From: a virus
Strand: one strand, 5' to 3'
Virus genome (UHGV): UHGV-0240017
DNA: 64,000 nucleotides
Positions 1 through 64,000 of this stretch are shown here, piece by piece. The position numbers were made by a program, and so were the translations under genes. The notes beneath the pieces are model-generated. The model saw only the letters and a list, made by a program, of their open reading frames with translations. It was not told the origin of the DNA and did not search any database. How positions within the stretch are numbered: position 1 is the first letter of the stretch; the number at the start of each line of letters is the position of its first letter.

Positions 1-436
1 TAGTTATACGTAACCTGTTTCCTATTCCGTTCTGTACTGCGGTTCCACCTGCACCGCCTGGCGAGTTAGAACCACCGTTGCCTCCTCTGCCGTATACTGT
101 AACCCCAGGATTGATAACGAGTGTAATGGAGGAGTTCGGTAGGTCGCCAGGGAACTCTAAACAAGGAACTCCGCTACTATAAGACACTAAATCCCCCGTA
201 ATAGTCACAACGACAGCAGTAGAGCCTAAAGAACGTAAATAGTTAATAAGAGTATCCTTATTATAGCTATGGTTAGCACCAATAGAATAATGGACCTCTT
301 TTGATTTTCCCGCCAATTGCGACATCCAGCCTGGAACCGGCACACCAAGTGTGCGCATCGCGCCAGACATCCAATCGTTACCAGTTTCAGCTTTTGCTGA
401 AGAACCAATCCAACCACCTACGCCGACAACTGCCAT
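1..436 (-). CDS. T2-type gp38-like tail fiber adhesin, N-terminal part (gene runs off window start)
   Basis: ATG at 436..434 overlaps the fiber stop (TAATG); frame open to position 1. Own translation MAVVGVGGWIGSSAKAETGNDWMSGAMRTLGVPVPGWMSQ...TITGDLVSYS...GRGGNGGSNSPGGAGGTAVQNGIG matches the conserved gp38 N-terminal domain and first glycine-rich motif as I recall them. Not in ORF track because truncated. Confidence 0.55.
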   Translation of the reverse strand, partial: MAVVGVGGWIGSSAKAETGNDWMSGAMRTLGVPVPGWMSQLAGKSKEVHYSIGANHSYNKDTLINYLRSLGSTAVVVTITGDLVSYSSGVPCLEFPGDLPNSSITLVINPGVTVYGRGGNGGSNSPGGAGGTAVQNGIGNRLRIT

Positions 437-3400
437 TAGGATCTTCCTTTAATTTCGTTAACCTCTTGACGCAACGCTTTCATACCCTCTACTAACAGCG
501 CAATAACGCCATTGTAGTTTAGACGTAAACGTTTTTCGCCTGAAATGGCATCATCATCCTCAGACACAAGTTCAGGTAACGCTTCTAATGCGTCCTGAGC
601 AATTAGACCTACAGAAGTCTGCCAGCCGTCATCAGGATGCTGAATTTCGTACAAATAACCAGTTAGTAACTCTAACCGATCCAAAGCCTTATCCAGCTTC
701 ACCAGATTACGTTTGTTACGACGGTCAGAACGAATCTGTACGTCGTTAAACGAACCGTTACCGTTGCCAGTAACGTTATGTCCAAAGTTTACTTGACCGT
801 TAGAATTATTAAAAGACAACGGACGTAATCCGTTCCAGGAACCCGCTGCGGCTTGTCCGGCGTCGGTTACTAGGAAATAGGTATTGGCACCATCGTTACG
901 TAAAATAAAACCGTAGGTACCGTAAGCGATTCGAAAATCAGGGTACTTGGTGGCCAATTTACCGTTAACGGTTAAATCACCGCCTATAGTACCGCCCCCT
1001 GACGGTAACGCGCCCACTTCCGCAGCAGTTGGCTTGTTTCTCGTATTGTAAGCACGACGCCAGCCTGGTGAGTATCCATCGCCGTTAAATACGTAGATAA
1101 ACTCCGCATTAGTGAGTGCTCCGCCGACGCTCGTCGTTGTGGCGGTCGTTATACGGATCGTGTAGTTGTTTGTGCTGTTGCCGTTACTAATGACTTCTAT
1201 AACGGCCCCAGCTAACGGAATGACACCACAACCCGTCTCGCTGTGAGGTATGGACGCACTAGCGGCATAAGCCCATGCACAGCGAGCAACCCACGATCTT
1301 GTGGTAAATGCGCCGTTATTTTTCAATAACGTCACTAGCTGTGCTGTAGTTATTGCACCGCCATCAGCGCCAGTTTCTAACCAACCACTAGGTGATGCCG
1401 GACAACCTATTTCGGCTGGCCCTAACGATATATTTCTAGTGCCGTCAAATGCGATACCGTTAATGGTTCTTGCAGTTTGCAACTTCGTTGCCGTGGCCGC
1501 GTTTCCGGTGGTCGACTGATTACCCGTTTGGTTTACGCCAGGTAAGTTGATGTCTTTGGTACCATCAAAAGCTACGCCACCTATATTTCGCGCAGTCTGG
1601 AGCTTAGTCGCTGTCGCAGCATTCCCCGTAGTCGATTGGTTACCGGTTTGGTTTACACCAGGAAGATTAACGTCTTTTGTCCCATCGAAAACCACACCGC
1701 CGATCTTACGTGCGGTTTGTAACTTAGTAGCGGTCGCCGCATTACCTGTTGTATTCTGGTTGCCTTGCTGGTTAACCCCCGGTAAATTGATATCCCCAGT
1801 ACCGTCAAAGGAAACGCCGCCGATTCTGCGAGCGGTTTTCAGTTTCGTCGCGGTAGCGGCGTTGCCGGTAGTATCTTGATTACCTGTGGTATTTACACCA
1901 GGAATACTATCACGGGCAGTATAAACTTGTGCCCAATCTGACCACGGCGCATCCGCTGTATCACGTCGACTACGAATATAAACGGGTGCGTGTGCACCGC
2001 TCGTGCCCGACCAACCAATTAACAGCTCACCTTCACCTAATGCGGCAGAACCACCCAAATGTAGCAAGTTACCATAAGCGGTCGGATAACCGTTATTGTA
2101 AACTTCGTACATCTGAATACCAGGCGTACCTTTGTTTGAACCAGTTAGTGCAGTAACCCGACCACGACCTACCAGGGTGTTGATATTGATGTCAGCAGAA
2201 CCATCGAATCTCACACCGTTAATATTTCTGGCGGTTTGAAGTTTAGTGGCTGTACCAGCATTACCCGTGGTGTTTTGATTGCCCTGTTGGTTAACACCTG
2301 GGAGGTTAATGTCACCACTACCGTCGAAAGCGACTCCACCAATTCTACGTGCGGTCTTTAATTTCGTTGCGGTTGAAGCATTGCCGGTTAACTCGCCTGC
2401 TAACCCTTTTGCAAAGGTCTGTTTTTCTGCCCAGGTGTGTGCTGCATTCAATACAGGCATCTGTCGTGGCGTAATCGTACGACTACCTTTCTCACCGGCG
2501 ATACGTACTGCAAAGAATCGATAGTTGGCAGTAGACACCGTACTACGCCAAACCAACATACTCCGGCCTGAGGATGCGCCATCTGATGGACCAACCAGAA
2601 TGCTAACTAAGTTACCGTCAATAACACCCCAATCCATTCCCGCAGGAATGTTTTTCATGGTGTTAAGTGGTGTACAGATTAACTCACCCGGTTTAAAGTC
2701 ATAGGTTTGCCAGTCTAAAGGATCAACATTCGCACGTTCACCGCCGATACCTAATACCAACGGAAGCGAATACGATGTGAAAACCTCACGCCAATCGCTC
2801 CAAGCGTTACCCGTACGGATACGTTGGAATTTACGACCTTTAGTTTCTGTACCCGTGCCGTATGTAGTATAATTCTGTTCGACCCCTGTACCGTCTAAGC
2901 GTAAGGTAACTTCACAAACACCTAATATGGTTTCACCAGAAGAACCGGTAAGTGGACCGTTAGTTGCTTCACCAGTGACACTGAAACGTCCCGGTTTAAC
3001 GAGATCGTTAAAATTGGCTTTAAAGAAAGCACCGTCAGTCTGATAACCAACCTGAATCCAATCTTCCCATTGCGGGTTTGATGAATCCCACGTTGCGGTC
3101 AAACCACGGACATACATTGTACCACGACGTGTGGTGTATCGTTGCAACCGTCCGAAAAGACCACCTTCCATTACTTCTAGTACGCCTTGCGCGCCACCAC
3201 CTTCTTCAGGGTAATGTCTGCTAAAAACAGCCAGCGAACTGCTTGAGTTTCGCCAGTTACCCATATGCTCAGCGCCACCCAAACTGTTCAAGTCTATAGA
3301 GGTAGATAATGGACGTACACCAGTAGTTACCATTCTCCACGGTGACCAGGGTCCATTGGCACCATTCCACGCGCCACTCAGCATACGGTTGTACACGTTA

Positions 3401-4878
3401 CCATTACGGCAGGTAAAACGCTGTGCGCCACTGTAGTTACCGGCTTTATACACTTCCAGATAACCGACTGCACCGTCTTCTGGGAAATGTTTTGCCATCG
3501 ACGCATTGGTTGACGTCGACTTAGCCCACGTTCCTGTGTAATTGGCATCAGGAGCAAATGTGTTAATATCAGCATCTACAGGCATTTCACCACGGAAACG
3601 CAGATAGGTGTCAGGAGACAGACCGATATTGCGAGCAAACGTTTCTTTATCTGGGATATCAGCGCCGTTAGAGTTTTTCTGTAACGCGCCATTCGCTTTA
3701 TCTACAGTAGCTTTTAATCCCAAGAAATTGATGATATCCGCAGTTGACCCTTTCGCTAACAAGGATCTAGCCGTTTCTGTAAAATCCGTTAATCCGACTT
3801 TATTACTGCCGGTGAAATACATGAGTTTATTTGCCGCTGTGGTGACTGCGGCAATAGCGGTGAGTAACGGACTGAGAGGTTGTTTCTGCGCAAGTTCCCC
3901 AGTAATCGTTGTTGCGAAGTTAGGGTCATTACCTAACGCCTCGGCTAATTCCGCTAAGGTATTTAACGTCTCGGGTGAAGAACCAACCAGTTCCGCAATC
4001 GCGTCACGCACCCAGGCCGTTGTGGAGATGCTCGTGTCGTTCGAGTCCTTCGGGGGTGTTGGGGATGACGGTTTACCCGTAAAATTCGGCGAATGTTTAT
4101 TGGCTTTTAACTGTAATTCGTCATTCAGCTGTTTAACCGTGGACGGTGTGGCAGCCTCAGTCACGGATTCGCTAGTCAGTGTATCGTTAAGTTTAACGAT
4201 ACCTTTACCGGTCGTACTAGCGTCGATTAAGCCCTGTGCAGCGATTTTCTCCGCACGTAAGGCAGCTGACTCCGAACGTGTTGCTGCGCCTTCTGAACTT
4301 TCTTTATCTTTCGCGACCTGTGCAGCAATCTTCTCCACTGCGCCCTTACTGGCCTCAACTGAAGCTGCGGTATTTGTGACACTGGTAGCGGTTTGTTGAA
4401 CTTGTCCGGCCTGTTGCGTAACCGTTTCTGCTTTCTTAGTTACATCAGCCGCTGTAGCCGTCACCGATTGTTCACTTGTGGCGACAGCTTGGGCTTTCTC
4501 ATTTACTGATTGAGAAACAGTATCTACGGCCGTTTTCGCTGCTAAAACCTCAGCGTGTTTTTTGTTAACCTCCGCAGTTTTAGTGGCGACGGTTCCCGCT
4601 TGCTCATTAACTGTGGAAGCTAAAGTGGTAGTCTGTTGCTTCGCTGTTTCTGCTAAATCTTTAGCTTTCGTAGCTTCTGTTGCGGACTGTTGTGATTTGG
4701 CCGCAGCCGTTTGTGCATCAGCAACCGCACTTCTGACGGTGTCAATGTCCGCAACGATCTCGCGGACTGGTAACTTATAATCTTTTTCGTCTTTCGAAAA
4801 AAGTAAAACGCCTTCACCGATATCCCCGGTGTACGGATGTAAGTCGTGTAAACGTATTTTCTTTACCGCTTTAGCCAT
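436..4878 (-). CDS. long tail fiber protein (gp37-like) with C-terminal intramolecular chaperone / peptidase S74 domain
   Basis: 1480 aa; Ala/Thr/Gln-rich coiled-coil N-terminus; conserved fiber segment NTLAELAEALGNDPNF...KQPLSPLLTAIAAVTTAANKLMYFTGS; six GNxxTTGNAATATKLQTAR repeats; C-terminus SDRRNKRNL...LRLNYNGVIALLVEGMKALRQE typical of the self-cleaving S74 chaperone. Confidence 0.85.
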   Translation of the reverse strand: MAKAVKKIRLHDLHPYTGDIGEGVLLFSKDEKDYKLPVREIVADIDTVRSAVADAQTAAAKSQQSATEATKAKDLAETAKQQTTTLASTVNEQAGTVATKTAEVNKKHAEVLAAKTAVDTVSQSVNEKAQAVATSEQSVTATAADVTKKAETVTQQAGQVQQTATSVTNTAASVEASKGAVEKIAAQVAKDKESSEGAATRSESAALRAEKIAAQGLIDASTTGKGIVKLNDTLTSESVTEAATPSTVKQLNDELQLKANKHSPNFTGKPSSPTPPKDSNDTSISTTAWVRDAIAELVGSSPETLNTLAELAEALGNDPNFATTITGELAQKQPLSPLLTAIAAVTTAANKLMYFTGSNKVGLTDFTETARSLLAKGSTADIINFLGLKATVDKANGALQKNSNGADIPDKETFARNIGLSPDTYLRFRGEMPVDADINTFAPDANYTGTWAKSTSTNASMAKHFPEDGAVGYLEVYKAGNYSGAQRFTCRNGNVYNRMLSGAWNGANGPWSPWRMVTTGVRPLSTSIDLNSLGGAEHMGNWRNSSSSLAVFSRHYPEEGGGAQGVLEVMEGGLFGRLQRYTTRRGTMYVRGLTATWDSSNPQWEDWIQVGYQTDGAFFKANFNDLVKPGRFSVTGEATNGPLTGSSGETILGVCEVTLRLDGTGVEQNYTTYGTGTETKGRKFQRIRTGNAWSDWREVFTSYSLPLVLGIGGERANVDPLDWQTYDFKPGELICTPLNTMKNIPAGMDWGVIDGNLVSILVGPSDGASSGRSMLVWRSTVSTANYRFFAVRIAGEKGSRTITPRQMPVLNAAHTWAEKQTFAKGLAGELTGNASTATKLKTARRIGGVAFDGSGDINLPGVNQQGNQNTTGNAGTATKLQTARNINGVRFDGSADININTLVGRGRVTALTGSNKGTPGIQMYEVYNNGYPTAYGNLLHLGGSAALGEGELLIGWSGTSGAHAPVYIRSRRDTADAPWSDWAQVYTARDSIPGVNTTGNQDTTGNAATATKLKTARRIGGVSFDGTGDINLPGVNQQGNQNTTGNAATATKLQTARKIGGVVFDGTKDVNLPGVNQTGNQSTTGNAATATKLQTARNIGGVAFDGTKDINLPGVNQTGNQSTTGNAATATKLQTARTINGIAFDGTRNISLGPAEIGCPASPSGWLETGADGGAITTAQLVTLLKNNGAFTTRSWVARCAWAYAASASIPHSETGCGVIPLAGAVIEVISNGNSTNNYTIRITTATTTSVGGALTNAEFIYVFNGDGYSPGWRRAYNTRNKPTAAEVGALPSGGGTIGGDLTVNGKLATKYPDFRIAYGTYGFILRNDGANTYFLVTDAGQAAAGSWNGLRPLSFNNSNGQVNFGHNVTGNGNGSFNDVQIRSDRRNKRNLVKLDKALDRLELLTGYLYEIQHPDDGWQTSVGLIAQDALEALPELVSEDDDAISGEKRLRLNYNGVIALLVEGMKALRQEVNEIKGRS
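1450..1905 (-). repeat. in-frame tandem repeats (~117 bp, 39 aa, about 4 copies) inside tail fiber gene
   Basis: Visible DNA periodicity; protein repeats TARxIGGVxFDGTxDINLPGVNQxGNQxTTGNAATATKLQ. Confidence 0.8.
2165..2420 (-). repeat. second block of the same tail fiber repeats (about 2 copies)
   Basis: Same 39-aa unit (TGNASTATKLKTARRIGGVAFDGSGDINLPGVNQQGNQNTTGNAGTATKLQTAR), separated from the first block by a ~120-aa non-repeat domain. Confidence 0.7.
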
Positions 4879-5085
4879 GATATTTAATTCTCTATCGGGA
4901 GCTAAAAGATCTGGGGAGGTACTTTACCCCCCGCCCAATATTTTTATAAGCGGATTATTATACTGGTTTTAATCCATCATCTTCTAACGTGAAAGTGATG
5001 CCCAACTCCGCGTTCTCATGATCTGGGTTTACTAAGTCTTGATAAACGTTTGCTTTGGCCTCCATTACCAGAAAAACCGTCAAGT

Positions 5086-5532
5086 TCATGTAGCCGGGTT
5101 TTCTTCAGCGGAGTCTCCATCTGGAACCTCAAATGTAAGAACAGCATCGTCACCAATACAGAAGATTGCATCTTCTTCGTTTGCTAATGCCCGTTCAGTT
5201 GTATCAAATAACGTCACCATAAACGCATTCATCCACGCAGGAGAATCGTCAGCAACGTTGACAGCAATAGGATCGTTACCTAAAGTGATATCTGAAGCAC
5301 GTAAATCCTCGGGTTGTAAGTTCGTTCCGCAGAATTCATTTACAACACCTAAAATGTCACGAAGGTTGTCTTCAGTACCATCTAACGAAATCAAAATAGG
5401 TTCAGACGCTAACACTTTGTCCGCATCCAAACGGTCGTAATAAACAACTACAGAAGCACCATCAGGTTTCCTGATTTTTGTAATCTCTGTCAGTGTGTTA
5501 CGACGCGACGTAGTCGGGGACAGGTTTGCCAT
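5086..5532 (-). CDS. hypothetical acidic protein
   Basis: ORF track 5086..5682; likely start at internal Met (MANLSPTT...) because the ORF 5' end runs into the upstream terminator; acidic C-terminus. Confidence 0.4.
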   Translation of the reverse strand: MANLSPTTSRRNTLTEITKIRKPDGASVVVYYDRLDADKVLASEPILISLDGTEDNLRDILGVVNEFCGTNLQPEDLRASDITLGNDPIAVNVADDSPAWMNAFMVTLFDTTERALANEEDAIFCIGDDAVLTFEVPDGDSAEENPAT

Positions 5533-5660
5533 AGTGTTGCTAATACGAATTTCGCTTAGAGACAACCGTGAACCGTTATCGTGGTTGATTAAAGCGACCA
5601 CCAATTCGGCTGAGGACAGACTTAAATCAGGTACGTATGTGGCCACTATAGCCTCCCAGA

Positions 5661-5708
5661 TCAAAAAAAAAATAAAAAACATCTACCGCCCATAGAATCG
5701 GGCGGTAG
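5661..5708 (-). terminator. intrinsic terminator
   Basis: Hairpin ctaccgcc-catagaatcg-ggcggtag followed on the minus strand by a long U-run (plus-strand A-run 5661-5679). Confidence 0.7.
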
Positions 5709-5742
5709 ACAGTCATTTTACAGCTAAAAATCTAAGTAGTTA

Positions 5743-6177
5743 CTACACTTTAACAGACTTTGCTAGATTGATATCAAAGAATAGGATTTCTAAAATTTTA
5801 TCGTTATGATACCTTATGCGTGGTATTAGTTCTACGTAACCATGTTCAATAATAAAGTTTCGAACATCGTCACCGTACACACCACCCGGACAAAATTCAC
5901 CATAAACTTCGACATTATTATCGTCCGCTGTCACCATAATGTCGGTAAGATGCCCACCAGAAAATTCAATTCTGAAAGTTTTTGGAAAGTCAGAATTGAA
6001 TTCTGTAGGATCTTTAATAGCCTCACAAACGCTCACGTGATATCTTAGTAGACGCGCAAACGCTGCGGAGGGATTTTCAGGATCGTAGAAATCTGAACGT
6101 GGTAATGTCAATAATAACCCTTTAACTTTAATATCTAGCCTTTCGGGTATCACTGTTATATCTGCTTTTACTTTCAT
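5743..6177 (-). CDS. hypothetical protein
   Basis: ORF track 5743..6195; probable start MKVKADIT at 6177 forming an ATGA overlap with the upstream stop. Confidence 0.5.
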   Translation of the reverse strand: MKVKADITVIPERLDIKVKGLLLTLPRSDFYDPENPSAAFARLLRYHVSVCEAIKDPTEFNSDFPKTFRIEFSGGHLTDIMVTADDNNVEVYGEFCPGGVYGDDVRNFIIEHGYVELIPRIRYHNDKILEILFFDINLAKSVKV

Positions 6178-6548
6178 TCGGTCAATTCTCCACATAACTC
6201 AACATCGATACCGAACGTCATTCCCACTTCTTGAAGTTTGTTCGCCAGTAGGTGACGATGACAAAACTTACCTGCGGGACAATAACACATCAAAACCAGG
6301 TCTTCGTGTCTGAGTAACGACACTAAAACTTCGGCATCGGCATCTAACAGTCGTTCGAGTTTGTACAAATACTTTATCGTGTATTCACGCTCAGCGGTAG
6401 CATCTTGGGCAGAGTTTTTATACGCCATTAGGAATTCCCAGTCGGGGGCGAGTTCCTTTCGCCCTGACTTCACAGTGATATCCACTGCGTGAAATCCTTT
6501 CTGCTTAGCTAACCGCCACTTAGCGAGTTGCAGCGTCCAGACACGCAT
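6174..6548 (-). CDS. hypothetical protein with CYCPAGKFCHRH Cys/His motif
   Basis: 124-aa ORF; Cys/His cluster may be a metal site; family not assigned. Confidence 0.5.
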   Translation of the reverse strand: MRVWTLQLAKWRLAKQKGFHAVDITVKSGRKELAPDWEFLMAYKNSAQDATAEREYTIKYLYKLERLLDADAEVLVSLLRHEDLVLMCYCPAGKFCHRHLLANKLQEVGMTFGIDVELCGELTE

Positions 6549-6745
6549 TAGGAACGAGTCTGCGTTTCAGCCATCAGCGCACAACTCTTTACAGCTTGTG
6601 CATGAAGCTCTGTACCCGGTGTGTAATCCTTTATACAGTCCTGATACAGTTCGCGCTTTGTTTCTAAAACACGATTATCGTACTCAGCACTTGCTAGTGC
6701 TCCTGCGATAAGGATAAAAACTAGAATCGGTAACCAAATTTTCAT
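6548..6745 (-). CDS. small secreted/periplasmic protein
   Basis: 65 aa; N-terminal signal peptide MKIWLPILVFILIAGALASA; two Cys; paralogous to the next gene. Confidence 0.55.
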   Translation of the reverse strand: MKIWLPILVFILIAGALASAEYDNRVLETKRELYQDCIKDYTPGTELHAQAVKSCALMAETQTRS

Positions 6746-6954
6746 CCTCCACCTCCCATTCGTTTAGCGTAATCCGTACACGCCATTACCAATTCAGCGT
6801 AGCGTGGATTATCTACAGTAGTACCTGACATACATTCACGATAAAGGGTGTCTCTACGTGATTCGTCAGACGTCTTAACGTAGAACATCAACATTGTTAC
6901 AATCAGCGCAGTTGAAACAATTGCCGAGATGATATATCCGTCATTTATTTTCAT
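6742..6954 (-). CDS. small membrane-anchored protein, paralog of 6548..6745
   Basis: 70 aa; N-terminal TM anchor; shares the LYxxC...Ax(V/L)xxC pattern with its neighbour. Confidence 0.5.
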   Translation of the reverse strand: MKINDGYIISAIVSTALIVTMLMFYVKTSDESRRDTLYRECMSGTTVDNPRYAELVMACTDYAKRMGGGG

Positions 6955-7471
6955 CTATAAAGCACCAAGGTTCTGGATAAAACTCTGTAAGTAAGTCAAC
7001 GTAAAAGCAGTTTAGGCGGGTTAATTTTATAACACAACCCAGCAGATCGTATTCTCTCCGATGGTAAATTACCACGGACGTTTCTGATAATCGCTTAACG
7101 TACGTGTAACCCACATCTTTAATCGTACGATAAAATCGACCGAAATCTATTTCACCAGTAACGTCCTTGCCGGGTACGGTGAGGTAACGTATTTGTGAGA
7201 CCTCGTTATTTACTAACGATAGAAATTTCTCCGTACTTTCAGCATGGATTTGTTCCATAAACGATAAGTGTGGAAACACTTCTTTACGCAACGCGCTGCT
7301 GGAAATCTTAGCAAAAACCTGACGTTCCGTTAAGTGCATTAACTCACCTAATCTTTTCAGGTCTTTGTTATATTCCAAAAAAGAAACTACTTTCTCGTCA
7401 TGTGTAATAGGCGGCCATTCGACCGCCTTTACCCGACCTTGCTTAAACCAACTCACAAGTCGCGCTATCAC
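6941..7471 (-). CDS. hypothetical protein
   Basis: 176-aa ORF in the minus-strand array; no motif recognised. Confidence 0.5.
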   Translation of the reverse strand: MIARLVSWFKQGRVKAVEWPPITHDEKVVSFLEYNKDLKRLGELMHLTERQVFAKISSSALRKEVFPHLSFMEQIHAESTEKFLSLVNNEVSQIRYLTVPGKDVTGEIDFGRFYRTIKDVGYTYVKRLSETSVVIYHRREYDLLGCVIKLTRLNCFYVDLLTEFYPEPWCFIDENK

Positions 7472-7473
7472 GT

Positions 7474-8166
7474 TTAGTAATCCTCTTCCTGATTAACTAC
7501 CGATTGGATACGCGTTGCGACTTCGCTAGTGTCCAGATCAGTTTCGTCTACCTTATCCACAAGTTTCTGTACTTTACGTACATGGGATTCGGTAACATCA
7601 AAACGACCACGATCGGCTAACAGCAACGTTACCATATCCTTACGCGTAACCATCAGTTCTTCTTCAGGTAGGTGTAGGGATTTGTCTAACAGCCCAGAAT
7701 GCATGAAGTTTTCCAGTAAGCGTTCTTCTCCCTGGTCGAAATCATAACGTTCGTTAGGTGCAGCAACGAAAGCGTAACCGAAATAGTTTTCTTCCGTCTC
7801 ACGCAGCGACTTGATGATTTTGTCACCATGTTGGCAGAAATCACTTAACGTGTAGTCGTCAAGCGTTGCAACGATGGTTTCTGCTTGTACACCGTTATCT
7901 GTTTCGTACAGATGCGCAACCCAAAGTTTCCAGTTACGCGGTTCGTCAAACAAACCACCGATTAACATGTCGGTGGCTGCCATGCGCATACGCGGTGACG
8001 TTGTAAACTGGAAACCACGGCCCGCGTACGGACCGATAGGACGAATAGAGCTACCGACGAAAGTAATGCGGTTTAACGCATTTTCAGCAATGGTGTGCGC
8101 GGTACGGTTAGCAGCCGCTTTCGGGTTATACTTTTTGTTACGCGGTTTCTTTTGTTTGGTAGCCAT
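7474..8166 (-). CDS. hypothetical protein (basic N-terminus, acidic C-terminus)
   Basis: 230-aa ORF; no motif recognised. Confidence 0.55.
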   Translation of the reverse strand: MATKQKKPRNKKYNPKAAANRTAHTIAENALNRITFVGSSIRPIGPYAGRGFQFTTSPRMRMAATDMLIGGLFDEPRNWKLWVAHLYETDNGVQAETIVATLDDYTLSDFCQHGDKIIKSLRETEENYFGYAFVAAPNERYDFDQGEERLLENFMHSGLLDKSLHLPEEELMVTRKDMVTLLLADRGRFDVTESHVRKVQKLVDKVDETDLDTSEVATRIQSVVNQEEDY

Positions 8167-8648
8167 TATTTATTCTCAACTAATACGGTGTGAAATGCTT
8201 TATAAAGAGCCTGTCGTGCCTCAATTAATACTGGACGATTAATCAAGCACATGTATCCGATTTTCCAAGACCAGTAAGACGTGTCGTCGGTATTTAGCCC
8301 GTAATCAGGTTCAAGATATACCAAATCCGTGTATGAATCTGGTATATAAAGACGACACAAACTAAGATTCCAAAAATTAGGTAAATCCGATTTTGCAAGT
8401 TCGGACATAACCTGCATTGGGATCTGACTTCCAATAGCGTCTGTTGCAAAAACGATATGCAGATTTCCAGGTGACTTAGAATACATACCGTGGCCTTCGC
8501 AGCTCCACATCGTCGCCAGGTGCGGATGGTCGTTGATTAGTTTACAGGTATCACGAACACCTTTCTCAATGTAACCGTTTTTAGTTGCGGACTGAGCACG
8601 CTCTTTAAATGAAGCCAGTCTTTCTGCGTCAACAGAAAATTGAATCAT
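8166..8648 (-). CDS. hypothetical protein
   Basis: 160-aa ORF; TAATG-type junction with the upstream gene. Confidence 0.55.
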   Translation of the reverse strand: MIQFSVDAERLASFKERAQSATKNGYIEKGVRDTCKLINDHPHLATMWSCEGHGMYSKSPGNLHIVFATDAIGSQIPMQVMSELAKSDLPNFWNLSLCRLYIPDSYTDLVYLEPDYGLNTDDTSYWSWKIGYMCLINRPVLIEARQALYKAFHTVLVENK

Positions 8649-9109
8649 GACGGATTCTTCCCTAAAATTATCTCGCGCATTTCCAGGTAGGTGTCAAACG
8701 GCACCACGGTGTCTTTGTAACGCAACGTTACGTAGGTTACGAAGTGTTGTGGTGCCAGGAAAGCACGTTTTGGCGACCCGTCGTGGTTGTAATACTGTTT
8801 CGGACGATATTTGTTGAAAATGTCTTCCCGTGGGAATAATGATTTCTGAATAACCACTTCCCAACGGTGTGGCGTTTCCAAGAGCCCAATACGGATCAGC
8901 ATAGCATCTACCCACCGGCTCATGTTTTCGGTTAATACGAAACTGACGTGGTGGTGTTGGACTTCTGCTAACGCGACTTCTGGTTCTTTATCCAGTCGCA
9001 TTAATACCGAAAACAGTGGGCGATAATCAGAATCGTACAGGTCACGGAAAGCGGTTTTCTCACGCTGTTTAAACAACTCAACAATTTCTTTAGATTCAAA
9101 ACATTTCAT
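8645..9109 (-). CDS. hypothetical protein
   Basis: 154-aa ORF; ATGA overlap with the downstream gene. Confidence 0.55.
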   Translation of the reverse strand: MKCFESKEIVELFKQREKTAFRDLYDSDYRPLFSVLMRLDKEPEVALAEVQHHHVSFVLTENMSRWVDAMLIRIGLLETPHRWEVVIQKSLFPREDIFNKYRPKQYYNHDGSPKRAFLAPQHFVTYVTLRYKDTVVPFDTYLEMREIILGKNPS

Positions 9110-9154
9110 TTTCTTTTCTCCTAATCATTAAAATAGCCACAGTTGTAAAAAAGA

Positions 9155-9676
9155 CTACGGGTTAAAAGGCAGCGGTTTGCAATCCCGCTTTTTCAACTCC
9201 TCTACTAGCTCAGGTAATGTACACCAACGTTTAAATTTGTTGTTGGCTTTAAAGTGACTAAGAATTTCCTCTACACGTTCAATCGACCACTTCCCTTTAC
9301 CCACGTTATCTAAATCTTTACGTAGCGAGAGCGTCTCAATGGTAAACGCTAATTCTGAACTGTCCGAGTGGTCGTAGAGCAGTCTTACCGGTGCGGGATG
9401 ATGTAGCGTAACGCGCCAACCTGACTCCTTAGTCCAGTAGACATCTTTAATTCGGCCACTGGCGTCAATTACGGAACTGATATAAGTCCAATCGGTATCC
9501 AATTTGTTCTTTTCGGCGGTTAATGCATCTTCTAATCGTAAAGAGTTAGGGGACGGAATCCACCAACCGTATTTACCGTAATAATCGTCTATTACGGTAA
9601 TACCTTCGTAATACAAATATTGTGTTTTTGTATTCACGAATATTTCATCGCAGATTAAAACCGCATTTATCTTCAT
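9155..9676 (-). CDS. hypothetical protein
   Basis: 173-aa ORF; no motif recognised. Confidence 0.55.
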   Translation of the reverse strand: MKINAVLICDEIFVNTKTQYLYYEGITVIDDYYGKYGWWIPSPNSLRLEDALTAEKNKLDTDWTYISSVIDASGRIKDVYWTKESGWRVTLHHPAPVRLLYDHSDSSELAFTIETLSLRKDLDNVGKGKWSIERVEEILSHFKANNKFKRWCTLPELVEELKKRDCKPLPFNP

Positions 9677-10164
9677 CGTAAACCCTTCCTGTAAAACAAG
9701 TCGTAAGTGGTCGAGCTAGACGGATCAATAGAACCTACCAATGGCATAATTTTCTTTTCTGATATTCCAGTTGCCCAAGCAGCCCGCGCAAATCCTCCAC
9801 CAGAACCCGTTGCCCAAACCGCATTTTTATTTATTACAAACGTTTTAAACTTATCTGCCACTAATGTCAGCCAATGTGTTTCTCTAGCCGTAAAAATGAC
9901 TATTTGATCGAATATTCGCTCTTTTTCGATAAGATCCGCAAGCAAGGGCTCAACCTTCTTACGTTTATCCTCGTCTAAATATTCTTCTATAGCAGCGGTA
10001 ATCGACATTTTCCAAAACTCGGTGTCCAGTACACGTTCGCCCGTGTAGAAAACAAACTTGTTTTTGTGTTTATGCAGTTTGGGCAATTCTTTAACCGTAC
10101 CAGCATAATCCACAAGTCGGTCAGCTAAAATGTAATCCTTTGTTACCAATACCGTTGTCATCAC
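9673..10164 (-). CDS. hypothetical protein
   Basis: 163-aa ORF; ATGA overlap with the downstream gene. Confidence 0.55.
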   Translation of the reverse strand: MMTTVLVTKDYILADRLVDYAGTVKELPKLHKHKNKFVFYTGERVLDTEFWKMSITAAIEEYLDEDKRKKVEPLLADLIEKERIFDQIVIFTARETHWLTLVADKFKTFVINKNAVWATGSGGGFARAAWATGISEKKIMPLVGSIDPSSSTTYDLFYRKGLR

Positions 10165-10169
10165 ACACC

Positions 10170-10212
10170 TCGAAGAAAAATAAAAGTACCCTCTCTCCTA
10201 ACGGAGAGAGGG
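10170..10212 (-). terminator. intrinsic terminator
   Basis: Perfect 10-bp stem ccctctctcc-taac-ggagagaggg followed on the minus strand by a U-rich run. Confidence 0.75.
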
Positions 10213-10219
10213 GCACTGC

Positions 10220-10489
10220 TTAAATTTTACGGCTGCTACCGTAGCAGCCACGACCGGCTGTCGTTTTCGCAGCACTGACAGGCGCTAACGCAGCCATCGT
10301 ACCATCGGCCTTAACAATGTGTAAGTTATTTACGCGAGTCAGACCTTTAAAGGTAATCTTCACACCCTTACGTAAACTCTTCACATCAAATCCGTCGAGT
10401 TTGAGTGTTTTAACTTTTTCAGGTTTACCTTCTTCGTAATAGGAAAGAACATTACCTGTACGTTTTTCAACAATATAAATCTTACCCAT
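10220..10489 (-). CDS. small basic hypothetical protein
   Basis: 89 aa; GGAG RBS about 11 nt upstream; degenerate copy of the conserved promoter-like motif upstream. Confidence 0.55.
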   Translation of the reverse strand: MGKIYIVEKRTGNVLSYYEEGKPEKVKTLKLDGFDVKSLRKGVKITFKGLTRVNNLHIVKADGTMAALAPVSAAKTTAGRGCYGSSRKI

Positions 10490-10521
10490 TTTAGATTACT
10501 CCATTTAGTTAAGTGAGAACT

Positions 10522-10547
10522 CTCACATAGATGAAATATATCTTAAA
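10522..10547 (-). promoter_or_regulatory. degenerate copy of the conserved promoter-like motif with palindrome GTGAGA-AC-TCTCAC
   Basis: ctcacatagatgaaatatatcttaaaa resembles the 27-nt motif at 15795, 42950 and 51206. Confidence 0.35.
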
Positions 10548-10559
10548 ATTTTTAAACCG

Positions 10560-10870
10560 TTAACTGAACAAAGCAATGTTAACCGACTTACCAGGTAGCG
10601 GGAAATGCTGTAGTTCTATTGACTGAAGTTTCCTGTCAATAGTCAGTATTTCATCAACGTTGGGCGTAAGACGGAATACGGCGCGCGGTAGCGTGAAAGG
10701 TACGTTCGTCGAGCAGTTGTTTAACAGTAACTGATCCTGAGAATAGTCAATTTCTACCACCCTCGCAATTACCCAACGTTCGTGAATCTCGCCACCCAGC
10801 GGTGCAGTTAGTGCCCGTTGCAAGCGCTGTGAATTCGTTTCATCGGTATTAGTGTGGTTTTGGTTCGACA
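10560..10870 (-). CDS. hypothetical protein
   Basis: ORF track 10560..11039; start moved to internal ATG at 10870 to limit overlap with the better-looking 10849..11166 ORF. Confidence 0.4.
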
Positions 10871-11166
10871 TAAGTTTCCCCAAACACGTACGCAGATTCT
10901 GTTTCAAGCGTCGGTTTAGCGACACGCCACTTCCATGCACCGGTTTCAGGATCTTGCCAGGACAACAAAAGAGAACCCTCACAAATTTCAGAGGTATCGA
11001 CCTCAGGGTGGAACAACATGAATTCGTTTTCGTTGTCATCCACTACGACGAATTGACCTTCTTCTACCCTTTCGAACTTAGCAACACCTACTACAGTTGC
11101 CGGTTCCCCAACGGTAAACACCATTTCTTGTTTTGGTAAATCACGGTGAATCGCACTTAACCACAT
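10849..11166 (-). CDS. hypothetical acidic protein
   Basis: 105-aa ORF with balanced composition. Confidence 0.5.
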   Translation of the reverse strand: MWLSAIHRDLPKQEMVFTVGEPATVVGVAKFERVEEGQFVVVDDNENEFMLFHPEVDTSEICEGSLLLSWQDPETGAWKWRVAKPTLETESAYVFGETYVEPKPH

Positions 11167-11217
11167 TTAAGCTGTTCCTCAATTAATTTGTTTACGTGTG
11201 CATAATTAGACGCGGAA

Positions 11218-11260
11218 GCGTAAAAATAAATTCTCCCTCCCTCCAAACGGAGAGAGGGAA
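11218..11260 (-). terminator. intrinsic terminator
   Basis: Stem ctccctccctcc-aaac-ggagagagggaag (one wobble pair) flanked by an A/T run; same family as the 10170 terminator. Confidence 0.7.
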
Positions 11261-11263
11261 GGT

Positions 11264-11770
11264 TTACAGTACGTTTTCTTCGCGATCGTCTACTAACACA
11301 GAAGTAATCACATAACGCGCTAAGCGATTACGTGCTTCTTCCGTTTCTTCTTCAGAAGGTAGCTGTTCGCCCGCAGGCGCACACAACGTTAGCCCAGACT
11401 CACGAAGCTGTTCGGCATAGTCTTCTACGGCTGTGTCGAACGTACCACGAATACCTGCTACCGCATCCATAATTTCGTCGTTCGGAATAATGGATTCTTT
11501 TAGCACAGCGTGAGCATCTGTAGGCTCCACCATTTGCAGGTTCTGTTCTACCAGCAACGCCTGTTTCGCTAAGCTGTCGGTGATAAAGCAAGACAGAATC
11601 TTTTCGAAATCGTCTAACGAGAATTCGGTGTCTTCAGATGCCCCGGTAATCAATTGCCCGTAGCGATTAAAGAATTCTTTACAACGTGTTTCGTAGTCAG
11701 CTTCTAAGTCGCGAACACCGAGATCAAAATCGTGCTGCTCCAGCTGATTAAAATCCAGAGTCTCTTTCAT
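11264..11770 (-). CDS. highly acidic hypothetical protein
   Basis: 168 aa, very Asp/Glu-rich throughout. Confidence 0.55.
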   Translation of the reverse strand: MKETLDFNQLEQHDFDLGVRDLEADYETRCKEFFNRYGQLITGASEDTEFSLDDFEKILSCFITDSLAKQALLVEQNLQMVEPTDAHAVLKESIIPNDEIMDAVAGIRGTFDTAVEDYAEQLRESGLTLCAPAGEQLPSEEETEEARNRLARYVITSVLVDDREENVL

Positions 11771-11808
11771 CTCTAAGTCTCCAGTTAAGAGGTCATATTA
11801 CCTGCTGG

Positions 11809-12036
11809 CTAGAGTACCAACGTTAACCCGGTATGGGTTTGTGCTGAACCAACGCCATCACGCGCTTTTGCTTTGGCGATAAGTTTGTCAATTACACGTT
11901 GATGACTGCGAGTAATATCTTTACCTGGATAACCGATAATCAGCACGTTCTCAGCATTAATAACCGCCGAGAACTCGTTATCACCTGCAACATAAGCAAT
12001 CTTTTTGTCTTTGGTTACAATACGTTTGATTTCCAT
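11809..12036 (-). CDS. hypothetical protein
   Basis: 75-aa ORF. Confidence 0.5.
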   Translation of the reverse strand: MEIKRIVTKDKKIAYVAGDNEFSAVINAENVLIIGYPGKDITRSHQRVIDKLIAKAKARDGVGSAQTHTGLTLVL

Positions 12037-12045
12037 TCAATGTCC

Positions 12046-12819
12046 TTAAAAGATAAAATGACCAGTTAATGCTTCTGCTTCAACACCAGGCATCGATGGA
12101 GGTGCTGAATATGGAAAAGTAAGACGCACGGTTGCGCCCTTTAAATACGCAATACGGTAGTACGTGGTCAAGAGCGCATTCCCGTAAGTACAATCGTTAT
12201 AGAAGAAACCTTCGGTGGCAAACGTCTTTTCGTTGATTTTCGAATAGACTAAGATACCTTCAACTTTACCATCTTTACGGCAGCACAAACCTTCTGCTGC
12301 ACCAATCGCTAACAATTCCAGGCAGCGCGTATCCAAACTGACATTAACCACCTTAGTGATCGTAAACGTTTCTTCTAACGTTAGAGATTCAATATCATCT
12401 ACATCAGGCAAATCGGTGCGAACTTCAGGTTTTTCAGTAAACGTCAGCTCATAATCGATGAACGACGGCTGCATACGCAAGAACGCCATTAACTGATCGC
12501 GACGTTTTAGGTCATTGGCAGGGTATGTGACATCAAACACCTCTACATTTAACAAACGTTTGAGTTGTGCGAAATTAATTTTCTTCTTCGCAAACACAAC
12601 GATTGCCGACATGTAGAAAATCTTACCATCGGCGCGACCGGAGAAGACACATTGCAGCTGATTCGTGTTCGAAAGAATGATAAAGGTCGGATCTTCAGAT
12701 TCGCGAATGATGTCTTTTTCTATCAACCCTTTTCGTAGACGGGTTAGCGAAACTATTCTACCACCCACACCAATTGCTAAATGGTCATTACGATAATCGT
12801 CAATATCCACTATACGCAT
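12046..12819 (-). CDS. hypothetical protein
   Basis: 257-aa ORF. Confidence 0.55.
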   Translation of the reverse strand: MRIVDIDDYRNDHLAIGVGGRIVSLTRLRKGLIEKDIIRESEDPTFIILSNTNQLQCVFSGRADGKIFYMSAIVVFAKKKINFAQLKRLLNVEVFDVTYPANDLKRRDQLMAFLRMQPSFIDYELTFTEKPEVRTDLPDVDDIESLTLEETFTITKVVNVSLDTRCLELLAIGAAEGLCCRKDGKVEGILVYSKINEKTFATEGFFYNDCTYGNALLTTYYRIAYLKGATVRLTFPYSAPPSMPGVEAEALTGHFIF

Positions 12820-13634
12820 TAGAGCACTCCCAGTAATTCAGTCACCGTTTTCCGAGTAGCGCCAGACGCACCCATATAGCGACCAACCTCAATACTGCGC
12901 CACTCAAAACCGTAATAAATTTCTCGGGTGAGTAGGGTGTCTGCATTTGACAACACAACACTGTTGCCACGTTCCACCTGTTGCTGTAGTAACTTGGCTA
13001 ATTCACGATGATCCGTTTGTGAGAATTCTTTACGGTGGTATTGCGCGTGTTTCGCGGTATCCGATAACGGAATATAAGGAGGATCAGCATAAATCACAGC
13101 ATCTTCAGGTGTCCGTGCTAATACAGAGCGAAAGTCCTCACAAACAATTTCCAGATACTCAACTTCTGCACAACGTTTAGCCCAATCCCGAATTTCTTCT
13201 AATGGATAATAAACCCCATTCGGGTAACGTCCAAACGGAACATTGAACCCACCGCTACTGTTATAGCGACACATACCGTTATAACCGTGACGCATTAAGT
13301 ATAAAAACATCGCAGCACGCTCAACTTCTGACATCGATTTACCGCTATTAAACAGCTCACGACGCTCCATATACTTTACAGTAGTATTACCGTCTAAGAA
13401 CAACGGTTGCGACGCAGCGATCAGTTCTTCAGGCTGTTCACGCGCAACACAAAGTAAGCGTATCAAATCGGGGTTAGAATCCGATAGAATATACCGGCTG
13501 TAATTCGTATTTAGGAAAACAGACCCTGCGCCCACAAACGGTTCTACAAAGGTTGTACGTTTAGGTAAGACCTTTTGTAATTCACCCAAAACGCGCGTTT
13601 TCCCACCCATCCATTTAATTATCGGTTTCCGCAT
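12819..13634 (-). CDS. dam: DNA adenine (N6) methyltransferase, Dam family
   Basis: MRKPIIKWMGGKTRVLGEL...FVEPFVGAGSVFLNT (SAM-binding motif) and DPPY catalytic motif; colinear with E. coli Dam as I recall it. Confidence 0.9.
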   Translation of the reverse strand: MRKPIIKWMGGKTRVLGELQKVLPKRTTFVEPFVGAGSVFLNTNYSRYILSDSNPDLIRLLCVAREQPEELIAASQPLFLDGNTTVKYMERRELFNSGKSMSEVERAAMFLYLMRHGYNGMCRYNSSGGFNVPFGRYPNGVYYPLEEIRDWAKRCAEVEYLEIVCEDFRSVLARTPEDAVIYADPPYIPLSDTAKHAQYHRKEFSQTDHRELAKLLQQQVERGNSVVLSNADTLLTREIYYGFEWRSIEVGRYMGASGATRKTVTELLGVL

Positions 13635-14613
13635 TATATCCGCCTTGTAACGATGATACTTCGTCGCCTAACACCAGCTCGACACGATTTTTCCGACGCT
13701 CCCAACTGACGACGTCATCGTCGCGCACTAAAACAAATTCGTACTCGTAGGACCGAAATTTAAATAATTCGACGACCAGGTGTCTAAATGCAGGGTTGTT
13801 ATTGAAACACCCTATCTCCAATGGTGCCGCTGTTGTCGATGCAATCTGCAGAGCACGGTATAACAAAGTCCGTCCGATACCACGCCCCCGGTGTGTTTCA
13901 CTTACCGCAATGGCTTTTAATTCACACTCGTTAAGATTACGCAATTTAACTTGCACCACGCCCACAACATCGTTGCCGTCCATCCAAACGTAGGTGTGGT
14001 GGTTGACGTGACGTACTAACTCCACCAACGTTTCGACTTGTGGCATGATTTGTCGTGTGCGACCTACAGGGTCACCGTTGATGTTTTCAACGACACTCGT
14101 GCCTAAAAGCAACATAAGCTGTTCACGTTGTGCAGCGGTTAACTCTTTATAAAAATCGCCGGAGATATTCTTCACGTTTGTTGGTAGAGCGATATCCAAT
14201 AACGAGCGTGTACCTAAACGATACGTAGTGTGGGTGTGTCTAAATCCTAAGTCATTAAGCTCAGAGATTTCTTCTACACCACTGGCGATTCGATTAAGAT
14301 ACGTAAAACCGGTGTAGTCGAGTACCAGTAGTAGGTTCAGTTTGTTCAAACAACCTGGTACAATTTCATGCATAAACAAGCAGTGTAACGTTGGATCGCC
14401 GTAAATGTGTTTTGTGATGATAAACCCTTGAATTGTTTTTCCTTTTTGTAAAGAGAACGTATTCAGCTCACTATTGCACAACGCCTCACGAATCACAGCA
14501 CCGTTAGGACCCGATAAACATGTCTGTAGCTGAGGGTTGCGAATATCTCTACGTGCTAACCGACCTACTGTTAAATCCGTGGCGGTACGTTCTATAGTCT
14601 TCCTAAAAGCCAT
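13615..14613 (-). CDS. protein with C-terminal GNAT acetyltransferase domain
   Basis: 332 aa; acetyl-CoA-binding motif IAVSETHRGRGIGRTLLYRAL in the C-terminal third. Confidence 0.55.
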   Translation of the reverse strand: MAFRKTIERTATDLTVGRLARRDIRNPQLQTCLSGPNGAVIREALCNSELNTFSLQKGKTIQGFIITKHIYGDPTLHCLFMHEIVPGCLNKLNLLLVLDYTGFTYLNRIASGVEEISELNDLGFRHTHTTYRLGTRSLLDIALPTNVKNISGDFYKELTAAQREQLMLLLGTSVVENINGDPVGRTRQIMPQVETLVELVRHVNHHTYVWMDGNDVVGVVQVKLRNLNECELKAIAVSETHRGRGIGRTLLYRALQIASTTAAPLEIGCFNNNPAFRHLVVELFKFRSYEYEFVLVRDDDVVSWERRKNRVELVLGDEVSSLQGGYNAETDN

Positions 14614-14659
14614 GTTAATTACTCCTTAAAAGGTCGTCTCAAAACAATACGCTAAAGCT

Positions 14660-14695
14660 GTAAAAACAAAAAAGAAAGGGGAACCGAAGTTCCCC
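14660..14695 (-). terminator. intrinsic terminator (UUCG loop)
   Basis: ggggaac-cgaa-gttcccc, read on the minus strand as GGGGAAC-UUCG-GUUCCCC followed by a U-run. Confidence 0.7.
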
Positions 14696-14707
14696 AATTA
14701 TTAAACA

Positions 14708-15364
14708 TCATGCAAAAGGGGCAGAACTTGTGAAAGCATTATTGGGAGGTAGGCCAGGTTTCCCCAGCTTTTCATGCAGATAATTGAAAAATCTACGATG
14801 GGCTTCGTAGTGACCAGCCGCTACTCGTTGTCCGTAAACCTCTACCAAGTCAGGCGAAAACTTAACATGGCTGTTTTGGCCAGAGAACGAAGGTTGTTGT
14901 GCCCCATCATTAATTAAGATGGGGTACTTTTTACCATCGTCTGTTACGGCATAGAGTATATTTGTATTAAAGTGGAAATAGATAGAAGGGTTAAAGCATA
15001 ACCAGGTGGCGGCATTGATTAGTAAGTCAGCTAACTTAACAGCGATTTTGTCAAGTTCAGGCCCTTCAAACTTATGCACTAAGCGCAGGAAGATTTCAGT
15101 AATAACGGTGCCTGTAAGTAACTTGTCTCTATTAAGACCAGGCGCAACTGCCAGAACATCGCCATTATAGGTGCAGACAAGTGTGAACATGTTGAAAGGT
15201 TGGTAATGATAAATATCGAAAACCAGGTCAGTATACGGGCTATAAGTTAAGAACTTCACCCCGAGTATTTCATTAACACAGGGTAAAAGTTCAATCTTCA
15301 CAGCCGGTTGAACTTCGTTGGTTTTAGTCTCATTCTTTACAGTTTCTTTAGTTTTCGGTGCCAT
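14708..15364 (-). CDS. hypothetical protein
   Basis: 218-aa ORF. Confidence 0.55.
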   Translation of the reverse strand: MAPKTKETVKNETKTNEVQPAVKIELLPCVNEILGVKFLTYSPYTDLVFDIYHYQPFNMFTLVCTYNGDVLAVAPGLNRDKLLTGTVITEIFLRLVHKFEGPELDKIAVKLADLLINAATWLCFNPSIYFHFNTNILYAVTDDGKKYPILINDGAQQPSFSGQNSHVKFSPDLVEVYGQRVAAGHYEAHRRFFNYLHEKLGKPGLPPNNAFTSSAPFA

Positions 15365-15385
15365 GATAATACTCCTTCAGGTTGA

Positions 15386-15745
15386 TTAGTGTGTTGCAGT
15401 GTTAGTGATAAAACGCACATTCTTCTTGGTACGTTTAATGGACGTGTTTGCAACGTAGTCCAATGCGGACTCTACGTGAACGGTTACTGAGCAACGACCC
15501 TTAACGGAATTAAAACTAATCTGATATTTCAGACGAATCGCATCAGCAACTTTCATCATAATCGGCAAGCTTAAACGTTCTACGCGTTCGTTCTTAATAG
15601 ATGAGATAACGGGTTGTGAAACTTTCGCAAGCTGGGCAAGCTCACGCTGGGTAATGTCTTTCGTGGTCAAATGACAAACTACGTAAGACAAATGAAGGCC
15701 AAATTTACGTTTTGCCAGAACGATGGAATTGTGATTGTAAGCCAC
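15386..15745 (-). CDS. helix-turn-helix DNA-binding protein (putative transcriptional regulator)
   Basis: HTH signature ITQRELAQLAKVSQPVISSIKN; GTG start with AAAGGAG RBS 8 nt upstream; conserved promoter-like motif ~50 nt upstream. Confidence 0.55.
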   Translation of the reverse strand: MAYNHNSIVLAKRKFGLHLSYVVCHLTTKDITQRELAQLAKVSQPVISSIKNERVERLSLPIMMKVADAIRLKYQISFNSVKGRCSVTVHVESALDYVANTSIKRTKKNVRFITNTATH

Positions 15746-15794
15746 GGTAATACTCCTTTAGGTTAACAAGTCGGTGTAAAGAGTTAATTGTAAC

Positions 15795-15820
15795 TCTCAC
15801 CTAAGTAATATATATCTGAG
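15795..15820 (-). promoter_or_regulatory. conserved promoter-like motif (coding strand TCAGATATATATTACTTAGGTGAGAG) plus downstream hairpin
   Basis: One of three near-identical copies; about 50 nt upstream of the start codon; followed by inverted repeat gagttaattgtaactc. Confidence 0.55.
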
Positions 15821-15858
15821 AAAAAATAAAATATAGGTACCACCGTTGGGTGGTACCT
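15818..15858 (-). terminator. intrinsic terminator
   Basis: aggtaccaccgttgggtggtacct stem followed on the minus strand by a U-run. Confidence 0.7.
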
Positions 15859-15864
15859 AAGCGG

Positions 15865-16488
15865 TTAGTTTGCTAAAATGTGCGTAACAATCTCTGCGGC
15901 TTTCAAACGGTAATCGTCATTCTGCGTTACCGGTAATAACGTGTGAAGACAACCGCCTTCTGTTAAGATGTGGTGTGCGAAACGATAATGGTCGCGTAAG
16001 CCATCCCAACATTGGTTGTCTTTTAGATACTTAACAGTAAGTACCTCGTCATCCCAATTCTTACCTTGTTCTTCTACGCGTTTCTTAAATCGCGCTAACG
16101 CTGTTGGGTAATCAACATCTGTCCAAACATAAAGGTCAGGAGTGTGGAAATGACGTGTTAGCTTACGTTGGAAAACCACGTCCTTACCATCTGTCCCCTG
16201 ATAAACGATCGTTGAAGGACAGAAGCGATCGAAAATAACGACATCGTACTCGTCAACAACATGGTCTAACGTGTGAAGGAAATCATCACACATTGCTTCA
16301 GCAATTTTTGTTTTCGAAGCAGACTGTACAACCAAGCTACGTGCACGAATGCCTGCCTCGGTTTCAGATGTCGGATGGTTCCGAACGCAAACTTTTAATC
16401 CTGCGGATTCCAACATCGCTTTTACCATTTTACACAACGTCGATTTTCCAGAAAAATCAGGACCATCAATAGACACTGTCTTAAGCAT
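15865..16488 (-). CDS. tmk: thymidylate kinase-like dNMP kinase
   Basis: P-loop GPDFSGKST plus downstream DRF...S..VYQG signature matching the Tmk DRY..S..AYQG motif. Confidence 0.65.
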   Translation of the reverse strand: MLKTVSIDGPDFSGKSTLCKMVKAMLESAGLKVCVRNHPTSETEAGIRARSLVVQSASKTKIAEAMCDDFLHTLDHVVDEYDVVIFDRFCPSTIVYQGTDGKDVVFQRKLTRHFHTPDLYVWTDVDYPTALARFKKRVEEQGKNWDDEVLTVKYLKDNQCWDGLRDHYRFAHHILTEGGCLHTLLPVTQNDDYRLKAAEIVTHILAN

Positions 16489-16559
16489 TATTGTTTTACC
16501 TTTTTACGCACGTTAAGTGAAACTTCTCACAATGAGGGTAACAGTTGTAATAATTTACA

Positions 16560-16596
16560 ATAAAAAAGAAACCCGCCCCTACCGTTAAGTAGGGGT
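16560..16596 (-). terminator. intrinsic terminator
   Basis: cccctac-cgttaa-gtagggg hairpin with flanking A/T runs. Confidence 0.65.
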
Positions 16597-16602
16597 AAGG
16601 TT

Positions 16603-17208
16603 TTATTGGTGATCAACAATCGGATCACTCCACACTTCTGACGTTTCCGGCATAGCGAGATTAGCAGCCTGTGCAGACGGAACGCACAGCAAGACTAACC
16701 CTTGTTTAGCAAGATAATGTTGCATTCTTGCAGCCTGCACAGCGGTGTCCACAATAACGAGCTCAGCGCCACGTAGAAGCGTTAGAGCCGCTTGTCCCTC
16801 CTGTGGCGTGGTTAAAGCATCACTGTCGTCCAGAATGCGTTTAAGGCGGTTATACGCCAGTCCGGTTACATTACTTCGACCTGCACGAAGATCGACAACC
16901 ATATCGTTGTATTCCCCCACCACTTGTTGCGTCGAGTTTGGATAAAATCGAAACGCAGCACGGCGACGTTTACGTCGCACCTCAGAAATCGCACGTTGTA
17001 AAACCAGCAAAACGTATTTCGGAGCCGCTTCGCTATTCGGTCGACGCATCTTGGCTAAACGTGCAGCTAAATCCAAAATTTTCGTTAAGGGATAGCGATG
17101 TTTAAACCCGTCGCGTTCGATAGTAACGCCACGCTTAGGCAACTTGCCTGTTTTGTTGATATACGATACTGTAATCAATAGTAATGAATCGAGAATCATC
17201 TCTGACAT
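16603..17208 (-). CDS. hypothetical protein
   Basis: 201-aa ORF. Confidence 0.5.
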   Translation of the reverse strand: MSEMILDSLLLITVSYINKTGKLPKRGVTIERDGFKHRYPLTKILDLAARLAKMRRPNSEAAPKYVLLVLQRAISEVRRKRRRAAFRFYPNSTQQVVGEYNDMVVDLRAGRSNVTGLAYNRLKRILDDSDALTTPQEGQAALTLLRGAELVIVDTAVQAARMQHYLAKQGLVLLCVPSAQAANLAMPETSEVWSDPIVDHQ

Positions 17209-17222
17209 TACAAGGCCCTCTC

Positions 17223-17594
17223 TTAGAACCCCTCAAGAACAGCTTTCACAAATTCGTAAACCGTGCGTCGGTGTTCTTCAAGCGGATAAACAAACTTAGA
17301 ATAATCGTTGTTCCAGACAACCGGATAGAGGTCGCCGTCACAACTTAAATAGCTCTTACGAACCATGTAATAATCTAAACCTACACGGAAGTTTAACGAC
17401 AGACTACCGTGTTTACTACAAACGTGTAGCTGGAGCGATTTCACACCGTCGTGGGTTGGTGATTCAATCGTTTCCGCATACAATACATCCGAACACTGTT
17501 CTATAGCGCTAACGACATCTCTGAGGTTGTTGTCTGCATCGATGGTCGCTTTTCGGAGAGCGTCGGTGTATTGCTGAAGTTCTCGATAGAACAT
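17223..17594 (-). CDS. hypothetical protein
   Basis: 123-aa ORF; GGAG RBS upstream of the ATG at 17594; overlaps the 3' end of the upstream ORF by 94 nt. Confidence 0.5.
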   Translation of the reverse strand: MFYRELQQYTDALRKATIDADNNLRDVVSAIEQCSDVLYAETIESPTHDGVKSLQLHVCSKHGSLSLNFRVGLDYYMVRKSYLSCDGDLYPVVWNNDYSKFVYPLEEHRRTVYEFVKAVLEGF

Positions 17595-18133
17595 CCTGCT
17601 AATCTCCTGTCTCTACCGTAAGGTAGGGGAAATGCTTTGTGTTCATATTCTGCAACGACATACGCAGGATAGAACAAAAGGTATTTATAGAACGTAGACA
17701 ACGTAACGTTTTTCTGGGTGGCTAAAAAGTAATTAAGATCGGGGTTGTCTGGAAAAGCAAAATGCAATCCTGTGTATACCTGACCTTTATACTCCCCATT
17801 AAAGGGTGTGACTGCACATCGTGGGTGTGTCGGCTCGACGTGTAACCAACGACTTCTTACGTGATAAACGCCACGGACTGTCGCGTTTCGTGTTTTACCC
17901 AAATAACGGCAACGGATATTCTTTTCCCACGCCGCACGTTGAGTGGGTGAACCCAGAGAAACAAACCGCGTTAAAGCTTCAGGTGTAAAGTAATCAAAAA
18001 TGCCGGTCGGTAAACACCAACACGCTTTATCGATTCGTACCACTCTCCAACCAGGACGAAAACCCACAGCGTAACGCTCTACACCAAAAGTATATCTAGA
18101 CCCGTCATGAAACGGTACTAATCTTGCAGCCAT
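17501..18133 (-). CDS. hypothetical protein
   Basis: 210-aa ORF; the last ~30 codons overlap the next gene. Confidence 0.5.
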   Translation of the reverse strand: MAARLVPFHDGSRYTFGVERYAVGFRPGWRVVRIDKACWCLPTGIFDYFTPEALTRFVSLGSPTQRAAWEKNIRCRYLGKTRNATVRGVYHVRSRWLHVEPTHPRCAVTPFNGEYKGQVYTGLHFAFPDNPDLNYFLATQKNVTLSTFYKYLLFYPAYVVAEYEHKAFPLPYGRDRRLAGCSIENFSNTPTLSEKRPSMQTTTSEMSLAL

Positions 18134-18134
18134 T

Positions 18135-18602
18135 TTAGATTTCCTTTATCATTTCCCTGCATTCGGTACGGAATCCCATCTTCTCATACAAGGAGATAGC
18201 TTTAACGTTGTTGTCTAACACATCCAGACTCATCCAACCACAGCCTTTGGACTTTCCGTATTCACGGACTTTGTCCATAAGCGCACGGCCTACCCCTTGA
18301 GAGCGTGCTTCAGGAACCACATAGTAATTCCCGATGTAAACAAACGTGTCCTTTGAGCAAGAACCCATTGAGAACGTCATAAATCCCAGAAGCTGTTCGT
18401 TGTCGTCCACCGCACACGCACAGAGATAATCTTGAGGCCAAATCTCTTCTAAACGTTCGATGGGGTTGAACGTGTCACGTCCGGTTAACTGACTAATACG
18501 CACTTTCTCTTCTGCGAACAGCATGTTGTGCAGTTTGAGTACCTGGTCGCCGTATAACTTTCCGTATTTACTGTCGGGTTTGAGAATAATAGTAATACGC
18601 AT
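18135..18602 (-). CDS. GNAT family N-acetyltransferase
   Basis: 155 aa; acetyl-CoA-binding motif VVPEARSQGVGRALMDKV and typical GNAT length. Confidence 0.75.
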   Translation of the reverse strand: MRITIILKPDSKYGKLYGDQVLKLHNMLFAEEKVRISQLTGRDTFNPIERLEEIWPQDYLCACAVDDNEQLLGFMTFSMGSCSKDTFVYIGNYYVVPEARSQGVGRALMDKVREYGKSKGCGWMSLDVLDNNVKAISLYEKMGFRTECREMIKEI

Positions 18603-19735
18603 TATTTAACCTCAATCAGCGACAACCTGCACCATTCCAGTAAGCCCTCCGCAACACGCACCAACGAAGTAGTAAAGGCATCTTCTAAACGCAGCGCGTT
18701 TTTATACCGGACAGTAGCATCGCGTAACTCACGACCATCTAACGATTTCAGCTCTTTTTTCATTCGCTGAACTTCATCGTAAATACCGGTATAACCAACA
18801 CTACGTCGTTTCGTACCACGCTGACGTAACGCTCGGATAATGTTTCTAACAGCATCGAGAGCTGAACCGATTTCGTGCAAGTTCAGAGATTTGATTGTGT
18901 GGCCAAAATCACCATCGCGGGCAATCGCCCACTCAATCTTACCGTTGTCGTGTTCAACGACCACCACGTTACCAGGCCACGGATACGCTTTCACCGTTTT
19001 AAACGGATCAATAATACCGAACAGTCCTGCGCTTCGTTTAATCGCCCAGTTCGTTGACCGACCCACTTTCTCCAAACCGCTCTCGGTAACTTTCTTGCTC
19101 TTACCGATAATAGTGCGTGTTTTAACGGTATACTCGTTGACCATCGCATCCATTGCGCTCAAGTTCTTACTGAATTCAATACATGCTTTTACGTTAGGCT
19201 TGTCTTCTAAACAAACTTTGGTTGTCCAACTTCCCGTGTCGCAGTCGACCGGCTTTAACGTGTCCTTGATGCCGAGTAAACTTAGCTTTGCGGTTAACTT
19301 TTGCAGTTTGCGTTCTAAAGTCGTCGCTTTAGACGTCGCTTCTTTTAATTCCTTTATGACTTCTTTACCGGCGGCTTCCGCGAAGTCGACAAAACGTAAC
19401 GCAAGTTGCTTAGAATGCTTACCTGCGAAGTTTCCAGTTGCCTTAGCCCCCGCTACCGCTGCCTTTCCAGCAACACGACTAGCCCCTTTAACCGCTCTGC
19501 CGGTCGCGCGTGCGACCGCTTTACCTACTCCTGCGTAAGGCTCAGTGTCCGCAACAAATTGCGCGCGCTCCATCATCGCTGCAGACTCTAGCGCAACCTG
19601 CACATCGTCTAAAACCCACCGTTTTCGGATAGCGACAATCGCCGGATAATTGTCTTTAACATTAAGCGACTCTAACGCGACCAGTCGATCATAGTCATCG
19701 CAAAGGACTTCTAAATCGGAATCTAATGTTGACAT
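18602..19735 (-). CDS. hypothetical protein
   Basis: 377-aa ORF with an Ala/Lys-rich N-terminal segment. Confidence 0.55.
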   Translation of the reverse strand: MSTLDSDLEVLCDDYDRLVALESLNVKDNYPAIVAIRKRWVLDDVQVALESAAMMERAQFVADTEPYAGVGKAVARATGRAVKGASRVAGKAAVAGAKATGNFAGKHSKQLALRFVDFAEAAGKEVIKELKEATSKATTLERKLQKLTAKLSLLGIKDTLKPVDCDTGSWTTKVCLEDKPNVKACIEFSKNLSAMDAMVNEYTVKTRTIIGKSKKVTESGLEKVGRSTNWAIKRSAGLFGIIDPFKTVKAYPWPGNVVVVEHDNGKIEWAIARDGDFGHTIKSLNLHEIGSALDAVRNIIRALRQRGTKRRSVGYTGIYDEVQRMKKELKSLDGRELRDATVRYKNALRLEDAFTTSLVRVAEGLLEWCRLSLIEVK

Positions 19736-19785
19736 CCTTTACCCCATTTTAAGCTAAAGCGGGGAGAAGCCCGCCCTGACTAACT

Positions 19786-20334
19786 TCATAATAAGCGTAG
19801 GTCTTCTAACCACTTAGACGCATCGGTAACATGGTAGTAACACTGGATGTTCAGCGACTGCGCATAACGAACACCCATTGCTGTACCACCTTTTGGATTT
19901 CCCTTTTTATCGTGTTCAGCGTAATAATAGACCGCATCTACGGGGTTGTCTAAAGCGTCACCGGATACAATATTTAAGTTTCGTCCATGCAAAGCCCAGG
20001 CTATATCCGACAGTTTATCGGGATTAGGGTGAAGCGATGCCACAATCCCACGATAACGAATGTCTTGAGGGATAACGCGAAAGTCAACATTCGGATGTAA
20101 CTTACGTAACCACAACTTACGATCGTCGGGCAAATAGCAAATATGTGGACCTGGTTCAGTACGCGCTAACATAAACTGTAATTGGTCTGGCCCTTTATAA
20201 CAACCACCCGAACGGGTTTCGATTTTGTGCTGTTTATTACGAAGAATTTTGAACCCGCGTTGCAACACGTCCAACATTTCTTGCATCGTGTCTTCGGGCG
20301 TTTCTCGAGAACCAATAATAGCGATTTTATACAT
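19786..20334 (-). CDS. Rossmann-like SLOG/DprA-like domain protein (tentative)
   Basis: N-terminal KIAIIGSRE resembles the DprA/SLOG GSR motif; glycine-rich GNPKGGTAMGVRYA later. Confidence 0.3.
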   Translation of the reverse strand: MYKIAIIGSRETPEDTMQEMLDVLQRGFKILRNKQHKIETRSGGCYKGPDQLQFMLARTEPGPHICYLPDDRKLWLRKLHPNVDFRVIPQDIRYRGIVASLHPNPDKLSDIAWALHGRNLNIVSGDALDNPVDAVYYYAEHDKKGNPKGGTAMGVRYAQSLNIQCYYHVTDASKWLEDLRLL

Positions 20335-20364
20335 TTGTCACCTCCATACTGAAGTTGTGAAGTG

Positions 20365-20407
20365 AAAAAAAAAGAAAGCAGGAGAGAACCCCGAAAAGGT
20401 TCTCTCC
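20365..20407 (-). terminator. intrinsic terminator
   Basis: ggagagaacc-ccgaaaag-gttctctcc hairpin preceded on the plus strand by an A-run. Confidence 0.7.
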
Positions 20408-20421
20408 TATCGTTGACGATA

Positions 20422-21084
20422 TCACCCTTCTAAACTACTTAAAACGGCAGTTTCGAGTAACGCTTTACCCATCCAGACATCCAACTCACCATCTAAGTCA
20501 GCTAAAGGGCGCTTATCCAGTTCGTTGTTGTAGTTAAGTCCGTCAAGGGTTTTATTCGTAATAATTTGCCCAATATGAAGCGGTAGAATAAAACGATTTC
20601 GTGCGCTATAAATAAACGAATCACATTCGTAAACTACCGCATAGCGCTCAAGATCGTCATCATACTCAACATGGCACTGCGAGCCAGTGTCCCATGCACG
20701 TGACAAAATCATACCACGATCTTGACACATCTTCTCTACTGACGCTTTCGCGGACTTTGCCCATTTATCGTAATTTTTCGGTTGGCCGTTTTCGAAATCG
20801 AACCAATCCAGATACTTACCGGGAATCTCAAGAAAGTCGTTTAGTTGAAGTTTTGTGTAAGATACCATCACCGCGTCATTAATATCGTTGCGGTTAGTTA
20901 ACTTTACCCGATACCGACCTTCCGGTGTGGGTGCACCCATTAAAGAAACATCCACTTTCTCAGCCGAAAGCTTTTTACGTACACTGCCGTTATTACAGTA
21001 GCTGACGAGGTTGAGTAAGTTCTGTCTATGACCAACTTCAAAATCAATTACAAAAGACATACAAACTCCGCGGGGGTTAATCAC
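20422..21084 (-). CDS. hypothetical protein
   Basis: 220-aa ORF. Confidence 0.5.
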   Translation of the reverse strand: MINPRGVCMSFVIDFEVGHRQNLLNLVSYCNNGSVRKKLSAEKVDVSLMGAPTPEGRYRVKLTNRNDINDAVMVSYTKLQLNDFLEIPGKYLDWFDFENGQPKNYDKWAKSAKASVEKMCQDRGMILSRAWDTGSQCHVEYDDDLERYAVVYECDSFIYSARNRFILPLHIGQIITNKTLDGLNYNNELDKRPLADLDGELDVWMGKALLETAVLSSLEG

Positions 21085-21476
21085 TAATACCCGTATAACG
21101 GGTAGCGTGCGGTGATCTCATCACCGACATAAAAAGTTAAACGTTGGATTTTAATACTTTTATTTACATAGGGTACAGTTTCTAACGTTACCTTTACACC
21201 GGCAGAACAGCTTCCAGGATCAACAAACTGATATGTACGTCGTTTGATATTTACCAAATAGTAGCCACCCGCTGGGCACAGTTCGGTTTTGCCATAATTT
21301 ACCGTGGCAAACTCATCGTTTTGAACCGCAACGACTGGTTGGTCGGTAGATTTAAATACGACAGGTTTATCCCCTGGCACCGTAGGTTCAAAACGACTAA
21401 TATCGTGCGGTTTAAATTCCGCTATCGCGGAAAATGAAAGTAACGTTAGAAAAAGGGTAATAACAGATCTTTTCAT
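21084..21476 (-). CDS. secreted hypothetical protein
   Basis: 130 aa; signal peptide MKRSVITLFLTLLSFSAIA. Confidence 0.5.
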   Translation of the reverse strand: MKRSVITLFLTLLSFSAIAEFKPHDISRFEPTVPGDKPVVFKSTDQPVVAVQNDEFATVNYGKTELCPAGGYYLVNIKRRTYQFVDPGSCSAGVKVTLETVPYVNKSIKIQRLTFYVGDEITARYPLYGY

Positions 21477-21952
21477 CAGTATACCTCATCAAGATGTTCG
21501 CGTAGCCATGGTTTCGACTCTAAGCGCGGAATCATGTTCCGCGTGTTCGGCGAAAACCATAACGCTTCGCGATATTTCTTTTTGAAACGTTCCCAGTGAT
21601 ACGAGAATGGCTTGGGTGTAAAACCGCGCTCTTTTAGCACCTCCTCCCAAACCAAGTCTTTAATAAAATCATCCACTAAAATTAATACCAGCGCTTTCCA
21701 TTTACTACGTCGGTAGTGCCGTGTAAAAGATTTGCGGAGATCAGAAAAGTCCTCTCGTCGCCGAGAACGTACTGCTGGAGTTGCCTTCTCTTTAAATTGC
21801 GAACAAGGATTATGTTCTATTATCGTTACAGGAACACCCCGAACACGACCTGTACGCAAGTCAATCTCGTGAGCGGGGATAACTTCAACGCAACGTAACA
21901 CTTTTGCTTTATTGCCTTCCAAGCACCGCGTCTCATATTCGACACGAATCAT
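21476..21952 (-). CDS. basic hypothetical protein
   Basis: 158 aa, Arg/Lys-rich. Confidence 0.5.
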   Translation of the reverse strand: MIRVEYETRCLEGNKAKVLRCVEVIPAHEIDLRTGRVRGVPVTIIEHNPCSQFKEKATPAVRSRRREDFSDLRKSFTRHYRRSKWKALVLILVDDFIKDLVWEEVLKERGFTPKPFSYHWERFKKKYREALWFSPNTRNMIPRLESKPWLREHLDEVY

Positions 21953-21971
21953 TTTGGGCTCTCAACCATTT

Positions 21972-22448
21972 CTAATAAATCTTATCCGCAACAGAGAGAA
22001 AGATGGGGGTGTTTTCAATAAAATCCACCAAATATCCTTCTTCTGGCGGGGTGTATGACGAATCAATGTTACTGTTCGTCATACGAAAATACCGACGGGA
22101 GTCACTGGCAATAAACCATCGGTCTATTTGGAAGCCTTTTTTGGAAAAGAAACATAGACCGTCGATGTTTGAGGGATGAACACGACACATCACCATTTGA
22201 CGATCTGAATTAAGTTGAACGTATTTCAGTAAAAAAGAACCTACACCGCTACGACGAGAACCTTCAGCCACCACCAGATAGATAAGATTCCCCGGCTCCC
22301 AGATTACAACCCCGTGTGTAATATCATCTTCAACGGCCAACGTAATTCTAACTGGCGTTTCTCGAATCGAATTTAAATCTTTCACATATTCGCGCAATTC
22401 AGGAAATTTAGTGGAGATTTTGTCTTCGGTAATATTTAACGGTTGCAT
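21972..22448 (-). CDS. GNAT-like acetyltransferase (putative)
   Basis: VVAEGSRRSGVGSFLLKYV resembles GNAT motif A. Confidence 0.5.
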   Translation of the reverse strand: MQPLNITEDKISTKFPELREYVKDLNSIRETPVRITLAVEDDITHGVVIWEPGNLIYLVVAEGSRRSGVGSFLLKYVQLNSDRQMVMCRVHPSNIDGLCFFSKKGFQIDRWFIASDSRRYFRMTNSNIDSSYTPPEEGYLVDFIENTPIFLSVADKIY

Positions 22449-23128
22449 TATTGATCCCCTATCGATAAAACGTTTTTAACAAATTCATCCCACGTGGTAT
22501 TCCCACCAGAAGTAAATAAACTGCTAAGTGGAACGTTTCGATGCTGTGGAATAATCGCATCAAGTTTCGTTACTGGAACTTCGCTCCATAAAGCCCAACC
22601 ATACAACCCTTCCACCGTTTTTCTCTCACCACGAAGGGATGGCACCCACCAGGTAAACTGTATGAATCTTTTACCACGACAGATTTTAAGGCTGGTAGTA
22701 AAACCGTGGTCTAACATCCGAACGTCGTCAAACTTACAATTAATCGAGAAAAGACCATAACGGGCAAGCAATCTCCTTATCTGAAGCCTTAGGTCATTCT
22801 GATAGTCGTTCAATTCGACAGCGTCTACATAAACCTGTCCCTTCCCAACTCCAAACCCTTTCTTTTCTAAATGCTCCGCTATTAACGCAGACGTACTCCC
22901 CTCCACACCCGGACAATCTAAACTGCCAGATAAAGGTACTGCACGATAATAGCGATGGACCGTCTCTTGGAAAGCGGTCGTAACAATTTTTTCGTCTTTA
23001 GCGAAATCAACAATTTCCCCATTAGAGGTGACCAACGGTCCAACCTTCAGGTCCTGAATAGGTATCAGTAACGTTCTGGTCATTAAGCGTAATGGTTCCA
23101 CAATAGCACTCCTTCTTTTAAGTCTCAC
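22448..23128 (-). CDS. hypothetical protein
   Basis: 226-aa ORF. Confidence 0.5.
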   Translation of the reverse strand: MRLKRRSAIVEPLRLMTRTLLIPIQDLKVGPLVTSNGEIVDFAKDEKIVTTAFQETVHRYYRAVPLSGSLDCPGVEGSTSALIAEHLEKKGFGVGKGQVYVDAVELNDYQNDLRLQIRRLLARYGLFSINCKFDDVRMLDHGFTTSLKICRGKRFIQFTWWVPSLRGERKTVEGLYGWALWSEVPVTKLDAIIPQHRNVPLSSLFTSGGNTTWDEFVKNVLSIGDQ

Positions 23129-23139
23129 AGTATGTTTAA

Positions 23140-23188
23140 AAATTGTAAAAATAAAAAGAAGTAACCTCTACCCGAAGGTAGAGGTTAC
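23140..23188 (-). terminator. intrinsic terminator (UUCG loop)
   Basis: gtaacctctacc-cgaa-ggtagaggttac with a long plus-strand A-run. Confidence 0.7.
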
Positions 23189-23190
23189 TG

Positions 23191-23769
23191 TTATTTCGTT
23201 GTTGGGCTTTCTGTCTTCGACTTAAGCTGGCCTGATTTCTCAAGCTTCTTCTCAACAACTTTTGTGGCTATCTCAAGAGACTTATAAGCCAACGTTTTAA
23301 TCGGCCAAGTCGCAAAAACAACCAACGCAAAGAACGGTACCAATGTCACAATCAGAACATCTAAACTGTCTTCTGGAAAATGTTGATGCGTGTCGTAACC
23401 CAGGAAACCGGTTACAACAACCGTCACTAACGTCAGAAGGGCAATAATGAACTTCTGGGGAGCGGATAATTTCGGCCATAAGGTTAGCATGGTTTCTTTG
23501 CTAATCTCATCCCCGAGAGATTCCACAGCGTCAGTTGCCTGCTGATGGAATTGTTCTGATATTTTGCCTAAGTTATCGATTAGCGTCGGGCGTAAGTCGG
23601 AAAGAATCTTTGTTCCTGAACGGGTGACGTCAACATCGACGTCATCCCCATACGCCGCTTTCAAGAGTTTCGTTAACTGTTCAGATTGTTCTTTACTTAA
23701 CTTTTTGTTTCCAGCTTGGATCAATAAGTCAAGTATTTCAGTGGGTAGTGCTTGTGTGCTTGGTTCCAT
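23191..23769 (-). CDS. membrane protein (two predicted TM helices)
   Basis: 192 aa; hydrophobic segments FIIALLTLVTVVVTGFLGY and LIVTLVPFFALVVFATWPI. Confidence 0.5.
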   Translation of the reverse strand: MEPSTQALPTEILDLLIQAGNKKLSKEQSEQLTKLLKAAYGDDVDVDVTRSGTKILSDLRPTLIDNLGKISEQFHQQATDAVESLGDEISKETMLTLWPKLSAPQKFIIALLTLVTVVVTGFLGYDTHQHFPEDSLDVLIVTLVPFFALVVFATWPIKTLAYKSLEIATKVVEKKLEKSGQLKSKTESPTTK

Positions 23770-24413
23770 TAACGTTTTCTCCGACGCCTTCTCCGCCTGG
23801 AGGTCTTAGTCGACTTTTGTTTAGGCGGTAGCAAGCTATTTAAGTTTAACAGATTTACCCTGACGAAAATATTTCCCACCGCCACAGCATCAATGCTGTG
23901 CTCATCTAACGTTGTAATATCAAACAAAGCATGTTCACGGTAGAGCTTGGTCACGGCCCGAAACATATCGGTTTTATCCGTCCCCTTCGCTTCCACCCCA
24001 ACGAATGATTTTACAATGATAGGATTGAAGCCGTGTAAAATTTTCTCCGGGTAAATATCCCACAAAGTACGTCGCAACATTAATTGTAGTTCGACGCCAG
24101 ATTCATAAGCGGAGAGTTTTGCTCTCCGCATGAACGGTGTCTCAGTTGCAACGAAAGTTGGGCAGGCAATCCGAAGAAATTCACGGTAACAAGCTTCGAG
24201 CTTAACTAAACGATCGTCACGTTTACCGACACACTCTGCGAACGCATTTGGATGCGTTGGGTCTAATACATGCATGGTATCAGCCCAAACCACTTCGGCT
24301 TGATCGCTGCCGTATTCCCAATCCAATACTGCCATACCAAGATGGCTCGTACCGGGGTCTATTGCCGCGATTCTTACCATCTTATCTGGAAGTCTCGGCT
24401 CGGGTATCAACAT
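23769..24413 (-). CDS. RuvC-like Holliday junction resolvase (putative) with poly-Arg C-terminus
   Basis: IAAIDPGTSHLGMAVLD (first catalytic Asp), VATETPF (Glu), TLDEHSIDAVAVG (Asp/His); C-terminal KTSRRRRRRRKR. Confidence 0.5.
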   Translation of the reverse strand: MLIPEPRLPDKMVRIAAIDPGTSHLGMAVLDWEYGSDQAEVVWADTMHVLDPTHPNAFAECVGKRDDRLVKLEACYREFLRIACPTFVATETPFMRRAKLSAYESGVELQLMLRRTLWDIYPEKILHGFNPIIVKSFVGVEAKGTDKTDMFRAVTKLYREHALFDITTLDEHSIDAVAVGNIFVRVNLLNLNSLLPPKQKSTKTSRRRRRRRKR

Positions 24414-25300
24414 CAGTTAGCTGTCCCCAGGAAGAACGGTGCAGGCTGTCCGATACGAATGGTCAAAGACAATTTGTCATTCGTCTGTGCCAGGTTGGTA
24501 AACATCGAAATATAGTACAGCGCTTGAACACCGATCGCCTCGTTATAGCTGAATTTAGACCCAGTTGCAGAGTCCCCGGACGCGACCTGGTCTAACCCTG
24601 AGCAGAGTGCCAGTTCAGAGATAATTGAACTACGCGGGCTACCACGCATAATGCTCGTTACGTTCATATATTCCTGAACATCAAAGTCTGTCCACGGAAT
24701 AACCAGGTCAGCACCTGATTCCACATAACGACCATCTGGGATTGCAACGGTACCATCGTCGTCGTAATCGTAGTCTGGCAATACTTTCGGTACGGGGTTT
24801 AATTCCGTGTCTGTGTACACAAAGTCTTCGACGGTCTCAACACCGTTCTCACGCCTGATATCGTAATCGGTGGTTTTTACAGCGCGCATGTCAATGCGTT
24901 TTAAATAATACGCCCAGTATTCACGTTTGTTAAACGTTTCCAAAGTACGAAAAGCGTAGTTCTTACGTTGTTCGTCAGACAGATCATTGTCTTTTGTACG
25001 CAGGACAAACGGAACGCGGGAAAACATCCCGGAAGCAATAGGTTCTTTACCTACAGGCACAACGTCAGCCACCACATCAGAGGTGTCGACCATATGGCCA
25101 CGGTTACCAATTGCCATGTACTGCAAATGAGGACGCGCTTTACCGTCCGGCACTGGTGTTTGCATGAGTTTATAAAACTCATTCAGTGTGGATTTTTGCG
25201 GGTATTGCACGTCAGCACCGGTAATTAATGCGGTAGCCAAGCGCATCGCATTAAGCGTTACCGTCGAGAGTTTACCGTCGTAAACTTTGACATTAGACAT
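24413..25300 (-). CDS. hypothetical protein
   Basis: 295-aa ORF. Confidence 0.55.
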   Translation of the reverse strand: MSNVKVYDGKLSTVTLNAMRLATALITGADVQYPQKSTLNEFYKLMQTPVPDGKARPHLQYMAIGNRGHMVDTSDVVADVVPVGKEPIASGMFSRVPFVLRTKDNDLSDEQRKNYAFRTLETFNKREYWAYYLKRIDMRAVKTTDYDIRRENGVETVEDFVYTDTELNPVPKVLPDYDYDDDGTVAIPDGRYVESGADLVIPWTDFDVQEYMNVTSIMRGSPRSSIISELALCSGLDQVASGDSATGSKFSYNEAIGVQALYYISMFTNLAQTNDKLSLTIRIGQPAPFFLGTAN

Positions 25301-25820
25301 TGATTAATTCTCCTGGGCGGAACCCATCCAACGCCAATTTCGTCACAAGAGACGCCAATTTGCGTGGGGTGGAATCAGTAAATACGACCGGAATCGTTCC
25401 TTTAAAAGATAAATGATTCGGGACGAGACGAACATCATAAGAATCCAGCTCCTCTGAAATCGGCTCAATCATAATGTCGTCAGCACGCAGGTCAATCCCT
25501 GTTTGTGCAACGATATAATCAGCCAACTCTTCACTGGACGTTACTGCGCCTTTCGGTACACTCACCGGTTCATCGGCCAGGAACGTTGCCAAATCAACGC
25601 GAGTTAAAATAAATTCCTGGTTACCGACAACGCCGTTACGGAAGACGGCAGCAACCTTTGATTCTAGTCCGTAACGTTGGCGTTCTGCTAAAGTTAGCGG
25701 TTGAACGCCGTTTGCGTTAAACTCGATGTTATCAGCAGTATAGGATAGACTAAATACGTAGTTAATCCGGTCTACTAAAATTTGTTTAGGTGCTTTCGTT
25801 AAATCGACACGATATGCCAT
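25293..25820 (-). CDS. hypothetical protein
   Basis: 175-aa ORF. Confidence 0.5.
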   Translation of the reverse strand: MAYRVDLTKAPKQILVDRINYVFSLSYTADNIEFNANGVQPLTLAERQRYGLESKVAAVFRNGVVGNQEFILTRVDLATFLADEPVSVPKGAVTSSEELADYIVAQTGIDLRADDIMIEPISEELDSYDVRLVPNHLSFKGTIPVVFTDSTPRKLASLVTKLALDGFRPGELINV

Positions 25821-25827
25821 GATTCTC

Positions 25828-28011
25828 TCACTTAGGTAGCTGGTCTAACGTAAACCCTTCGAGATCGTTAATTTTCACCTGTTCGTTTAACGCCCAGTCG
25901 TCAAGTGAAGACTTGACCTTAACAATCCCGGTGGTCGGTTCATTAATATCCACCACGACTTGCTGATTCACTCTCACACGGATACCCATGTAAATGTTCA
26001 TCCGTAGTTTGATGTGTTGCGGCATGGACAGTTCTTTAATCACCGGCGCTGCGGGAAGCACTTTGTCCGTCGTCATGTATTGGTGTCGCGTAACTGACTG
26101 TACGCCTAAGAGAGGTTCAATAATGGTAACTGTACCCTCCCCACTCATAGGGATATCCCCTAAGATTGGACAAAGCGGGTCCATAACGTCGTAAGAATCT
26201 GACCCCATCCGCGCAGCAAAATGTACGGTATACGACGAAAGCTTGGTCATCAATCGAACCATCGCACGCTGTATTTCAGATTGCGAAATAGTTGCACGCG
26301 TTTCAAGGTTTGTTGCGGTGTTCAATGCATCGACTGCAATATCTTGCCACGTCTCTGCAGAGACCAACGTATAGTCTAGCCCAAAGGTCTTAAAGAACTC
26401 GTCGTAGTTACGATACTTTAACTTTAAATCACAGCGATAATCACGATAATGGTAATCGAACAACATTAAGCCCGCAGCACGATCGGGAATCTTACGGCGG
26501 TTTTGGCTGTAACGCCAACGGCGTCGCTTCTGTAAGATAATTTCATTAACCGTATCGTAAAGTTCGTCGGCACTGAGAATGGTCCCGACTACCTCGGTGT
26601 GGGTGTCGGTATAGTAGTTAATCAGCGCATCGAAACGATGTTCCCAACTCGGGATAAGATGTTGTTCCATTTCATCGAAGGGCACCCAACGTTTAATCAA
26701 GACATCAAAAACGTTAAATACGGGGATTTCTTCAAGGGCAACGTCTGAGTAACCTTTATACGCCGCGTACAAAAACAGTGCCAACAGTTCTTTCGAACTT
26801 AACTTTAACGTATCGCCGTTTGTCGGGTTAAGAATCTCATGGTAGATGCTGTATTTTCCCTTCGCTACCAAATGTACCCATTCATTAAAGAGGTTATGTG
26901 TGTATTCAAAACGCTCAATAGCTTCTGGGTCAACGGCGGTTACTTCTACGAGTTTCGTCGTTAAGTTGGGGTATTGTGTCAGACTCAGTCGCGTGTCTAA
27001 GTCTTCTTGATACTCCGGTTCGTACGCCGGGTTGTTATACGCTAACCCCACCTCTTTTTGGATTATGTCCGTAGTAGTAACAATATCCAAATCGCGTCCA
27101 GAGTCTTTCTCTGTGTAGTTTAAAGATTGCTGATAGCCGATAGGCAACGGTGTTAAGGAATTATCATCGTTATCTTTCGGTTCGTGAATCTGCTGCGCAA
27201 CATTATACCCAACCGCAGGCATTCCCCAGCCTGTCAGTAGCGCATCGATTTGCCAATCGAAGATCTCCTCTTTCCCTGAATTACGTTCCCAGTATCGAAT
27301 ATTTCGATAAAGAATGAATTTTTGTTTCTGAGTCAGGTACGGCATAAACTCATGCAGTTCCTGGTGCGAAGCTAAAAATTCGGTAACGAAGAAAGAGTGC
27401 GTTTCTGTCGTATGCTGTAAAGAAGAACGTATATAACCAATTATACCCGGTAGCTGCGGAAACAACATGCAATAGAAAGCTAACACAAACGCATCGTTGT
27501 GGACCTTCCAACCCTCAGCCATGTAACGGACATGTGCCGCACGAATTCTCGCTTCCAGTCGGCTAATCAATGACGTCTCTTGCGATTCTACTAACGAGCT
27601 GTCGTAGTACAAAATAGAACAATCGTCTACACGTAACGCGTAGTTTAAATCGATTGGCGTAAAGACACCGCGAATATAAATCGCGTATTCGGGATAAGTT
27701 GCGATCAACGCCTCGATGTACTCAGCATTCGAACGAAAAACGTTAGAGGTCTTTTTATGACGGGACAGGTTGGCTGTCGTTAATTCTATCTGCTCTTGCG
27801 TGTCGAGCGACGTTATGTAAATGGGTTTATCCATTTCGTGACGTTGTCCTGCTAAATGCAGGTAGTATCGCCACGTACTACGGTTATCGGAAACGAAACC
27901 GCCGTTCTCGGTTATTGCCAGATTCATCTGTTGTGCGATTGATTCTGATTTAATAATCAGCGATTTCGCCAACGCGATGTTCTGATCACGAAATATGTTA
28001 AATCTCTGCAT
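25828..28011 (-). CDS. large hypothetical protein (virion protein candidate)
   Basis: ORF track 25828..28023 uses a TTG; first ATG at 28011 gives MQRFNIF..., about 727 aa. Confidence 0.55.
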   Translation of the reverse strand: MQRFNIFRDQNIALAKSLIIKSESIAQQMNLAITENGGFVSDNRSTWRYYLHLAGQRHEMDKPIYITSLDTQEQIELTTANLSRHKKTSNVFRSNAEYIEALIATYPEYAIYIRGVFTPIDLNYALRVDDCSILYYDSSLVESQETSLISRLEARIRAAHVRYMAEGWKVHNDAFVLAFYCMLFPQLPGIIGYIRSSLQHTTETHSFFVTEFLASHQELHEFMPYLTQKQKFILYRNIRYWERNSGKEEIFDWQIDALLTGWGMPAVGYNVAQQIHEPKDNDDNSLTPLPIGYQQSLNYTEKDSGRDLDIVTTTDIIQKEVGLAYNNPAYEPEYQEDLDTRLSLTQYPNLTTKLVEVTAVDPEAIERFEYTHNLFNEWVHLVAKGKYSIYHEILNPTNGDTLKLSSKELLALFLYAAYKGYSDVALEEIPVFNVFDVLIKRWVPFDEMEQHLIPSWEHRFDALINYYTDTHTEVVGTILSADELYDTVNEIILQKRRRWRYSQNRRKIPDRAAGLMLFDYHYRDYRCDLKLKYRNYDEFFKTFGLDYTLVSAETWQDIAVDALNTATNLETRATISQSEIQRAMVRLMTKLSSYTVHFAARMGSDSYDVMDPLCPILGDIPMSGEGTVTIIEPLLGVQSVTRHQYMTTDKVLPAAPVIKELSMPQHIKLRMNIYMGIRVRVNQQVVVDINEPTTGIVKVKSSLDDWALNEQVKINDLEGFTLDQLPK

Positions 28012-28022
28012 CGGAGACCCCA

Positions 28023-30740
28023 ATGGACGATATTAGTAAATTAACGGGCGACCCCGCCGTAGCTGCAATTCTTCGTAAAACTACGGGCCCAGCACCCCAG
28101 CAACAACGCGGTACGCGTAGCGAGGGTGGTTCTACGCCAACACGTCAGGAACTTGCAGGAATTGTAAGTTCGCGTATTCGTACTATCAAAAATGCGGAAC
28201 GTATCTTTGATGCGTTACCTGAACTCGAAACGATTGTTACCATTGCAACTTCGAGCTTGCTGTCGACAAAAGACTTAATCAACACCACGTTGATTTACGA
28301 CAACATCGCAGACATTCCAATTGACTTACGTAATGACTTACTGACACCAACTCGTGATTATCATGATAACGTACGTCAATTACCTAAGAAATTATATCAG
28401 TGGATTTACGACGCGTTAAAAACAAAAGGCGCAAGTCCAGTGATGATAATCTCGGACAACGGATTTGACCAGCTGTTCGGTTTAGACACCAAAGTCGCTA
28501 CCGAATCCATGCGACGTTCTCAAGCCGCCTATTTCGAGGAACAACTCGGTATTCTCGGTCCAATTAACGCGCAAGGTGACGGGCAACGCGTAGGTGTGGA
28601 ATCTATTCTGAGCCGTGTCCGTGGACCTGTTAATGGACCACAATCACTGAAAATCAATTTCAGTAACCATGATAAGATGTTCTCAGATAAGTTCGAAATG
28701 GACATCACGATTACCGACAACCCACGTATCACGTTACTGCCCCATGCTTATCGTCGAATCGCGCATGAGAACGCTCGTACTGGTCTCTACGGCCAATTAG
28801 AGCAAGCCGCATATGAAAAGCCTGCCACACCGACAGGTGCCACGCCGTATGAAGTTAATCAACAGTTTAACGATCGTCAGCGTGACGCGGCTGAAAACGG
28901 CTTCATTAACTTAGGCGATCTGAACGAAGCGTACAAAGGTACACCAAAAACTCAGACATATGGTGATATTCCGATTATTTCGATGAATGAAAACAATCAA
29001 ATCGAATATTTCGAATGTTTACTCCCTGCTGAGTCTACCGCACCGTTGGTTATCGGTGACGACGTTCGTAACCCTATTGGGTTTCTGACCATTATTGACG
29101 ATATGGGTAACTTCATCAACTCACGTTCTTCACTTTACGGAGACGCGAACTTTATGAACTACCTTAATAATGACGGCATGACAGACAGTATTATCAACCG
29201 CTCTAATTTGGGTTTGGGTAATACCTCTCGTATAACGCCAGAGATCGCCAACCGTTTAAGTGCCCGTTGTAGCGAGATTGCTGAGAACGAATTTACCCGT
29301 GCGTTAAGCCAGGCATTGGGTGGAGCTGAAATCAGCATGAAAATTACCGAAACTTTCGGTCGTATTCTGCTGGCACGTCACCTCGCAAAACGTCACACAC
29401 AGGTTGTCTATATCCCGGTTAATAACTTGTGCTACTTTGCAACGGACTTTAACGAAGATGGTATTGGGGTGTCTATCACTGAGCGTTCCTTTATCATTTC
29501 TACGGTCAGGATGGCGCTGTTGTTCGCAACGATGAACTCTTCAGTGTTGAACTCAGCACGTCACATGCAATACGACATTGAGTTATCGCCGGACGATATG
29601 AACGGCCAGAAAACGGTTGACCAGGTTAAATCGGATATCCTTAACTCCTATAATCGTCGTTTACCGATGTGGGGTGATATCAATGACGCTTGGTCAATGG
29701 GGGCTAATGCCGGGATTGCATTTAACGTGACGGGTAATGAATACTACGCCAGTCATAAAGTGTCAGTTTCGGACACAACGCCCGAGTATAAAGTACCCGA
29801 TCAACAAATCGATGAGAACTTACTCCGTCGTACTTGTCACATCGCGTGTGTAGACCCGGATCTTGTTTTGACGCCGGAAAACCTGGAATTTGCTTCGCAG
29901 ATTTATTCCAAGTCACTGCTGGTCACTCAGCAAATCGTGAAGAAACAAGAAATTCTGTCTACGCCGTTAACACGCTACGTGACAAACAGTTTGCAAGCCT
30001 CTCCTAAGTTACAAGCAGAGTTGATTCGTATTATTGTTGAATATATTCGCAATCAGAATCCTAATGTAACAGGTGAAGACTTGACCAAACAAACGTCAGA
30101 GTATCTGGCGAAGTTCATCAATGGCATGAAAGTCACCTTACCACCACCAGACACTTCAGCTTCTTCTTCACAAGCGGATCTGTTTGATAAACGCTATGAG
30201 TTCATTGAGAAACTGGCGGATCTGGTTGTTACCGACGATATTTCGAATATGCTTCAGAATGAAGGTATCGAAATGCAGCCTGATGATCTCAAGACGATGA
30301 TTAAATCGTTCTATACGCGTAACTGGCTGCGTAATCAAGGCATCGAAACCGATCTGTTTGATTTGATCTACGACGAAGATAAACGTGGTGAAAACGTCAA
30401 GATGATTTCTGATGAAATCGCAGCAGCATCGAAGACGCTGATTCAGTTAGCTAAACGCACAACAGGTAAAGTTGAAACCTTAGCAAAAGCGGCTGATTTG
30501 AATCCTGAGGACGCCAATAACTTCGGCGGGGGTAGCGACTTCGGTGGCGGCTCTGAAGACGACGGTGGCTTAGGGGGCGATGAGGAATTAGGTGGTGACG
30601 ATATGGGCGGTGATGAAGACTTGGACATGTCTGATGATGAAACGACGGAAACCGATACAACAACGGAAGAAGACGTTTCTGCTGAAGACACAGACGAGAC
30701 GGATACCGGTACAGACGACAGCGCCGACGAAACTCTCTAA
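28023..30740 (+). CDS. large hypothetical protein with Gly/Asp/Glu/Thr-rich acidic C-terminal tail
   Basis: 905 aa; last ~75 residues are low-complexity acidic; intrinsic terminator immediately downstream. Confidence 0.6.
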   Translation: MDDISKLTGDPAVAAILRKTTGPAPQQQRGTRSEGGSTPTRQELAGIVSSRIRTIKNAERIFDALPELETIVTIATSSLLSTKDLINTTLIYDNIADIPIDLRNDLLTPTRDYHDNVRQLPKKLYQWIYDALKTKGASPVMIISDNGFDQLFGLDTKVATESMRRSQAAYFEEQLGILGPINAQGDGQRVGVESILSRVRGPVNGPQSLKINFSNHDKMFSDKFEMDITITDNPRITLLPHAYRRIAHENARTGLYGQLEQAAYEKPATPTGATPYEVNQQFNDRQRDAAENGFINLGDLNEAYKGTPKTQTYGDIPIISMNENNQIEYFECLLPAESTAPLVIGDDVRNPIGFLTIIDDMGNFINSRSSLYGDANFMNYLNNDGMTDSIINRSNLGLGNTSRITPEIANRLSARCSEIAENEFTRALSQALGGAEISMKITETFGRILLARHLAKRHTQVVYIPVNNLCYFATDFNEDGIGVSITERSFIISTVRMALLFATMNSSVLNSARHMQYDIELSPDDMNGQKTVDQVKSDILNSYNRRLPMWGDINDAWSMGANAGIAFNVTGNEYYASHKVSVSDTTPEYKVPDQQIDENLLRRTCHIACVDPDLVLTPENLEFASQIYSKSLLVTQQIVKKQEILSTPLTRYVTNSLQASPKLQAELIRIIVEYIRNQNPNVTGEDLTKQTSEYLAKFINGMKVTLPPPDTSASSSQADLFDKRYEFIEKLADLVVTDDISNMLQNEGIEMQPDDLKTMIKSFYTRNWLRNQGIETDLFDLIYDEDKRGENVKMISDEIAAASKTLIQLAKRTTGKVETLAKAADLNPEDANNFGGGSDFGGGSEDDGGLGGDEELGGDDMGGDEDLDMSDDETTETDTTTEEDVSAEDTDETDTGTDDSADETL

Positions 30741-30743
30741 ATA

Positions 30744-30807
30744 GCAAAAAAAAAATAATTCGAGCTTACTCCGACCCTTCTGGGGTCGGAGTGGCTTTTC
30801 TTTTTTT
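30744..30807. terminator. bidirectional intrinsic terminator between convergent genes
   Basis: ctccgaccc-ttct-ggggtcggag hairpin with an A-run upstream and a T-run downstream on the plus strand. Confidence 0.75.
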
Positions 30808-31106
30808 CACCACGCTATCTCGTCTTTCTTAATAGCAAGGTCTAGCATCACTCCTATTGCTAAGGGATCGTTATCGTACGCCGTCAGTTTAGCTAACAGT
30901 TCCGACTGACCTGATTTCTTGACGGCTTTCAGTAGCTCATTGCGGGCATTATAGTAGATAAGCCAGTATCTACCGTGATTGATTTTGGTGTTTGAATGCT
31001 CTAATAAGTAGCGATTAAACTCCATTGTTGCTTTGGTTTCAGGTAGCTCAAAACGAAAACGTGGGCTACGTTCGTAGTCTACATTAATAACGACATATTT
31101 AATCAT
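30807..31106 (-). CDS. hypothetical protein
   Basis: 99-aa ORF. Confidence 0.5.
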   Translation of the reverse strand: MIKYVVINVDYERSPRFRFELPETKATMEFNRYLLEHSNTKINHGRYWLIYYNARNELLKAVKKSGQSELLAKLTAYDNDPLAIGVMLDLAIKKDEIAW

Positions 31107-31147
31107 TTCCTCATTCCCTCACTATAGTGGGCGGCTATAATAAATTG

Positions 31148-31182
31148 GGGAATAAAAATAAAGGAGGAGAGCCGAAGCTCTC
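31148..31182 (-). terminator. intrinsic terminator (UUCG loop)
   Basis: ggagagc-cgaa-gctctcc preceded on the plus strand by an A-rich run. Confidence 0.65.
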
Positions 31183-31193
31183 CTGTGGGGCGA

Positions 31194-31442
31194 TTAGACA
31201 ATAGCGGCAATACGTTCTTCTAACAACAACTTCTCTGCGGCCATTACCTCCAGTTCCGCAGTGATCAGTTTCACTTGGCGATCGTCAATGAAAATTGGGC
31301 GTTTTTCAATGAACTGTTCGCGTTCGTGCATCCGAACTTGGAGTTGGTATAACTCCAGATTAAGCTGTTGCTTTAAACGAGCGGCGGTATCAATCTCCTT
31401 TAACTCAATTTTTGTATTACTATAATCAACATAGGCTGCCAT
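31194..31442 (-). CDS. small coiled-coil protein
   Basis: 82 aa; heptad-like Leu/Glu pattern. Confidence 0.5.
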   Translation of the reverse strand: MAAYVDYSNTKIELKEIDTAARLKQQLNLELYQLQVRMHEREQFIEKRPIFIDDRQVKLITAELEVMAAEKLLLEERIAAIV

Positions 31443-31486
31443 GTTACTGTCCTGTGGTGTCTATAGATTAGGGGGCACGAAGCCCC

Positions 31487-33139
31487 TTAGTAACGCACCG
31501 GTGCGGTAATTTCACCATTGCTAAGCAGCGTATACGATGCCGACGGGGTAGCCAGCTTCACAATAGCTTCAGGTGCGCGTTGGTTAATTGCTTCATAGAT
31601 ACCGACAATAGGTTCAAACGCATTACCGAATGAGGAAATCTCTACGATATTGCGTCCTTTTGCAGACGGGTAATCCGCAGGCAGCTGAATGGTGTAAGTT
31701 ACGCGGCAAATTTCAATAGCACGATCGTTAGATTTCAGACGGAAATGCAGCTTACGAACAGAACGTGCAACCAGCAAGCACAGTTCGCGGAAGAAATCCG
31801 CAGCCGTGGTTACACCATTTTCACCGATAGTGCGCGGGAACAGCGTGTCACGGAAGTATTCGAGATCGCTTAAGTTACAATCGAATTGTACAAATTTCGT
31901 ACCTGGAATTCCTTTACCGTAGTTTGTCGCAACAGCAATCGCGTTATGAACCAAAACAGTGAGTGTTGCGTTAAACTGCTGACAGAACTCCACACAGCTT
32001 TGTTTCAGTGTATCCGGCTCCTCTGCCTGAGTATTGAAATATTGCAGTAGGCGCTCAGACATTTTACGGATGCGGAACACCTCATCGATCGTACGCTTCA
32101 GCATTTCTTCCGGATCGTCAATATCGCGAATATCTTCGATACCATCGATTGCCTGGCGGGTGGCAGTATAAAATTCTTGAAGGTAAGTTTTGCTCGAGTC
32201 CGTACTTACCATCGGGAACAATTTATACTCACTTTCGGTTTTCACCATCACGTCCGCTTCATCATAGACGCAATAATCGATGTCTTTATTATCGATGATT
32301 TCGTCAACCTTTTCTGACCAATTGTGATGGCTAGAATACGGTGAATTTTTGATGCGTTCGTTAAGTTCTTTTGGCGTAAGAATGTTTTTCTTAATCTGTT
32401 CTCTAAGTTCGTGATCTAAATAGTCTTCCACAATTTCTACCCGGAAATGATCGATGATAGGTTTATTGTAACGTTCGACAAGTTCTTCGATAGTTTTCTC
32501 GTCGAGCTCACGCGGCTTGTTAGCTTCCACCATAGAGTGCGAAACAGTCGGTTGTGGCTGTGCCTGTTGCACGGGTTGTTGTGCAGGCTGTTGTGCAGGC
32601 TGACCGAAGTTACCTTGCGGTTGCGCTGATTGCTTCTGTGCCGCTGTACGCGGATCGTAAGTTGACATTGGGATAGAACCCCCTTCTACCGCTGTTGCTG
32701 GTCGTGGGCTACCGTGGCCACTGCCTGTAAAGCTAGACGCGGGCATCGCTAAGCTCGGCGAAGCGGGCATTGTTGGGCCAGCGAAAGAGCTCGAATGTCC
32801 CATAAGCTGTTTAGCTTGTACCGCATACTGATTCGCCGTACGGAATTCCTGTTCCAGCTGGCTGTGAATACGCGGGTCCAATGGCTGCATACCACGCCCC
32901 AGTAAGTCACTATACAGCGTCGATTTAAATGTTGCCAGAATCGCCGATGCAGTTTCGTTATCTGGAAGACGGTTGTATACAAACCACGTGGCGACGGTAA
33001 CGGCATTATCCATGTATTTGTCGTCATTCATTCCGGCAGCACGTGCTTGATTACAAAGGTATGATAAAAGTTCGTCGCGGCCACTAGAGATTGTGCTATA
33101 GATGTGGTTACGAATTGCGTCTTTATTGACAGTTGCCAT
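31487..33139 (-). CDS. hypothetical protein with Gln/Pro-rich low-complexity linker
   Basis: 550 aa; linker QPQGNFGQPAQQPAQQPVQQAQPQP between two globular-looking parts. Confidence 0.55.
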   Translation of the reverse strand: MATVNKDAIRNHIYSTISSGRDELLSYLCNQARAAGMNDDKYMDNAVTVATWFVYNRLPDNETASAILATFKSTLYSDLLGRGMQPLDPRIHSQLEQEFRTANQYAVQAKQLMGHSSSFAGPTMPASPSLAMPASSFTGSGHGSPRPATAVEGGSIPMSTYDPRTAAQKQSAQPQGNFGQPAQQPAQQPVQQAQPQPTVSHSMVEANKPRELDEKTIEELVERYNKPIIDHFRVEIVEDYLDHELREQIKKNILTPKELNERIKNSPYSSHHNWSEKVDEIIDNKDIDYCVYDEADVMVKTESEYKLFPMVSTDSSKTYLQEFYTATRQAIDGIEDIRDIDDPEEMLKRTIDEVFRIRKMSERLLQYFNTQAEEPDTLKQSCVEFCQQFNATLTVLVHNAIAVATNYGKGIPGTKFVQFDCNLSDLEYFRDTLFPRTIGENGVTTAADFFRELCLLVARSVRKLHFRLKSNDRAIEICRVTYTIQLPADYPSAKGRNIVEISSFGNAFEPIVGIYEAINQRAPEAIVKLATPSASYTLLSNGEITAPVRY

Positions 33140-33178
33140 TATTATACTCCTGTTACGTCTTTTCTATAATTTAATTCG

Positions 33179-34954
33179 TTAACGGCCAATCTTCGCAATG
33201 TCTTCTTCAGTTGCTTGGATCAAGTCGTTGAGTTTTGGATTACGTACCATCACCAGTTGGGTATTCGTCTTCATATACGGATTGAGGATGCCCGATTTGA
33301 ACGGTGATGATTTCGGAATGTAATACACGTTACCACATTCCAGATGAGATGCAGAGGCATGTTTTGTCCGGTCGTTAAGGTTAACCGTCTTACCGCCCTT
33401 ACTGCTACGTTTTGATTCTGTTTCTGTCTGGCTGATAGCATGGGTTGAAACCCCCAGCACCATAGACTCTGTAGAAGCGTTGAAATAACTTACACCGCCG
33501 TTACCGGTAATGTTGCGCAATACCAGGCTGGTTACAATGTCTTTATTCAACGCACTGCGTATCATGTTCGCACAAGACTCCGGTGTTCTATTCTCCGTTT
33601 GTCCCAAGTGAAAACGAATCGCAGCAATGGTAGGTGTAAAGCCACGTTCACCCAATAACAGGTAATCTGTTACGGTCAGACGTTTTCCATACATTGACGG
33701 AATATCACCTTGTTTCGTGAGGCGTGTTCTCACCATCAACTTCGTCGCGTACCAGAAGAAATCAAACATATCCATATCGTCCGGGATATCGGGATCTGAC
33801 ATCATTAACTCGCCACGGAATGTTGAGTTAACGTAGCGTTCACACTCCGTATAGTGTTTCGTCATGCTGTGTGCCAGTTCAATATCTGACGGTTTAAGTC
33901 CAACAATACTTCTCCCCAAAATCTCCCGCCAAATTGCGGAGGAATTCAGGTTTAGAACATCGTCCTCCATTGCAAGTTCGTTAATAGCGGTAAACAACGG
34001 CGGTAAAGGAACAACGTTGCCGTTTTTAATCGCTTGCTTTCCGCAATAATAGTGCGCTGCTTTAAAGAATGCAGAAATCGCCACGAGTAATAAGTGCTCG
34101 TTTTGATCCCATCCCGCTTTATCGAGATTCGGTAAAGCCTCTGCAGGAACCGTCACTACGTACATAATCGACCGATTATGTTTAGGCTCACCTGAACCGA
34201 TTACTACTTTTTTATCGAGATCGATTTCAGGTACTTTGAATGCAGGATATATCTCCACATCCACGCCAGTATAACGTTTGATGGCTTCCTTAAATCCATA
34301 ACGTCCGAATAGCCAGTACATTAACGGCTTTTCGTCCGTGTCAGGATGTGTGGCGTTTTTGGCTTTAAACAGATTGTTTGTTCCTGGCAAGAACAACTCT
34401 TCTTTCTTCCCATTCACTAAAATACGTACCGGGTGCTTACAGAATTTTAGTGACGCTTTACGTTTAAAGTCAAAATTAACAAACACCCCACCGTGCTCAC
34501 GACAGATACCCGGCTGATGAATAACAGGTGCAACGTGATATGTTGTTCCGTAATAGTTCATCAACCCACCACGACGAATGAAAGGCAAGTTAATCGGTCT
34601 TGAGATCGGCCTTGAGTCGCCAGGAATACGGAACGACGACATGACCATATACGCATCGGTATTCGCTATAGACATCACACCACGACGCTTATCCATCCTG
34701 CTGCTCTCTGAACGAGACAGCTTATAGATAAAAGTTTCGAACGGCGACATTAAACGAACACCCAACACGGCCAAGCCTTCAGGAACACGAGGGTTCTCTA
34801 CAGGATGGTAATCTAGCTCACGTTTCAAGATTCGATGAACGCGATCATGAATACCATCTTTGGCTTGCGTATAACCGACTCCTTCCGCAATCGCACGGTT
34901 AAAGGGTACTATTTTACCACTCTCTTTAAGCTTTTTGATTGCATCTTTAAACAC
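33179..34954 (-). CDS. hypothetical protein
   Basis: 591-aa ORF. Confidence 0.55.
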   Translation of the reverse strand: MFKDAIKKLKESGKIVPFNRAIAEGVGYTQAKDGIHDRVHRILKRELDYHPVENPRVPEGLAVLGVRLMSPFETFIYKLSRSESSRMDKRRGVMSIANTDAYMVMSSFRIPGDSRPISRPINLPFIRRGGLMNYYGTTYHVAPVIHQPGICREHGGVFVNFDFKRKASLKFCKHPVRILVNGKKEELFLPGTNNLFKAKNATHPDTDEKPLMYWLFGRYGFKEAIKRYTGVDVEIYPAFKVPEIDLDKKVVIGSGEPKHNRSIMYVVTVPAEALPNLDKAGWDQNEHLLLVAISAFFKAAHYYCGKQAIKNGNVVPLPPLFTAINELAMEDDVLNLNSSAIWREILGRSIVGLKPSDIELAHSMTKHYTECERYVNSTFRGELMMSDPDIPDDMDMFDFFWYATKLMVRTRLTKQGDIPSMYGKRLTVTDYLLLGERGFTPTIAAIRFHLGQTENRTPESCANMIRSALNKDIVTSLVLRNITGNGGVSYFNASTESMVLGVSTHAISQTETESKRSSKGGKTVNLNDRTKHASASHLECGNVYYIPKSSPFKSGILNPYMKTNTQLVMVRNPKLNDLIQATEEDIAKIGR

Positions 34955-34964
34955 GCCATGCTCC

Positions 34965-35975
34965 TTACGTTAGCATCCCTATAAATGCGACACCCGCCGC
35001 CAAATACGCAGGGACAGATTTAAATAGGTCTGAGCCGTCCTTACGAATGTAAGAACGCGTCTCGTAGAATTCTTTACGCGCCTCAGCCCGTGACTTCGCT
35101 TCCAATTCCTGTTGCTTGAATGCTAAAGTCAATCGCTCCTTTTCTAAAGCCATGCTCTGTAGTTGTTTCTTGTGTTCCAATTCTAGCTTGTCTTTTGCCG
35201 AATCCAAGCTTTCTAATTTTTCTTTGTACTGCTCCTCTAAACGCTGCTTAATCTCAAAGAGACCGGGAACCGCTTCTTGCCATCGAAACGCGTCAGCCGC
35301 TGCCTCATCCTTAAATAATCTAAACGGTGAAGTAATGTCGTCAAATTCAAAATGAATCATTCGACTGCCTTCCACCCTCGTTCCACCTCCTATTATCATG
35401 TAAACGCCCGGTTCATAATAGCGTGACGTTATTGGTTCGATTTTCATTTTCGTACCGTAGAAACGTAGCCACCGATAATTGTCAGGCTCGTCGTAGCGCT
35501 GCACAACAACAACACCCAATGTAAATTCAGTGCGCTCACCTCCAGGGCGCATAGTTGGGGGTTTACTATCTAAGCGTATCGGTGTTGTTGAGAAAGCAAA
35601 GCCTAATTGCTTTAGTACAACCAAATCTCCTCGCAGCAACGCACCAACATCGTTTACTGCATACTCTAACGTTACCTCCCCTTTTTCTTTCAATTGGTCG
35701 CAAAAGCGAGAAAACTGTTTTCCCGGCATCAGTTCAGCAAACCCATTGAGATTCGCACATCTTCCGTATGATTGATACGTCACGTAAACGATAACCCCAT
35801 GCTCATCAGCGGGGTTTTTCGAAGCATTTAAAATAAAGCTACCGCCACTGGTTTCAGTGACGTGGATAGGCACGCCAGTGTTATTTTCAAACGTAACAAG
35901 TTTCCTCAATCCAGACGTTTGACATAACGAGCGTTCAGAGATACTGGGCACCACATCAATATCAAGACGTTTCAT
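34965..35975 (-). CDS. hypothetical protein with C-terminal coiled coil and terminal hydrophobic anchor
   Basis: 336 aa; Glu/Lys-rich coiled coil near the C-terminus ending in AYLAAGVAFIGMLT. Confidence 0.5.
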   Translation of the reverse strand: MKRLDIDVVPSISERSLCQTSGLRKLVTFENNTGVPIHVTETSGGSFILNASKNPADEHGVIVYVTYQSYGRCANLNGFAELMPGKQFSRFCDQLKEKGEVTLEYAVNDVGALLRGDLVVLKQLGFAFSTTPIRLDSKPPTMRPGGERTEFTLGVVVVQRYDEPDNYRWLRFYGTKMKIEPITSRYYEPGVYMIIGGGTRVEGSRMIHFEFDDITSPFRLFKDEAAADAFRWQEAVPGLFEIKQRLEEQYKEKLESLDSAKDKLELEHKKQLQSMALEKERLTLAFKQQELEAKSRAEARKEFYETRSYIRKDGSDLFKSVPAYLAAGVAFIGMLT

Positions 35976-36100
35976 GGGAACCCAAGCTAAATTTTAATGA
36001 TGACACATATCTTTAGTTTAAACTGTATTTTTTCCATACATACTCCTTTAAAACCAACTGGCCGTCTCCCTTTAATAATATCTATCCAAAAAATAATAGA

Positions 36101-36142
36101 AAGAAAAAAAAATAAAAGGTCTAAGCCCCGAAGGGCTTAGAC
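36101..36142 (-). terminator. strong intrinsic terminator after the capsid-like gene
   Basis: gtctaagcccc-gaag-gggcttagac stem (UUCG on minus strand) flanked by a 17-nt A/T run. Confidence 0.75.
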
Positions 36143-36157
36143 TCTTTTTAAGCAAGA

Positions 36158-38452
36158 TTACTTACCAGCAGCAGCTTTGCCTTCGCCAGCAACGTTACCT
36201 GCTACACCACCTTCGGTTTGTTTCTGACCGTTCTGTTCAACAGAAACATTGTAAGCCAGTTTTTCTTCAACCAGTTTGGTGATGCCTTTAACCCAGATCA
36301 GACCAGTGATCGGGCAGTGGCAGATGTGCGCGTTGCGCGGCTGTACGGCCAGCTCTTTAGAGGTAGAACCGTTACGCTGAATGTTGATGTTAGTAACCAT
36401 GATCGGAGACCAGAAGTGGTTACCCCAGTTCAGCACGTTGTAGGAACCATCGTCCGCAGTCGGAACTTTCAGGAACCATTGCAGACGACGAGTCCAGGAA
36501 CCGTCAGCTGCGTTGTAGATACGCCAGCGGTCATCGTTGGTGGTGATCACTTCGTATTCGTAGCGATCGCCCAGCAGACGTTGGTCACCTTGTACCAGCA
36601 GCAGCATGGATGCAGTCGGTTCGTCGGTTGCAATAACAACCTTCGGCAGAATGTCCGGATCGGCAGTGTACAGACGCAGCGCAGGAATGAAGCGAGATTC
36701 CTGGATAGCCTGAGTTACCTGATTACCGATACGCTGTACCAGGCCCTGACGAGCGTTGATCAGTGCATCTTTGGTATCCAGGGACTGTACAACTTTATCA
36801 ACGTTGTAGTCAGACTCTTTGAACCACGGAGCAACCCAGTGACGGCCCAGGCCACGAATGGCCGGTTTGTCCCACGGAGTGATCATGCTTGCAGCAGCGT
36901 TACGTACCGCTTCGGTGTAAGACAGCGTCTGAGTGATAGCCAGCTGTTCGTTACGGATGTTAACTGCGGAAATCAGGTCGTCCAGACGTTCGGTATCGTC
37001 GTATTCAACGCCAACCGGAGACTTGGTCAGAATCGGAGAACCGTATTGCAGCTTGTAGTTTTCTTGTTCCCAGATTGGGTCGAGCAGCAGACCCTGGGTA
37101 CGACGGTTTTCGTTGGTACGAGTACCATCGAAGCGCCAGCCGATCAGTTCAAGTTTCAGATTTTCCAGGACAGCTTTGCCGGTACCAGTCTTGATATCAA
37201 CTTTGTTACCGGTAGCGTCGTACAGACCTTCGATTTCCAGTTTGTGACCAGCAATGTCAACTTTACCACCGAACTGACCGGTAGTGAACAGAGACATGTT
37301 GATGGTGATCACGTAACGCAGAGTGTAGGAGTTCTGTTCCAGTGTTTTCAGAGCCGGAATAGCTTCGCCTTTCCAGTCGGTAGTTTTCGCGTTCAGAGAG
37401 AACGCAGTACGACGGAATTGCAGTACCAGCTCACGGCCATCACCTTCAGCAGGACGCTGGAAGGTTGCGAACTGCATGTCACGAACGTGCAGTTTAATGA
37501 ATTTACCTGCTTTTGCATCTTCAGCCGCTTTACGTACGGAAATCAGCAGGCTGCCCAGAGCACAACCCGGCGCGATTTCATCAGTTTCGTCGTAACCTTC
37601 GATGACGATACCCGGATGCGCAGACAGCTGGAACAGGTTCAGAGTGTCTTTAGCAAAACTCAGGTAGTTAGTCGGGTACGGAGGTACACGGCCCAGGCGA
37701 ACAGATTCGTTCGGTACCAGATCTTCGCTTACGAAGTATTCCGCGTTTTCACCGGTTTCCATTACGTAAGGAACGATGTTGATCGCTTCGTCCTGGAGAA
37801 CGGTGTGGTCAGTCAGCGCTTCGTGCAGGTTACGACGATGATCTTCAACAACATCTTTGCTCAGCAGTGCGTTCATTACACCACGAGAAACGGTGGTCAC
37901 TTTGGTACGTACGGTAATACCAACATCGTTGGTGTCAACAGTGATGGTCGGGAACAGAGTCTCAGCGAAACGAGACTGGGTTTCCAGAGCACGTACGTTC
38001 AGCGTCCAGGTCAGACCCAGGTTTTTGTCGTAGTCTTTGTTGGTGTAGTATTCCTGAGCGACAACCATACGCTCTTTGCCCCAGTCGCCGTTACCAGCTT
38101 GGGAACCAGGAATCGCAACGTCCAGGTTAAAACGGCTATGGAATTCTGGCTTAGCGTATTCTTGCGCTACTTTTTCTTGCAGGTCCATACCGTGACCAGC
38201 AGCACCCAGAATCATTGCAGAAGCAACTTCCGCAGCGTGGGACATTTTCTTACCGCCAGCAAACGCGTTTGCGTAGTGCTGTGCAGCATCGTCACGCAGG
38301 GTACCAAAAACTTTCGTGTTGCTACGTACAGACTCACCAGCAACGATGGTGTTCCACATTTCGCCAGCAGTGTTGTTACTAATGACGCTTTGTACCAGCG
38401 AGTTACCAGCTTGTACGAGTTTCTCCAGATTAGAGATTCGGGTATCTTTCAT
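36158..38452 (-). CDS. major capsid protein candidate (large jumbo-phage-type)
   Basis: 764 aa; extreme codon bias; strong terminator; A-x-E sites in the N-terminal ~150 aa (AGE, AAE, AQE); size matches phiKZ-like capsid proteins as I recall. A tail sheath is the alternative. Confidence 0.45.
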   Translation of the reverse strand: MKDTRISNLEKLVQAGNSLVQSVISNNTAGEMWNTIVAGESVRSNTKVFGTLRDDAAQHYANAFAGGKKMSHAAEVASAMILGAAGHGMDLQEKVAQEYAKPEFHSRFNLDVAIPGSQAGNGDWGKERMVVAQEYYTNKDYDKNLGLTWTLNVRALETQSRFAETLFPTITVDTNDVGITVRTKVTTVSRGVMNALLSKDVVEDHRRNLHEALTDHTVLQDEAINIVPYVMETGENAEYFVSEDLVPNESVRLGRVPPYPTNYLSFAKDTLNLFQLSAHPGIVIEGYDETDEIAPGCALGSLLISVRKAAEDAKAGKFIKLHVRDMQFATFQRPAEGDGRELVLQFRRTAFSLNAKTTDWKGEAIPALKTLEQNSYTLRYVITINMSLFTTGQFGGKVDIAGHKLEIEGLYDATGNKVDIKTGTGKAVLENLKLELIGWRFDGTRTNENRRTQGLLLDPIWEQENYKLQYGSPILTKSPVGVEYDDTERLDDLISAVNIRNEQLAITQTLSYTEAVRNAAASMITPWDKPAIRGLGRHWVAPWFKESDYNVDKVVQSLDTKDALINARQGLVQRIGNQVTQAIQESRFIPALRLYTADPDILPKVVIATDEPTASMLLLVQGDQRLLGDRYEYEVITTNDDRWRIYNAADGSWTRRLQWFLKVPTADDGSYNVLNWGNHFWSPIMVTNINIQRNGSTSKELAVQPRNAHICHCPITGLIWVKGITKLVEEKLAYNVSVEQNGQKQTEGGVAGNVAGEGKAAAGK

Positions 38453-38464
38453 TTGTTTAATACC

Positions 38465-38989
38465 TTAATGAGATAAATGACATGCGTATAATTGCGTCAG
38501 CACTTCGTTAGCGGCAAACTGCGTTGAGGTACTGAAGCAGTCATCCACGACGCGAGTCTTGGTACGCATATATTTAAAAAGTTCTGCGCAGAACATCTTT
38601 TTCGCAGCGTGGTCTTCACCCGAAGAAAAACCCGAACCGGACTTCGCTTCTGCAAATGACGCCACAATCGTATCACCACGTTGAGTAAACACCCAACGTA
38701 CGCGACAAGGAATTGTTTCCCCATATAAATCGTCAAGGGAAACCTTTTCGCCTGATTCGACCAGACGTAACACCTGATCATAATATTTACCTGGAAGCAC
38801 AGGCGGAGCCATCAGTGCTTTATAAATAGCAGAACGACTTACTTCAGGTAAGATAATAGAACTGAAACCATTCGGACAGTCATATAACCAGTTAAAGAAC
38901 CCTGCCTGGAGCAATTCTATACTTTTAACGGCAGCGCCTTTATCTATGTTAGGTTGAACTTCCCACGGTGGACTAAAACGAATTTGCAT
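38465..38989 (-). CDS. hypothetical protein
   Basis: 174 aa; stop lies 12 nt upstream of the capsid-like gene start. Confidence 0.55.
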   Translation of the reverse strand: MQIRFSPPWEVQPNIDKGAAVKSIELLQAGFFNWLYDCPNGFSSIILPEVSRSAIYKALMAPPVLPGKYYDQVLRLVESGEKVSLDDLYGETIPCRVRWVFTQRGDTIVASFAEAKSGSGFSSGEDHAAKKMFCAELFKYMRTKTRVVDDCFSTSTQFAANEVLTQLYACHLSH

Positions 38990-39002
38990 TTAAGGATGCT
39001 CC

Positions 39003-40565
39003 ATGAATAACAAAATGATGTTGATAACCGCCTTAGCCACATTATACGCTGAAAGTCTTCTGACCGATCCTGAAAAGGACCACGACATCATAAGAAAAGT
39101 GCTGTTAGAGGCTAAGCTTCCTGATTACGCAGAAGAAGGTGACGAACGTGCCGCCCTCGTCGAAATCAAGGATATCATCACATCCATCATAGACGGCGGT
39201 ATGCCTTACGACCACACAAACGTCATGAAACGTTTGAAACTGGCCACTACGCAAATACGTCCTCTATACGATACGATTACCAAATTCCTGGAAGATGATA
39301 TTCCAGAAGAACCAGAAGCACGCATCGAGCATCTTAATCGCCAAGTAGCACAATACTACTTTCAGTTACGTCAAGCTATTCAAGGCGTACAACTGAAACA
39401 AAAATTGGGTCGTACGTTAGGCGCACTGAACGGCACTGAAACGCGTGTTGATTTACAAACGGCGCTCAACGACCTTAAGGATACCTTATCCACGTTCAGT
39501 GAACGCTCTCATAATAAGATTCCTTCTCTGGTAGGGGAATTGATTACTGACAATAAAGCACCCTTCGTACATGTATTCGACTCTATCAGTAAGAAAGCGG
39601 CAGGGAACGGGTTGCGTACGGGCTGGAAAGCAATTAACCAAATGCTCGGTTGTAACAAAGGGATCACTGAAGAACTCTGGCTAATGCCTGCACTGCCCTT
39701 TAACTGTAAGTCATTATTCAGTTTATTGCTCTCTATTAGCATTCCTGTATTCAACACTCCAGAAAAGGTGATGGCGAATGTTAAAGGTGACTTACAACCG
39801 GTTATTCTGGATTTAAGTTTAGAAAACGAATTAGATGTTAACTTGGCTTACGCGTATCAAGCACTTTACGGACACTTTGAAGGTACAGCTCCGGTAATGG
39901 TTGCACCTGAAACAGCAACTGACGAAGAAAAAGCGCTACACAATGCACAAATGTCAGATTACCTCTGTAGTAAAATGCGGGCAAACGGTTGGGAGTATAT
40001 TTTCCAAAAACACACAAACTCCGATTTTAAAATTCACTATTTGAATGATTTGATTTTAGATTTAAAACGTCGAGGTTATCATGTAGCTGGAATACGCGGA
40101 GACTATTTCGGTACTATCAGCAAAGCAGGGCACGGTAACGGTATTGCGGGTAGCGACATTAAAGAAATTTATCGTATCGCGCGAAACATCCAAGTGGTAC
40201 GTAATCGTGGTTTCCTCTTAGCACCACACCAAATCTCACCTGAAGGCAAAAAATTAAAAGCACTCGACCCAGCAAGTTTCTGTAAGAGCTTACCTGGTCG
40301 TGGTCTTTACGACAACTGCTCTAGCTTAGACAACGAAGCTGACGGTGAGATGTATTTTAACAAACGTGTCGTCAGCGGACACAGCTATTTAGAAGTACAA
40401 CGCGGTAAACACCGTACCATTATTGACACCAAAGAAGCTTATCATTATACTGTAATACCTTTCCGTGATGTTGGCATTTTGCCTTGGGATTGTGATAAAG
40501 AAGAAACTGTAACAGCCTCGTCGATTAACGTATTTACCGGCGGCATGGGTGACGAACTCTTTTGA
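39003..40565 (+). CDS. hypothetical protein
   Basis: 520 aa; AAGGA RBS; start only 13 bp from the divergent start of 38465..38989. Confidence 0.6.
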   Translation: MNNKMMLITALATLYAESLLTDPEKDHDIIRKVLLEAKLPDYAEEGDERAALVEIKDIITSIIDGGMPYDHTNVMKRLKLATTQIRPLYDTITKFLEDDIPEEPEARIEHLNRQVAQYYFQLRQAIQGVQLKQKLGRTLGALNGTETRVDLQTALNDLKDTLSTFSERSHNKIPSLVGELITDNKAPFVHVFDSISKKAAGNGLRTGWKAINQMLGCNKGITEELWLMPALPFNCKSLFSLLLSISIPVFNTPEKVMANVKGDLQPVILDLSLENELDVNLAYAYQALYGHFEGTAPVMVAPETATDEEKALHNAQMSDYLCSKMRANGWEYIFQKHTNSDFKIHYLNDLILDLKRRGYHVAGIRGDYFGTISKAGHGNGIAGSDIKEIYRIARNIQVVRNRGFLLAPHQISPEGKKLKALDPASFCKSLPGRGLYDNCSSLDNEADGEMYFNKRVVSGHSYLEVQRGKHRTIIDTKEAYHYTVIPFRDVGILPWDCDKEETVTASSINVFTGGMGDELF

Positions 40566-40668
40566 GTCTGGGGAGCTTCGGCTCCCCCTATAACCCCTTA
40601 TGCGTCTCGAAAAGCAAAAAAAAACAGAAGACTATTAATTATGAACGGAAAACAACTACCGAACTAAG

Positions 40669-40700
40669 CAGGGGGTGGTAGCAACACCCCCTTTATTAGT
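40669..40700. terminator. GC-rich hairpin terminator
   Basis: cagggggtg-gtagcaa-caccccc followed by tttatt. Confidence 0.5.
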
Positions 40701-40707
40701 TAGTAAC

Positions 40708-40875
40708 TTATCTCCTTACAGGTGGTTGGTGAACATTGTGGTTGTTAACCGTTTTCGGTGCCGCAACGAGGCCGAGACGAACATATTCGTCCATGCGTTG
40801 GTTAAACTGAATTTGTTTCTCACGATTTCGCATCGCGGTATTGAACATCTGTATTTGATATTCGTTCATTTTCAT
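40708..40875 (-). CDS. small protein, diverged/frameshifted member of a 3-gene paralog family (copy A)
   Basis: ORF track 40708..40923; likely start MKMNEY at 40875. Shares RLGL and 3'-end nucleotides with copies B and C but the C-terminal half is read in a shifted frame. Confidence 0.4.
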   Translation of the reverse strand: MKMNEYQIQMFNTAMRNREKQIQFNQRMDEYVRLGLVAAPKTVNNHNVHQPPVRR

Positions 40876-40923
40876 TACCTTTTGTAATGTTGTAAAAACG
40901 TCAACAACTTTATGCGTTGACAC

Positions 40924-41020
40924 CGTACAGTAGAGACTGGTGGAACAGCCTCTACTGCTTTAACTTCTCTTTGGAAAAGTTAAAGCTAAGAAAAGGGGTG
41001 GTGGTGCACCCCTTTTTATT
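40924..41020. repeat. structured repeat unit of three hairpins (cassette copy 1)
   Basis: gtagagactggtggaacagcctctac; gctttaactt-ctctttggaaa-agttaaagc; ggggtg-gtggtg-cacccc plus T-run. Confidence 0.6.
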
Positions 41021-41092
41021 ATACCTACGACCACCATCTCGGCAGGTTACTGTACGAGGAGGAGGGGCGTGTCAGCGTCCCTCCTTTATTTG

Positions 41093-41266
41093 TTAGTAGT
41101 GTTCACTCCTCTTTTCAGTGAATATCTGCGTGAAACGGTTGGTAGACGGTTTTAACCGTTTATCCATGCCGAGCTGACTATACTTGTAGATACGTTGCTG
41201 TAAATTGGTCTTTGCTGCACTCTGTTCTGCAAGCATTTTGTCAGTAAAGTAGTAACCATTGTTCAT
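41093..41266 (-). CDS. small basic protein, paralog family copy B (57 aa)
   Basis: Own translation MNNGYYFTDKMLAEQSAAKTNLQQRIYKYSQLGMDKRLKPSTNRFTQIFTEKRSEHY; GAGGG RBS; below ORF-track size cutoff. Confidence 0.5.
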   Translation of the reverse strand: MNNGYYFTDKMLAEQSAAKTNLQQRIYKYSQLGMDKRLKPSTNRFTQIFTEKRSEHY

Positions 41267-41311
41267 GGTAAGCCCTCTTTGTAGGGTGATTAAAGAAATC
41301 CACTACGGAAA

Positions 41312-41425
41312 CGTGGTGGTGCTGTAAAGGGTACGCTGGTGCTACAGCGTACCCTGCTTTAACTTCTCTTTTCGAAAAGTTAAAGCTTTGATAAGGGGTG
41401 TGACGCCACCCCTTTATTTTATTTA
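41312..41425. repeat. structured repeat unit of three hairpins (cassette copy 2)
   Basis: gggtacgctg-gtgcta-cagcgtaccc; gctttaactt-ctcttttcgaaa-agttaaagc; ggggtg-tgacgc-cacccc. Confidence 0.6.
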
Positions 41426-41432
41426 GTAGTTA

Positions 41433-41603
41433 CTTCTCCTTTCGGTGAAGATTTGTACTCGAGGATTATTAGAAGGTTTAAGCCTTTTATTTAATCCTAG
41501 CTGTTGAACTTCTCTTAATCGTTCATTAAACCTCGCTTGTTCTGCATAGCTGTTCGAGATAGAAGTAAAGATACGTGTATTGTTGTTAGTCATGTTAAAA
41601 CCT
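41433..41603 (-). CDS. small basic protein, paralog family copy C (56 aa)
   Basis: Own translation MTNNNTRIFTSISNSYAEQARFNERLREVQQLGLNKRLKPSNNPRVQIFTERRSNY; differences from copy B are mostly synonymous or conservative. Confidence 0.5.
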
Positions 41604-41649
41604 CACACGAGTTGGGTATTAAGCTATTACGTACCGGTAATAGCGACAA

Positions 41650-41745
41650 GTAGGGACTGCTGGTACAGTCTCTACTGCTTTATCTTCTCTTTCGAAAAGA
41701 TAAAGCGCCTAAGGGGAATGTTGGCGCACTCCCCTTTAGGTTGTT
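41650..41745. repeat. structured repeat unit of three hairpins (cassette copy 3)
   Basis: gtagggactgctggtacagtctctac; gctttatctt-ctctttcgaaa-agataaagc (compensatory change versus copies 1 and 2); gggga-atgttggcgcac-tcccc. Confidence 0.6.
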
Positions 41746-41841
41746 ACCTCCTTTCAACTATCAACCGGGTGTTTCTTGGGTATGCAACCGACGAAACAGC
41801 AGTTCATGTTTCATGAACTTATCCCCTATGTTGAATTTGCG

Positions 41842-41884
41842 AAAATAAATAAAGTGTACCCCTAATCCCGAAAAGGATTAGGGG
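41842..41884 (-). terminator. intrinsic terminator
   Basis: cccctaatcc-cgaaaag-gattagggg hairpin preceded on the plus strand by an A/T run. Confidence 0.65.
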
Positions 41885-41890
41885 TTGCTT

Positions 41891-42706
41891 TTATTTAGTC
41901 GCTACGTATTGAACATGGCCACATTCCTTACATTCCACGTTGGCTTTCGGGATTGTCAGGCCGGTTAAAGGAACACGTATTTGATACTGCGCTCCACATT
42001 CTTCACAAACAAAGTCGTATTCTGGATAGACACGACCTTCTAATTTCTCTTCTTTCCTTAGTGTGCCTGCTAAGAACAGCATCGCACCTAACGCTTCATT
42101 AATCTGCTGTTCCCATTCTCCGTCTAACGGGTAAGCGAACGCACGAGTCAACGTTTCCACCATCTCTGGGGTATTACTTACATAAACGTGTTTCAGTTCA
42201 AACTCAACACGTTGTAAACCAAACAATACGCGCGCTGTTACCGTAACGTTATCTAATGTTTGTGCAAACACAACGGGATTATCGTCACCGTACATCGCGA
42301 ATAACGCAGCACGTTCGTATTCGATATCACTCCACTCGATTAGTTCTACAGATTTAATCGCTTCCGCAATCTCAGCATTACCGAACGTTTCATGTTCCAA
42401 TAATCCGACGATAACTTCATTCAACGATTTCAATTGCTGTAAACGAATCGCAGGATCGGTGTTCACGATAAGCAAACGATGCATTCTGGATTTCAACCAG
42501 TTAATCGTTCCTTCTACACCACCCCCAAACGAGCAGATGCTTATCACTTCAGGTTCGCGAAGGATAAGAGTGGATTTTCCTGCTGCCGTACTCAAGTAGA
42601 GTTTAAAAGACTTATCGTTAGACTCTGCAACGATGGCAATGTCTTCAGTTGGAACGAAGTTTTCATTGCTCAGCCCACGCGGAAAATAATCTTTAATAGT
42701 AATCAT
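41891..42706 (-). CDS. hypothetical protein with C-terminal zinc-ribbon-like motif
   Basis: 271 aa; C-terminal CEECGAQY...CKECGH. Confidence 0.55.
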   Translation of the reverse strand: MITIKDYFPRGLSNENFVPTEDIAIVAESNDKSFKLYLSTAAGKSTLILREPEVISICSFGGGVEGTINWLKSRMHRLLIVNTDPAIRLQQLKSLNEVIVGLLEHETFGNAEIAEAIKSVELIEWSDIEYERAALFAMYGDDNPVVFAQTLDNVTVTARVLFGLQRVEFELKHVYVSNTPEMVETLTRAFAYPLDGEWEQQINEALGAMLFLAGTLRKEEKLEGRVYPEYDFVCEECGAQYQIRVPLTGLTIPKANVECKECGHVQYVATK

Positions 42707-42721
42707 CTTTTATGCTCCAAT

Positions 42722-42753
42722 TAATAAAAAAATTAAGGGCACCCGAAGGTGCC
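42722..42753 (-). terminator. intrinsic terminator (UUCG loop)
   Basis: gggcacc-cgaa-ggtgcc with an upstream plus-strand A-run. Confidence 0.65.
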
Positions 42754-42760
42754 TTATACA

Positions 42761-42904
42761 TTAACCACGACCAGTGCACTGTGCAACGGAATTACCGTTG
42801 TCGATGCAAGTGTCGTAGCCTTTGTCGATATCCAGGTACAGGCAACCCAGAACAACAGCGATAACAACAGCGAAGATAGCTTTTTTGTGTTTTACAGAAA
42901 TCAT
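42761..42904 (-). CDS. small membrane/lipoprotein-like peptide (47 aa)
   Basis: Own translation MISVKHKKAIFAVVIAVVLGCLYLDIDKGYDTCIDNGNSVAQCTGRG; signal-peptide-like N-terminus with VLGC lipobox-like site and 4 Cys; AGGAG RBS; conserved promoter-like motif upstream; not in ORF track (<60 aa). Confidence 0.5.
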   Translation of the reverse strand: MISVKHKKAIFAVVIAVVLGCLYLDIDKGYDTCIDNGNSVAQCTGRG

Positions 42905-42949
42905 GATATAACTCCTAATTAGGTATTCGATAAATGAGTATTACGTAAA

Positions 42950-42977
42950 CTCTCACCTAGGTAATATATATCTGAAA
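42950..42977 (-). promoter_or_regulatory. conserved promoter-like motif (coding strand TCAGATATATATTACCTAGGTGAGAG)
   Basis: Near-identical to the copies at 15795 and 51206; 46 nt upstream of the small-peptide start. Confidence 0.55.
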
Positions 42978-43092
42978 TCTTTTTGAATCCATATACCCTC
43001 TAGAACGCTCTAAAACGCATTCTAACGCAATTTTCTTTTTAAAGGGTAATTAGTCGTCTTAATGGAGAAATGACTTCTGTGTGGCGTTTAGG

Positions 43093-43135
43093 AATAAATA
43101 AAAGGTATTCCCGTTACCCACAGAGGTAACGGGAA
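43093..43135 (-). terminator. intrinsic terminator
   Basis: ttcccgttacc-cacaga-ggtaacgggaa hairpin preceded on the plus strand by an A-run. Confidence 0.65.
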
Positions 43136-43139
43136 GTTT

Positions 43140-43946
43140 TTACAGACCTTGCATCTTATCCATTACAGCGATTTCAGGATCGCTAATGCCCGTCTTCGAA
43201 GAAATCATAAAGCGCTTATCGCTAATAGCTTCTACGGATTCGCGAATAAACAATGACTTTTCTTCCGCAACAGGAAGAATAGAATCGTTATCCTGCGGAC
43301 CCACAAGCTGGCAACTGAAAGGTACATAGCTGTTGAAGGTCACATAAGGACCTAACTGCAAGACCGGATACACTTCATTAAAGTTATTTGATGTACCGCT
43401 GTCTGTAGAAATAACAGAATAGCGCACCACCGCACGAACCGCTGTTGTGTATTCAGGATCGCGGGCTTCACCCACCACGGTAAAACGAAACGCATTGAAG
43501 TCGTAGTCTTCCGACTCACTAAAGTGAGAGGGGAGAATACGTTCAATATACTGAGGATAGGTTTCTTGTTGCCCTGGAATAACTGCTGCAGCTAATTTCT
43601 GAGCATAGAAGTAACAATAAGCAAAGCCGTATTGCGCTTCTAAAGCACCAGACACCACGGCGGTTGTGATCGCGTGCAGGAACAACAAATGACCTAACGT
43701 CCCTTTTTCTTCGATTGGTAATAAGCGACAATTCTGTACACCGTCTACGGTATAAATAACAGAAATCGTTTTGTCAGCACTGGACGCCATGATGTAGTCC
43801 AACTGGCGTTGTTCGCCACCAGGAATAACATTAAGGCAACGTTCTAACAACTTCGACGGTTTCGAAAAATTCTCTTCTTCGAACTTGTCGATTTGGATTA
43901 ACGTTTGGCCAGACATTCTGAAAGTAAGTAGATTACTCATTAACAA
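43140..43946 (-). CDS. hypothetical protein (virion/morphogenesis candidate)
   Basis: 268-aa ORF. Confidence 0.55.
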   Translation of the reverse strand: MLMSNLLTFRMSGQTLIQIDKFEEENFSKPSKLLERCLNVIPGGEQRQLDYIMASSADKTISVIYTVDGVQNCRLLPIEEKGTLGHLLFLHAITTAVVSGALEAQYGFAYCYFYAQKLAAAVIPGQQETYPQYIERILPSHFSESEDYDFNAFRFTVVGEARDPEYTTAVRAVVRYSVISTDSGTSNNFNEVYPVLQLGPYVTFNSYVPFSCQLVGPQDNDSILPVAEEKSLFIRESVEAISDKRFMISSKTGISDPEIAVMDKMQGL

Positions 43947-43972
43947 ATCCTTTAGGTTACGGACGACATAAT

Positions 43973-45292
43973 TTACGTAGCGGTTGTAAATTTTTCATTA
44001 GTCAACCACAACGTCAATTGACTAATGGTATTAAATTGTGGGGACGCCATCGAACCACCGTCAACGGCAGCTTGGAAAACTTCACCAACCAACGTCCCAT
44101 AACGAGTGTATACACCGTAATTATTCGCATACAGATATTTTACTGCCATACCCGGCTGCAATAAACCGTACGCTGAACGGTTCCAGGTCGTTGCGGTCAG
44201 TGTCCCTCTGGCGGCAGCCAACTTAGAACGACGAGGTTTATCCGTGTCGCTGAAATGCTCGTTTGGATCAATAGGTGCATTAACAACACCACCGGGGTAC
44301 TGTGTAGGGTCTGCTGCCGAAACAAACGAATCTGACGTCGTTGCTGAAACGTCGCCTGGAGAGAAAGAACTTGCACGTCCATCTAAGGCACGGATTGAAC
44401 CCACACGGTAACCCGTTCCCTGATTTAGCGCAAGGGCGTCTTTGTCTTCGAAGGTGAGAACATCGCCACCACAAATCAGATAAATGACGTCACCTGCAAT
44501 GTGACACGTTTTATCTAAATAGGCAACCTTCTCTCTTGGAAGGTTAATTACCACCAGTTTCTTTTTCGCCGTAGAGAATTTCTTAGAATCCCACGGCTGA
44601 AAGATATGCCAACGGTGTTTATACAAGAAGACACCTAATCCTTGGCTATACACACCGTAACGGTTCTGAATGAAATCGAAAACCGAAAGAAAACTTTGCG
44701 AATCGGGAATCAAAATGTCGCGATAAGGCTGTTGTTCTTCTTCCTCGTATTCCACACCAACCAACTGACCTTCTGGTGCATCCCCGGTAGGTAATGTGTC
44801 AGCAAGTAATGCACGAACGACACTTAATCCATCGGTTTCGTGGTAAATCCCTCCTACCTGACGACAACGAAGGAACCACATCGATTCGTCCATCAGTTCC
44901 AACGTTACCACGCCCAACCCTTTTTGGTCAGATTCACCCAAAAACATTGTAGGTGATTCCATATCAGGATCGTGGTTGTTAACCACAATTCCTCGGTAGT
45001 TCAGTTGGGCAATGGTTTTCTTGTTCATTGTCCGCATCAGGATTTTAACTGATAAATCCCCTTCTGCCGACGACGTAAGAATACGTTGCTGGCTCAGTGG
45101 AATCACCACACTGAGGTGCGTGATGGTCGTTAAATCCTGAGCGAAATTACTGGCATGGATTATCGACATGGTTTTGTAAACGTCAATCGTCACCCCACGA
45201 ACCGTGATAAGGGGTACGTAGTCGATGGCCGGTAATCCCGCCGCTTGTGCAATGTGCACGTTTGCTATGTTCTGTAACCGACCAAACGACAT
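43973..45292 (-). CDS. hypothetical protein (virion/morphogenesis candidate)
   Basis: 439-aa ORF. Confidence 0.55.
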   Translation of the reverse strand: MSFGRLQNIANVHIAQAAGLPAIDYVPLITVRGVTIDVYKTMSIIHASNFAQDLTTITHLSVVIPLSQQRILTSSAEGDLSVKILMRTMNKKTIAQLNYRGIVVNNHDPDMESPTMFLGESDQKGLGVVTLELMDESMWFLRCRQVGGIYHETDGLSVVRALLADTLPTGDAPEGQLVGVEYEEEEQQPYRDILIPDSQSFLSVFDFIQNRYGVYSQGLGVFLYKHRWHIFQPWDSKKFSTAKKKLVVINLPREKVAYLDKTCHIAGDVIYLICGGDVLTFEDKDALALNQGTGYRVGSIRALDGRASSFSPGDVSATTSDSFVSAADPTQYPGGVVNAPIDPNEHFSDTDKPRRSKLAAARGTLTATTWNRSAYGLLQPGMAVKYLYANNYGVYTRYGTLVGEVFQAAVDGGSMASPQFNTISQLTLWLTNEKFTTAT

Positions 45293-45804
45293 TACAGAAT
45301 TCCTCCACGTCTACGGTATATCTGTTCAATACGGTGCATAATCGTATCGTTGAACTGATGCCGTTCTGTTTCCAATCGGACTTCGCCAAATAACGCTTGT
45401 ACGGAAACCGCCATCGTTACTTCAGGTTTCTTAAAGTAACCATAACGGTTCGCTACCGGGAACAGTTTACGCGCTAACGCATTAAACTGACGCAAGCCCT
45501 CCATAGGGACTTTACGTACCGTTAAGTGCGGGGTCTGCATGTAATTTAGCCAATCAGCTAAGTGTTCCATGATATACCCGTACACGATAATCCCGTCATG
45601 TGGGTCGTGGACGTCTAACGCCGCGCCCGATTCTGCATAAACCGCAACTTCGAAAGGTCGCATGTATACGGTCTTTTTATTGAGCAGTATCGCGCGTGCT
45701 TTTTTCTCGTCTTCCGGTAAGAACAACCCATGTTCCTGAGACATGTACGTTGAAATCGTCGTCCATTCAGGAACACGCCATCCCACCCACTTGTGAAACA
45801 GCAT
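45292..45804 (-). CDS. hypothetical protein
   Basis: ORF track 45292..45933 overlaps the upstream gene by ~100 nt; internal ATG at 45804 (MLFHKW...) removes the overlap. Start uncertain. Confidence 0.45.
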   Translation of the reverse strand: MLFHKWVGWRVPEWTTISTYMSQEHGLFLPEDEKKARAILLNKKTVYMRPFEVAVYAESGAALDVHDPHDGIIVYGYIMEHLADWLNYMQTPHLTVRKVPMEGLRQFNALARKLFPVANRYGYFKKPEVTMAVSVQALFGEVRLETERHQFNDTIMHRIEQIYRRRGGIL

Positions 45805-45832
45805 AAATGCTGCGCTACGTTTTTCAGCCACG

Positions 45833-47203
45833 TTAATCCCTCGCATACCGTAACAACAAATACACCATCGGAATGTAATAGAATTGCGCATCCTTCGGCA
45901 AACGGTAAACTTCTTCAAACAACCGCAACGCAATTACTGTCGACAGTGGACGCTTATTCAGATAGAGATATAAACCGTATTCTAATAACGAACTGTACGA
46001 ACCCTCGTAAAACGTTGGGCTTAACAAATACGGCTTGTAGGTCAGCGGTAAAAACGCAGGGATCGATTCACCTTCGTTACCCCGATAGTTTTCCACTTCA
46101 ACCGGTTCAAACTCCGTCCACTTCGGCCACTGTCCAGGAAAACGTTGTGCCATCCCATAACCTGGTTTTAATTCATCGGTAAAGAATCGGGTATCCGAAA
46201 TTAATGACCAGGTCACAGAATTCCGATGCTGCATCGTGCGGAAGGTTTTTACCTGCCAGACGCTGGAATCACGTTTGTAATCCGCTAAGAACGTTGGCGA
46301 TTGATTTAACAATGCTGTCCAGACCGTTTCAATATCTTCCACACGCATCGGTGGATGCGGGTAGATTTGAATATCTTTACCGACGGTCCGTAAGCCTACA
46401 GAGCGTACAAACTGTGCCAAGAACACATCGTAATACGCGCGACTACGCAACCCATCGCTGTGCCGATCGTGCGGGAAAAGCAACGTTGCCGTTTCCCCAT
46501 CGTAAAACCGTTTTACGTAAGTCTGTTCAATGTCTGCAATCGCATCAACGACCTTCAAAAACGCACGATATTCTTTCGGTGTCAGTAACGTATCACCGCC
46601 CGTCCAGGCACGTTCAGAAACGTAATAATACTCACGGACCGTACACCGGCGAATGGTTTCTGCAACTTCTGGATCAACTTCAAACAGCAATGTATACTCG
46701 ATGTTATACGTTGCAATTTTGTTATTGGACATCCGTACGACGTTCGTGACGTTGAACAACGCGAACCGACCGTCCCCAATCGGGGCAACGAAAAAACACC
46801 CTTCGTTGGGAATCACCGAGTTCGCCATTGTTGCGGCACCGGACATGGTGAACGTTTTGTTCGTTGTATCCTGAGAACGATCTAACGGTGTAGTAACCCG
46901 CAATTCTAACCCGATGATTTTCTCTACTTGCTGGTCAGGCGTAAGTACCTTCGAATCGAAGAATTTCTTCGCGTCGTTACGCCCTTTCAGGAAATTAAAG
47001 AAATCCACTGTCCAGGAAGACCCTTCCAGGTACTTCATCAGGTACTGTTTCGGTATACGCTCTAAATCCGTCACCGTTGTACGTGTCGGTTGTGTCACCA
47101 CGTTCGTGGTTTCTTTCACACCGTCTTGCGGTTTATTCAACTCAGGGATCGGGCGTTCCACCGGTTCGAAAGAAGACGGTTTATCACGCTTCGCTTTGAG
47201 CAT
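45833..47203 (-). CDS. hypothetical protein (virion/morphogenesis candidate)
   Basis: 456-aa ORF. Confidence 0.55.
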   Translation of the reverse strand: MLKAKRDKPSSFEPVERPIPELNKPQDGVKETTNVVTQPTRTTVTDLERIPKQYLMKYLEGSSWTVDFFNFLKGRNDAKKFFDSKVLTPDQQVEKIIGLELRVTTPLDRSQDTTNKTFTMSGAATMANSVIPNEGCFFVAPIGDGRFALFNVTNVVRMSNNKIATYNIEYTLLFEVDPEVAETIRRCTVREYYYVSERAWTGGDTLLTPKEYRAFLKVVDAIADIEQTYVKRFYDGETATLLFPHDRHSDGLRSRAYYDVFLAQFVRSVGLRTVGKDIQIYPHPPMRVEDIETVWTALLNQSPTFLADYKRDSSVWQVKTFRTMQHRNSVTWSLISDTRFFTDELKPGYGMAQRFPGQWPKWTEFEPVEVENYRGNEGESIPAFLPLTYKPYLLSPTFYEGSYSSLLEYGLYLYLNKRPLSTVIALRLFEEVYRLPKDAQFYYIPMVYLLLRYARD

Positions 47204-48692
47204 TCTCTGTTCCTCGCATGGTAATAATGGTCGAGTTCAGCACCGTCAATAACACACGGGCTTCTACGTTCGGAATCAGTTTATTAATGTCATCGATAAC
47301 GCTCGGAGGTAACACCGGCTTATCCCACCACCAATCAGGAACGTCCCATTTCGGGAACAACCATTCAATTAATACTTTCGCTGCCTGCGGATATAACTGT
47401 AATGGCCAGAGGTTCATTCCGCGCCAGTCAAACATGACCGATTCGGTTAAGTAATAACCCTTACTTACTTTCAGGTCACGACCTTTAAGCGAAAACGTAT
47501 TTCCTTCCCAATGGTAGAAACGCGGTTCGATAATCTGTCCCTCTTCAAACAACTCGATACGGAAAACACCCGTCTGTCCTGTCGGGTCAATCGCACGACA
47601 ATGTTCGATATACGGTAGCAACGCTTCGTTCCATTCGTAAGGTAAATCTTCCGTAGACATCACCTTCGGCGATAACATGTTGTCCGGTTCAAAAACAACA
47701 TCTGTACCGAAAATCGGTAAGAGTTTATCTTTCAACGGGGAATGTGTACGGTGGAACTGTTCTGTCGGTGACAGTAAATACGGTAAACGAATATACTGAC
47801 GGGTTTCGTTAATCCACCAGGTTGAATCGAGATTCTTCTGTTGTGGATGACGGTAAACTAACTCCTCGTTAGACACCCACGGTGGGTCTATCTCTGGCCA
47901 ATATTCATCAGGCAGCGGTGTCTGATTGATGATATACGGATACGAAACCACAATCTCTTCAGGGCGCTGATAAGAGAAACGGATAACGAACGTTGCTTCC
48001 CAGTGGTTTTCATCTTTATCCCAAGCCGGTGTTTGAACATCGTATACCGTTTCTAAACGCGTAGGTGCGTAACGTACCGCAATAGTTTCCTGACCGCCAG
48101 CAACATTAGCTGCGCGAAATACGTCGGGCGTAAAATACGCTTTCAAATAGGCTTTAAAATCGTCAAACGTTGATACTCGCGTTCCCGCAGCAACGTAGCA
48201 GGCATTCAACAATTTTAAAGCAGGTTTAGGGATATAATAGAACGCTTCTGACTCCGTCATAGTCGAATAACGACCCATGTCCACTAACGAGTCTAAACGG
48301 TTCGTCCAGCGCAATAACTCGTCACGTGAGGCACTGGTACGTCGTAACGTTACTGTTACGTTATACATCGTTCTAACGGGCCAGGCGCGTACCTGATCGA
48401 CACGGTTCTCAAAGAAGTACGGTTCAGCCTGCTGACCAACCTGACGGTTGATTCTTGCCCACTCATCACGTTCTTCTTCTACTTCAACGTAAACCTTTTC
48501 AGGTGAACTGTACTCTACTTCTGTACCGTCACCTAAAGTAGAATCCGGCTGATGGGCGCTATTGAATTCATCGAGGAAAACAACCGCTGCTGTATCAATA
48601 CCAGACTCATTAAGTACACGTTGTATAACGCCATCGATTATTGGTTTGCGAATGGTCGCGTCTAACGACGGAATTTCAAAATACTGTTGCAT
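47184..48692 (-). CDS. hypothetical protein (virion/morphogenesis candidate)
   Basis: 502-aa ORF. Confidence 0.55.
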   Translation of the reverse strand: MQQYFEIPSLDATIRKPIIDGVIQRVLNESGIDTAAVVFLDEFNSAHQPDSTLGDGTEVEYSSPEKVYVEVEEERDEWARINRQVGQQAEPYFFENRVDQVRAWPVRTMYNVTVTLRRTSASRDELLRWTNRLDSLVDMGRYSTMTESEAFYYIPKPALKLLNACYVAAGTRVSTFDDFKAYLKAYFTPDVFRAANVAGGQETIAVRYAPTRLETVYDVQTPAWDKDENHWEATFVIRFSYQRPEEIVVSYPYIINQTPLPDEYWPEIDPPWVSNEELVYRHPQQKNLDSTWWINETRQYIRLPYLLSPTEQFHRTHSPLKDKLLPIFGTDVVFEPDNMLSPKVMSTEDLPYEWNEALLPYIEHCRAIDPTGQTGVFRIELFEEGQIIEPRFYHWEGNTFSLKGRDLKVSKGYYLTESVMFDWRGMNLWPLQLYPQAAKVLIEWLFPKWDVPDWWWDKPVLPPSVIDDINKLIPNVEARVLLTVLNSTIITMRGTENAQSEA

Positions 48693-48732
48693 TGGCTTGT
48701 TCCTTCGTTATAGTCATATCACAGGCGCGAAA

Positions 48733-48770
48733 TGAAAAAAAAATAAAAGGGAACCGAAGTCCCCTTTTAC
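48733..48770 (-). terminator. hairpin terminator (UUCG loop, imperfect stem)
   Basis: aagggaac-cgaa-gtcccctttt with an upstream plus-strand A-run. Confidence 0.5.
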
Positions 48771-48781
48771 GGTTAAACTAC

Positions 48782-49078
48782 CTATAACAGATAAGGTATA
48801 CCTTCAAAGATAATCTCGTCGTTAGCGAAGCCAACAGACGCTTCCTCGCCCCCAGAGGTGGTTGCCCAAATCTCTGCCGCAAAACGCTGGTTGTTAATCA
48901 ACAGCCCACGGTTGTTTTCGAACAACACTATCAAGACCAACCTGACGCTTTTCTCTTGATGTAAACGGCGTATAAACGCGTGTTTTACAGGGGAAGGACA
49001 CCAGGTGAAGCGTGCTATTTTCCCTTTCGCAACTCTACCTAAAAAGAGCTTTTCTAAGGTTACAAACTCAGTGCCCAT
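48782..49078 (-). CDS. hypothetical protein
   Basis: ORF track 48782..49114; start probably the internal Met (MGTEF...) just after the DHFR stop. Confidence 0.4.
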   Translation of the reverse strand: MGTEFVTLEKLFLGRVAKGKIARFTWCPSPVKHAFIRRLHQEKSVRLVLIVLFENNRGLLINNQRFAAEIWATTSGGEEASVGFANDEIIFEGIPYLL

Positions 49079-49604
49079 CTCTTTTCCAAATCTGATAATG
49101 CCAACGCGGAACATCGCTATCCGGTTTGGAAGCGTGCGTTAAGTTATAAACCAGTCTAAAGTTGTTACGATCGATTTCAGGAAAGAACGCATCTGCACCA
49201 TCAACTTTAACTTCTACGCGTGACAAGTAAATCTTATCCGCATAAGGTAACGCCTGATGGTAAATTTCTGCGCCGCCGATAATAAAGATTTCCTTAGGAT
49301 AACCCTTTTTCTCAACCTCGGTTTTGAGGAATTCAATAATCGAACCCATTTCACCCTTAAGGTTAAGCACCCCATCGATTTCGGGCACACCACCAGGTCT
49401 TCTCGTTAACACGACATGGTGGCGATTTGGTAGGGGTTTATACCCTAACGATTCCCATGTCTTGCTTCCTATCACGATAACTTTACCTGATGTAAGTGCC
49501 TTAAAATTCTTTAAGTCATCGGGAATACGCCACGGCAGTTTATTGTCTTTCCCGATTTCGTTATTCAATCCAGCGGCAGCTATCATCGAAACTGTAATTG
49601 TCAT
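49068..49604 (-). CDS. folA: dihydrofolate reductase
   Basis: True start at MTITVSMIAAAG (GGAG RBS 8 nt upstream); DHFR signatures IGKDNKLPW, VIGSKTWESL, IFIIGGAEIY; about 178 aa. The ORF-track N-terminal extension is spurious. Confidence 0.9.
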   Translation of the reverse strand: MTITVSMIAAAGLNNEIGKDNKLPWRIPDDLKNFKALTSGKVIVIGSKTWESLGYKPLPNRHHVVLTRRPGGVPEIDGVLNLKGEMGSIIEFLKTEVEKKGYPKEIFIIGGAEIYHQALPYADKIYLSRVEVKVDGADAFFPEIDRNNFRLVYNLTHASKPDSDVPRWHYQIWKRDGH

Positions 49605-49906
49605 TTCTTTATCTCCAGTGAGCCTCTTAAATGGCGTATAAAATCTTTTCGGGTATACCGGCTCGTTTTGTACTGATCGGCCAAATGGTAAACGGTAATA
49701 TACCGCCCTTTGGCTTCCATATGCAAATGCGTTATATTGCCATCGTTCGTAGGGAGTGGTCTGATCAGTGGAATCATCAAATCCCCATTCCAACCAGGTT
49801 CATTAAGTCTCGGTATCAGTAATCGAATGTCTAACCGTTTTACGCAGTACACCACATTACTTTCCGGCAACTTAACAACACATATCGCATCGGCTTTGAG
49901 TTTCAT
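49601..49906 (-). CDS. hypothetical protein
   Basis: 101-aa ORF; 4-nt overlap with the DHFR start. Confidence 0.45.
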   Translation of the reverse strand: MKLKADAICVVKLPESNVVYCVKRLDIRLLIPRLNEPGWNGDLMIPLIRPLPTNDGNITHLHMEAKGRYITVYHLADQYKTSRYTRKDFIRHLRGSLEIKK

Positions 49907-49907
49907 T

Positions 49908-50459
49908 TTAACCTTCCTGGTATTGTCTAATTCCGTAATCAGGTAGAATGTTTTCTACTGTGGCTTTCGGTACAACTGAAAGCTGATTGTATAAATTCAA
50001 CAAATCCTCGCGCAGTAACTTCTGCTCGATATCAAGTTTATAACAAGCCAGTTCTTTTTCTAGCGGTTTAAGTAATACAACGCGGGTTTGAAAACCGTCA
50101 ATAGGCTCAGGAACACGATAACTGCGGCGACGGTAGAAAGTTTCCAGCTTCGAATAATCACGGATGTACGTTTTCGTCAGTGTAGAATAACCTGCGTCTA
50201 ACATAAACTTGTAGAACGGGCGTAAAGCGATGAAACGATTATATTCCAGGTGTTCTGGAATATAGAATTCGTAATTGTTGTAAGTGAGCGTGGAGAGTTG
50301 AGAACCATTACAATGTGCACAGTTAATAAAAATAGCCAGTCCAATCATTACCGGACGTGGGACGATAAGGGTTTTATCGCCAAACTGAATACGAAAGATT
50401 TCCTGCTGTAAACTGGTTTCAGATACGACTTCAGCGTCTAAAATATTAAATTTGTTCAT
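49908..50459 (-). CDS. hypothetical protein
   Basis: 183-aa ORF. Confidence 0.5.
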   Translation of the reverse strand: MNKFNILDAEVVSETSLQQEIFRIQFGDKTLIVPRPVMIGLAIFINCAHCNGSQLSTLTYNNYEFYIPEHLEYNRFIALRPFYKFMLDAGYSTLTKTYIRDYSKLETFYRRRSYRVPEPIDGFQTRVVLLKPLEKELACYKLDIEQKLLREDLLNLYNQLSVVPKATVENILPDYGIRQYQEG

Positions 50460-50476
50460 TTCTATTCTCCTAAAGG

Positions 50477-50507
50477 TCGAAAAAATAAAACCCTCCGTAG
50501 AGGGTTT
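50477..50507 (-). terminator. intrinsic terminator
   Basis: aaaccctc-cgta-gagggttt hairpin flanked by A-run and T-run. Confidence 0.65.
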
Positions 50508-50513
50508 TTTATC

Positions 50514-51155
50514 TCATAAATCTTCAAAGAAAGTAACAACTGCTTCCGAAAGACTAATTTCGAATAGTCCGAAGGTGTTCTCATCTTCGTATTCTTTACT
50601 AGCTATTAGGGGTAATAATTTAAAACAATCGAAAGCCCCATCAGTAACTTTCAACACACGTGGGATTCTTTTCATCCCTTCTATAAGTTCTGACACCGTT
50701 TCCATAACAGCTTCCGCCGATTTTTCAACGGTTTCATACACAGCTTCGTTTTCTGTTGGTGCGATTAAGTGAAAGAAACAAACTGAATCGTACATCCCAT
50801 TTTCTTTTTCACGCAATGCTACGTGACTATCAAGAAACGCATGGTACGTTACTCCGTCATATTCGGCACATCCGATGTCGCGAGTTTTATGCTTGCCGTT
50901 CAGTTCTTTAGCAATGCTGTCCAGTTTATCTTGGGTTATGTCTTTGAAAACAAACTCACGTGTACCAACTAATAAGCCACCCTTCGCTTGGTCTTTAGGT
51001 TTCTTACCAGAAAGTAAGCGCAACCAGGTAGAAATAGAAATCAGTTCTACCGGATTTAAAGTAACAACTTTACTATTCGGTGCCACCATCGTAACAACAC
51101 CTTTATCCGTAGACACAACACCATCAACAAAATCAGTTAAATTAATGCGGCTCAT
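50514..51155 (-). CDS. hypothetical protein
   Basis: ORF track 50514..51182; start set to MSRINL at 51155 (AGGAG RBS 8 nt upstream), ~50 nt downstream of the promoter-like motif. Confidence 0.5.
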   Translation of the reverse strand: MSRINLTDFVDGVVSTDKGVVTMVAPNSKVVTLNPVELISISTWLRLLSGKKPKDQAKGGLLVGTREFVFKDITQDKLDSIAKELNGKHKTRDIGCAEYDGVTYHAFLDSHVALREKENGMYDSVCFFHLIAPTENEAVYETVEKSAEAVMETVSELIEGMKRIPRVLKVTDGAFDCFKLLPLIASKEYEDENTFGLFEISLSEAVVTFFEDL

Positions 51156-51205
51156 GATATTTCTCCTAAACGTAATAAACAAGTCGTAAAGAGATTACTG
51201 TGTAA

Positions 51206-51233
51206 TCTCACCTAGGTAATATATATCTGAAAA
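51206..51233 (-). promoter_or_regulatory. conserved promoter-like motif (coding strand TCAGATATATATTACCTAGGTGAGA) plus hairpin
   Basis: Near-identical to the copies at 15795 and 42950; followed by inverted repeat gagattac-tgt-gtaatctc. Confidence 0.55.
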
Positions 51234-51245
51234 TTATTTTAATCG

Positions 51246-51293
51246 AAAAAAAAAAGAAAAGAGAGAACCACCCCATTACAGGGTGGTTCTCTT
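51246..51293 (-). terminator. intrinsic terminator
   Basis: gagagaaccacc-ccattaca-gggtggttctc preceded on the plus strand by an A-run. Confidence 0.7.
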
Positions 51294-51309
51294 ACTAAAC
51301 AATCAGGGA

Positions 51310-52575
51310 TTATTTAGATTTTTCGTAAGCGCCGATACCGGCACTCAGGTAACCGTTCAGACCACCGGCCAGGTGTTTCTGAGTAGAAGCAATAACCTTC
51401 TCACCCAGAGACAGACCCTGGTTAACGCTGGTGATGAAACGACGGGCAGCACGTACACCTTCGGTCAGTTCCGGTTTTTCGTCGATCTTAACTTTATCGA
51501 CTTCTTTCAGGAGCTTATCGATATTATCTTCAAAGGTTTTACGCGCGCTTTCGACTTTACGATAATCCTGAACGTTTTTCTCAATCTGTTTACCCACTTC
51601 GTTGAAGAGGGCATTAATTTTGGCCAGTTCGCCAACAGACGGAGTTTTCACGCTAGTTTCAACGCTGTTTTCAGCTTCAACAAAGGTGGAGCTGAAGCCG
51701 CCTTCGTTGTCATACTCGGTTTTCACCGCCATGTTACCGAGCTTGAAGTTTTGGAGACTGTCTTGTTTGGACAGTTCGGTAAAGTCGGCTTTCAGTTTTT
51801 CAACTTTAACACCATTACCTTTGGTAACATCGGAAACCACTTCAGCAGCTTTAGCGGCCATGGCAGGCATCTTAGCGCTATAGAACGAGGAGACCTGGTT
51901 AAGGATACCTTTCAGTTTCGGAATATTATCGCCGACGAACTTGCCGTCGATAGACAGAGACTTGATAAAGCCACCAGAGATCTCATCTTTCTTCTGTTTG
52001 CCCAGCTTACGAATAACTTCATCGTATTTCTTAGCACGCGCCTGAATAGATTTACCCTGGTTGTGGAATTTCAGCCAGCGATCTTTCAGTTTGCGGCCTT
52101 GTTCTTTCAGCCAATCGAGAATACGGCCCAGGAAGGCTTTGATGTCTTCCCACAGGGATTCACGAGCAACCTGACGACGGTTACGAGAACCGTAGGATTC
52201 GTGAGCAACAGAAGAACGGTGTTCGAAGTTCCAACGAGAACGGATAGATTCCTGAGCAACGTCCAGCGCAGTCGCAGCGTCGTCCGGCATATCTTCTTCG
52301 GCGTCCATCGGTTCTTCACCGTCTTCGCCAGCACCTTCACCGTCAGCAGCAGCCTGAGCTTCATCCAGAACATCCAGCTGAGCGTCAGTTTCGTCGCCGT
52401 CTTCTGCCAGCAGTTCAGCGTCAGCGTCCAGAGCTTCGATCGGTTTGGTGTCATGCTCGATATCGGCCAGAGTGCCTTCTACGGATTCTGCTGGCAGTTC
52501 GATGCCGTCTGGAACTACAGTAGAAGTAGACTCCATAGACTCACGAGCAATTTTGTTTTTGTAGAAATTCGCCAT
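51310..52575 (-). CDS. acidic head/inner-body-type protein candidate, paralog 1
   Basis: Start set to MANFYKNKIARESMES to match the paralog; repeated A-x-E motifs (ARES, AHES, AQES); C-terminus GLNGYLSAGIGAYEKSK; strong codon bias. Confidence 0.5.
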   Translation of the reverse strand: MANFYKNKIARESMESTSTVVPDGIELPAESVEGTLADIEHDTKPIEALDADAELLAEDGDETDAQLDVLDEAQAAADGEGAGEDGEEPMDAEEDMPDDAATALDVAQESIRSRWNFEHRSSVAHESYGSRNRRQVARESLWEDIKAFLGRILDWLKEQGRKLKDRWLKFHNQGKSIQARAKKYDEVIRKLGKQKKDEISGGFIKSLSIDGKFVGDNIPKLKGILNQVSSFYSAKMPAMAAKAAEVVSDVTKGNGVKVEKLKADFTELSKQDSLQNFKLGNMAVKTEYDNEGGFSSTFVEAENSVETSVKTPSVGELAKINALFNEVGKQIEKNVQDYRKVESARKTFEDNIDKLLKEVDKVKIDEKPELTEGVRAARRFITSVNQGLSLGEKVIASTQKHLAGGLNGYLSAGIGAYEKSK

Positions 52576-52657
52576 TTTAAGCTTTTCCTCTAAGGGGAAC
52601 AATACGTTCCCCTGATGATTTATTTCAAGAACTGTACGGAACTACGAATCTAAATGA

Positions 52658-53929
52658 TTATTTAGATTTTTCGTAAGCACCGATACCAGCACCCAGGTAG
52701 CCATTCAGACCGCTAATAACGGTGTTAGCAACATAGCTAACTGCGCGGTTCAGGGTCTGGTAGTTCTTAACAGACCAATCGGCAGCTTGACGTGCGTTAC
52801 GCAGGCCATCCCACTTGCTATCGTCTTTTTCGTTGTTCAGCGCCTTAGCAGCATTCTCAGCAGCCTGTTGCAGCTTCACGATTTCAGAATCGTAAGCACG
52901 GAAATCTTTCAGTACGGCTTCGAAGCCTTTACCGATTGCTTCCAGAGCAGAAGCAGCACCAGCCATTTCAGAAACAGACGGAGTTTTCACGTCTTTATCG
53001 TCAGAAGCGTCACCGGTGCTCATGAAAGCAATTGCGGTGAACTTGTGGCCGCCAGCCAGTTCTTTAGTACCAGCCTGAATGTATGCGTTGCCTGGCAGTG
53101 CCAGCAGTTTAGACGCATCGCCTTTTTCAAAATTCGGCAGAGAATGCAGTTTAGACGCTGCTTTACCGAACAGGTCTACAGGCTGATCGCCGCGCATTGC
53201 TTTGAAGGAATCGTCGTCACCCTTGCTCACAGCAGTTACAGCTTCACCGGCCTGTTTTTCCAGAGCACTGATGGAACCTTTAGCTTTACCAGCAGTAACT
53301 TCTTTCGCAATAGCGATAGAGCCAGCAGCATCGAATTTACCTTCGATAGACAGCTTGGTGATAAACCCGCCAGAGATTTCATCTTTCTTCTGTTTGCCCA
53401 GCTTACGCAGCATTTCCTGATATTTCTTCGCACGTTTCTGCGCGGTCTTACCGACGTTGAAATATTTCAGTTTCAGGTCTTTGATCTTCGCAATCACTTC
53501 TTTACAGAACTGAATGAAACGATCGTAAAGATCTTTCAGGGTTTCTTTCCAACCTTCCTGGGCAGCAGCAGTCATACCACGGCCACGACGATAGGATTCG
53601 CGAGCCAGTTTAGTACGTTCCAGGCACCAACGACGTGCGATGGATTCCTGTGCCACTTCGTGCAGGGCAACCGCTTCTTCCGGCATTTCTTCACCGTTAG
53701 CAACGGCTTCTTCCGCCTGTTCGATAGCGTCTTCAGTACGCTCGGTATCGGCAGCCAGGGTTTCACCGTCGGTTTCCAGCTGATCGAGCTGACCGTCGAT
53801 AGATGCTACGTCCGCAAGTTGGACGTCCAGGTTCTCTTCTGCCGGTTCAACGTTGCTGATACCGTCGATTACTTCATCGGCCGCTTCCATCGATTCACGA
53901 GCGGCGCGAGTTTTTGCGAAATTTGCCAT
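52658..53929 (-). CDS. acidic head/inner-body-type protein candidate, paralog 2
   Basis: MANFAKTRAARESMEA...; shared blocks RKLGKQKKDEISGGFI and GLNGYLGAGIGAYEKSK; last ~50 nt nearly identical to paralog 1. Confidence 0.5.
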   Translation of the reverse strand: MANFAKTRAARESMEAADEVIDGISNVEPAEENLDVQLADVASIDGQLDQLETDGETLAADTERTEDAIEQAEEAVANGEEMPEEAVALHEVAQESIARRWCLERTKLARESYRRGRGMTAAAQEGWKETLKDLYDRFIQFCKEVIAKIKDLKLKYFNVGKTAQKRAKKYQEMLRKLGKQKKDEISGGFITKLSIEGKFDAAGSIAIAKEVTAGKAKGSISALEKQAGEAVTAVSKGDDDSFKAMRGDQPVDLFGKAASKLHSLPNFEKGDASKLLALPGNAYIQAGTKELAGGHKFTAIAFMSTGDASDDKDVKTPSVSEMAGAASALEAIGKGFEAVLKDFRAYDSEIVKLQQAAENAAKALNNEKDDSKWDGLRNARQAADWSVKNYQTLNRAVSYVANTVISGLNGYLGAGIGAYEKSK

Positions 53930-53988
53930 TTCGTTTATTTCCTTTGGTTATATAACCCAATTACACGCCCCTAGAATGAGGGGCCCCC

Positions 53989-54549
53989 TTAGGGACGTGC
54001 GATTTTCAAAAACACTGCTAACGACGAGATCATGTCGGACAACCCGTTCGGGCGCGTCATCCAGCGTGCCAGCAGTTCATGGTCTGCATAAGATAAAAGA
54101 CGTTTGCTACACTCAACAGATTGGTGAGCAGAGCCCATATTACGTACAGTACCTCGGCGACCAAACGCAGCAGCTAATAGACGCGAGCCTAATGCACCCG
54201 TCTGTTCAACATTCTTCGTGTTACGAACATCGTTCATATACGACGACAGCAAAGTCGACCACTGCCCTAACGTCACATTACGTCGCTTACCATCCAGCAA
54301 GAAATCTACACTTTCGTTATAAAACGTATTAAAGGTAAATCCGACCTGCGGATATTCGTCATATAATACCTGCTGCAATGAGTCAGCAGCCATCAGACGA
54401 AAATACGGTAAAACAACGGCAGCGGCTTCCAGCGTTTTGTGAATAACTTCGTCATCGTGTGTGTCGATTGGGTTTTTCGATAAAATCGACATGTAGGATT
54501 TAATGCGCTCTACAGCAACATTAAATTCTGGACTATCGTGCTCAAACAT
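53989..54549 (-). CDS. hypothetical protein
   Basis: 186-aa ORF. Confidence 0.5.
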   Translation of the reverse strand: MFEHDSPEFNVAVERIKSYMSILSKNPIDTHDDEVIHKTLEAAAVVLPYFRLMAADSLQQVLYDEYPQVGFTFNTFYNESVDFLLDGKRRNVTLGQWSTLLSSYMNDVRNTKNVEQTGALGSRLLAAAFGRRGTVRNMGSAHQSVECSKRLLSYADHELLARWMTRPNGLSDMISSLAVFLKIARP

Positions 54550-54566
54550 TCGCCTCTCCTAACGGT

Positions 54567-55502
54567 TTACGCTAAACCGTATTTCTTTTCAAGACGCTCA
54601 CGCTTGTGCTTGAGTTCCATCAGATGCTTTTCACTGATTTCAATCAGTTTCTCAATGTGGGCATCACCCTTACCTTCTGCGACTTGCTTTTTGTAAAGCA
54701 AGATACGCAGTTCCGCCGCTTTCGCCGCTTCTACACACTCGTCGTACTTATCCATCTGCCGTTCAGCGATATTCAAACGTACGCGCAATATCAGCGAGAT
54801 TGGGAACGGTACACTACTCATTCCCAGTGGGTCAACGGAGCTCGAACCGAACTGTTGCGCCAACTCACCGTAAGTTTCGTCGTTAAAGATCGCTTCAGGA
54901 ATTTCCGCATAATCCGCTTTCAGTTTATTCAGCGGCGTTGCCAGCACACGGACAGCAATGCAGTAAGAAATAGAACGAGTATTGAGGTATTGAAGGTCAT
55001 TCGGACCGACGCCTTTTACTTCAATATTCGAGCCTTCTACGGCGGCTATTTCTTCTGCGGTTACGTAGTTAAGTAAGGTGGCACTGTAGCCTGTAAAGAA
55101 GTCAATCAGGTCAAGCAGTCTGAGCACCGTTAATTTATTAAACGTCATTGAAGACGTGACTAACGCTTTACCAATGTCACGCGTAATACATTGGTCTAAG
55201 AAAGAACGCAATTGTAGCGTGTTTTCCATCGAGGCAACGATGTATTCCAGCATCGAAGGATTACGGAGACCTTTGGCTTCCAGACCGGAATTCCGCAGGT
55301 ACTTAACCAAATCATCCGACATGTCCTGCACCGTTTTCGATTTAAACGGCTTGCCTTCTTTCGACGCTACCAGCTCTTGCAGAGACTGGAAACGTGGTAA
55401 AAGTTGTTCACCAATCGCATCACAGTTTGATGAGAGTTGGTTTTTCAAGTTTGTTGCTTCAAAGCTCGGCAACAACATAGCGAGCATATTCGGGATTGCC
55501 AT
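54567..55502 (-). CDS. hypothetical protein
   Basis: 311-aa ORF. Confidence 0.55.
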   Translation of the reverse strand: MAIPNMLAMLLPSFEATNLKNQLSSNCDAIGEQLLPRFQSLQELVASKEGKPFKSKTVQDMSDDLVKYLRNSGLEAKGLRNPSMLEYIVASMENTLQLRSFLDQCITRDIGKALVTSSMTFNKLTVLRLLDLIDFFTGYSATLLNYVTAEEIAAVEGSNIEVKGVGPNDLQYLNTRSISYCIAVRVLATPLNKLKADYAEIPEAIFNDETYGELAQQFGSSSVDPLGMSSVPFPISLILRVRLNIAERQMDKYDECVEAAKAAELRILLYKKQVAEGKGDAHIEKLIEISEKHLMELKHKRERLEKKYGLA

Positions 55503-55512
55503 GCCTTACCCC

Positions 55513-56619
55513 TTAAAGAACTGGCTGAGCGCCAGAGCGATACGCTTCGATGATTTTATTCACATCGGCGCTACCAGACTTCGATTTACTAAAGTCAGAT
55601 TTATCGAGTTCCTGAGAGCCATTCTGACCACGGGTATAAATAGTGACACGATTCCAGGTGGTGTCCACAACAACATAGTAGACAGTCAAGGTGTCTTTGA
55701 ACACACGCTGACGGATATTGAAATCGTCAAATTCGCCACCTAGCTGTGCGGTCAAACCGTCGATAGTGTCTTGAGAAACCACCATAACGGAAGAAGCGTT
55801 ATTGATAGACGGTGCCAAAGACAGCAGACCAGACAGCCAGTTACCGTTCTTCTTCTCCATCATCTTACGGTAATAACCGGACTTATCACGATAACGGTTC
55901 TTACGATATTCTTCTACCAGGTCGTTACAGAACGCAATGTCTTTTACGTAACCCAACGCACCAACGCGCGCACGCAGCCAACGTTCCCAGAATGTTTTCG
56001 TCTGGTCACTGAACGCAATCAGCGTTTCAATTTGTTCGGTCGGTAAGGATTTCACATCCAAACGTAGGCGCATTGGGAGTTCGACTTTATTACCGTCACG
56101 TTCGAATGTTACTGAGAACATCTTCCCGTTGGACAACCCTTCTTGATCGAAAAGCTGTTTAATCGGATCACCTTTCCCGCCACTGACCGAACCTTTTGAT
56201 TCCTGAGCAACACGACGAGCAGATTCACCGACCGCAATGCCGATTTTATCGTATGACGGTAAACCATAACGGGCAGACTCGCCGACCGCAAGCGCTGCTA
56301 AGCGGGAACCGCTGCGGACTGCATTATCGAGCGCACTACGACGTGTGCTGACCTGATCCAGTGTACCGATAATATCGACATCCGGTACACCAGTTAACAG
56401 GGAGATAGCCGTTAATTGGTTTCCTGCCAGCAAAATTTGGATTTTCTCCAGAATTCCCGGAAGGTAATCTAAACCCAGCAGGCTTTGTTCGACTAAGGTA
56501 ATGTGCTCGTTATAGAGCACTGAGTTAAATTCCTCCATCGACTCCGCACGCGAACGAAACAGCATGGGAAGTCTGGAGAGGAAAGAGACAACGCTTGTCT
56601 CAAACGTTTTTTCTAACAT
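55513..56619 (-). CDS. hypothetical protein (virion protein candidate)
   Basis: 368 aa; repeated GESAR and an AQES site. Confidence 0.55.
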   Translation of the reverse strand: MLEKTFETSVVSFLSRLPMLFRSRAESMEEFNSVLYNEHITLVEQSLLGLDYLPGILEKIQILLAGNQLTAISLLTGVPDVDIIGTLDQVSTRRSALDNAVRSGSRLAALAVGESARYGLPSYDKIGIAVGESARRVAQESKGSVSGGKGDPIKQLFDQEGLSNGKMFSVTFERDGNKVELPMRLRLDVKSLPTEQIETLIAFSDQTKTFWERWLRARVGALGYVKDIAFCNDLVEEYRKNRYRDKSGYYRKMMEKKNGNWLSGLLSLAPSINNASSVMVVSQDTIDGLTAQLGGEFDDFNIRQRVFKDTLTVYYVVVDTTWNRVTIYTRGQNGSQELDKSDFSKSKSGSADVNKIIEAYRSGAQPVL

Positions 56620-56645
56620 TTTCCTAATGAACTCCGGAGTTAAAG

Positions 56646-57944
56646 ATGAGTGACGAGACAGATAAGAACGATCCGGGGTATGACCCGAATACTGATTACG
56701 ACGATTCTCTCCACAATCCGAATAATGCGGACGCAGTGCCTTCGGTCGCAGGGTATTTCGACGGACGGATTAGTAATGCTAACCCCCCGACGCCTTACGA
56801 CGCTAATACTGAACTTACGGCATGGAACGATCGTATCCGTCTTACTGTAGGTTTGGGTCTTGCTGCGCAGCGTTTGACCAACCCCTACATGGGGTTCAAC
56901 CATATGATGGCGTCTAACCCCACGCCAATCAACCGAGAATACGGTGGACTAACTTTTATTACCCGGCCCGATTTTAACCTGTGCTACGACAACATTGCTA
57001 AGTCTCGTAAAATGTCGAACATGGCAATGCAGCCAAAGGACTCCATAGATTATTCGATTTTAGCTGCGCTTGACCCCGATTTTGAACTCGGATTTACGGA
57101 CGCACCTATGGAAAACGGTAGGCGGAAAAATCGCTTAGGTACACCGTTTATGCCTCAAGTAAAATTCGATAATCTACAAGCGTTCATACCAATACTCAGT
57201 ACGCAGCTGATTAGCCTTAGTGGTGCACCCGATCAATCGATTGATAACTGGATGGCAAGTGAAGGTTTAATGCGTGAACAGTGGGGGATGGTTGACTCTA
57301 CCCACGAAGTTAACAACAGCTTTTCCATCAGCATGTCATTAAACAACCCCTATGGCGACCCATTAATGAAAATGATGGGGGTGTGGCTGGAGTATATGTC
57401 TGGTGTGAAGATGGGTAAATTCCGTCCGAAAATGCGTAACTCCATTCAACGCAGAATCGATTATCAATCGCGAATTTACGGGATGCGTTACGATGCCTTA
57501 GGGAACATCACCCGTTTCTGGACGATTTGTGTCGCATGGCCGATGAACGATAACGCGGGACAAATGGCGAACGTTGATAACTCCAAACCGCAGTTAAACG
57601 ACGATGTTACGATTACTATTAACTGGCAAGCTATCGGTGCACGGTTTAACGATCCGCTATACATGGAAATGTTTAACCGCACCGTTTCCATTTTTAATCC
57701 AGATATGTTGCCGCAACCCGGTTCTATCCAGTCGGGCAACTTCATCCCGATTGCCAGTGACCAATTAGTCCCCATCGCGCCACAATTACTGCCGTTGTTT
57801 AACTATTACGGTTATCCGCACATCGATTCCGTACGACGCAAACTTACCTGGTATGTTTACCAGGCAGACTACCAACATATTCTCAAGAAAGCGGGATTAC
57901 TGGATAACGCTAATGCCGCTTCACTACCGACAGGTAATAACTGA
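56646..57944 (+). CDS. hypothetical protein (virion/morphogenesis candidate)
   Basis: 432 aa; GGAG RBS 8 nt upstream of the ATG; first gene of a plus-strand two-gene operon. Confidence 0.6.
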   Translation: MSDETDKNDPGYDPNTDYDDSLHNPNNADAVPSVAGYFDGRISNANPPTPYDANTELTAWNDRIRLTVGLGLAAQRLTNPYMGFNHMMASNPTPINREYGGLTFITRPDFNLCYDNIAKSRKMSNMAMQPKDSIDYSILAALDPDFELGFTDAPMENGRRKNRLGTPFMPQVKFDNLQAFIPILSTQLISLSGAPDQSIDNWMASEGLMREQWGMVDSTHEVNNSFSISMSLNNPYGDPLMKMMGVWLEYMSGVKMGKFRPKMRNSIQRRIDYQSRIYGMRYDALGNITRFWTICVAWPMNDNAGQMANVDNSKPQLNDDVTITINWQAIGARFNDPLYMEMFNRTVSIFNPDMLPQPGSIQSGNFIPIASDQLVPIAPQLLPLFNYYGYPHIDSVRRKLTWYVYQADYQHILKKAGLLDNANAASLPTGNN

Positions 57945-60898
57945 TGAGTTCTACGACTTACGATACTTTGGCAAAGAACATATTGTTGTTTGCCCACCAT
58001 CCGGCAGCGATGCAAACACTGCTCTTGAATCAGCTTCTGGATGTAGAAGACGCCGAAGGCCAAATAGTGTTACGTGACCCAACAGACCCTGTTGTTTATT
58101 TGGCGGAAATGGGGACAATGTTGGGCCATGCAACGCTTATGGGGTTGCAAGAATCGGTGCCAAAGACATTTCCATCGATGGCACAAACGTACGATGACCT
58201 GTTCCGACATATGTCCGATGTGGACTACGTTGATGTGTTCGCCCAACCTTCAACCACCGAGTTGTTGTTATTAATCGATGTTGATAGCTTAATCTCCAAG
58301 GCGTACCCTTTACAAATAGCGGGCGTGCGTAAGGTTGTTATCCCACGAGACACAATTTTCACGGTGTCAGGTTACACCTTTGCCATCCAGTATCCGATTG
58401 AAATCAGGGTACTTCCTTACGGTACCAATGAAAACCCGGCGTTTCAGGTTCTTTGGATTACCGAAACACAGTCACCTATTTCTCCTGTGTCGACGAATGC
58501 GCTGGATTGGGAGTTGACGTCGTCTAACACCACGGCTTCGCAACTACTGGCAATCCATATCCCGGTCATGCAGTATGCGGTGAAAAACGAAAGTGACACC
58601 GTTGCGGGGAAAAATACCTTTGTCATGACCCGTCATTACACTAACAAATTTTTCTACGTAAGGGTGTGGATGAAATCAACCAACGATAACAAGTGGGTTG
58701 AAATTCAACATACGCACAGTCGTGACGTTTACGACCCCAACACCCCAACCGCGTTAATCCAGGTCGGTGACGGTGTTATACGGTGTACTATCCCCTCGAT
58801 CTACATGGCGAAGAATTTGGTCAGCGGCGAAATTCGTATGGATATCTACACGACCTTAGGGCCTTTAAGTGTCGATATCTCAGCTTATCCGTCTGACGAA
58901 TACACGTTTACATTGCGTGATTTAAACGGCGAATACGACGAAAACTACGTTAACCCGATTAAGAGTTTTTCCATCAAACAGATGGCTGCAAAAGCAGGTA
59001 AAATGTTATCAGGTGGTCGTAGCCAGCTCACGTTCGAAGATTTGCGTACACGTGTAGTCAATAACGCTGTAGGTGCACGAAAACTCCCTGTAACGGAGAA
59101 ACAATTAGAGGCAACGGTTTCTGACTACGGTCTAACGTTGTCGAAACCAAACGACTATGTTACTAGCCGTACATACTTCTTAACGGCACCGATGCTCGAA
59201 TCGACAATTCCCAATGTCAGTTCTCCCATCGGGACGATCACGGCACCGTTCTATTTCTCCTGGAATGAATTGGTTAATCTACCGACGGTAAAGGTTAACG
59301 GTAATCGCCTGACGATTCTTCCTGACACACTTTATCGGTTCACCGACACCAGCCTGACGGTTGATGCGGAGATGACGGTCTTGGCAAAAACCATGCGTAA
59401 AGAAGATTTGATTAATGCGGCCAACGCTAATCGTTATCTCTTTACACCATTCCATTACGTTGTGGATATCAACAATAAAGCCATTGACGTTCGTATTTAT
59501 CAATTAGATAAACCGACGTTAAACTCCAAACGCTTTATCGCCACTAACGTAAGCACGGAACTCAGTGTGGTAACAGCCGACTACACTATCGAAAAGACCG
59601 AAGCCGGTTATGTATTGCGCACCGTAACGAAGTCAGAGGCACCTTATCAAGCACTGACCGACGACCAAGTTTTTGCACAGCTATCGTTCCGTCCACGTAA
59701 CGCAGACAACACTTTAGCGTACATCAACGGTACGTTAGTCGGTAAACAGGGTAGTGAACGCGTATGGGAATTCCTGTTGGAAACCAACCTGGACGTCGAC
59801 CGTAATGACGAATTGGTGCTAACGAACACACGCATTAGTAGTAGCACAGCCACGGAAACGCCTGTACCGCTGACAACGGACTTCAACCTGTTCTACGGCT
59901 GCACCGGTTATTATCCTGGTAATTACGAACGTGCGGAAATGGATGCGTTAATCACTGCCCCGTCACGCGATGCTATTGGTATTACTCACGAGATTTTCAA
60001 AATCGAATTGGGTAAAGCAATGACGTACTACTGGCGTAAAGCGCGTGCTGTTACTGACAGCATTAACTACCAGTATTACGAAAAAGACGTGATGGCAACG
60101 TGGGAAATCGATGTGGTTAAACGCGATGAGAACGGTGTACCAATCTACACCTACGACGCAGGTCGCACGCCGCCACTACAGATTACGTACGAGCATCGTA
60201 AAGGTGATCCTAAACTCGACGAGGCTGGAGAACAGATCGTCCTACATCGTGAAGGAGACTTAGTTAAAGACGAGTTCGGCAATCCGAAAATTGCGAAATC
60301 GCGTTCTATCAAATTCCGTAGTGAGATGGCGGTATTCGATGCGCGATATAAATTCGCGACGACACCTTCTGCAAAATCGTATCTGAATGAAGTTATCGAA
60401 AACATCGTTAACTACGTCACGGTAATACTCCCGACTTTGAAGCCTATGTTGTTAGAACGCACCGAAGGTTACTTTGTGCCGATTACAACAATGGGGTATA
60501 TCGACGCTCGTACAGAGGACGGGGTAGTAACACCTGTCCCTGCGGAAAACCAGTTCACAGTACGCTATTACCTAACGGCTGCTAACCGTAATAACACCGA
60601 GCTCTTAACGCAGATTCGTAAGAAAACTTCTCAGGTTATCAACGATTACTTGGGTAGCCATCTAACAATCTCTGCAACAGAAATCGGTAATGCGTTGAGT
60701 GAAACCCTCGATGCGTCTATTATCGGTGTTGAACTCGATGCTATGGGACCAGATAAAGACATGCGTCTCTTTACCGTTGTCTCAGAAGCATCAAGAGCAA
60801 CTATAGGTAAAAAGCTGGACATTGAGGCCAGCGGCGACATCGGGCTTAAAGACGATATCGTTATTGTTTATAATCGCCACGATACTACCGCCGATTAA
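57944..60898 (+). CDS. large hypothetical protein (virion protein candidate)
   Basis: 984 aa; start coupled to the upstream stop; strong terminator immediately downstream. Confidence 0.6.
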   Translation: MSSTTYDTLAKNILLFAHHPAAMQTLLLNQLLDVEDAEGQIVLRDPTDPVVYLAEMGTMLGHATLMGLQESVPKTFPSMAQTYDDLFRHMSDVDYVDVFAQPSTTELLLLIDVDSLISKAYPLQIAGVRKVVIPRDTIFTVSGYTFAIQYPIEIRVLPYGTNENPAFQVLWITETQSPISPVSTNALDWELTSSNTTASQLLAIHIPVMQYAVKNESDTVAGKNTFVMTRHYTNKFFYVRVWMKSTNDNKWVEIQHTHSRDVYDPNTPTALIQVGDGVIRCTIPSIYMAKNLVSGEIRMDIYTTLGPLSVDISAYPSDEYTFTLRDLNGEYDENYVNPIKSFSIKQMAAKAGKMLSGGRSQLTFEDLRTRVVNNAVGARKLPVTEKQLEATVSDYGLTLSKPNDYVTSRTYFLTAPMLESTIPNVSSPIGTITAPFYFSWNELVNLPTVKVNGNRLTILPDTLYRFTDTSLTVDAEMTVLAKTMRKEDLINAANANRYLFTPFHYVVDINNKAIDVRIYQLDKPTLNSKRFIATNVSTELSVVTADYTIEKTEAGYVLRTVTKSEAPYQALTDDQVFAQLSFRPRNADNTLAYINGTLVGKQGSERVWEFLLETNLDVDRNDELVLTNTRISSSTATETPVPLTTDFNLFYGCTGYYPGNYERAEMDALITAPSRDAIGITHEIFKIELGKAMTYYWRKARAVTDSINYQYYEKDVMATWEIDVVKRDENGVPIYTYDAGRTPPLQITYEHRKGDPKLDEAGEQIVLHREGDLVKDEFGNPKIAKSRSIKFRSEMAVFDARYKFATTPSAKSYLNEVIENIVNYVTVILPTLKPMLLERTEGYFVPITTMGYIDARTEDGVVTPVPAENQFTVRYYLTAANRNNTELLTQIRKKTSQVINDYLGSHLTISATEIGNALSETLDASIIGVELDAMGPDKDMRLFTVVSEASRATIGKKLDIEASGDIGLKDDIVIVYNRHDTTAD

Positions 60899-60952
60899 GA
60901 AAAAAAATAATAAAAGTTACCCTACTCCTCCGGGAGTAGGGTAATCTTTTTT
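60899..60952. terminator. bidirectional intrinsic terminator between convergent genes
   Basis: ttaccctactcc-tccg-ggagtagggtaa with an A-run upstream and a T-run downstream. Confidence 0.75.
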
Positions 60953-62621
60953 AATCAATCAATTTATTGAACTTCCCACCTTTCACAAGTGGGTTGGACT
61001 TGGCACGCTTCAACACCGTTGCCATAGACCCTGCGGCCTTGCACCACATGTTAATCATGTTTGCACTGTGCGCAACAGAATCCCAGACATTACGGTCAGG
61101 GTTTAACACCATCATCGTGGTCAGCTCACGACCGTGAAGGTTAAAGTTCTCCCCTCGCGTCACTTGGTCTTTAAACGCCTGTTCCATCGCCTGCCATTTC
61201 TGACTGTCGACGCCAGAACGTGACTGACGCGCCATCTCTTTCAGCGTTTTTACAACCTGATCGACACGTTTTTCCAACACCTTATACTTGTCTAGCGCAG
61301 TATTCGCTACACCATCCGAGATACCACTACGTGCCAGTGTAATCAGACATGCCAACAGCTCACGGTAATCCCCGTTACTTAAACTCAACTCCTGGCGCAT
61401 CATCTCCAGGTTTGTTGTGGAGCCAAAGAAAGAGTTAGCGCCGATTGATGCAATCATCCAACCGTTGTCTAATTCACGTGTGGTATAACCGAGAAGCTCA
61501 ACCTTGTCTTTCACACGCAAAATTGGGCCCGGGCTACCTTTCTGTCGACCGAACTCCGTAGCAGAATATTCAATTCGACCGTTGATCTCACCTAACGCAC
61601 GGACCAGATGCACCGCAGCAACTTGGTTCTCTTGCGACGTCCCTACCTTCGGGTTATTTGACAGGTAGTAAGTTTTGATGTCTTTCAGCGACTGGTCTAA
61701 GTCCTGAAGCGCACCGCCAAAACTGTCAAGAATCGTGCTCATTAAGTTGAACTGAATATCTGACGGAATGTTCACCCCAGCACGTTTCACATCAGGCGGC
61801 AAACCGTTATAGACTTCCTCAGCAACCCCGAAGTCAAATACACCGTAACCGATGTTCGTCCGTAGCAGCGTATCTAGCAGATCCTGAATAACCTGCAGCT
61901 CATTCTGACGACGTTTAAGGTGGTTCTTAAACGTATCGATAAACGGCGATTTCCCTAACGCGGCGGCGAGTTTATTTAGAAACTCTTCAGCTTCCATGTT
62001 CACAAAAACATCGTCAGCCAGCGAAAGAGATAACTCCAGGTTGCTTAACTCGCTGTCTTTCAAACCTTTTGACAGTACCAGATAAACTTCTTTCAGTACG
62101 GTTGTTTTCAGGCGCTCTGTGAAAGGAACATCGGCCAACTTCTCTTCCAGTTTCTCGCGATAGTCGTTCCCGTCAATATTCGCAGCACCTGCAAAAGGAA
62201 CGGCGTTGCTGATAATCCAACTGAGGATTTTCATTATCCCCATCATCACCATCACGATAAGGCTAATCTTACCAAAATTGGCGTAAGACTCTAATGCCAC
62301 CACCGTTTCTTTCTGGTGTGTTTTGGAATAATTCGACGTCAGAACACTTTGTACCGCCTTCGGGATTGTGCCAGGACGCAACGATTCAGTCGCTACAGCA
62401 ACATCACGGTTCAACCCTGCATTACGTATTTCCCGTAAGATCGCTTCAATTTGCGCGATAAGGCGAGAACCGTAAATCAGGTCTGCTTCATTACGTTGCA
62501 TGTAGAGATTGAGTTGGCTAACAGAATCGATGCGTTCTTCCATGCGCTGTTCTAACAGTGCAGGAAGTTCATCGAGTTTCCATTGCGGTTGCGCAATGTT
62601 TGCTGTCATCTCCATACTCAT
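60951..62621 (-). CDS. hypothetical protein
   Basis: ORF track 60951..62684; start set to the ATG at 62621 forming an ATGA overlap with the upstream stop; ~556 aa. Confidence 0.55.
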   Translation of the reverse strand: MSMEMTANIAQPQWKLDELPALLEQRMEERIDSVSQLNLYMQRNEADLIYGSRLIAQIEAILREIRNAGLNRDVAVATESLRPGTIPKAVQSVLTSNYSKTHQKETVVALESYANFGKISLIVMVMMGIMKILSWIISNAVPFAGAANIDGNDYREKLEEKLADVPFTERLKTTVLKEVYLVLSKGLKDSELSNLELSLSLADDVFVNMEAEEFLNKLAAALGKSPFIDTFKNHLKRRQNELQVIQDLLDTLLRTNIGYGVFDFGVAEEVYNGLPPDVKRAGVNIPSDIQFNLMSTILDSFGGALQDLDQSLKDIKTYYLSNNPKVGTSQENQVAAVHLVRALGEINGRIEYSATEFGRQKGSPGPILRVKDKVELLGYTTRELDNGWMIASIGANSFFGSTTNLEMMRQELSLSNGDYRELLACLITLARSGISDGVANTALDKYKVLEKRVDQVVKTLKEMARQSRSGVDSQKWQAMEQAFKDQVTRGENFNLHGRELTTMMVLNPDRNVWDSVAHSANMINMWCKAAGSMATVLKRAKSNPLVKGGKFNKLID

Positions 62622-63061
62622 ACCAGCTCGCCTCGCGTTTCTTCCATATAGAATTTCACCGTTTCCATGAAACGTTCCAGCCACAGATTAACGGTATCCC
62701 ATACATCGTCGCCCAAGGCTTCATTGAAAATCTCACGGACAGAGAAATTCTCAATAGCACGACGACCGCCCCAAGCGCTATCGTAGCGGTTACAAAACAG
62801 CGCCACTGTCAAATCTTCAATAGTGCCCAGATCGACACAATAAAGCTCGTTTACGTCCGAAACAACATTTTTCATCAGCGGGCGAAGCTTTAGCTGCGAC
62901 ACTTCATTCGACCCAAACGGGCCATTATCGGGCATGTCGGTATTATAAGCCAATGCGAATGCGACCAGGCCAGTCAGTGCGCGTTGTGCCTGTACACCTT
63001 TACCCTCGTTCGTACGTTTAAAGTCCAGAACCAGGGAATTTAAAGAAACTTTATGCGTCAT
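62618..63061 (-). CDS. hypothetical protein
   Basis: 147-aa ORF. Confidence 0.5.
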   Translation of the reverse strand: MTHKVSLNSLVLDFKRTNEGKGVQAQRALTGLVAFALAYNTDMPDNGPFGSNEVSQLKLRPLMKNVVSDVNELYCVDLGTIEDLTVALFCNRYDSAWGGRRAIENFSVREIFNEALGDDVWDTVNLWLERFMETVKFYMEETRGELV

Positions 63062-63075
63062 GATTTTACCTTTAC

Positions 63076-64000
63076 TTATTCGACATTAAACATGGCTGAA
63101 GCAATACGAAGATCGTTCGACATATACTTCCCAATCGCACGCTGGTAATCAACGGCAGCACGTGAGCGACGACCCTTCGGCGTTAAAGTATTCCAGATAA
63201 ACTGATACAAGTTATCTTTATCTTTTACGGTTTCTAATAACTTGTCGATAACCGCAATACCATCTAAAATACGTTTACGTTGCTCGTTAGCCGCTTTCGT
63301 ATTTTTGTCTTTAATCGTATTGAGTTCTTCAACGAGTGTACGTCGCATTGCCTCAAAACGCTGCTGCGGCGGATCGTAAATGGTGTTATCCGGGTCATTT
63401 AAGATCATTCCGAACGTCACGGAAATCACTGGAATAATTGGAATCGTAGAAGAGACTATTAACGCGGTCACGCGGAAAAGTTCTACTGTCAAATGGACAC
63501 CCATGTTCATATACGCTGAGTTCCGCAGCAAATAGAACGAACTGGTTTCCATTTTATACAGCGCAGAGGCCAGATAAGGAGCGCCTCCGAAACGGGAAGC
63601 AAAATCATCCGCAGCACGTTCCCACGTTCTGTTAGCAAAGCCTTGACTGCCGCTAATGAACGGGCGATCTAATAACAACTGCGTGACTAAGTGCATGTAG
63701 ACGTTTTCTTTTTTGTACTCGGTACAAATCGTTTCTGGCTGATTCACTTTCGTGTTCAGCATCTTCTCTACGTCTTTAACAATGCGCAAGCGGACAGTCT
63801 GGTCTTCTGTTTCCATGATGCGGTTAGCCGCAGCATCTGCCAGCAAATCAGTCACCACGGTACGCATTAGCGTACGGAAATAATAATAGATGTGGCCGAC
63901 TTCGTGAAGAATCACCGAGGCGATTTCCAGATCGGTCAGATTTAATTTTTCCAGCAGCACCGGGGTAAGATAAAGCGGAGAACCCACTTTGCTTAGATCG
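63076..64000 (-). CDS. HExxH motif protein (putative zinc metallopeptidase), 5' end beyond window
   Basis: Frame stays open to the window edge; VILHEVGHIYYYF HExxH motif near the visible N-terminal region; hydrophobic segment ALIVSSTIPIIPVISVTFGMIL. Confidence 0.4.
   Translation of the reverse strand, partial: DLSKVGSPLYLTPVLLEKLNLTDLEIASVILHEVGHIYYYFRTLMRTVVTDLLADAAANRIMETEDQTVRLRIVKDVEKMLNTKVNQPETICTEYKKENVYMHLVTQLLLDRPFISGSQGFANRTWERAADDFASRFGGAPYLASALYKMETSSFYLLRNSAYMNMGVHLTVELFRVTALIVSSTIPIIPVISVTFGMILNDPDNTIYDPPQQRFEAMRRTLVEELNTIKDKNTKAANEQRKRILDGIAVIDKLLETVKDKDNLYQFIWNTLTPKGRRSRAAVDYQRAIGKYMSNDLRIASAMFNVE

Follow-up and report, generated by a model that had tools for sequence, protein, structure and literature searches.

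Phages S16, T2 and T6 carry the best-described relatives of the locus analyzed here, the fibre protein gp37 and the adhesin gp38 (PDB 6F45). In these systems a fibre with a C-terminal S74 chaperone and a tip motif of the form (D/N)V.I(R/S)|SD..x.K is directly followed by an adhesin gene, whose product has a Gp38_N domain, in which tryptophans are conserved, and a receptor domain rich in glycine. Cleavage sites have been published for S16 (DLNVS^SDRRIKK) and fPS (DVYIR^SDGRLKI) (PMC7917993). We observed the same arrangement at one end of a 64,000-nt stretch of viral DNA (UHGV virus genome UHGV-0240017, hereafter the window), and both partners can be aligned to the solved complex. The combination of an S74 fibre with gp38 is the canonical T2/T6/S16 arrangement and no unusual pairing. 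The window differs from these models in that its fibre consists of one 1480-aa chain that starts with an SPN3US-type anchor, its backbone is chimallivirid, its gp38 is ∼60–70% identical and a second adhesin is present. Whereas the jointed T-even fibre is composed of the separate subunits gp34, gp35, gp36 and gp37, no gp35 or gp36 homologue flanks the window fibre, which by analogy would work like the distal tip of a T-even fibre without being a member of the four-protein system.

Other described systems resemble parts of the locus. The closest relatives of its parts are found in SSU5-like Escherichia coli phage-plasmids (CMS-2020a CP053388.1 and CP054387.1; Cyrano), with 79% identity for gp38, 65% for the second adhesin and 55–75% for the distal shaft. 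They likewise place an adhesin directly after a chaperone-bearing fibre, but each has one adhesin type whereas the window clade has both in tandem, and neither the virion type nor the N-terminus of the fibre is similar at all. In the group formed by P13374, phi191 and 75/02 Stx, Stx-converting phages encode a 170-aa 'tail fibre adhesin' with 60% identity to the second adhesin, preceded by a chaperone domain with 75–79% identity to ours; however, these ∼61-kb temperate phages lack a glycine-rich gp38. Two adjacent Gp38_N genes, both annotated as gp38, follow a gp37 with a YIR|SD tip in the Edwardsiella phages PEi20 and PEi26 (Kanagawavirus), although both copies are non-glycine-rich and the backbone is T4-like; no functional study of this tandem was found in the literature searched. 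By position, by a DUF7941 protein (45–46% identity) and by an N-terminal anchor the locus corresponds to gp144-gp143-gp142 of SPN3US (Seoulvirus) and gp139-141 of Asesino. In these two phages a 157-aa protein carries the anchor, a ∼1005-aa tail protein comes next, and S74 and gp38 are lacking; the window keeps this pair as a scar only.

The 764-aa capsid-like protein, which an earlier note on this DNA had named together with A-x-E-rich head proteins as not looking T4-like, is the major capsid protein, with 79% identity to that of Erwinia phage Asesino and ∼78% to that of SPN3US (78–80% amino acid identity to Seoulvirus and Erskinevirus), so that the backbone is indeed not T4-like. The phage is an uncultured, SPN3US-related jumbo phage of ∼225 kb belonging to the Chimalliviridae, probably of the proposed genus Bapsvirus. 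Roughly 247 Bapsvirus genomes have been published. For this genus, genomes of ∼220–249 kb have been described from Salmonella, E. coli and Shigella assemblies, with synteny to Seoulvirus at low nucleotide identity (PMC12768965). The source contig of the window (ENA ERZ28645711 scaffold_3) measures 225,403 bp, the locus is syntenic, and near-identical proteins occur on contigs of 218–227 kb labelled Salmonella, Shigella and E. coli. Megablast of positions 1–5000 against INPHARED phages returned 0 matches; the module is therefore without a close cultured relative at the DNA level. The paper proposing Bapsvirus describes the clade as rarely isolated in culture, and fibres, receptors and adhesins go unmentioned there.

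The tail fibre gene occupies positions 436–4878 on the minus strand, which also holds the other features given here with window positions, with its stop codon at 438–436. As had been noted before, it encodes 1480 aa with a C-terminal S74 chaperone-type domain, and its translation contains the strings SDRRNKRNL... and ...LRLNYNGVIALLVEGMKALRQE. Pfam assigns Phage_fiber_2 (aa 221–261), Gp34_trimer (aa 1256–1355) and Peptidase_S74 (aa 1384–1438), PHROG tail-fibre families match as well (e.g. phrog_6722, E 6.5e-289), and tblastn searches with pieces of the fibre matched P1 S, P2 H, Cyrano and T6/PST gp34-gp37. A segment of the P2 gpH type (aa 388–859, positions 2302–3717) shows ∼61–63% identity to Peduovirus P2 and related prophages (tblastn, reported E 0). 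It is followed, with some overlap, by a T-even/P1-type shaft repeat (aa 832–1150, positions 1429–2385). A regular-expression search found six copies of ∼40 aa each, starting at aa 832, 872, 1005, 1045, 1085 and 1125, with the consensus GNAxTATKLxTARxIxGVxFDGxxDIxLPGVNQxGNQ. The Cyrano fibre is 74.5% identical over aa 825–1378 (tblastn), and a trimerization domain of the Gp34_trimer type (positions 814–1113; PF21446, E 6e-19, with structure matches to T4 gp34 and Mu S) lies directly before the tip. These matches show the fibre to be a chimera of a lineage-specific anchor, a patchwork shaft with elements of P1 S, P2 H, Mu S and T-even gp34/gp37 type, and an S74 chaperone end. GC and GC3 profiles were inspected for signs of foreign origin; with 48.2% GC in the fibre and 45.2 ± 2.1% in the window, the GC content of the module is not diagnostic on its own. 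T-even phages have a GC content of ∼35% and in this respect the window fibre is unlike them. A scan for sigma-70 promoters gave background level only, which agrees with a phage that brings along an RNA polymerase.

The Peptidase_S74 match at the fibre C-terminus (PF13884) reaches 40.7 bits against a curated cutoff of 22 (E 3e-10), and aa 1339–1478 match the tip of S16 gp37 (6F45_A). Alignment places the predicted docking tip and cleavage site, ...FNDVQIR|S, at aa 1378–1384 (positions 727–747), with the predicted scissile bond between R1383 (730–732) and S1384 (727–729) in the context ...NDVQIR|SDRRNK.... This motif aligns with DLNVS|SDRRIKK of S16 gp37, with the published fPS site and with the fibres of T6, PEi20, CMS-2020a and ECD7; the latter four and the window fibre share the form (S/N)F(N/S)(D/N)V(Q/Y)IR|SD..(x)K. 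The catalytic dyad of S74 domains, as worked out on endosialidases and T5 pb1, consists of a serine at the domain start and a lysine five residues on. The corresponding S-x4-K is present (S1384-D-R-R-N-K1389) and aligned with SDRRIK of S16, SDSRLK of T6 and SDITLK of PEi20, so that Ser1384 and Lys1389 form a putative catalytic-type pair. Autoproteolysis would yield products of 1383 and 97 aa, the latter being the intramolecular chaperone (aa 1384–1480, positions 439–729) with predicted release after trimerization. The released fragment had previously been estimated at ∼130 aa, which the cleavage-site alignment shortens to 97 aa.

The fibre stop codon overlaps the start of the next gene in the sequence TAATG (TAA 438–436, ATG 436–434), as the earlier note had read it. 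This gene, a gp38 adhesin of the T2/T6/S16 type, takes up positions 1–436 with the first 145 of its 257 codons. An AAGGAAG run resembling a Shine–Dalgarno sequence lies upstream of the ATG, and through the TAATG overlap gp38 is translationally coupled to the fibre. The frame reads MAVVGVGGWIGSS...GRGGNGGSNSPGGAGG over 145 codons without a stop and contains the Gp38_N docking domain (aa 1–42, with W9 and W22), a linker and the first glycine-rich motif. The suspected resemblance to T2/S16 gp38 was borne out by Pfam for the window fragment (Gp38_N, E 5e-16; GP38, E 6e-38), and phrog_2056 matches as well. Leftward extension showed that the frame, which runs off the window edge, does not stop immediately outside it: the gene is complete on the source contig and continues for 112 residues, the part outside the window being found in contig region L004 (14443–15216). 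The full protein matches Gp38_N (PF21721) with E 1.4e-15 and PF05268 over model positions 1–218 of 218 (E 3.1e-67), and aa 7–255 align with residues 5–247 of the solved S16 gp38 (6F45_D, E 6e-50). The glycine-rich motifs and variable loops span the whole PF05268 model, of which the first motif alone falls inside the window. W9, W22 and W37 are invariant with T6 gp38, to which the full-length protein is 60% identical; for the window part, identity to Tequatrovirus gp38 is ∼70%. The designation T2-type thus holds for the family, whereas the closest relatives (77–79% identity) occur in SSU5-like phage-plasmids and not in T-even phages (∼60–70%). The best INPHARED match to the glycine-rich head is a displaced Krischvirus gp38 (76.5%). 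A second adhesin beside Krischvirus gp37 was considered and ruled out, the small ORF after ECD7 gp37 being unrelated.

We consider it probable that positions 1–4878 encode a distal host-recognition module which combines a chimeric self-cleaving fibre with a T2/T6/S16-type gp38, is continued by a second adhesin beyond the window, would function as its described counterparts do and originated by recombination; its core, the fibre and gp38, is secure. If the module works as it does in S16, T2 and T6, the chaperone would assist three fibre chains in trimerizing, and the chaperone would then cut itself off between R1383 and S1384. The flat DVQIR tip exposed by this cleavage would be capped by one gp38 monomer. 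Tryptophans conserved in the N-terminal domain of gp38 would serve for docking, and an outer-membrane protein would be bound by the loops that separate the glycine-rich motifs. All of this, cleavage and trimer formation as well as the 3:1 stoichiometry and the binding of a receptor, is carried over from these three phages. The receptors are likely outer-membrane proteins. The closest characterized gp38 heads are those of the ECD7/RB49 type and of T6, and RB49 is reported to target OmpA. We rejected a receptor assignment from the nearest heads as unsafe, since close relatives differ in target; a single Q206L change has been reported to switch specificity from OmpF to OmpW.

On the source contig, 17 nt downstream of gp38 and outside the window, lies the gene for a second adhesin of 167 aa. 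It has the same kind of Gp38_N docking domain (Pfam, 3.6e-20; phrog_1121) with both docking tryptophans conserved, while the third conserved tryptophan of gp38 (PGWMSQ) is replaced by Met, and its head is an unrelated beta-sandwich. Both adhesins were present in 6 of 10 related loci examined and the second alone in the other four (L022 and L056–L058), where it directly follows the same fibre; it was missing from none. The boundary of this gp38 indel falls inside the last ∼10 fibre codons. The second-adhesin type also follows related fibres of Stx prophages and of CMS-2020a CP054387.1, while the sister phage-plasmid CP053388.1 has a glycine-rich gp38 in the same slot; in the phage-plasmid CMS-2020a the two types are alternative alleles. 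The best reading of these observations would be one fibre with two interchangeable tips. The two adhesins are probably rivals for a single fibre tip, so that virions of two receptor specificities would arise. Only tentatively do we extend this to a nucleus-forming jumbo phage in which two structurally unrelated, interchangeable monomeric adhesins compete for the post-cleavage tip of one self-cleaving fibre, so that a single burst would contain mixed tips with two receptor specificities, and in which presence or absence of gp38 would tune the host range across Salmonella, Shigella and E. coli. No description of a tandem of glycine-rich gp38 and beta-sandwich adhesin was found in the literature searched, and work on gp38 in jumbo phages, on dual or second gp38 adhesins and on SPN3US receptor-binding proteins contained nothing on this module.

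It is also conceivable, although we regard it as unlikely, that only one adhesin functions on the virion, gp38 being either a recent passenger beside the 167-aa protein as the real tip or its successor. The absence of gp38 from four loci fits this explanation, and the fibre chaperone/tip region is closer to Stx-prophage fibres, whose partner is of the 167-aa type (75–79%), than to phage-plasmid fibres with a glycine-rich gp38 as partner (46–49%). Moreover, 53 aa within the glycine-rich domain of gp38 are deleted in frame in one relative (L007); since engineered deletion of a glycine-rich motif in T6 yielded no viable recombinants, gp38 may be dispensable in the clade. However, gp38 is intact and full length in five of its six carriers, keeps its docking tryptophans as well as its coupling to the fibre with a good ribosome-binding site, and shows dN/dS values of 0.18–0.35 across four genomes, indicating purifying selection. 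The values for the second adhesin (0.08–0.26) indicate purifying selection too.

The earlier note had also suggested that the tip module was acquired horizontally, and this is supported by comparison with the syntenic site. The N-terminal anchor peptide of the fibre (aa 1–42, MAKAVKKIRLHDLHPYTGD...KDYKLPVREI, positions 4753–4878) is 58.5% identical to SPN3US gp143 over 41 aa and 58% to Asesino gp140 over 38 aa, and these first ∼41–42 aa are all that the fibre shares with proteins of that lineage. The anchor motif also opens a 706-aa SASA protein and a 170-aa protein of two relatives (L007 and L008), so the peptide is common to other receptor-binding proteins of the locus. In SPN3US, EC001 and Asesino the site is occupied by the 157-aa anchor protein and a ∼1000-aa tail protein, and neither gp38 nor the S74 fibre is present there. 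At positions 4958–5120 the window retains what sequence reading, a motif scan and the intact genes of L007 and L008 identify as a deletion scar of this pair, with a remnant start METPLKKTRLHELDGFSGNGG... and a remnant end ...ITFTLEDDGLKPV before the stop; the intact genes end in ...DVPLKPEQ and ...DDALKPEQ. Both relatives keep the SPN3US-type pair (157 and 1001 aa) alongside the long fibre. The best explanation is that recombination with temperate enterobacterial phages built up the module, which either took the place of the ancestral SPN3US-type tail protein or was added to it. As nearest donors, temperate phage-plasmids and prophages look more likely than T-even phages. That the jumbo-phage lineage instead had fibre, gp38 and second adhesin from the start, with losses in Seoulvirus and Erskinevirus, seems improbable. 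The lineage-specific anchor, a GC content that is not clearly foreign and the fixation of the module, gp38 apart, in all examined clade members would agree with such an ancestry, but the pair in L007 and L008 together with the scar marks the SPN3US-type cassette as the shared one. In addition, fibre segments are 55–79% identical to fibres of P1, P2, Cyrano and Stx prophages, far closer than the backbones of those phages, and gp38 behaves as an indel.

In many database records gp38 homologues still go under the name 'distal long tail fiber assembly catalyst', which would make the downstream protein an assembly chaperone, as T4 gp38 is for T4 gp37, and not a virion adhesin. We find this very improbable, as the full length of gp38 is covered by matches to the adhesin families (PF05268, PF21721) and to the structure of the S16 adhesin, and the fibre already has its own intramolecular chaperone; T4 gp38, a Tfa-like chaperone, is of a different family. 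That a T-even-like fragment was wrongly assembled into a jumbo-phage contig, conceivable for a metagenome scaffold, can practically be dismissed: the arrangement recurs in at least nine independent assemblies of the clade, samples independent of each other show the same order of genes in IMG/VR, Logan and NCBI isolate assemblies, the fibre itself opens with the jumbo-phage anchor and there is no megablast-level DNA identity to T-even phages.

Few host-range devices are as well understood and as easily reprogrammed as chaperone-cleaved fibres with gp38, and T-even phages have been retargeted by gp38 swaps and single substitutions. The graft onto a chimallivirid jumbo phage via a 42-aa anchor indicates that such a module can cross very distant virion architectures. 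It offers a practical way into a clade that is often met in isolate assemblies of Salmonella, E. coli and Shigella, and the tandem adhesins with natural gp38-plus and gp38-minus relatives offer a ready comparison for alternative tips on one fibre.

The receptor-binding cassette is preceded by a gene for a DUF7941 virion structural protein (positions 5086–5646, 186 aa in the contig gene call; 198 aa from 5682 in the ORF list). Its product matches Pfam DUF7941 (5.6e-18) and phrog_2935 and is 45–46% identical to SPN3US gp144 and Asesino gp139. A paralogue of this gene precedes the next cassette on the source contig (region L004, 15835–16347).

The tail fibre is encoded in a single frame of the ORF list (1480 aa, 436..4878, minus strand), and its TAA stop (438-436) overlaps by one base the ATG of gp38 (436-434), the TAATG arrangement described in the earlier note. 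From MAVVGVGGWIGSSAKAETGNDWMSG to GRGGNGGSNSPGGAGGTAVQNGIGNRLRIT the gp38 frame comprises 145 codons and is open up to the window edge. An AAGGAAG run is found 7-13 nt upstream of the gp38 ATG, and on this signal the two genes appear translationally coupled. Pfam models matched the fibre at aa 221-261 (Phage_fiber_2), aa 1256-1355 (Gp34_trimer, E 6e-19) and aa 1384-1438 (Peptidase_S74, E 3e-10), together with dozens of tail-fibre families in PHROGs. At its C-terminus the fibre aligns with 6F45_A, the gp37 fragment of S16 in the solved gp37-gp38 complex, with NDVQIR-SDRRNKRNL opposite RDLNVS-SDRRIKKDI of S16 gp37. The window part of gp38 matches Gp38_N (5e-16) and GP38 (6e-38) in Pfam and is ~70% identical to gp38 of many Tequatrovirus phages. 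On the source contig L004, a metagenome scaffold of 225,403 bp identified by exact sequence match (ENA ERZ28645711 scaffold_3), the gene does not end just outside the window but is complete at 257 aa; its product spans all 218 model positions of PF05268 (E 3e-67), aligns over residues 7-255 with chain 6F45_D, the adhesin of S16 (E 6e-50), and shows 60% identity to T6 gp38 over its full length. In the NCBI pipeline annotation of Salmonella assemblies it is named 'receptor-recognizing protein', and the proteins are already public. All sequence strings quoted in the earlier note are present; its observation of a chaperone-type fibre followed by a gp38-like adhesin is real and the interpretation holds, neither of the results that it named as refuting having been obtained.

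S16 cleavage occurs at DLNVS^SDRRIKK and is predicted at DVYIR^SDGRLKI in Yersinia fPS phages, the five residues ahead of the cut forming the flat trimeric surface where gp38 tryptophans dock (PMC7917993). The corresponding block of the window fibre, GNGSFNDVQIR^SDRRNK, is also kept in gp37 of T6, PEi20 and ECD7, in the fibre of Escherichia phage CMS-2020a and in all clade relatives. Ser1384 and Lys1389 are spaced like the Ser-Lys pair in endosialidase chaperone domains. The predicted products are a mature fibre of 1383 aa and a released fragment of 97 aa, rather than the ~130 aa proposed before. In three clade loci (L008, L013 and L055) another, T6-like tip and chaperone (NFNDVYIR^SDARLK...) is present on an otherwise related fibre and both adhesins are kept; the tip/chaperone block is exchanged within the clade. 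The combination of a separate gp38 with a fibre that bears a chaperone is the T2/T6/S16 paradigm, as stated again in a 2026 preprint, and the pairing itself is known, ordinary biology. New relative to the searched literature are the occurrence of this module on a chimallivirid jumbo phage, grafted via an anchor of 42 aa, and the presence of two different adhesins in tandem, with gp38 showing a natural presence/absence polymorphism.

The second adhesin (167 aa, beginning MGVASGWVGSSAKNETGEQWMSAAG) is located outside the window, 17 nt past the gp38 stop (L004 15233-15736). It matches Gp38_N only in Pfam (3.6e-20) and phrog_1121 'tail fiber adhesin' in PHROGs, and no sequence match was found in PDB. 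The two N-terminal tryptophans of gp38 are kept and the glycine-rich motifs are absent. The Gp38_N docking domain is joined to a beta-sandwich head of non-glycine type, for which there is no solved structural relative. Identity to the 'tail fibre adhesin' of CMS-2020a CP054387.1 and of Stx phages (P13374 group) is 60-65%, and there the homologous adhesin directly follows a chaperone-bearing fibre. Two alleles of ~64% identity exist and are shuffled independently of gp38.

We compared the adhesin content of ten clade loci. Both genes are present in six (the window contig, L006, L007, L008, L013 and L055), the second adhesin alone, beginning 3-6 nt past the fibre stop, in four (L022, L056, L057 and L058) and gp38 alone in none. 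The indel boundary falls in the last ~10 fibre codons, which read ...MKALRQEVNEIKGRS before the stop with gp38 and ...MKSLRRELKELKEK without it, from which we infer that gp38 came or went as a cassette with the chaperone-domain end. In the CMS-2020a phage-plasmids a single locus holds either one adhesin type or the other, a natural allele swap: a glycine-rich gp38 follows the chaperone-bearing fibre in CP053388.1, and the 170-aa type takes that place in CP054387.1. In PEi20 and PEi26 there are two copies in tandem, both of the non-glycine type. None of the papers found in the literature searched discusses gp38-type adhesins in tandem. As the 6F45 entry contains a single gp38 chain for three chains of gp37, we assume that each trimeric tip takes one adhesin, and in the simplest model gp38 and the second adhesin would compete for a single fibre tip. 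With pairwise dN/dS of 0.18-0.35 (gp38) and 0.08-0.26 (second adhesin), both genes are maintained. The main rival explanation is that only one of the two is used. In its favour, the fibre tip and chaperone belong to the kind that is paired with the second adhesin elsewhere, and gp38 of L007 (L007 18583-19221, IMGVR_UViG_3300045988_078609) lacks 53 aa of the glycine-rich domain through an in-frame deletion between two glycine-rich motifs (212 versus 257-260 aa), possibly by recombination between repeats; in T6, no viable recombinants were obtained when a glycine-rich motif was deleted by engineering.

In line with the earlier note, the backbone is not T4-like: the major capsid protein is the 764-aa product (phrog_3231), with 79% identity to Erwinia phage Asesino and ~78% to SPN3US, and the DUF7941 gene that lies upstream of the fibre shows 45-46% identity to gp144 of SPN3US and its equivalents. 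At the syntenic site of SPN3US, E. coli phage EC001 and Asesino, DUF7941 is followed by a 157-aa 'tail fiber protein' and a ~1005-aa tail protein, and tblastn found no gp38, second adhesin or fibre body there. Only the first ~41 aa are common to the window fibre and the 157-aa protein (MAKAVKKIRLHDLHPYTGD versus MATVVKKKRLHELDSYDGD). The remaining fibre is a mosaic, with 55-57% identity to P1 S (aa 232-1370), 61-63% to P2 H (388-859), 74.5% to the SSU5-like phage Cyrano (825-1378) and 46% to T6/PST gp34-gp37 (372-1477); it contains six copies of the T-even/P1 shaft repeat (832-1150), and over its chaperone region (1360-1477) it shares 75-79% identity with the fibres of Stx-type prophages. Outside the clade, the nearest gp38 (77-79% identity) is that of the SSU5-like phage-plasmids L015-L018, and L015 DNA is 96% identical to CMS-2020a CP053388.1. 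GC content (fibre 48%, window 45.2 +/- 2.1%) is not diagnostic; the fibre is far from the T-even base composition of ~35% GC. The SPN3US-type pair is intact ahead of the long fibre in L007 and L008 (170 aa and ~1000 aa), and a call of its 1001-aa gene exists at the left edges of L055 and L056 too. In the window only a deletion scar of the 157-aa and ~1000-aa pair is left (4958-5120, minus strand), in which the pair's start (METPLKKTRLHELDGF) and its end (...LEDDGLKPV and stop) are fused into short ORFs. The scar is made up of a 34-codon remnant, METPLKKTRLHELDGFSGNGG, and a 43-codon ORF finishing ...ITFTLEDDGLKPV, whose end corresponds to the ...DDALKPEQ terminus of the lost gene. Taken together, the donor mosaic, the SPN3US-type relatives without the module, the pair retained in L007/L008 and the scar make the horizontal acquisition suggested by the earlier note well supported, with temperate enterobacterial phages as the likely donor pool.

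A second cassette (L004 15835-18471) encodes a DUF7941 paralogue (170 aa), followed by a 706-aa protein with a SASA (sialate O-acetylesterase-type) domain, DUF6645 and the same N-terminal anchor as the fibre. The 706-aa protein is probably a further receptor-binding protein, of enzymatic kind. In our reading the locus is a series of cassettes that each combine a DUF7941 protein with an anchor-bearing receptor-binding protein, and DUF7941 may be the socket for the anchor. Relatives have a 206-aa protein at the second-cassette position instead. Strong hairpins with T-runs (window 5680-5711, minus strand, and L004 18475-18509) bracket the array from DUF7941 to the SASA protein, and a weaker one lies directly before the fibre start (window 4914-4932, minus strand). 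The DUF7941 ORF in its 198-aa version overlaps with the hairpin at 5680-5711, which favours the start at 5646 that gives 186 aa.

Four close relatives (~151-225 kb) are present in IMG/VR and many more in Logan and NCBI, where fibre, gp38 and second adhesin are near-identical on 218-227-kb contigs of assemblies labelled Salmonella enterica (many serovars), Shigella and E. coli. Judged against its published description, the clade fits the proposed genus 'Bapsvirus' (Nat Microbiol 2025), 247 genomes of ~220-249 kb within the Chimalliviridae, syntenic with Seoulvirus and found in Salmonella, Shigella and E. coli; fibres, receptors, gp38 and adhesins receive no mention in that paper (PMC12768965). 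The occurrence in such assemblies is consistent with the carrier-state idea (PMC12768965; bioRxiv 2024.12.31.630880). Finally, long plus-strand ORFs (window 36218-38476, 51283-52593 and 52787-53974) run antisense to large genes, among them the capsid gene; most likely they are non-coding and merely shadow the genes on the sense strand.

Follow-up and report, generated by a model that had tools for sequence, protein, structure and literature searches.

Results

The window (the whole stretch of viral DNA analysed here, 64,000 nucleotides) is a divergent relative of the Salmonella jumbo phage SPN3US. From position 11264 to 25300 (11.3-25.3 kb) its best SPN3US matches are collinear, gene by gene, with SPN3US_0084-0109, and all the listed ORFs were found on the minus strand at the coordinates given here, as were the other features described below. 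Erwinia phage phiEaH2 and a metagenomic relative of 224 kb show this gene order too. The SPN3US block (JN641803 / NC_027402) agrees with the window in the order, strand, size and predicted function of its genes, with a Dam methyltransferase, three GNAT acetyltransferases (GNAT1, GNAT2 and GNAT3), a thymidylate-kinase-like enzyme (Tmk), an HTH protein, a DprA-like protein and an internal head protein at equal relative positions. It differs in that its proteins are only 22-83% identical to those of the window, the DNA-level match is confined to a ~70-bp promoter element, and SPN3US_0093, 0099, 0102 and 0107 are without counterpart in the window. All seven domain calls of a preliminary description of this DNA (Dam, three GNATs, Tmk-like, HTH and DprA-like SLOG) were confirmed.

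On the coding strand, 26 terminators consisting of a hairpin and a T-run were found, against 14.7 +/- 4.5 expected, and the strong hairpins fall exactly in intergenic gaps. These putative terminators divide the region into ~6 transcription units, all on one strand, with each GNAT in a different unit.

The HTH operon begins with a Cro/C1-type HTH DNA-binding protein (15386..15745), the ortholog of SPN3US_0101. Its gene has a GTG start and a good Shine-Dalgarno sequence, and the product matches PHROG 7126 (E=2.4e-31) and exceeds the Pfam gathering scores of HTH_37, HTH_26 and HTH_3. Upstream of this gene, at 15795..15816, lies GATATATATTACTTAGGTGAGA, the predicted core of an early promoter of the virion RNA polymerase type, with a short leader hairpin after it (motif search and alignment). 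The early motif GATATATATTACYTAGGTGAGA has three copies in the window, with 0 expected, and just one in the region. It is kept at the equivalent place in the metagenomic relative and in SPN3US, there too in the Tmk-HTH gap, and it fits the early promoters that have been predicted for phiKZ-like phages (PMC7058600 Table 2; PMC7598289). Judged by this motif, only the HTH operon carries a canonical early (virion-RNAP) promoter. The second gene of the operon (14708..15364) encodes a 218-aa orphan protein; it stands where SPN3US has SPN3US_0103, a gene of equal size, to which no similarity was detectable. An intrinsic-terminator-like hairpin and T-run (14678..14695) ends the operon; this and the other terminator-like elements come from the hairpin search.

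Directly downstream lies the unit of GNAT1 and Dam. GNAT1 (13615..14613; 332 aa; PHROG 8663), the ortholog of SPN3US_0104 at 30% identity, overlaps the Dam start by 20 nt. It exceeds the gathering score of Acetyltransf_1 (E=3.5e-12), with the match confined to residues 199-278, and the catalytic GNAT domain is C-terminal (aa ~195-300, with the motif RGRGIG at 242). GNAT1 is probably a tandem GNAT, its N-terminal half, which is specific to this lineage, being a degenerate second copy of the fold. This suggestion comes from a structure model of low confidence (pLDDT 58), for which the top Foldseek matches are tandem GNATs aligned across both halves (E 1.5e-10 to 1e-7), and the best sequence-profile match of GNAT1 is the tandem Legionella effector VipF (6WQB). 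At the level of sequence profiles the N-terminal half is not confirmed as a GNAT fold (P about 0.01), and this half has no sequence relatives beyond this phage group; the full-length family comprises 8 clusters in 1.84e9 representatives. Known tandem GNATs, namely VipF (6WQB, 7WX5), clavulanate ORF14 (2WPX), MshD (1OZP) and MAB_4324 (7Q3A), are comparable in that both halves align to the ~330 aa of GNAT1 and its motif-bearing domain is C-terminal. Identities are however 10-17%, and the low confidence of the model makes the domain arrangement unreliable (TM 0.3-0.4).

The Dam gene (12819..13634) encodes an orphan Dam-family (GATC-type) N6-adenine DNA methyltransferase, 67% identical to SPN3US_0105, its ortholog. 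The protein matches Pfam MethyltransfD12 (E=2.7e-57) and NCBIfam TIGR00571 'dam' (254.6 bits vs a cut-off of 114.85), and it has the D12-class fold and the catalytic DPPY motif in common with E. coli Dam (2G1P) and the phage orphan Dams of T4 and P1. The preliminary description had called it host-like. It does fall in the E. coli family, with 225 bits to E. coli Dam 2G1P versus 44 bits to the merely distant T4 Dam (1YFJ), and it keeps the EcoDam GATC-contact residues K9, Y119, N120, R124, P134 and Y138, with L122 replaced by M (residue roles from PMC4417163). However, its score of 258.9 does not reach the equivalog cut-off for E. coli dam (441), and its nearest relatives (50-99% identity) are all on phage contigs of ~220-250 kb; bacterial Dams come next at 44-49% identity, enterobacterial ones at about 45-49%. 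The dam gene holds the same position in at least three genera; it is an old gene of the phage lineage and no recent acquisition from a host. The best PADLOC match is 'orphan methyltransferase', and PADLOC detected no nuclease partner. GATC is depleted in all three relatives compared, with observed/expected ratios of 0.55 in the window, 0.36 in the SPN3US block and 0.18 in the phiEaH2 block, and no GATC clustering at regulatory or terminal positions was seen in the window. The Dam stop codon shares one base with the start codon of the next gene (12046..12819), whose 257-aa product is a weak ortholog of SPN3US_0106 (PHROG 9941 E=4e-25; 26% identity) and gave no match in Pfam and PADLOC searches.

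On the other side of the HTH operon, a terminator-like hairpin (15834..15859) follows a single-gene unit (15865..16488) that encodes a thymidylate-kinase-like P-loop kinase, 64% identical to its ortholog SPN3US_0100. It matches Pfam Thymidylate_kin (E=2.2e-19) and has the P-loop and DRF motifs, yet falls short of the NCBIfam dTMP-kinase equivalog cut-off (57.6 vs 83.25).

The next unit lies between a strong terminator-like hairpin of 14 pairs with a T-run (20379..20409) and a closing one (16576..16595). Its DprA-like protein (19786..20334), identified by profile and orthology to SPN3US_0092, is a stand-alone Rossmannoid protein of the SLOG superfamily. The closest named SLOG systems are the Rossmannoid domain of DprA/Smf and the DprA-like antitoxin ShosA; unlike DprA, the 182-aa window protein is without the SAM-like and winged-helix domains, and Pfam DNA_processg_A is not matched. 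There follows a phiKZ-type internal head protein gene (18602..19735), which the preliminary description had overlooked. Its product is 59% identical to SPN3US_0094 and matches Pfam phiKZ_IP (29.2 bits vs 27) and PHROG 2497 (E=1.9e-73). Its stop codon overlaps the start codon of GNAT2 (TAATG), as is also the case in SPN3US. GNAT2 (18135..18602; 155 aa; Acetyltransf_1 E=2.6e-19) is by profile and orthology the counterpart of SPN3US_0095 and of phiEaH2 YP_007237670, with 48% and 50% identity, respectively; among PDB sequences it matches diamine and polyamine acetyltransferases best. The remaining genes of the unit, assigned by PHROG and SPN3US comparison, are orthologs of SPN3US_0096 (17501..18133), SPN3US_0097 (17223..17594; a head protein in SPN3US) and SPN3US_0098 (16603..17208).

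The GNAT3 unit has a terminator-like hairpin (23160..23189) as its upstream boundary and starts with a fast-evolving 226-aa protein (22448..23128; 22% identity to SPN3US_0087), whose stop codon overlaps the GNAT3 start codon. GNAT3 (21972..22448; 158 aa; 60% identity to its ortholog SPN3US_0088) has an acetyltransferase fold. It scores below the Pfam gathering score (Acetyltransf_7, 23 bits vs 27), yet it matches PHROG 7861 'acetyltransferase' (E=1.3e-70) and the crystal structure PDB 7DQG 'putative acetyltransferase' (E=2.5e-62), which is SPN3US_0088 itself. PHROG and SPN3US comparison place the orthologs of SPN3US_0089 and SPN3US_0090 after it (21476-21952 and 21084-21476, together 21084..21952), and then that of SPN3US_0091, a tail protein in SPN3US (20422..21084). 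The 21084-21476 product has a signal-peptide-like N-terminal segment.

Discussion

The region is in all likelihood the ortholog of the SPN3US_0088-0105 block, as found in SPN3US-like phages (Seoulvirus and relatives), which are phiKZ-related jumbo phages with their own RNA polymerases, and a mosaic of independent terminator-bounded units. These same functions are already named in the SPN3US annotation of SPN3US_0084-0109; the block is thus an annotated one, conserved gene-for-gene, that mixes early, metabolic and virion genes, and is no special early modification cluster. The units would have independent functions and, presumably, differing timing: an early unit of the HTH regulator and the fast-evolving orphan protein, driven by the virion-RNAP promoter; a dTMP-kinase-like single gene, presumably for nucleotide supply; a unit of lineage-specific acetyltransferase, orphan GATC Dam and 257-aa protein; a virion unit of DprA-like SLOG protein, internal head protein, GNAT2 and the gp96-gp98 orthologs; and a unit of fast-evolving protein, GNAT3 (fold from 7DQG), two further proteins and the tail protein ortholog. 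In these phages, temporal classes besides 'early' are not predictable from sequence (PMC7598289).

The closeness of the Dam to the E. coli enzyme, its DPPY motif and the kept GATC-contact residues make GATC self-methylation a reasonable expectation. The enzyme would most likely methylate replicating phage DNA, giving progeny a host-like GATC methylation which, with the marked GATC depletion, would limit methylation-sensitive GATC nucleases or MutH-type nicking. This phage group replicates inside a protein shell, and the Dam would need to reach the DNA there. The usual hosts of the group (Salmonella, Escherichia, Erwinia) already methylate GATC, which makes their own restriction at GATC unlikely and lends some weight to a mainly non-defensive role, be it as a packaging or replication mark (as in phage P1), in gene regulation, or in blocking MutH/mismatch-repair nicking of DNA that is under-methylated through rapid replication. 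The fixed gene position and the orphan character, with no nuclease partner detected, agree with such a role. However, the strong GATC depletion in all three relatives indicates selection against the site rather than its use as a signal, and the lack of GATC clustering at regulatory or terminal positions in the window also speaks against it; we consider this role possible, if on the unlikely side.

The preliminary description had considered several GNATs in one phage region unusual. This does not hold, as the same three are annotated at the same SPN3US positions and a survey of 224 jumbo phages found numerous GNATs in every group (PMC7824862). The cluster that it proposed stands in so far as the enzymes co-locate: in the complete SPN3US annotation, three of the four acetyltransferases and the only DNA methyltransferase lie within ~10.6 kb of 240 kb, which is mildly non-random (rough, post-hoc scan probability of about 0.02); a common selective logic or local duplication may have had some part in it. 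What does not stand is the unity of the cluster, since the GNATs belong to three differing PHROG families and three differing terminator-bounded units. The Q/R-x-x-G-x-G/A acetyl-CoA motif is present in the catalytic domain of each GNAT; nothing joins the three into one pathway, and their co-location reflects a conserved genome architecture of the phage group. It is rather doubtful that they are old local paralogs, brought together by duplication and divergence and without shared function. In profile-profile comparison with hhalign, GNAT2 pairs with the C-terminal domain of GNAT1 at a probability of 92% (E=8e-7) and with GNAT3 at one of 43% (E=2.4e-4), and there are weak cross-matches among the GNAT PHROG families. 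Such similarity, however, is typical of any GNAT pair, the identities are too low for a tree, and the fourth SPN3US acetyltransferase lies ~76 kb away.

We think it improbable that the region is a coordinated early module for host takeover and anti-restriction, in which the GNATs acetylate host targets soon after infection, Dam protects incoming or replicating DNA and the HTH regulator controls the whole. The early-promoter motif before the HTH gene does fall within the region, and terminator read-through could extend into GNAT1-Dam directly downstream. For GNATs of jumbo phages, a role in modifying the host's RNA polymerase or ribosomes has been put forward on the model of phiKMV Rac (PMC7824862), and the share of SPN3US acetyltransferases in the block would fit as well. 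But the motif is found in just one of ~6 units, and strong terminators part each GNAT from the others. GNAT content also varies among relatives, with GNAT1 absent from phiEaH2 and GNAT3 shrunk there to a 122-aa ORF. Finally, in SPN3US the GNAT2 unit encodes head proteins and the GNAT3 unit a tail protein: mass spectrometry classed gp94, gp95 and gp97 as 'Head' and gp91 as 'Tail', with gp98, gp100, gp103 and gp104 found in trace and classed 'Non-virion' (PMC10052503 supplement). The designation of the region as early-type is supported for the HTH operon but not for most of the rest, which includes the orthologs of these four head and tail proteins. That the GNATs inactivate drugs or toxins, for instance by acetylating aminoglycosides or streptothricins or by acting in the manner of antitoxins, is highly improbable: GNAT2 weakly matches models and structures of AAC(6') and streptothricin/nourseothricin acetyltransferases, but only in the generic acetyl-CoA-binding core and far under the curated cut-offs (AAC_6p_group_E 40.8 bits vs 140, STAT 35.8 vs 420), the NCBIfam cut-offs for resistance enzymes are reached by none of the three, GNAT1 and GNAT3 lack even such weak matches, and antibiotic resistance is of no obvious benefit to a lytic jumbo phage.

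Within this mosaic of independent units, the most interesting detail is that the GNAT2 family is head-packaged and includes proven spermidine acetyltransferases. In E. coli without speG, the members from phiEaH2 (YP_007237670) and Caitlin (YP_009292176) give rise to N-acetylspermidine, while the SPN3US member (YP_009153389) was inactive in the spermidine acetyltransferase assay (Li et al. 2023, PMC9992855). GNAT2 has the same length as the two active enzymes and is their ortholog by position, since its gene comes straight after the head protein gene and overlaps it; the YP_007237670 gene likewise overlaps the phiEaH2 internal head protein gene. For GNAT2 the activity is a prediction, and the lineage-closest assayed ortholog, that of SPN3US (48%), is the inactive one. 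The family is unrelated to SpeG/PaiA at the equivalog level (26 bits vs a cut-off of 250). The translation of GNAT2 is probably coupled to that of the head protein gene. To judge from its orthologs, GNAT2 is most likely present in the head in few copies, as an acetyltransferase of the spermidine/diamine type, and would enter the cell with the DNA. Phage T4 packages the ADP-ribosyltransferase Alt in its capsid and injects it with the DNA (PMC7824862, and established knowledge). The two differ in chemistry (NAD+ vs acetyl-CoA), their folds are unrelated, and ejection of gp95 into the cell is hypothetical; the likeness is one of function alone, in that the head would bring into the cell, at infection, an enzyme that modifies the host or metabolites.

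A divergent gene block of the SPN3US type

All long ORFs between ~5 kb and 28 kb are located on the minus strand. By protein, the nearest annotated relatives are the Salmonella jumbo phage SPN3US and its kin (Seoulvirus), followed at greater distance by Erwinia phages of Erskinevirus, Machinavirus and Wellingtonvirus. Gene-by-gene BLASTP of the ORFs from 11264 to 25300 yielded best matches that are all collinear with SPN3US_0109 down to SPN3US_0084, at 22% to 83% protein identity to SPN3US. Among 50,697 phage records there was no genome-level megablast match for 12.0-23.2 kb, only a match of ~70 bp common to SPN3US-like jumbo phages; this is an early promoter element, and it is the sole DNA-level similarity between the region and SPN3US. 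A metagenome scaffold of 224,230 bp (ENA ERZ28628744) has an identical gene order and a Dam methyltransferase 99% identical to that of the window. For the first acetyltransferase of the region (GNAT1, 13615-14613, minus strand), a look-up of the exact sequence in public assemblies returned no record; one partial homolog exists in NCBI, under the label Escherichia coli. The protein relatives, the collinearity, the scaffold and this E. coli-labelled homolog together identify the window phage as a ~225-kb phiKZ-related jumbo phage of enterobacteria, diverged from SPN3US, and the locus is a divergent member of a gene block already annotated in SPN3US and its relatives.

The preliminary description saw here a cluster of DNA- and protein-modifying functions among early-type genes. 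As an observation this is confirmed, since every domain call holds; the interpretation is borne out only in part. The presence of multiple GNATs, which had been regarded as unusual, is not, as a survey (PMC7824862) already reports numerous GNATs, Dam-type methylases and DprA-like SLOG proteins across jumbo phages. With several GNATs plus Dam common in such phages, and the block already annotated, its description as a cluster of modifying enzymes is of little importance. The locus has some value as a second, divergent sequence set (about 50% identity) for the SPN3US-type block. Only two of its features merit experimental follow-up: a putatively head-associated, possibly polyamine-directed acetyltransferase (GNAT2, 18135-18602, minus strand) and the pairing of Dam with depletion of GATC.

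Four acetyltransferases are annotated in the complete SPN3US genome, three of them in this block, along with a single DNA methyltransferase. The rough post-hoc probability of finding three of four acetyltransferases within about 10.6 kb of 240 kb is near 0.02. Their co-location is compatible with an old local duplication (the C-terminal domain of GNAT1 matches GNAT2 with an hhalign probability of 92%) or with an accessory-gene neighbourhood. Several features argue against a single coordinated pathway: terminators separate the GNATs, the PHROG families differ, virion and non-virion products are mixed, and presence varies among relatives. The fourth SPN3US acetyltransferase (NC_027402, 172536-173024) is encoded outside this block, some 1.4 kb upstream of the gene for a macro-domain protein.

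Divergence along the block is uneven. The genes at 22448-23128, 12046-12819 and 13615-14613 (all minus strand) are 22%, 26% and 30% identical to SPN3US, compared with 45-83% in their neighbours, and two of these three are the first gene or the immediate neighbour of a GNAT or Dam. This pattern suggests host-specific adaptation.

Transcription units and a predicted early promoter

Hairpin plus T-run terminators number 26, against 14.7 +/- 4.5 expected, and the strongest of them (23189-23160, 20409-20379, 16595-16576, 15859-15834, 14695-14678 and 11260-11233, on the coding strand) fall exactly in intergenic gaps. These terminators delimit several units: one with the gp87-like gene, GNAT3 (21972-22448), two genes of unknown function and a tail-protein ortholog; one with the SLOG protein (19786-20334), the internal head protein (18602-19735), GNAT2 and the orthologs of gp96-98; the single gene of the thymidylate-kinase-like enzyme (Tmk, 15865-16488); the HTH regulator (15386-15745) with a 218-aa orphan (14708-15364); and GNAT1 with Dam (12819-13634), the 257-aa unknown (12046-12819) and further genes. 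The three GNATs accordingly belong to three separate units.

The gap between Tmk and HTH holds TTTCAGATATATATTACTTAGGTGAGA. Its 22-nt core occurs three times in the window against zero expected, each time intergenic and on the coding strand; the conserved early-promoter-like element, TTTCAGATATATATTACYTAGGTGAGA, lies at 15795-15816, 42951-42972 and 51206-51227 (minus strand). The motif is AT-rich, contains TATATTAC, lies upstream of operons and is repeated, like the early (virion RNA polymerase) promoters of phiKZ-like phages; the plain 8-mer TATATTAC is by itself not significant (4 versus 2.2), and only the extended motif is. SPN3US carries the element at the same position (12245-12259 of its 82-101 kb segment), and the core agrees with the consensuses tabulated in PMC7058600 for predicted early promoters of 201phi2-1, OBP, N1M2 and phiKZ (TATATTAC). 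Wherever transcripts were mapped, motifs of this type proved to be early promoters of the virion RNA polymerase; middle and late promoters are not predictable (PMC7598289). Sigma-70 promoters showed no excess over shuffles (22 versus 25), which is unsurprising in a phage that encodes RNA polymerases of its own.

Within the region, the HTH operon alone has a canonical copy; degenerate copies lie near 10540 and 16540 (minus strand), and it is a degenerate version that precedes Tmk. The promoter prediction therefore supports early timing for HTH and the 218-aa orphan, makes it possible for GNAT1 and Dam through read-through, and leaves it unlikely for the unit encoding head proteins. The literature search returned nothing usable on expression timing in SPN3US. 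The label "early-type genes" is thus supported for the HTH operon and not confirmed for most of the region, where virion and non-virion genes are interleaved (see below).

Downstream of each promoter copy lies a short inverted repeat, with arms GAGAGTTA..TAACTCT and GAGATTAC..GTAATCTC in the window and GAGAGTT..AACTCTC in SPN3US. Because the arms change between copies and yet stay complementary, early transcripts are suggested to bear a conserved 5' leader hairpin. Across the whole window there was no Rfam match at gathering thresholds and none from ARAGORN. Together, promoter and leader hairpin provide a means of recognising early operons by sequence in a poorly studied subgroup. Directly downstream of the 42.9-kb promoter copy lies a 47-aa ORF (42761-42904, minus strand) with a lipoprotein-like N-terminus (MISVKHKKAIFAVVIAVVLGC...), which may encode a small early membrane protein.

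A GNAT encoded with an internal head protein

GNAT2 is a clear member of its superfamily (Acetyltransf_1, E=2.6e-19; 70.1 bits versus a gathering score of 20.7), with the acetyl-CoA-binding motif A (Q/R-x-x-G-x-G/A) present as RSQGVG at residue 100. The gene before it, missed in the preliminary description, encodes an internal head protein (PF12699 phiKZ_IP, 29.2 bits versus 27, residues 42-367; PHROG 2497, E=1.9e-73) that is 59% identical to SPN3US_0094. The stop codon of the head protein and the start codon of GNAT2 share one base in the sequence TAATG, an arrangement found also in SPN3US and the Erwinia phage phiEaH2. On the opposite strand of the head protein gene is a 232-aa ORF (18840-19538, plus strand) that none of the searches supported and that is in all likelihood a shadow ORF.

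Virion status was taken from the SPN3US orthologs as classed in the mass-spectrometry supplement to Scheuch et al. 2023 (PMC10052503). There, SPN3US_0094, SPN3US_0095 (17.6 kDa; the GNAT2 ortholog) and SPN3US_0097 are classed as "Head", consistent with their similar mean spectra in whole virions and tailless particles (48/33.7, 41/32.3 and 12.7/11, respectively). SPN3US_0109 is likewise "Head", SPN3US_0091 and SPN3US_0084 are "Tail", SPN3US_0098, 0100, 0103 and 0104 are present at trace levels only and classed "Non-virion", and SPN3US_0088, 0092, 0101 and 0105 are absent from the listing. Judged by these ortholog classes, the region consists of interleaved virion and non-virion genes and is not one stretch of early genes. 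The main texts of the SPN3US proteomics papers searched do not mention gp88, gp92, gp95, gp104 or gp105.

The best solved-structure matches of GNAT2 are diamine, polyamine and nourseothricin acetyltransferases. In a study of candidate spermidine N-acetyltransferases expressed in E. coli lacking speG, Li et al. 2023 (PMC9992855) found that N-acetylspermidine was made by phiEaH2 YP_007237670 (154 aa) and by YP_009292176 of the Erwinia phage Caitlin; SPN3US YP_009153389 was inactive in the same assay. The latter is SPN3US_0095. The YP_007237670 gene overlaps the 3' end of the phiEaH2 internal head protein gene, which makes its product the positional ortholog of GNAT2. GNAT2 shares 50% identity (E=1e-59) with this active enzyme and 48% with the inactive SPN3US ortholog; given the latter, spermidine activity is not confidently transferable to GNAT2. 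Nor does GNAT2 belong to the curated SpeG or PaiA equivalogs (NF053587 SpmdActasePaiA, 26.1 bits versus a cut-off of 250).

By orthology, then, GNAT2 belongs to a family in which polyamine activity has been demonstrated for some members and head location for another. In the literature examined, the head location of gp95 and the spermidine activity of the phiEaH2 and Caitlin orthologs appear unconnected: the word "acetyl" is absent from the supplement of PMC10052503, and "acetyltransferase" from its main text. One may speculate, as a minority reading that we regard as rather doubtful, that GNAT2 is a polyamine (spermidine) N-acetyltransferase which is produced alongside the internal head protein, packaged in the capsid and delivered into the cell with the DNA. 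According to this speculation, the delivered enzyme could acetylate spermidine or another amine at the start of infection, ahead of phage gene expression, and this would for a time impair host processes or defences that depend on polyamines. Another possibility is that GNAT2 acts on polyamines that accompany the packaged DNA. One GNAT of the block comes from a family with established spermidine acetyltransferase activity and with a member located in the SPN3US head.

GNAT1 and GNAT3

GNAT1, like GNAT2, passes Pfam (Acetyltransf_1, E=3.5e-12; 47.1 bits versus 20.7), over residues 199-278 only, and has motif A as RGRGIG at residue 242. No other recognisable gene of the block evolves faster (30% identity to SPN3US), and phiEaH2 has no counterpart. 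The full-length family comprises eight clusters at E<=1e-10 among 1.84 billion representatives, the remaining matches covering the C-terminal domain only. The AF2 model is poor (pLDDT 58); in it, the N-terminal half shows the strand-helix order of the GNAT fold. The best Foldseek matches of this low-confidence model are tandem GNATs aligned over both halves (E down to 1.5e-10), namely ORF14 (2WPX), VipF (7WX5 and 6WQB), MAB_4324 and MshD, and VipF is also the best match of a 9-sequence GNAT1 profile. Compared with GNAT family profiles by hhalign, the N-terminal half gave P about 0.01, which is not significant. GNAT1 is probably a tandem GNAT.

GNAT3 falls below the Pfam gathering score (23.0 bits versus 27) and is upheld by PHROG 7861 "acetyltransferase" (E=1.3e-70) and PDB 7DQG (E=2.5e-62); its motif A is RRSGVG at residue 65. 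The 7DQG structure is that of the SPN3US_0088 protein, 60% identical to GNAT3 and deposited as "putative acetyltransferase", for which the literature search found neither publication nor substrate. The block includes a GNAT whose ortholog has a crystal structure.

Drug inactivation, proposed in the preliminary description as one role of these GNATs, is disfavoured, as all three stay below every curated threshold for resistance enzymes or equivalogs. In PADLOC, neither the GNATs nor the SLOG protein nor the orphans matched a defence or anti-defence model. No further GNAT copies turned up in the window when HMMs built from the three families were run against its six-frame ORFs.

Dam and GATC depletion

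The Dam gene occupies the same position in SPN3US and phiEaH2. Its product matches Pfam MethyltransfD12 (E=2.7e-57; PF02086, 194.8 bits versus a cut-off of 22) and NCBIfam TIGR00571 "dam" (254.6 bits versus 114.85), has DPPY at residue 184, and is far closer to E. coli Dam (2G1P, 225 bits) than to T4 Dam (44 bits). In an alignment, the GATC-reading residues of EcoDam (Horton et al. 2015, PMC4417163), K9, Y119, N120, L122, R124, P134 and Y138, correspond to K7, Y118, N119, M121, R123, P133 and Y137, so that L122 to M is the sole change among the GATC contacts. The enzyme had been called host-like, and in score it is indeed of the E. coli type; it nevertheless falls below the E. coli dam equivalog (NF008152, 258.9 bits versus a cut-off of 441). 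Recent capture from a host is rejected: every homolog in the 50-99% identity range is encoded on a phage contig of 220-250 kb or by a named jumbo phage (SPN3US or those of Erwinia), and bacterial Dams start only at 49% (range 44-49%). Also rejected was the idea that Dam pairs with the downstream 257-aa gene as a restriction-modification system, since there is no nuclease signature; the best PADLOC match of Dam is "orphan methyltransferase".

Of all 4-base palindromes in the window, only CTAG (observed/expected 0.41) is more depleted than GATC (0.55). GATC is scarcer still in the corresponding blocks of SPN3US (82-101 kb, 0.36) and phiEaH2 (11-27 kb, 0.18), so that all three Dam-encoding relatives compared show the depletion. 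The GATC sites of the window show no local clustering. On Dam or methylation in SPN3US, the literature search returned nothing usable. As the most economical reading of these sequences, we infer that Dam would keep the fast-replicating phage DNA fully methylated at its few remaining GATC sites. Candidate benefits are shielding from GATC nucleases that are sensitive to methylation, escape from nicking of the MutH type, and a role in packaging or regulation. An E. coli-type Dam combined with strong GATC depletion over three genera makes a clean test case for why phages of a group known for enclosing its replicating DNA in a protein shell retain a methyltransferase.

Kinase, regulator, SLOG protein and other genes

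Tmk matches PF02223 Thymidylate_kin (70.3 bits versus 27), with the P-loop GPDFSGKS and DRF at residue 87, and its best PDB matches are thymidylate kinases. Because it misses the cut-off of the dTMP-kinase equivalog (TIGR00041, 57.6 bits versus 83.25), its substrate could be another nucleoside monophosphate, and "thymidylate-kinase-like" is the right wording. HTH passes three HTH models. The SLOG protein has the SLOG/DprA Rossmannoid fold; at 182 aa it consists of the core only, lacking the SAM-like N-domain and C-terminal winged helix of DprA, and it has no Pfam (including DNA_processg_A) or NCBIfam match.

The 218-aa protein, second gene of the HTH operon, had no match in Pfam, PHROGs, NCBIfam or PADLOC and is dissimilar to the same-sized SPN3US gene at that position (gp103). 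Either this early gene has been replaced or it evolves very fast, which makes its product a candidate host-interaction or anti-defence factor.

The 130-aa SPN3US_0090 ortholog (21084-21476, minus strand), whose gene adjoins that of the tail-protein ortholog, has a signal-peptide-like start (MKRSVITLFLTLLSFSAIA) and may be a secreted or periplasmic phage protein. At the low end of the window, a protein of ~1480 aa (436-4878, minus strand) corresponds to a tail-fibre-like protein with Phage_fiber_2, Gp34_trimer and Peptidase_S74 domains in the metagenomic relative (L004 18731-20816), and a DUF488-N3a protein is encoded nearby at ~6174-6548.

Follow-up and report, generated by a model that had tools for sequence, protein, structure and literature searches.

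A sequence motif repeated upstream of genes in a 64,000-nucleotide stretch of viral DNA (hereafter the window) is very probably an early promoter read by a phage RNA polymerase carried in the virion, with the resulting transcripts bearing a 5′-terminal stem-loop that is probably protective. In the model that best accounts for the data, the phage would package a multisubunit RNA polymerase in its virion and inject it together with the DNA, and this polymerase would recognize an element extending from approximately −38 to +3 as an early promoter and start transcription at the G of a GAG trinucleotide. The first 20 or so nucleotides of the transcript would fold into a stem-loop with its 5′ arm starting at +1, variable in sequence but with pairing kept, which may shield the 5′ end from 5′-end-dependent decay. 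A leader of approximately 50 nt and a Shine-Dalgarno sequence would precede the gene, with a terminator one or two genes further on, and the copies would drive small early cassettes lying amid virion genes and encoding, respectively, a helix-turn-helix (HTH) protein with an accompanying ORF, a 47-aa membrane/lipoprotein-like peptide, a 213-aa protein and an 89-aa protein. Virion-polymerase early promoters are already known as a kind of element; the features that sequence comparison sets apart in this clade are a covarying stem-loop at +1 and the invariance of positions −6 to +3.

Identity of the phage

The window has a GC content of approximately 45% and its minus strand carries nearly all genes. 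An ORF at 36158–38452 encodes a 764-aa phiKZ-type major capsid protein with 78–80% identity to those of Erwinia phages Asesino and phiEaH2 and Salmonella phage SPN3US, and an ORF at 51310–52602 encodes a phiKZ_IP internal head protein (Pfam). Gene order is syntenic with, and reversed relative to, SPN3US at approximately 47–112 kb, a thymidylate kinase gene followed by a gene for an HTH protein being one example present in both. On this gene content the window is assigned to a phiKZ-like jumbo phage of the SPN3US/phiEaH2 clade. No close DNA-level relative was found among GenBank phages in the collection searched; three IMG/VR contigs of 151–225 kb were 88–97% identical to the window. No RNA polymerase subunit gene is located within the 64 kb analyzed. 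In SPN3US the beta-N subunit of the virion RNA polymerase is gp241, which was detected in the head by mass spectrometry (PMC5105663); a homologue of gp241, full-length and 76% identical, is encoded in two contigs (L096 and L101) that share 96–97% identity with the window. The presence of this homologue in near-identical contigs, together with phiKZ-type capsid and internal head proteins in the window itself, points to a phage that packages a multisubunit polymerase.

A repeated, strand-specific motif

The sequence TCAGATATATATTACYTAGGTGAG is present in three minus-strand copies (15819–15796, 42975–42952 and 51230–51207) where none is expected by chance. The minus-strand 24-mer TCAGATATATATTACCTAGGTGAG was found without mismatch at the second and third of these sites and with a single mismatch, at the C/T position, at the first, and no match was obtained in 100 dinucleotide-preserving shuffles. 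When the window was scanned with a weight matrix of 44 positions, derived from 37 non-redundant copies in related phages, the three copies scored 55.7, 64.7 and 65.6 bits, respectively, against a best score of −6.4 bits in the shuffled window. A degenerate fourth copy, GATATATTTCATCTATGTGAG at 10542–10522 on the minus strand, scored 21.6 bits, and the same 21-mer is present in four related contigs. All four copies are on the minus (coding) strand and all four are intergenic; TATATTAY is absent from the plus strand of the window, on which the best matrix score was −20 bits. The distance from the 3′ end of the motif to the start codon is 50 nt for the HTH gene (GTG 15745), 47 nt for the 47-aa peptide (ATG 42904), and 51 and 32 nt for the remaining copies (ATG 51155 and ATG 10489, respectively). 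A reading of the sequence alone, made before this analysis (the sequence-only reading), had described near-identical copies at three sites with a degenerate fourth, each 33–52 nt ahead of a minus-strand start, and both descriptions are borne out by the searches and measured distances. These data confirm that the repeated motif is non-random and strand-specific. Coordinates of the copies and associated features are given in Table 1, which includes a fifth, very weak variant whose positional homologue in SPN3US is a 13.4-bit copy at 72487.

Table 1. Predicted promoters, stem-loops, terminators and transcription units in the window
Feature	Coordinates	Strand	Details
Early-type promoter copy 1 (predicted)	15796..15836	-	−38 to +3; A/T-rich upstream part and core GATATATATTACTTAGGTGAG at 15816-15796; predicted +1 G15798; 55.7 bits
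Early-type promoter copy 2 (predicted)	42952..42992	-	Core 42972-42952; predicted +1 G42954; 64.7 bits
Early-type promoter copy 3 (predicted)	51207..51247	-	Core 51227-51207; predicted +1 G51209; 65.6 bits
Degenerate promoter-like copy 4, function uncertain	10513..10562	-	Core GATATATTTCATCTATGTGAG at 10542-10522; inverted repeat GTGAG-AGTT-CTCAC at 10526-10513; 21.6 bits
Fifth, very weak variant GATAGATATTATTAAAGGGAG	36066..36086	-	1.8 bits; 3′ of the major capsid protein terminator
Predicted 5′-terminal stem-loop, transcript 1	15779..15798	-	GAGAGUUA-caau-UAACUCUU; 8 bp; +1 to +20; covariance model 48.1 bits
Predicted imperfect stem-loop, copy 2	42954-42936	-	Covariance model 28.3 bits
Predicted 8-bp stem-loop, copy 3	51209-51191	-	Covariance model 41.2 bits
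Intrinsic terminator of the upstream thymidylate kinase gene (Pfam)	15834..15859	-	11 pairs, 6 GC, T-run; directly before promoter 1
Unit A	14708..15745	-	HTH protein 15745-15386 (GTG start) and 218-aa ORF 15364-14708
Intrinsic terminator ending unit A	14678..14695	-	
Unit B, 47-aa peptide	42761..42904	-	Hydrophobic N-terminal segment, VLGC motif; PHROG 8574
Unit C, 213-aa protein without known function	50514..51155	-	
Unit D	10189..10489	-	89-aa protein 10489-10220 (PHROG 12339) and terminator 10212-10189

Anatomy of the element and its match to known early promoters

The element extends from approximately −38 to +3, with conserved A/T positions at approximately −34 to −27, TYTCA at −23 to −19 and an AT-rich core, GATATATATTAC, at −18 to −7, which includes the phiKZ-type sequence TATATTAC at −14 to −7. 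The 3′ part consists of an invariant YTAGGT at −6 to −1 followed by GAG at +1 to +3. Many core positions were fixed by the search patterns, and the invariance of the core is partly due to ascertainment; this does not apply to the hairpin or to the upstream part of the element, where A at −34, T at −32, AAA at −29 to −27 and TYTCA at −23 to −19 were conserved outside the patterns.

In 150 kb of phiKZ sequence, 21 copies of TATATTAC lie on the coding strand and four on the opposite one. Approximately 17 of these copies lie just ahead of genes in the context aTTTaAAcAG/gAGATn-TATATTAC-N6-G, and a G at the N6 spacing is present at 17 of the 21 plus-strand sites. The window motif aligns to this type as AGATATATATTAC-YTAGGT-G and the likeness extends to −30, as seen when phiKZ gp31 (AAAAATAATTAAGATATATATTAC) is set beside the window (AAAAAGATTTCAGATATATATTAC). 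The sequence-only reading had likened the core to the consensus of phiKZ-like early promoters used by a virion polymerase, and the strand bias and shared context in phiKZ bear out this resemblance. In the phiKZ early promoters (PMC8244752; PMC10914365), TATATTAC likewise occupies −14 to −7 with a G six nucleotides downstream, the −20 and −30 regions are conserved and A/T-rich, and one subclass, AAAAATAATTAAGATA-TATATTAC (gp31), is almost identical to AAAAAGATTTCAGATA-TATATTAC of the window; copies are intergenic and co-oriented with their genes, one of them lying ahead of the gene for chimallin (gp54). Conserved −10, −20 and −30 regions have been described for early promoters of phiKZ and 201phi2-1 (PMC11512511), and in those of phiKZ and phiR1-37 transcription has a conserved start 6 nt past the element (PMC5312081).

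The early consensus of phage AR9, mapped experimentally, is AAATATATATTAT-(6N)-G+1 (PMC5312081); as in the window, an AT-rich core (ATATATATTA) is separated by 6 nt from a start at G. According to a review citing the Lavysh 2016 survey, every jumbo phage that encodes an RNA polymerase has an AT-rich motif near −10 ahead of its presumed early operons (PMC7598289). As relayed there, the motifs surveyed are conserved, approximately 10 nt long and AT-rich, as in the window, SPN3US-type phages belong to the set, and wherever such motifs were tested they proved to be early promoters of the virion polymerase. The window element has the same composition, an AT-rich stretch near −10 with a purine start six nucleotides downstream (GATATATATTAC-YTAGGT-G). 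As the core matches both phiKZ TATATTAC-N6-G and AR9 AAATATATATTAT-N6-G+1, we infer that transcription starts at the G of GAG.

There are also differences. Positions −6 to +3 (YTAGGTGAG) are invariant in the window clade, whereas −6 to −1 are free in phiKZ, and several of the window-type copies head one- or two-gene cassettes between terminators. Genomes of the SPN3US clade have approximately nine copies per ~240 kb, compared with 28–32 early promoters in phiKZ, which suggests that the motif may mark only a subset of early promoters, for example immediate-early ones, or that other variants exist. The AR9 start was mapped by experiment and is early and chloramphenicol-insensitive (PMC5312081), whereas that of the window is set by analogy; AR9 further differs in its uracil-containing genome, its Bacillus host, its 41 promoter copies and its unconserved spacer, and the text of the AR9 article mentions no hairpin. 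Degenerate copy 4 departs from the core at positions where the AR9 work suggests the polymerase to be intolerant (PMC5312081).

An AT-rich core of this kind might instead serve as a host sigma-70 promoter, used by the E. coli or Salmonella polymerase right after injection, with TATATT as −10 and a TTGATT-like −35 located 17 bp upstream. The consensus does fit TTGATT-N17-TATATT and the degenerate copy at 10542 was flagged as a 9/12 sigma-70-like site, but a consensus scan flagged none of the three canonical copies and the TTG of the −35 is nearly unconserved (0–0.5 bit), on which grounds this candidate was rejected. Moreover, invariance extends to 20 or more positions of no relevance to sigma-70 (−23 to −15 and −7 to +3), the window shows no enrichment of sigma-70-like sites (10 observed against 15.3 expected, and 22 against 20.4), and phiKZ-type phages transcribe without the host polymerase (PMC7598289, PMC13282480). 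Use of the motif by sigma-70 is therefore extremely unlikely.

Distribution in SPN3US and other jumbo phages

When positions 14000–22000 of the window were compared by megablast with 50,697 phage records, the only match was at approximately 15749–15833, comprising the motif and leader, and the phages matched were SPN3US-like and Erwinia jumbo phages. The exact 21-mer GATATATATTACYTAGGTGAG was found in 37 stretches from approximately 13 IMG/VR jumbo-phage contigs (220–246 kb genomes), SPN3US and phiEaH2 included, and always on a single strand per contig. A motif search over the complete genome had been proposed in the sequence-only reading, with scatter over random positions and strands as the outcome that would speak against a promoter. 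Such a scan was carried out in SPN3US, the nearest annotated relative, and its outcome favours a promoter: all nine matches of at least 10 bits lie on the plus (coding) strand, on which the annotated genes downstream are also oriented, and all nine are intergenic, approximately 50–150 nt ahead of annotated starts, while the best minus-strand score was −1.9 bits. Genes behind these copies are ACQ60_gp261, gp244, gp211, gp200, a small ORF after the capsid gene, gp165 (HTH), gp131, gp086 and gp017, and three of the nine sites are the positional homologues of the three strong copies in the window. No account of SPN3US promoters or of transcriptomes from the SPN3US clade was found in the literature searched.

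In SPN3US, ACQ60_gp244 has a conserved variant of the motif, GATTGATATTATCTATGTGAC (29.8 bits), ahead of it and an RNA polymerase beta gene behind it. ACQ60_gp244 has been named as a diverged homologue of chimallin (PMC9365700); neither a BLASTP comparison with phiKZ chimallin nor a search of Pfam supported this homology, and the assignment is that of the cited work. Gene order is alike in phiKZ, in which chimallin gp54 is followed by gp55 and gp54 has an TATATTAC-N6-G site. As regards early-gene content, the cassettes of the window encode the HTH protein and proteins without known function, whilst in SPN3US the variant heads gp244.

Transcription units

Three of the copies are directly preceded by a strong intrinsic terminator, and each of the four is followed by one after one or two genes, which indicates that the copies head compact cassettes. 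No terminator was found upstream of copy 4 by the terminator scan, which in the window as a whole reported 24 terminator-like sites against 8.5 expected. The predicted leaders of approximately 50 nt end in a strong Shine-Dalgarno sequence. In unit A the HTH protein is of the Cro/C1 type (Pfam HTH_37/HTH_26/HTH_3; PHROG 7126) and the arrangement of thymidylate kinase, promoter and HTH gene is syntenic with SPN3US, where the HTH gene is gp165. Unit B is flanked by terminators at 43135–43108 upstream and 42753–42738 downstream, and its peptide has a positional homologue in SPN3US gp200 (144 nt), a gene with a motif copy at 65414. Unit C lies between a terminator at 51292–51262, following the phiKZ_IP internal head protein gene, and another at 50508–50487, with copy 3 and its unit corresponding in position to the SPN3US gp211 promoter at 56295. 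Apart from the HTH domain, searches of Pfam and PHROG gave no known function for the proteins of units A–D. A mobile or recombination repeat with no role in transcription was also considered and is unlikely given the fixed orientation of the motif and its position between terminator and Shine-Dalgarno sequence.

The cassettes lie among virion genes of the same strand, there are just nine or so copies per genome, and early timing is deduced from the match to known promoters; each of these points would suit a promoter of another temporal class, middle or late, read by a non-virion polymerase or by a form needing a newly made factor. The terminators, however, insulate the cassettes from neighbouring virion genes, and known promoters of non-virion polymerases are different, with TATG at late and a weak AT motif at −24 at middle promoters of phiKZ and AACA-N6-TA/G at late promoters of AR9 (PMC7598289). 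The motif fits instead, from −30 to +1, the phiKZ/AR9 early class (PMC5312081), and assignment to a later class is quite improbable.

A stem-loop at the predicted transcription start

The sequence-only reading had noted that each copy is followed by a different inverted repeat. This observation stands, with two of the four repeats in the window being strong (15798–15779 and 51209–51191, 8 bp each) and two weak or imperfect (42954–42936 and 10526–10513), and the repeats prove to be non-random and to show compensatory changes. For this comparison +1 was taken as the G of GAG and ungapped stems were scored in 64 distinct leaders. A stem of 8 bp or more with its first pair at +1 to +3 was present in 28% of the leaders, compared with 4% of random GAG sites and 2% of shuffles, and one of 6 bp or more in 58%, compared with 20% and 16%, respectively (Mann-Whitney p = 4e-11). 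In an offset scan the stem signal was maximal at +1 and fell to background a few nucleotides downstream, and the commonest 5′-most paired base was +1. Single-leader fold z-scores were in no case individually significant, the hairpin signal being one of the population of leaders. No Rfam family was matched anywhere in the window.

Pairing is maintained whilst sequence changes. The 31 stems anchored at +1 have 21 distinct arm sequences, with three to five Watson-Crick pair types at each of positions +3 to +8, and leaders with GAT, GAA or GAC in place of GAG have a 3′ arm altered to ATC, TTT or GTC, respectively. A covariance model built from ten copies was used to align 46 sites. In this alignment, which is fitted to the model and leans towards the modelled structure, 93% of cells pair compared with 75% in shuffles (none of 500 reached 93%), 53 cells are changed on both sides compared with 16.7, and the covariation score is 0.339 compared with 0.116 in shuffles and at most 0.066 in slid controls; the independent analysis of anchored stems agrees. 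Allowing G-U pairs lengthened stems on the sense strand more often than on the antisense strand (31 versus 12 cases, p = 0.006), which favours an RNA structure formed on the transcript. Stems of at least 6 bp were present at 19% of phiKZ early sites, a value equal to background, and this lack of enrichment indicates that the hairpin is a feature of the SPN3US/phiEaH2/CR5-like clade and not of the whole promoter family. No description of a hairpin at +1 was found in the literature searched, a body of work in which the Lavysh 2016 motif survey is not included.

In enterobacteria, ompA-type leaders have a stem beginning at the first nucleotide that blocks 5′-end-dependent decay. Such 5′ stabilizers place a hairpin at the extreme 5′ end with almost no unpaired 5′ nucleotides and are conserved in structure and not in sequence. 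If +1 is the G of GAG, the window-type stems begin within 0–2 nt or so of the 5′ end and likewise keep structure over sequence. They differ in being attached to a whole class of phage promoters and in being short and AT-rich, with energies of −5 to −9 kcal/mol. The most likely role of the hairpin, by this comparison, would be that of a 5′-terminal stabilizer hiding the 5′ end from RppH/RNase E decay.

Two other roles for the hairpin were weighed, and both are most doubtful. It could act as a promoter-proximal attenuator or pause site, as the stems are followed by T-rich TTTA(C/A) and phiKZ terminators consist of hairpins followed by TTAT (PMC10914365). The hairpins are, however, AT-rich with tails of TTTA and not long T-runs, and the scan that found GC-rich terminators nearby reported none here; action as an attenuator or intrinsic terminator was rejected since none of the +1 hairpins passes that scan. 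Alternatively, the hairpin could take part as DNA in promoter recognition, with the true start further downstream. Phage N4 resembles the proposed system in injecting a virion polymerase and in having a small hairpin at each early promoter, and N4 virion polymerase promoters require an extruded hairpin (PMC4496689). In N4, however, the hairpin forms in the DNA around a centre at −11, contains conserved bases and is used by a single-subunit polymerase together with gyrase and SSB (PMC4496689), whereas the window-type hairpin lies downstream of the conserved core and varies in sequence and loop, and the virion polymerase of the SPN3US clade is multisubunit (PMC5105663). Loops of 3–13 nt, variable stem lengths and the lack of any conserved loop base also argue against it, a start beyond so variable a hairpin would lie at a variable distance from the invariant core, and G-U pairs favour the sense strand. 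An N4-like DNA hairpin promoter was rejected on account of this geometry, the variable loops and the type of polymerase.

The HTH protein and a possible operator

The sequence-only reading had suggested that an HTH gene carrying the motif upstream is autoregulated through it. In its fullest form this would make the motif mainly an operator, with the HTH protein (15745–15386) binding the palindrome ACCTAGGT at −8 to −1, regulating its own gene and shutting off the other copies. The sequence is indeed palindromic over 8 bp, its sole common variants, ACTTAGGT (20 copies) and ACCTAAGT (7 copies), are reverse complements of each other such that a single symmetric base pair varies, −6 to −1 are invariant in the window clade and free in phiKZ, and a copy is retained at the HTH gene in SPN3US as well as in the window. 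The palindrome is nevertheless broken in nearly half of the strong copies and intact in 31 of 72 instances overall, the conservation from −38 to −9 common to phiKZ and AR9 is left unexplained, and nothing ties the HTH protein to the motif. Autoregulation found no specific support, since the motif also precedes unrelated genes, at three to four sites in the window and nine in SPN3US; its copy at the HTH gene shows membership of a shared promoter class only. A mainly operator function is highly improbable and would at best be an overlay on the promoter.

Significance

As an early promoter, the motif would provide a sequence-defined map of the presumed immediate-early regulon in enterobacterial nucleus-forming phages of the SPN3US/phiEaH2 type, a clade of which SPN3US is a genetic model. 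The core common to Pseudomonas phage phiKZ, Bacillus phage AR9 and the SPN3US clade argues for a very old and rigid pairing of polymerase and promoter, and the invariant −6 to +3 positions and covarying +1 hairpin may offer handles for mutagenesis of promoter recognition by a virion polymerase that has no known sigma-like subunit. The terminator–promoter–gene–terminator cassettes are candidate carriers of host-takeover or anti-defence genes, and, should reconstitution of the polymerase succeed, the element could be put to use as a compact orthogonal promoter. A more speculative reading, which we consider unlikely, is that the +1 stem-loop is a clade-specific signal for promoter escape by a sigma-less polymerase or for handling or export of early mRNA from the early-infection vesicle; the promoters would then be bipartite, part DNA and part RNA, and ACYTARGT (−8 to −1) might be an operator through which the HTH protein acts as an off switch.

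A minor observation concerns the degenerate copy. In two related contigs, homology to the window ends approximately 30 nt upstream of copy 4, whilst the motif, leader and gene are kept; promoter and gene have thus travelled together, and such pairs do move as cassettes.

Sequence variation and apparent exchange of the probable early promoter

Among 72 promoter instances from the window and jumbo-phage loci, the octamer occupying positions -8 to -1, ACCTAGGT, is a palindrome, and its frequent variants number only two, ACTTAGGT (20 instances) and ACCTAAGT (7). These are mutual reverse complements, so that only a single symmetric base pair of the octamer varies.

A fifth, very weak variant of the motif in the window, GATAGATATTATTAAAGGGAG, is immediately preceded by the terminator of the major capsid protein gene and followed by a tiny ORF, and SPN3US carries a variant at the equivalent position. 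A conserved variant, GATTGATATTATCTATGTGAC, lies in SPN3US upstream of the gene for the putative chimallin homologue ACQ60_gp244 and an RNA polymerase beta gene, and is also present in three further jumbo-phage contigs (L053, L068 and L089). The early promoters of phiKZ, taken as a class, are without a +1 hairpin; stems of 8-9 bp from +1 do, however, follow two of them, one of which is the promoter of chimallin (gp54).

Compared with the window around 10513-10700 (minus strand), two related contigs, L108 and L110, are near-identical to it from the motif through the gene for the 89-aa protein, whereas upstream of approximately -30 of the degenerate promoter they are unrelated to it. Promoter and gene appear, by their behaviour in this sequence comparison, to be an exchangeable cassette.

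A (C)GAC(T/C)ATC box recurs in approximately one third of leaders (for example in stretches L004, L015, L037, L043 and L071, and at window 15771-15755), where it abuts the 5' side of the Shine-Dalgarno AAGGA, or CGACTTGTTAACC farther upstream.

Variants of the probable promoter and other features
Feature	Position	Strand	Remarks
Fifth variant, GATAGATATTATTAAAGGGAG	window 36066-36086	-	1.8 bits
SPN3US variant, equivalent position	L039 ~22487-22510 (record 72487-72510)		13.4 bits
Conserved variant, GATTGATATTATCTATGTGAC	L038 15615-15638 (SPN3US)		leader ~130 nt
phiKZ promoter with +1 stem	L092 45568-45610 (phiKZ 45568)
phiKZ promoter with +1 stem	L094 36548-36590 (phiKZ 266882)
Tail fibre protein, 1480 aa	window 436-4878	-	mosaic
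ORF, 752 aa	window 36218-38476	+	antisense to capsid gene
ORF, 436 aa	window 51283-52593	+	antisense to internal-head-protein gene

Terminators, antisense ORFs and tail fibre

Across window 42700-51500 and 5000-17000, intrinsic-terminator-like sites were enriched (24 observed versus 8.5 expected), while sigma-70-like promoter matches were at or below expectation (10 versus 15.3 and 22 versus 20.4), a combination that fits a phage independent of host RNA polymerase. The two very long antisense ORFs are most likely non-coding shadow ORFs. Segments of the tail fibre protein match, at 55-75% identity, the tail fibre proteins of phages P1, P7 and RCS47 and of T-even phages. This mosaic composition suggests that the host is E. 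coli-like and that modules for receptor binding have been exchanged horizontally.
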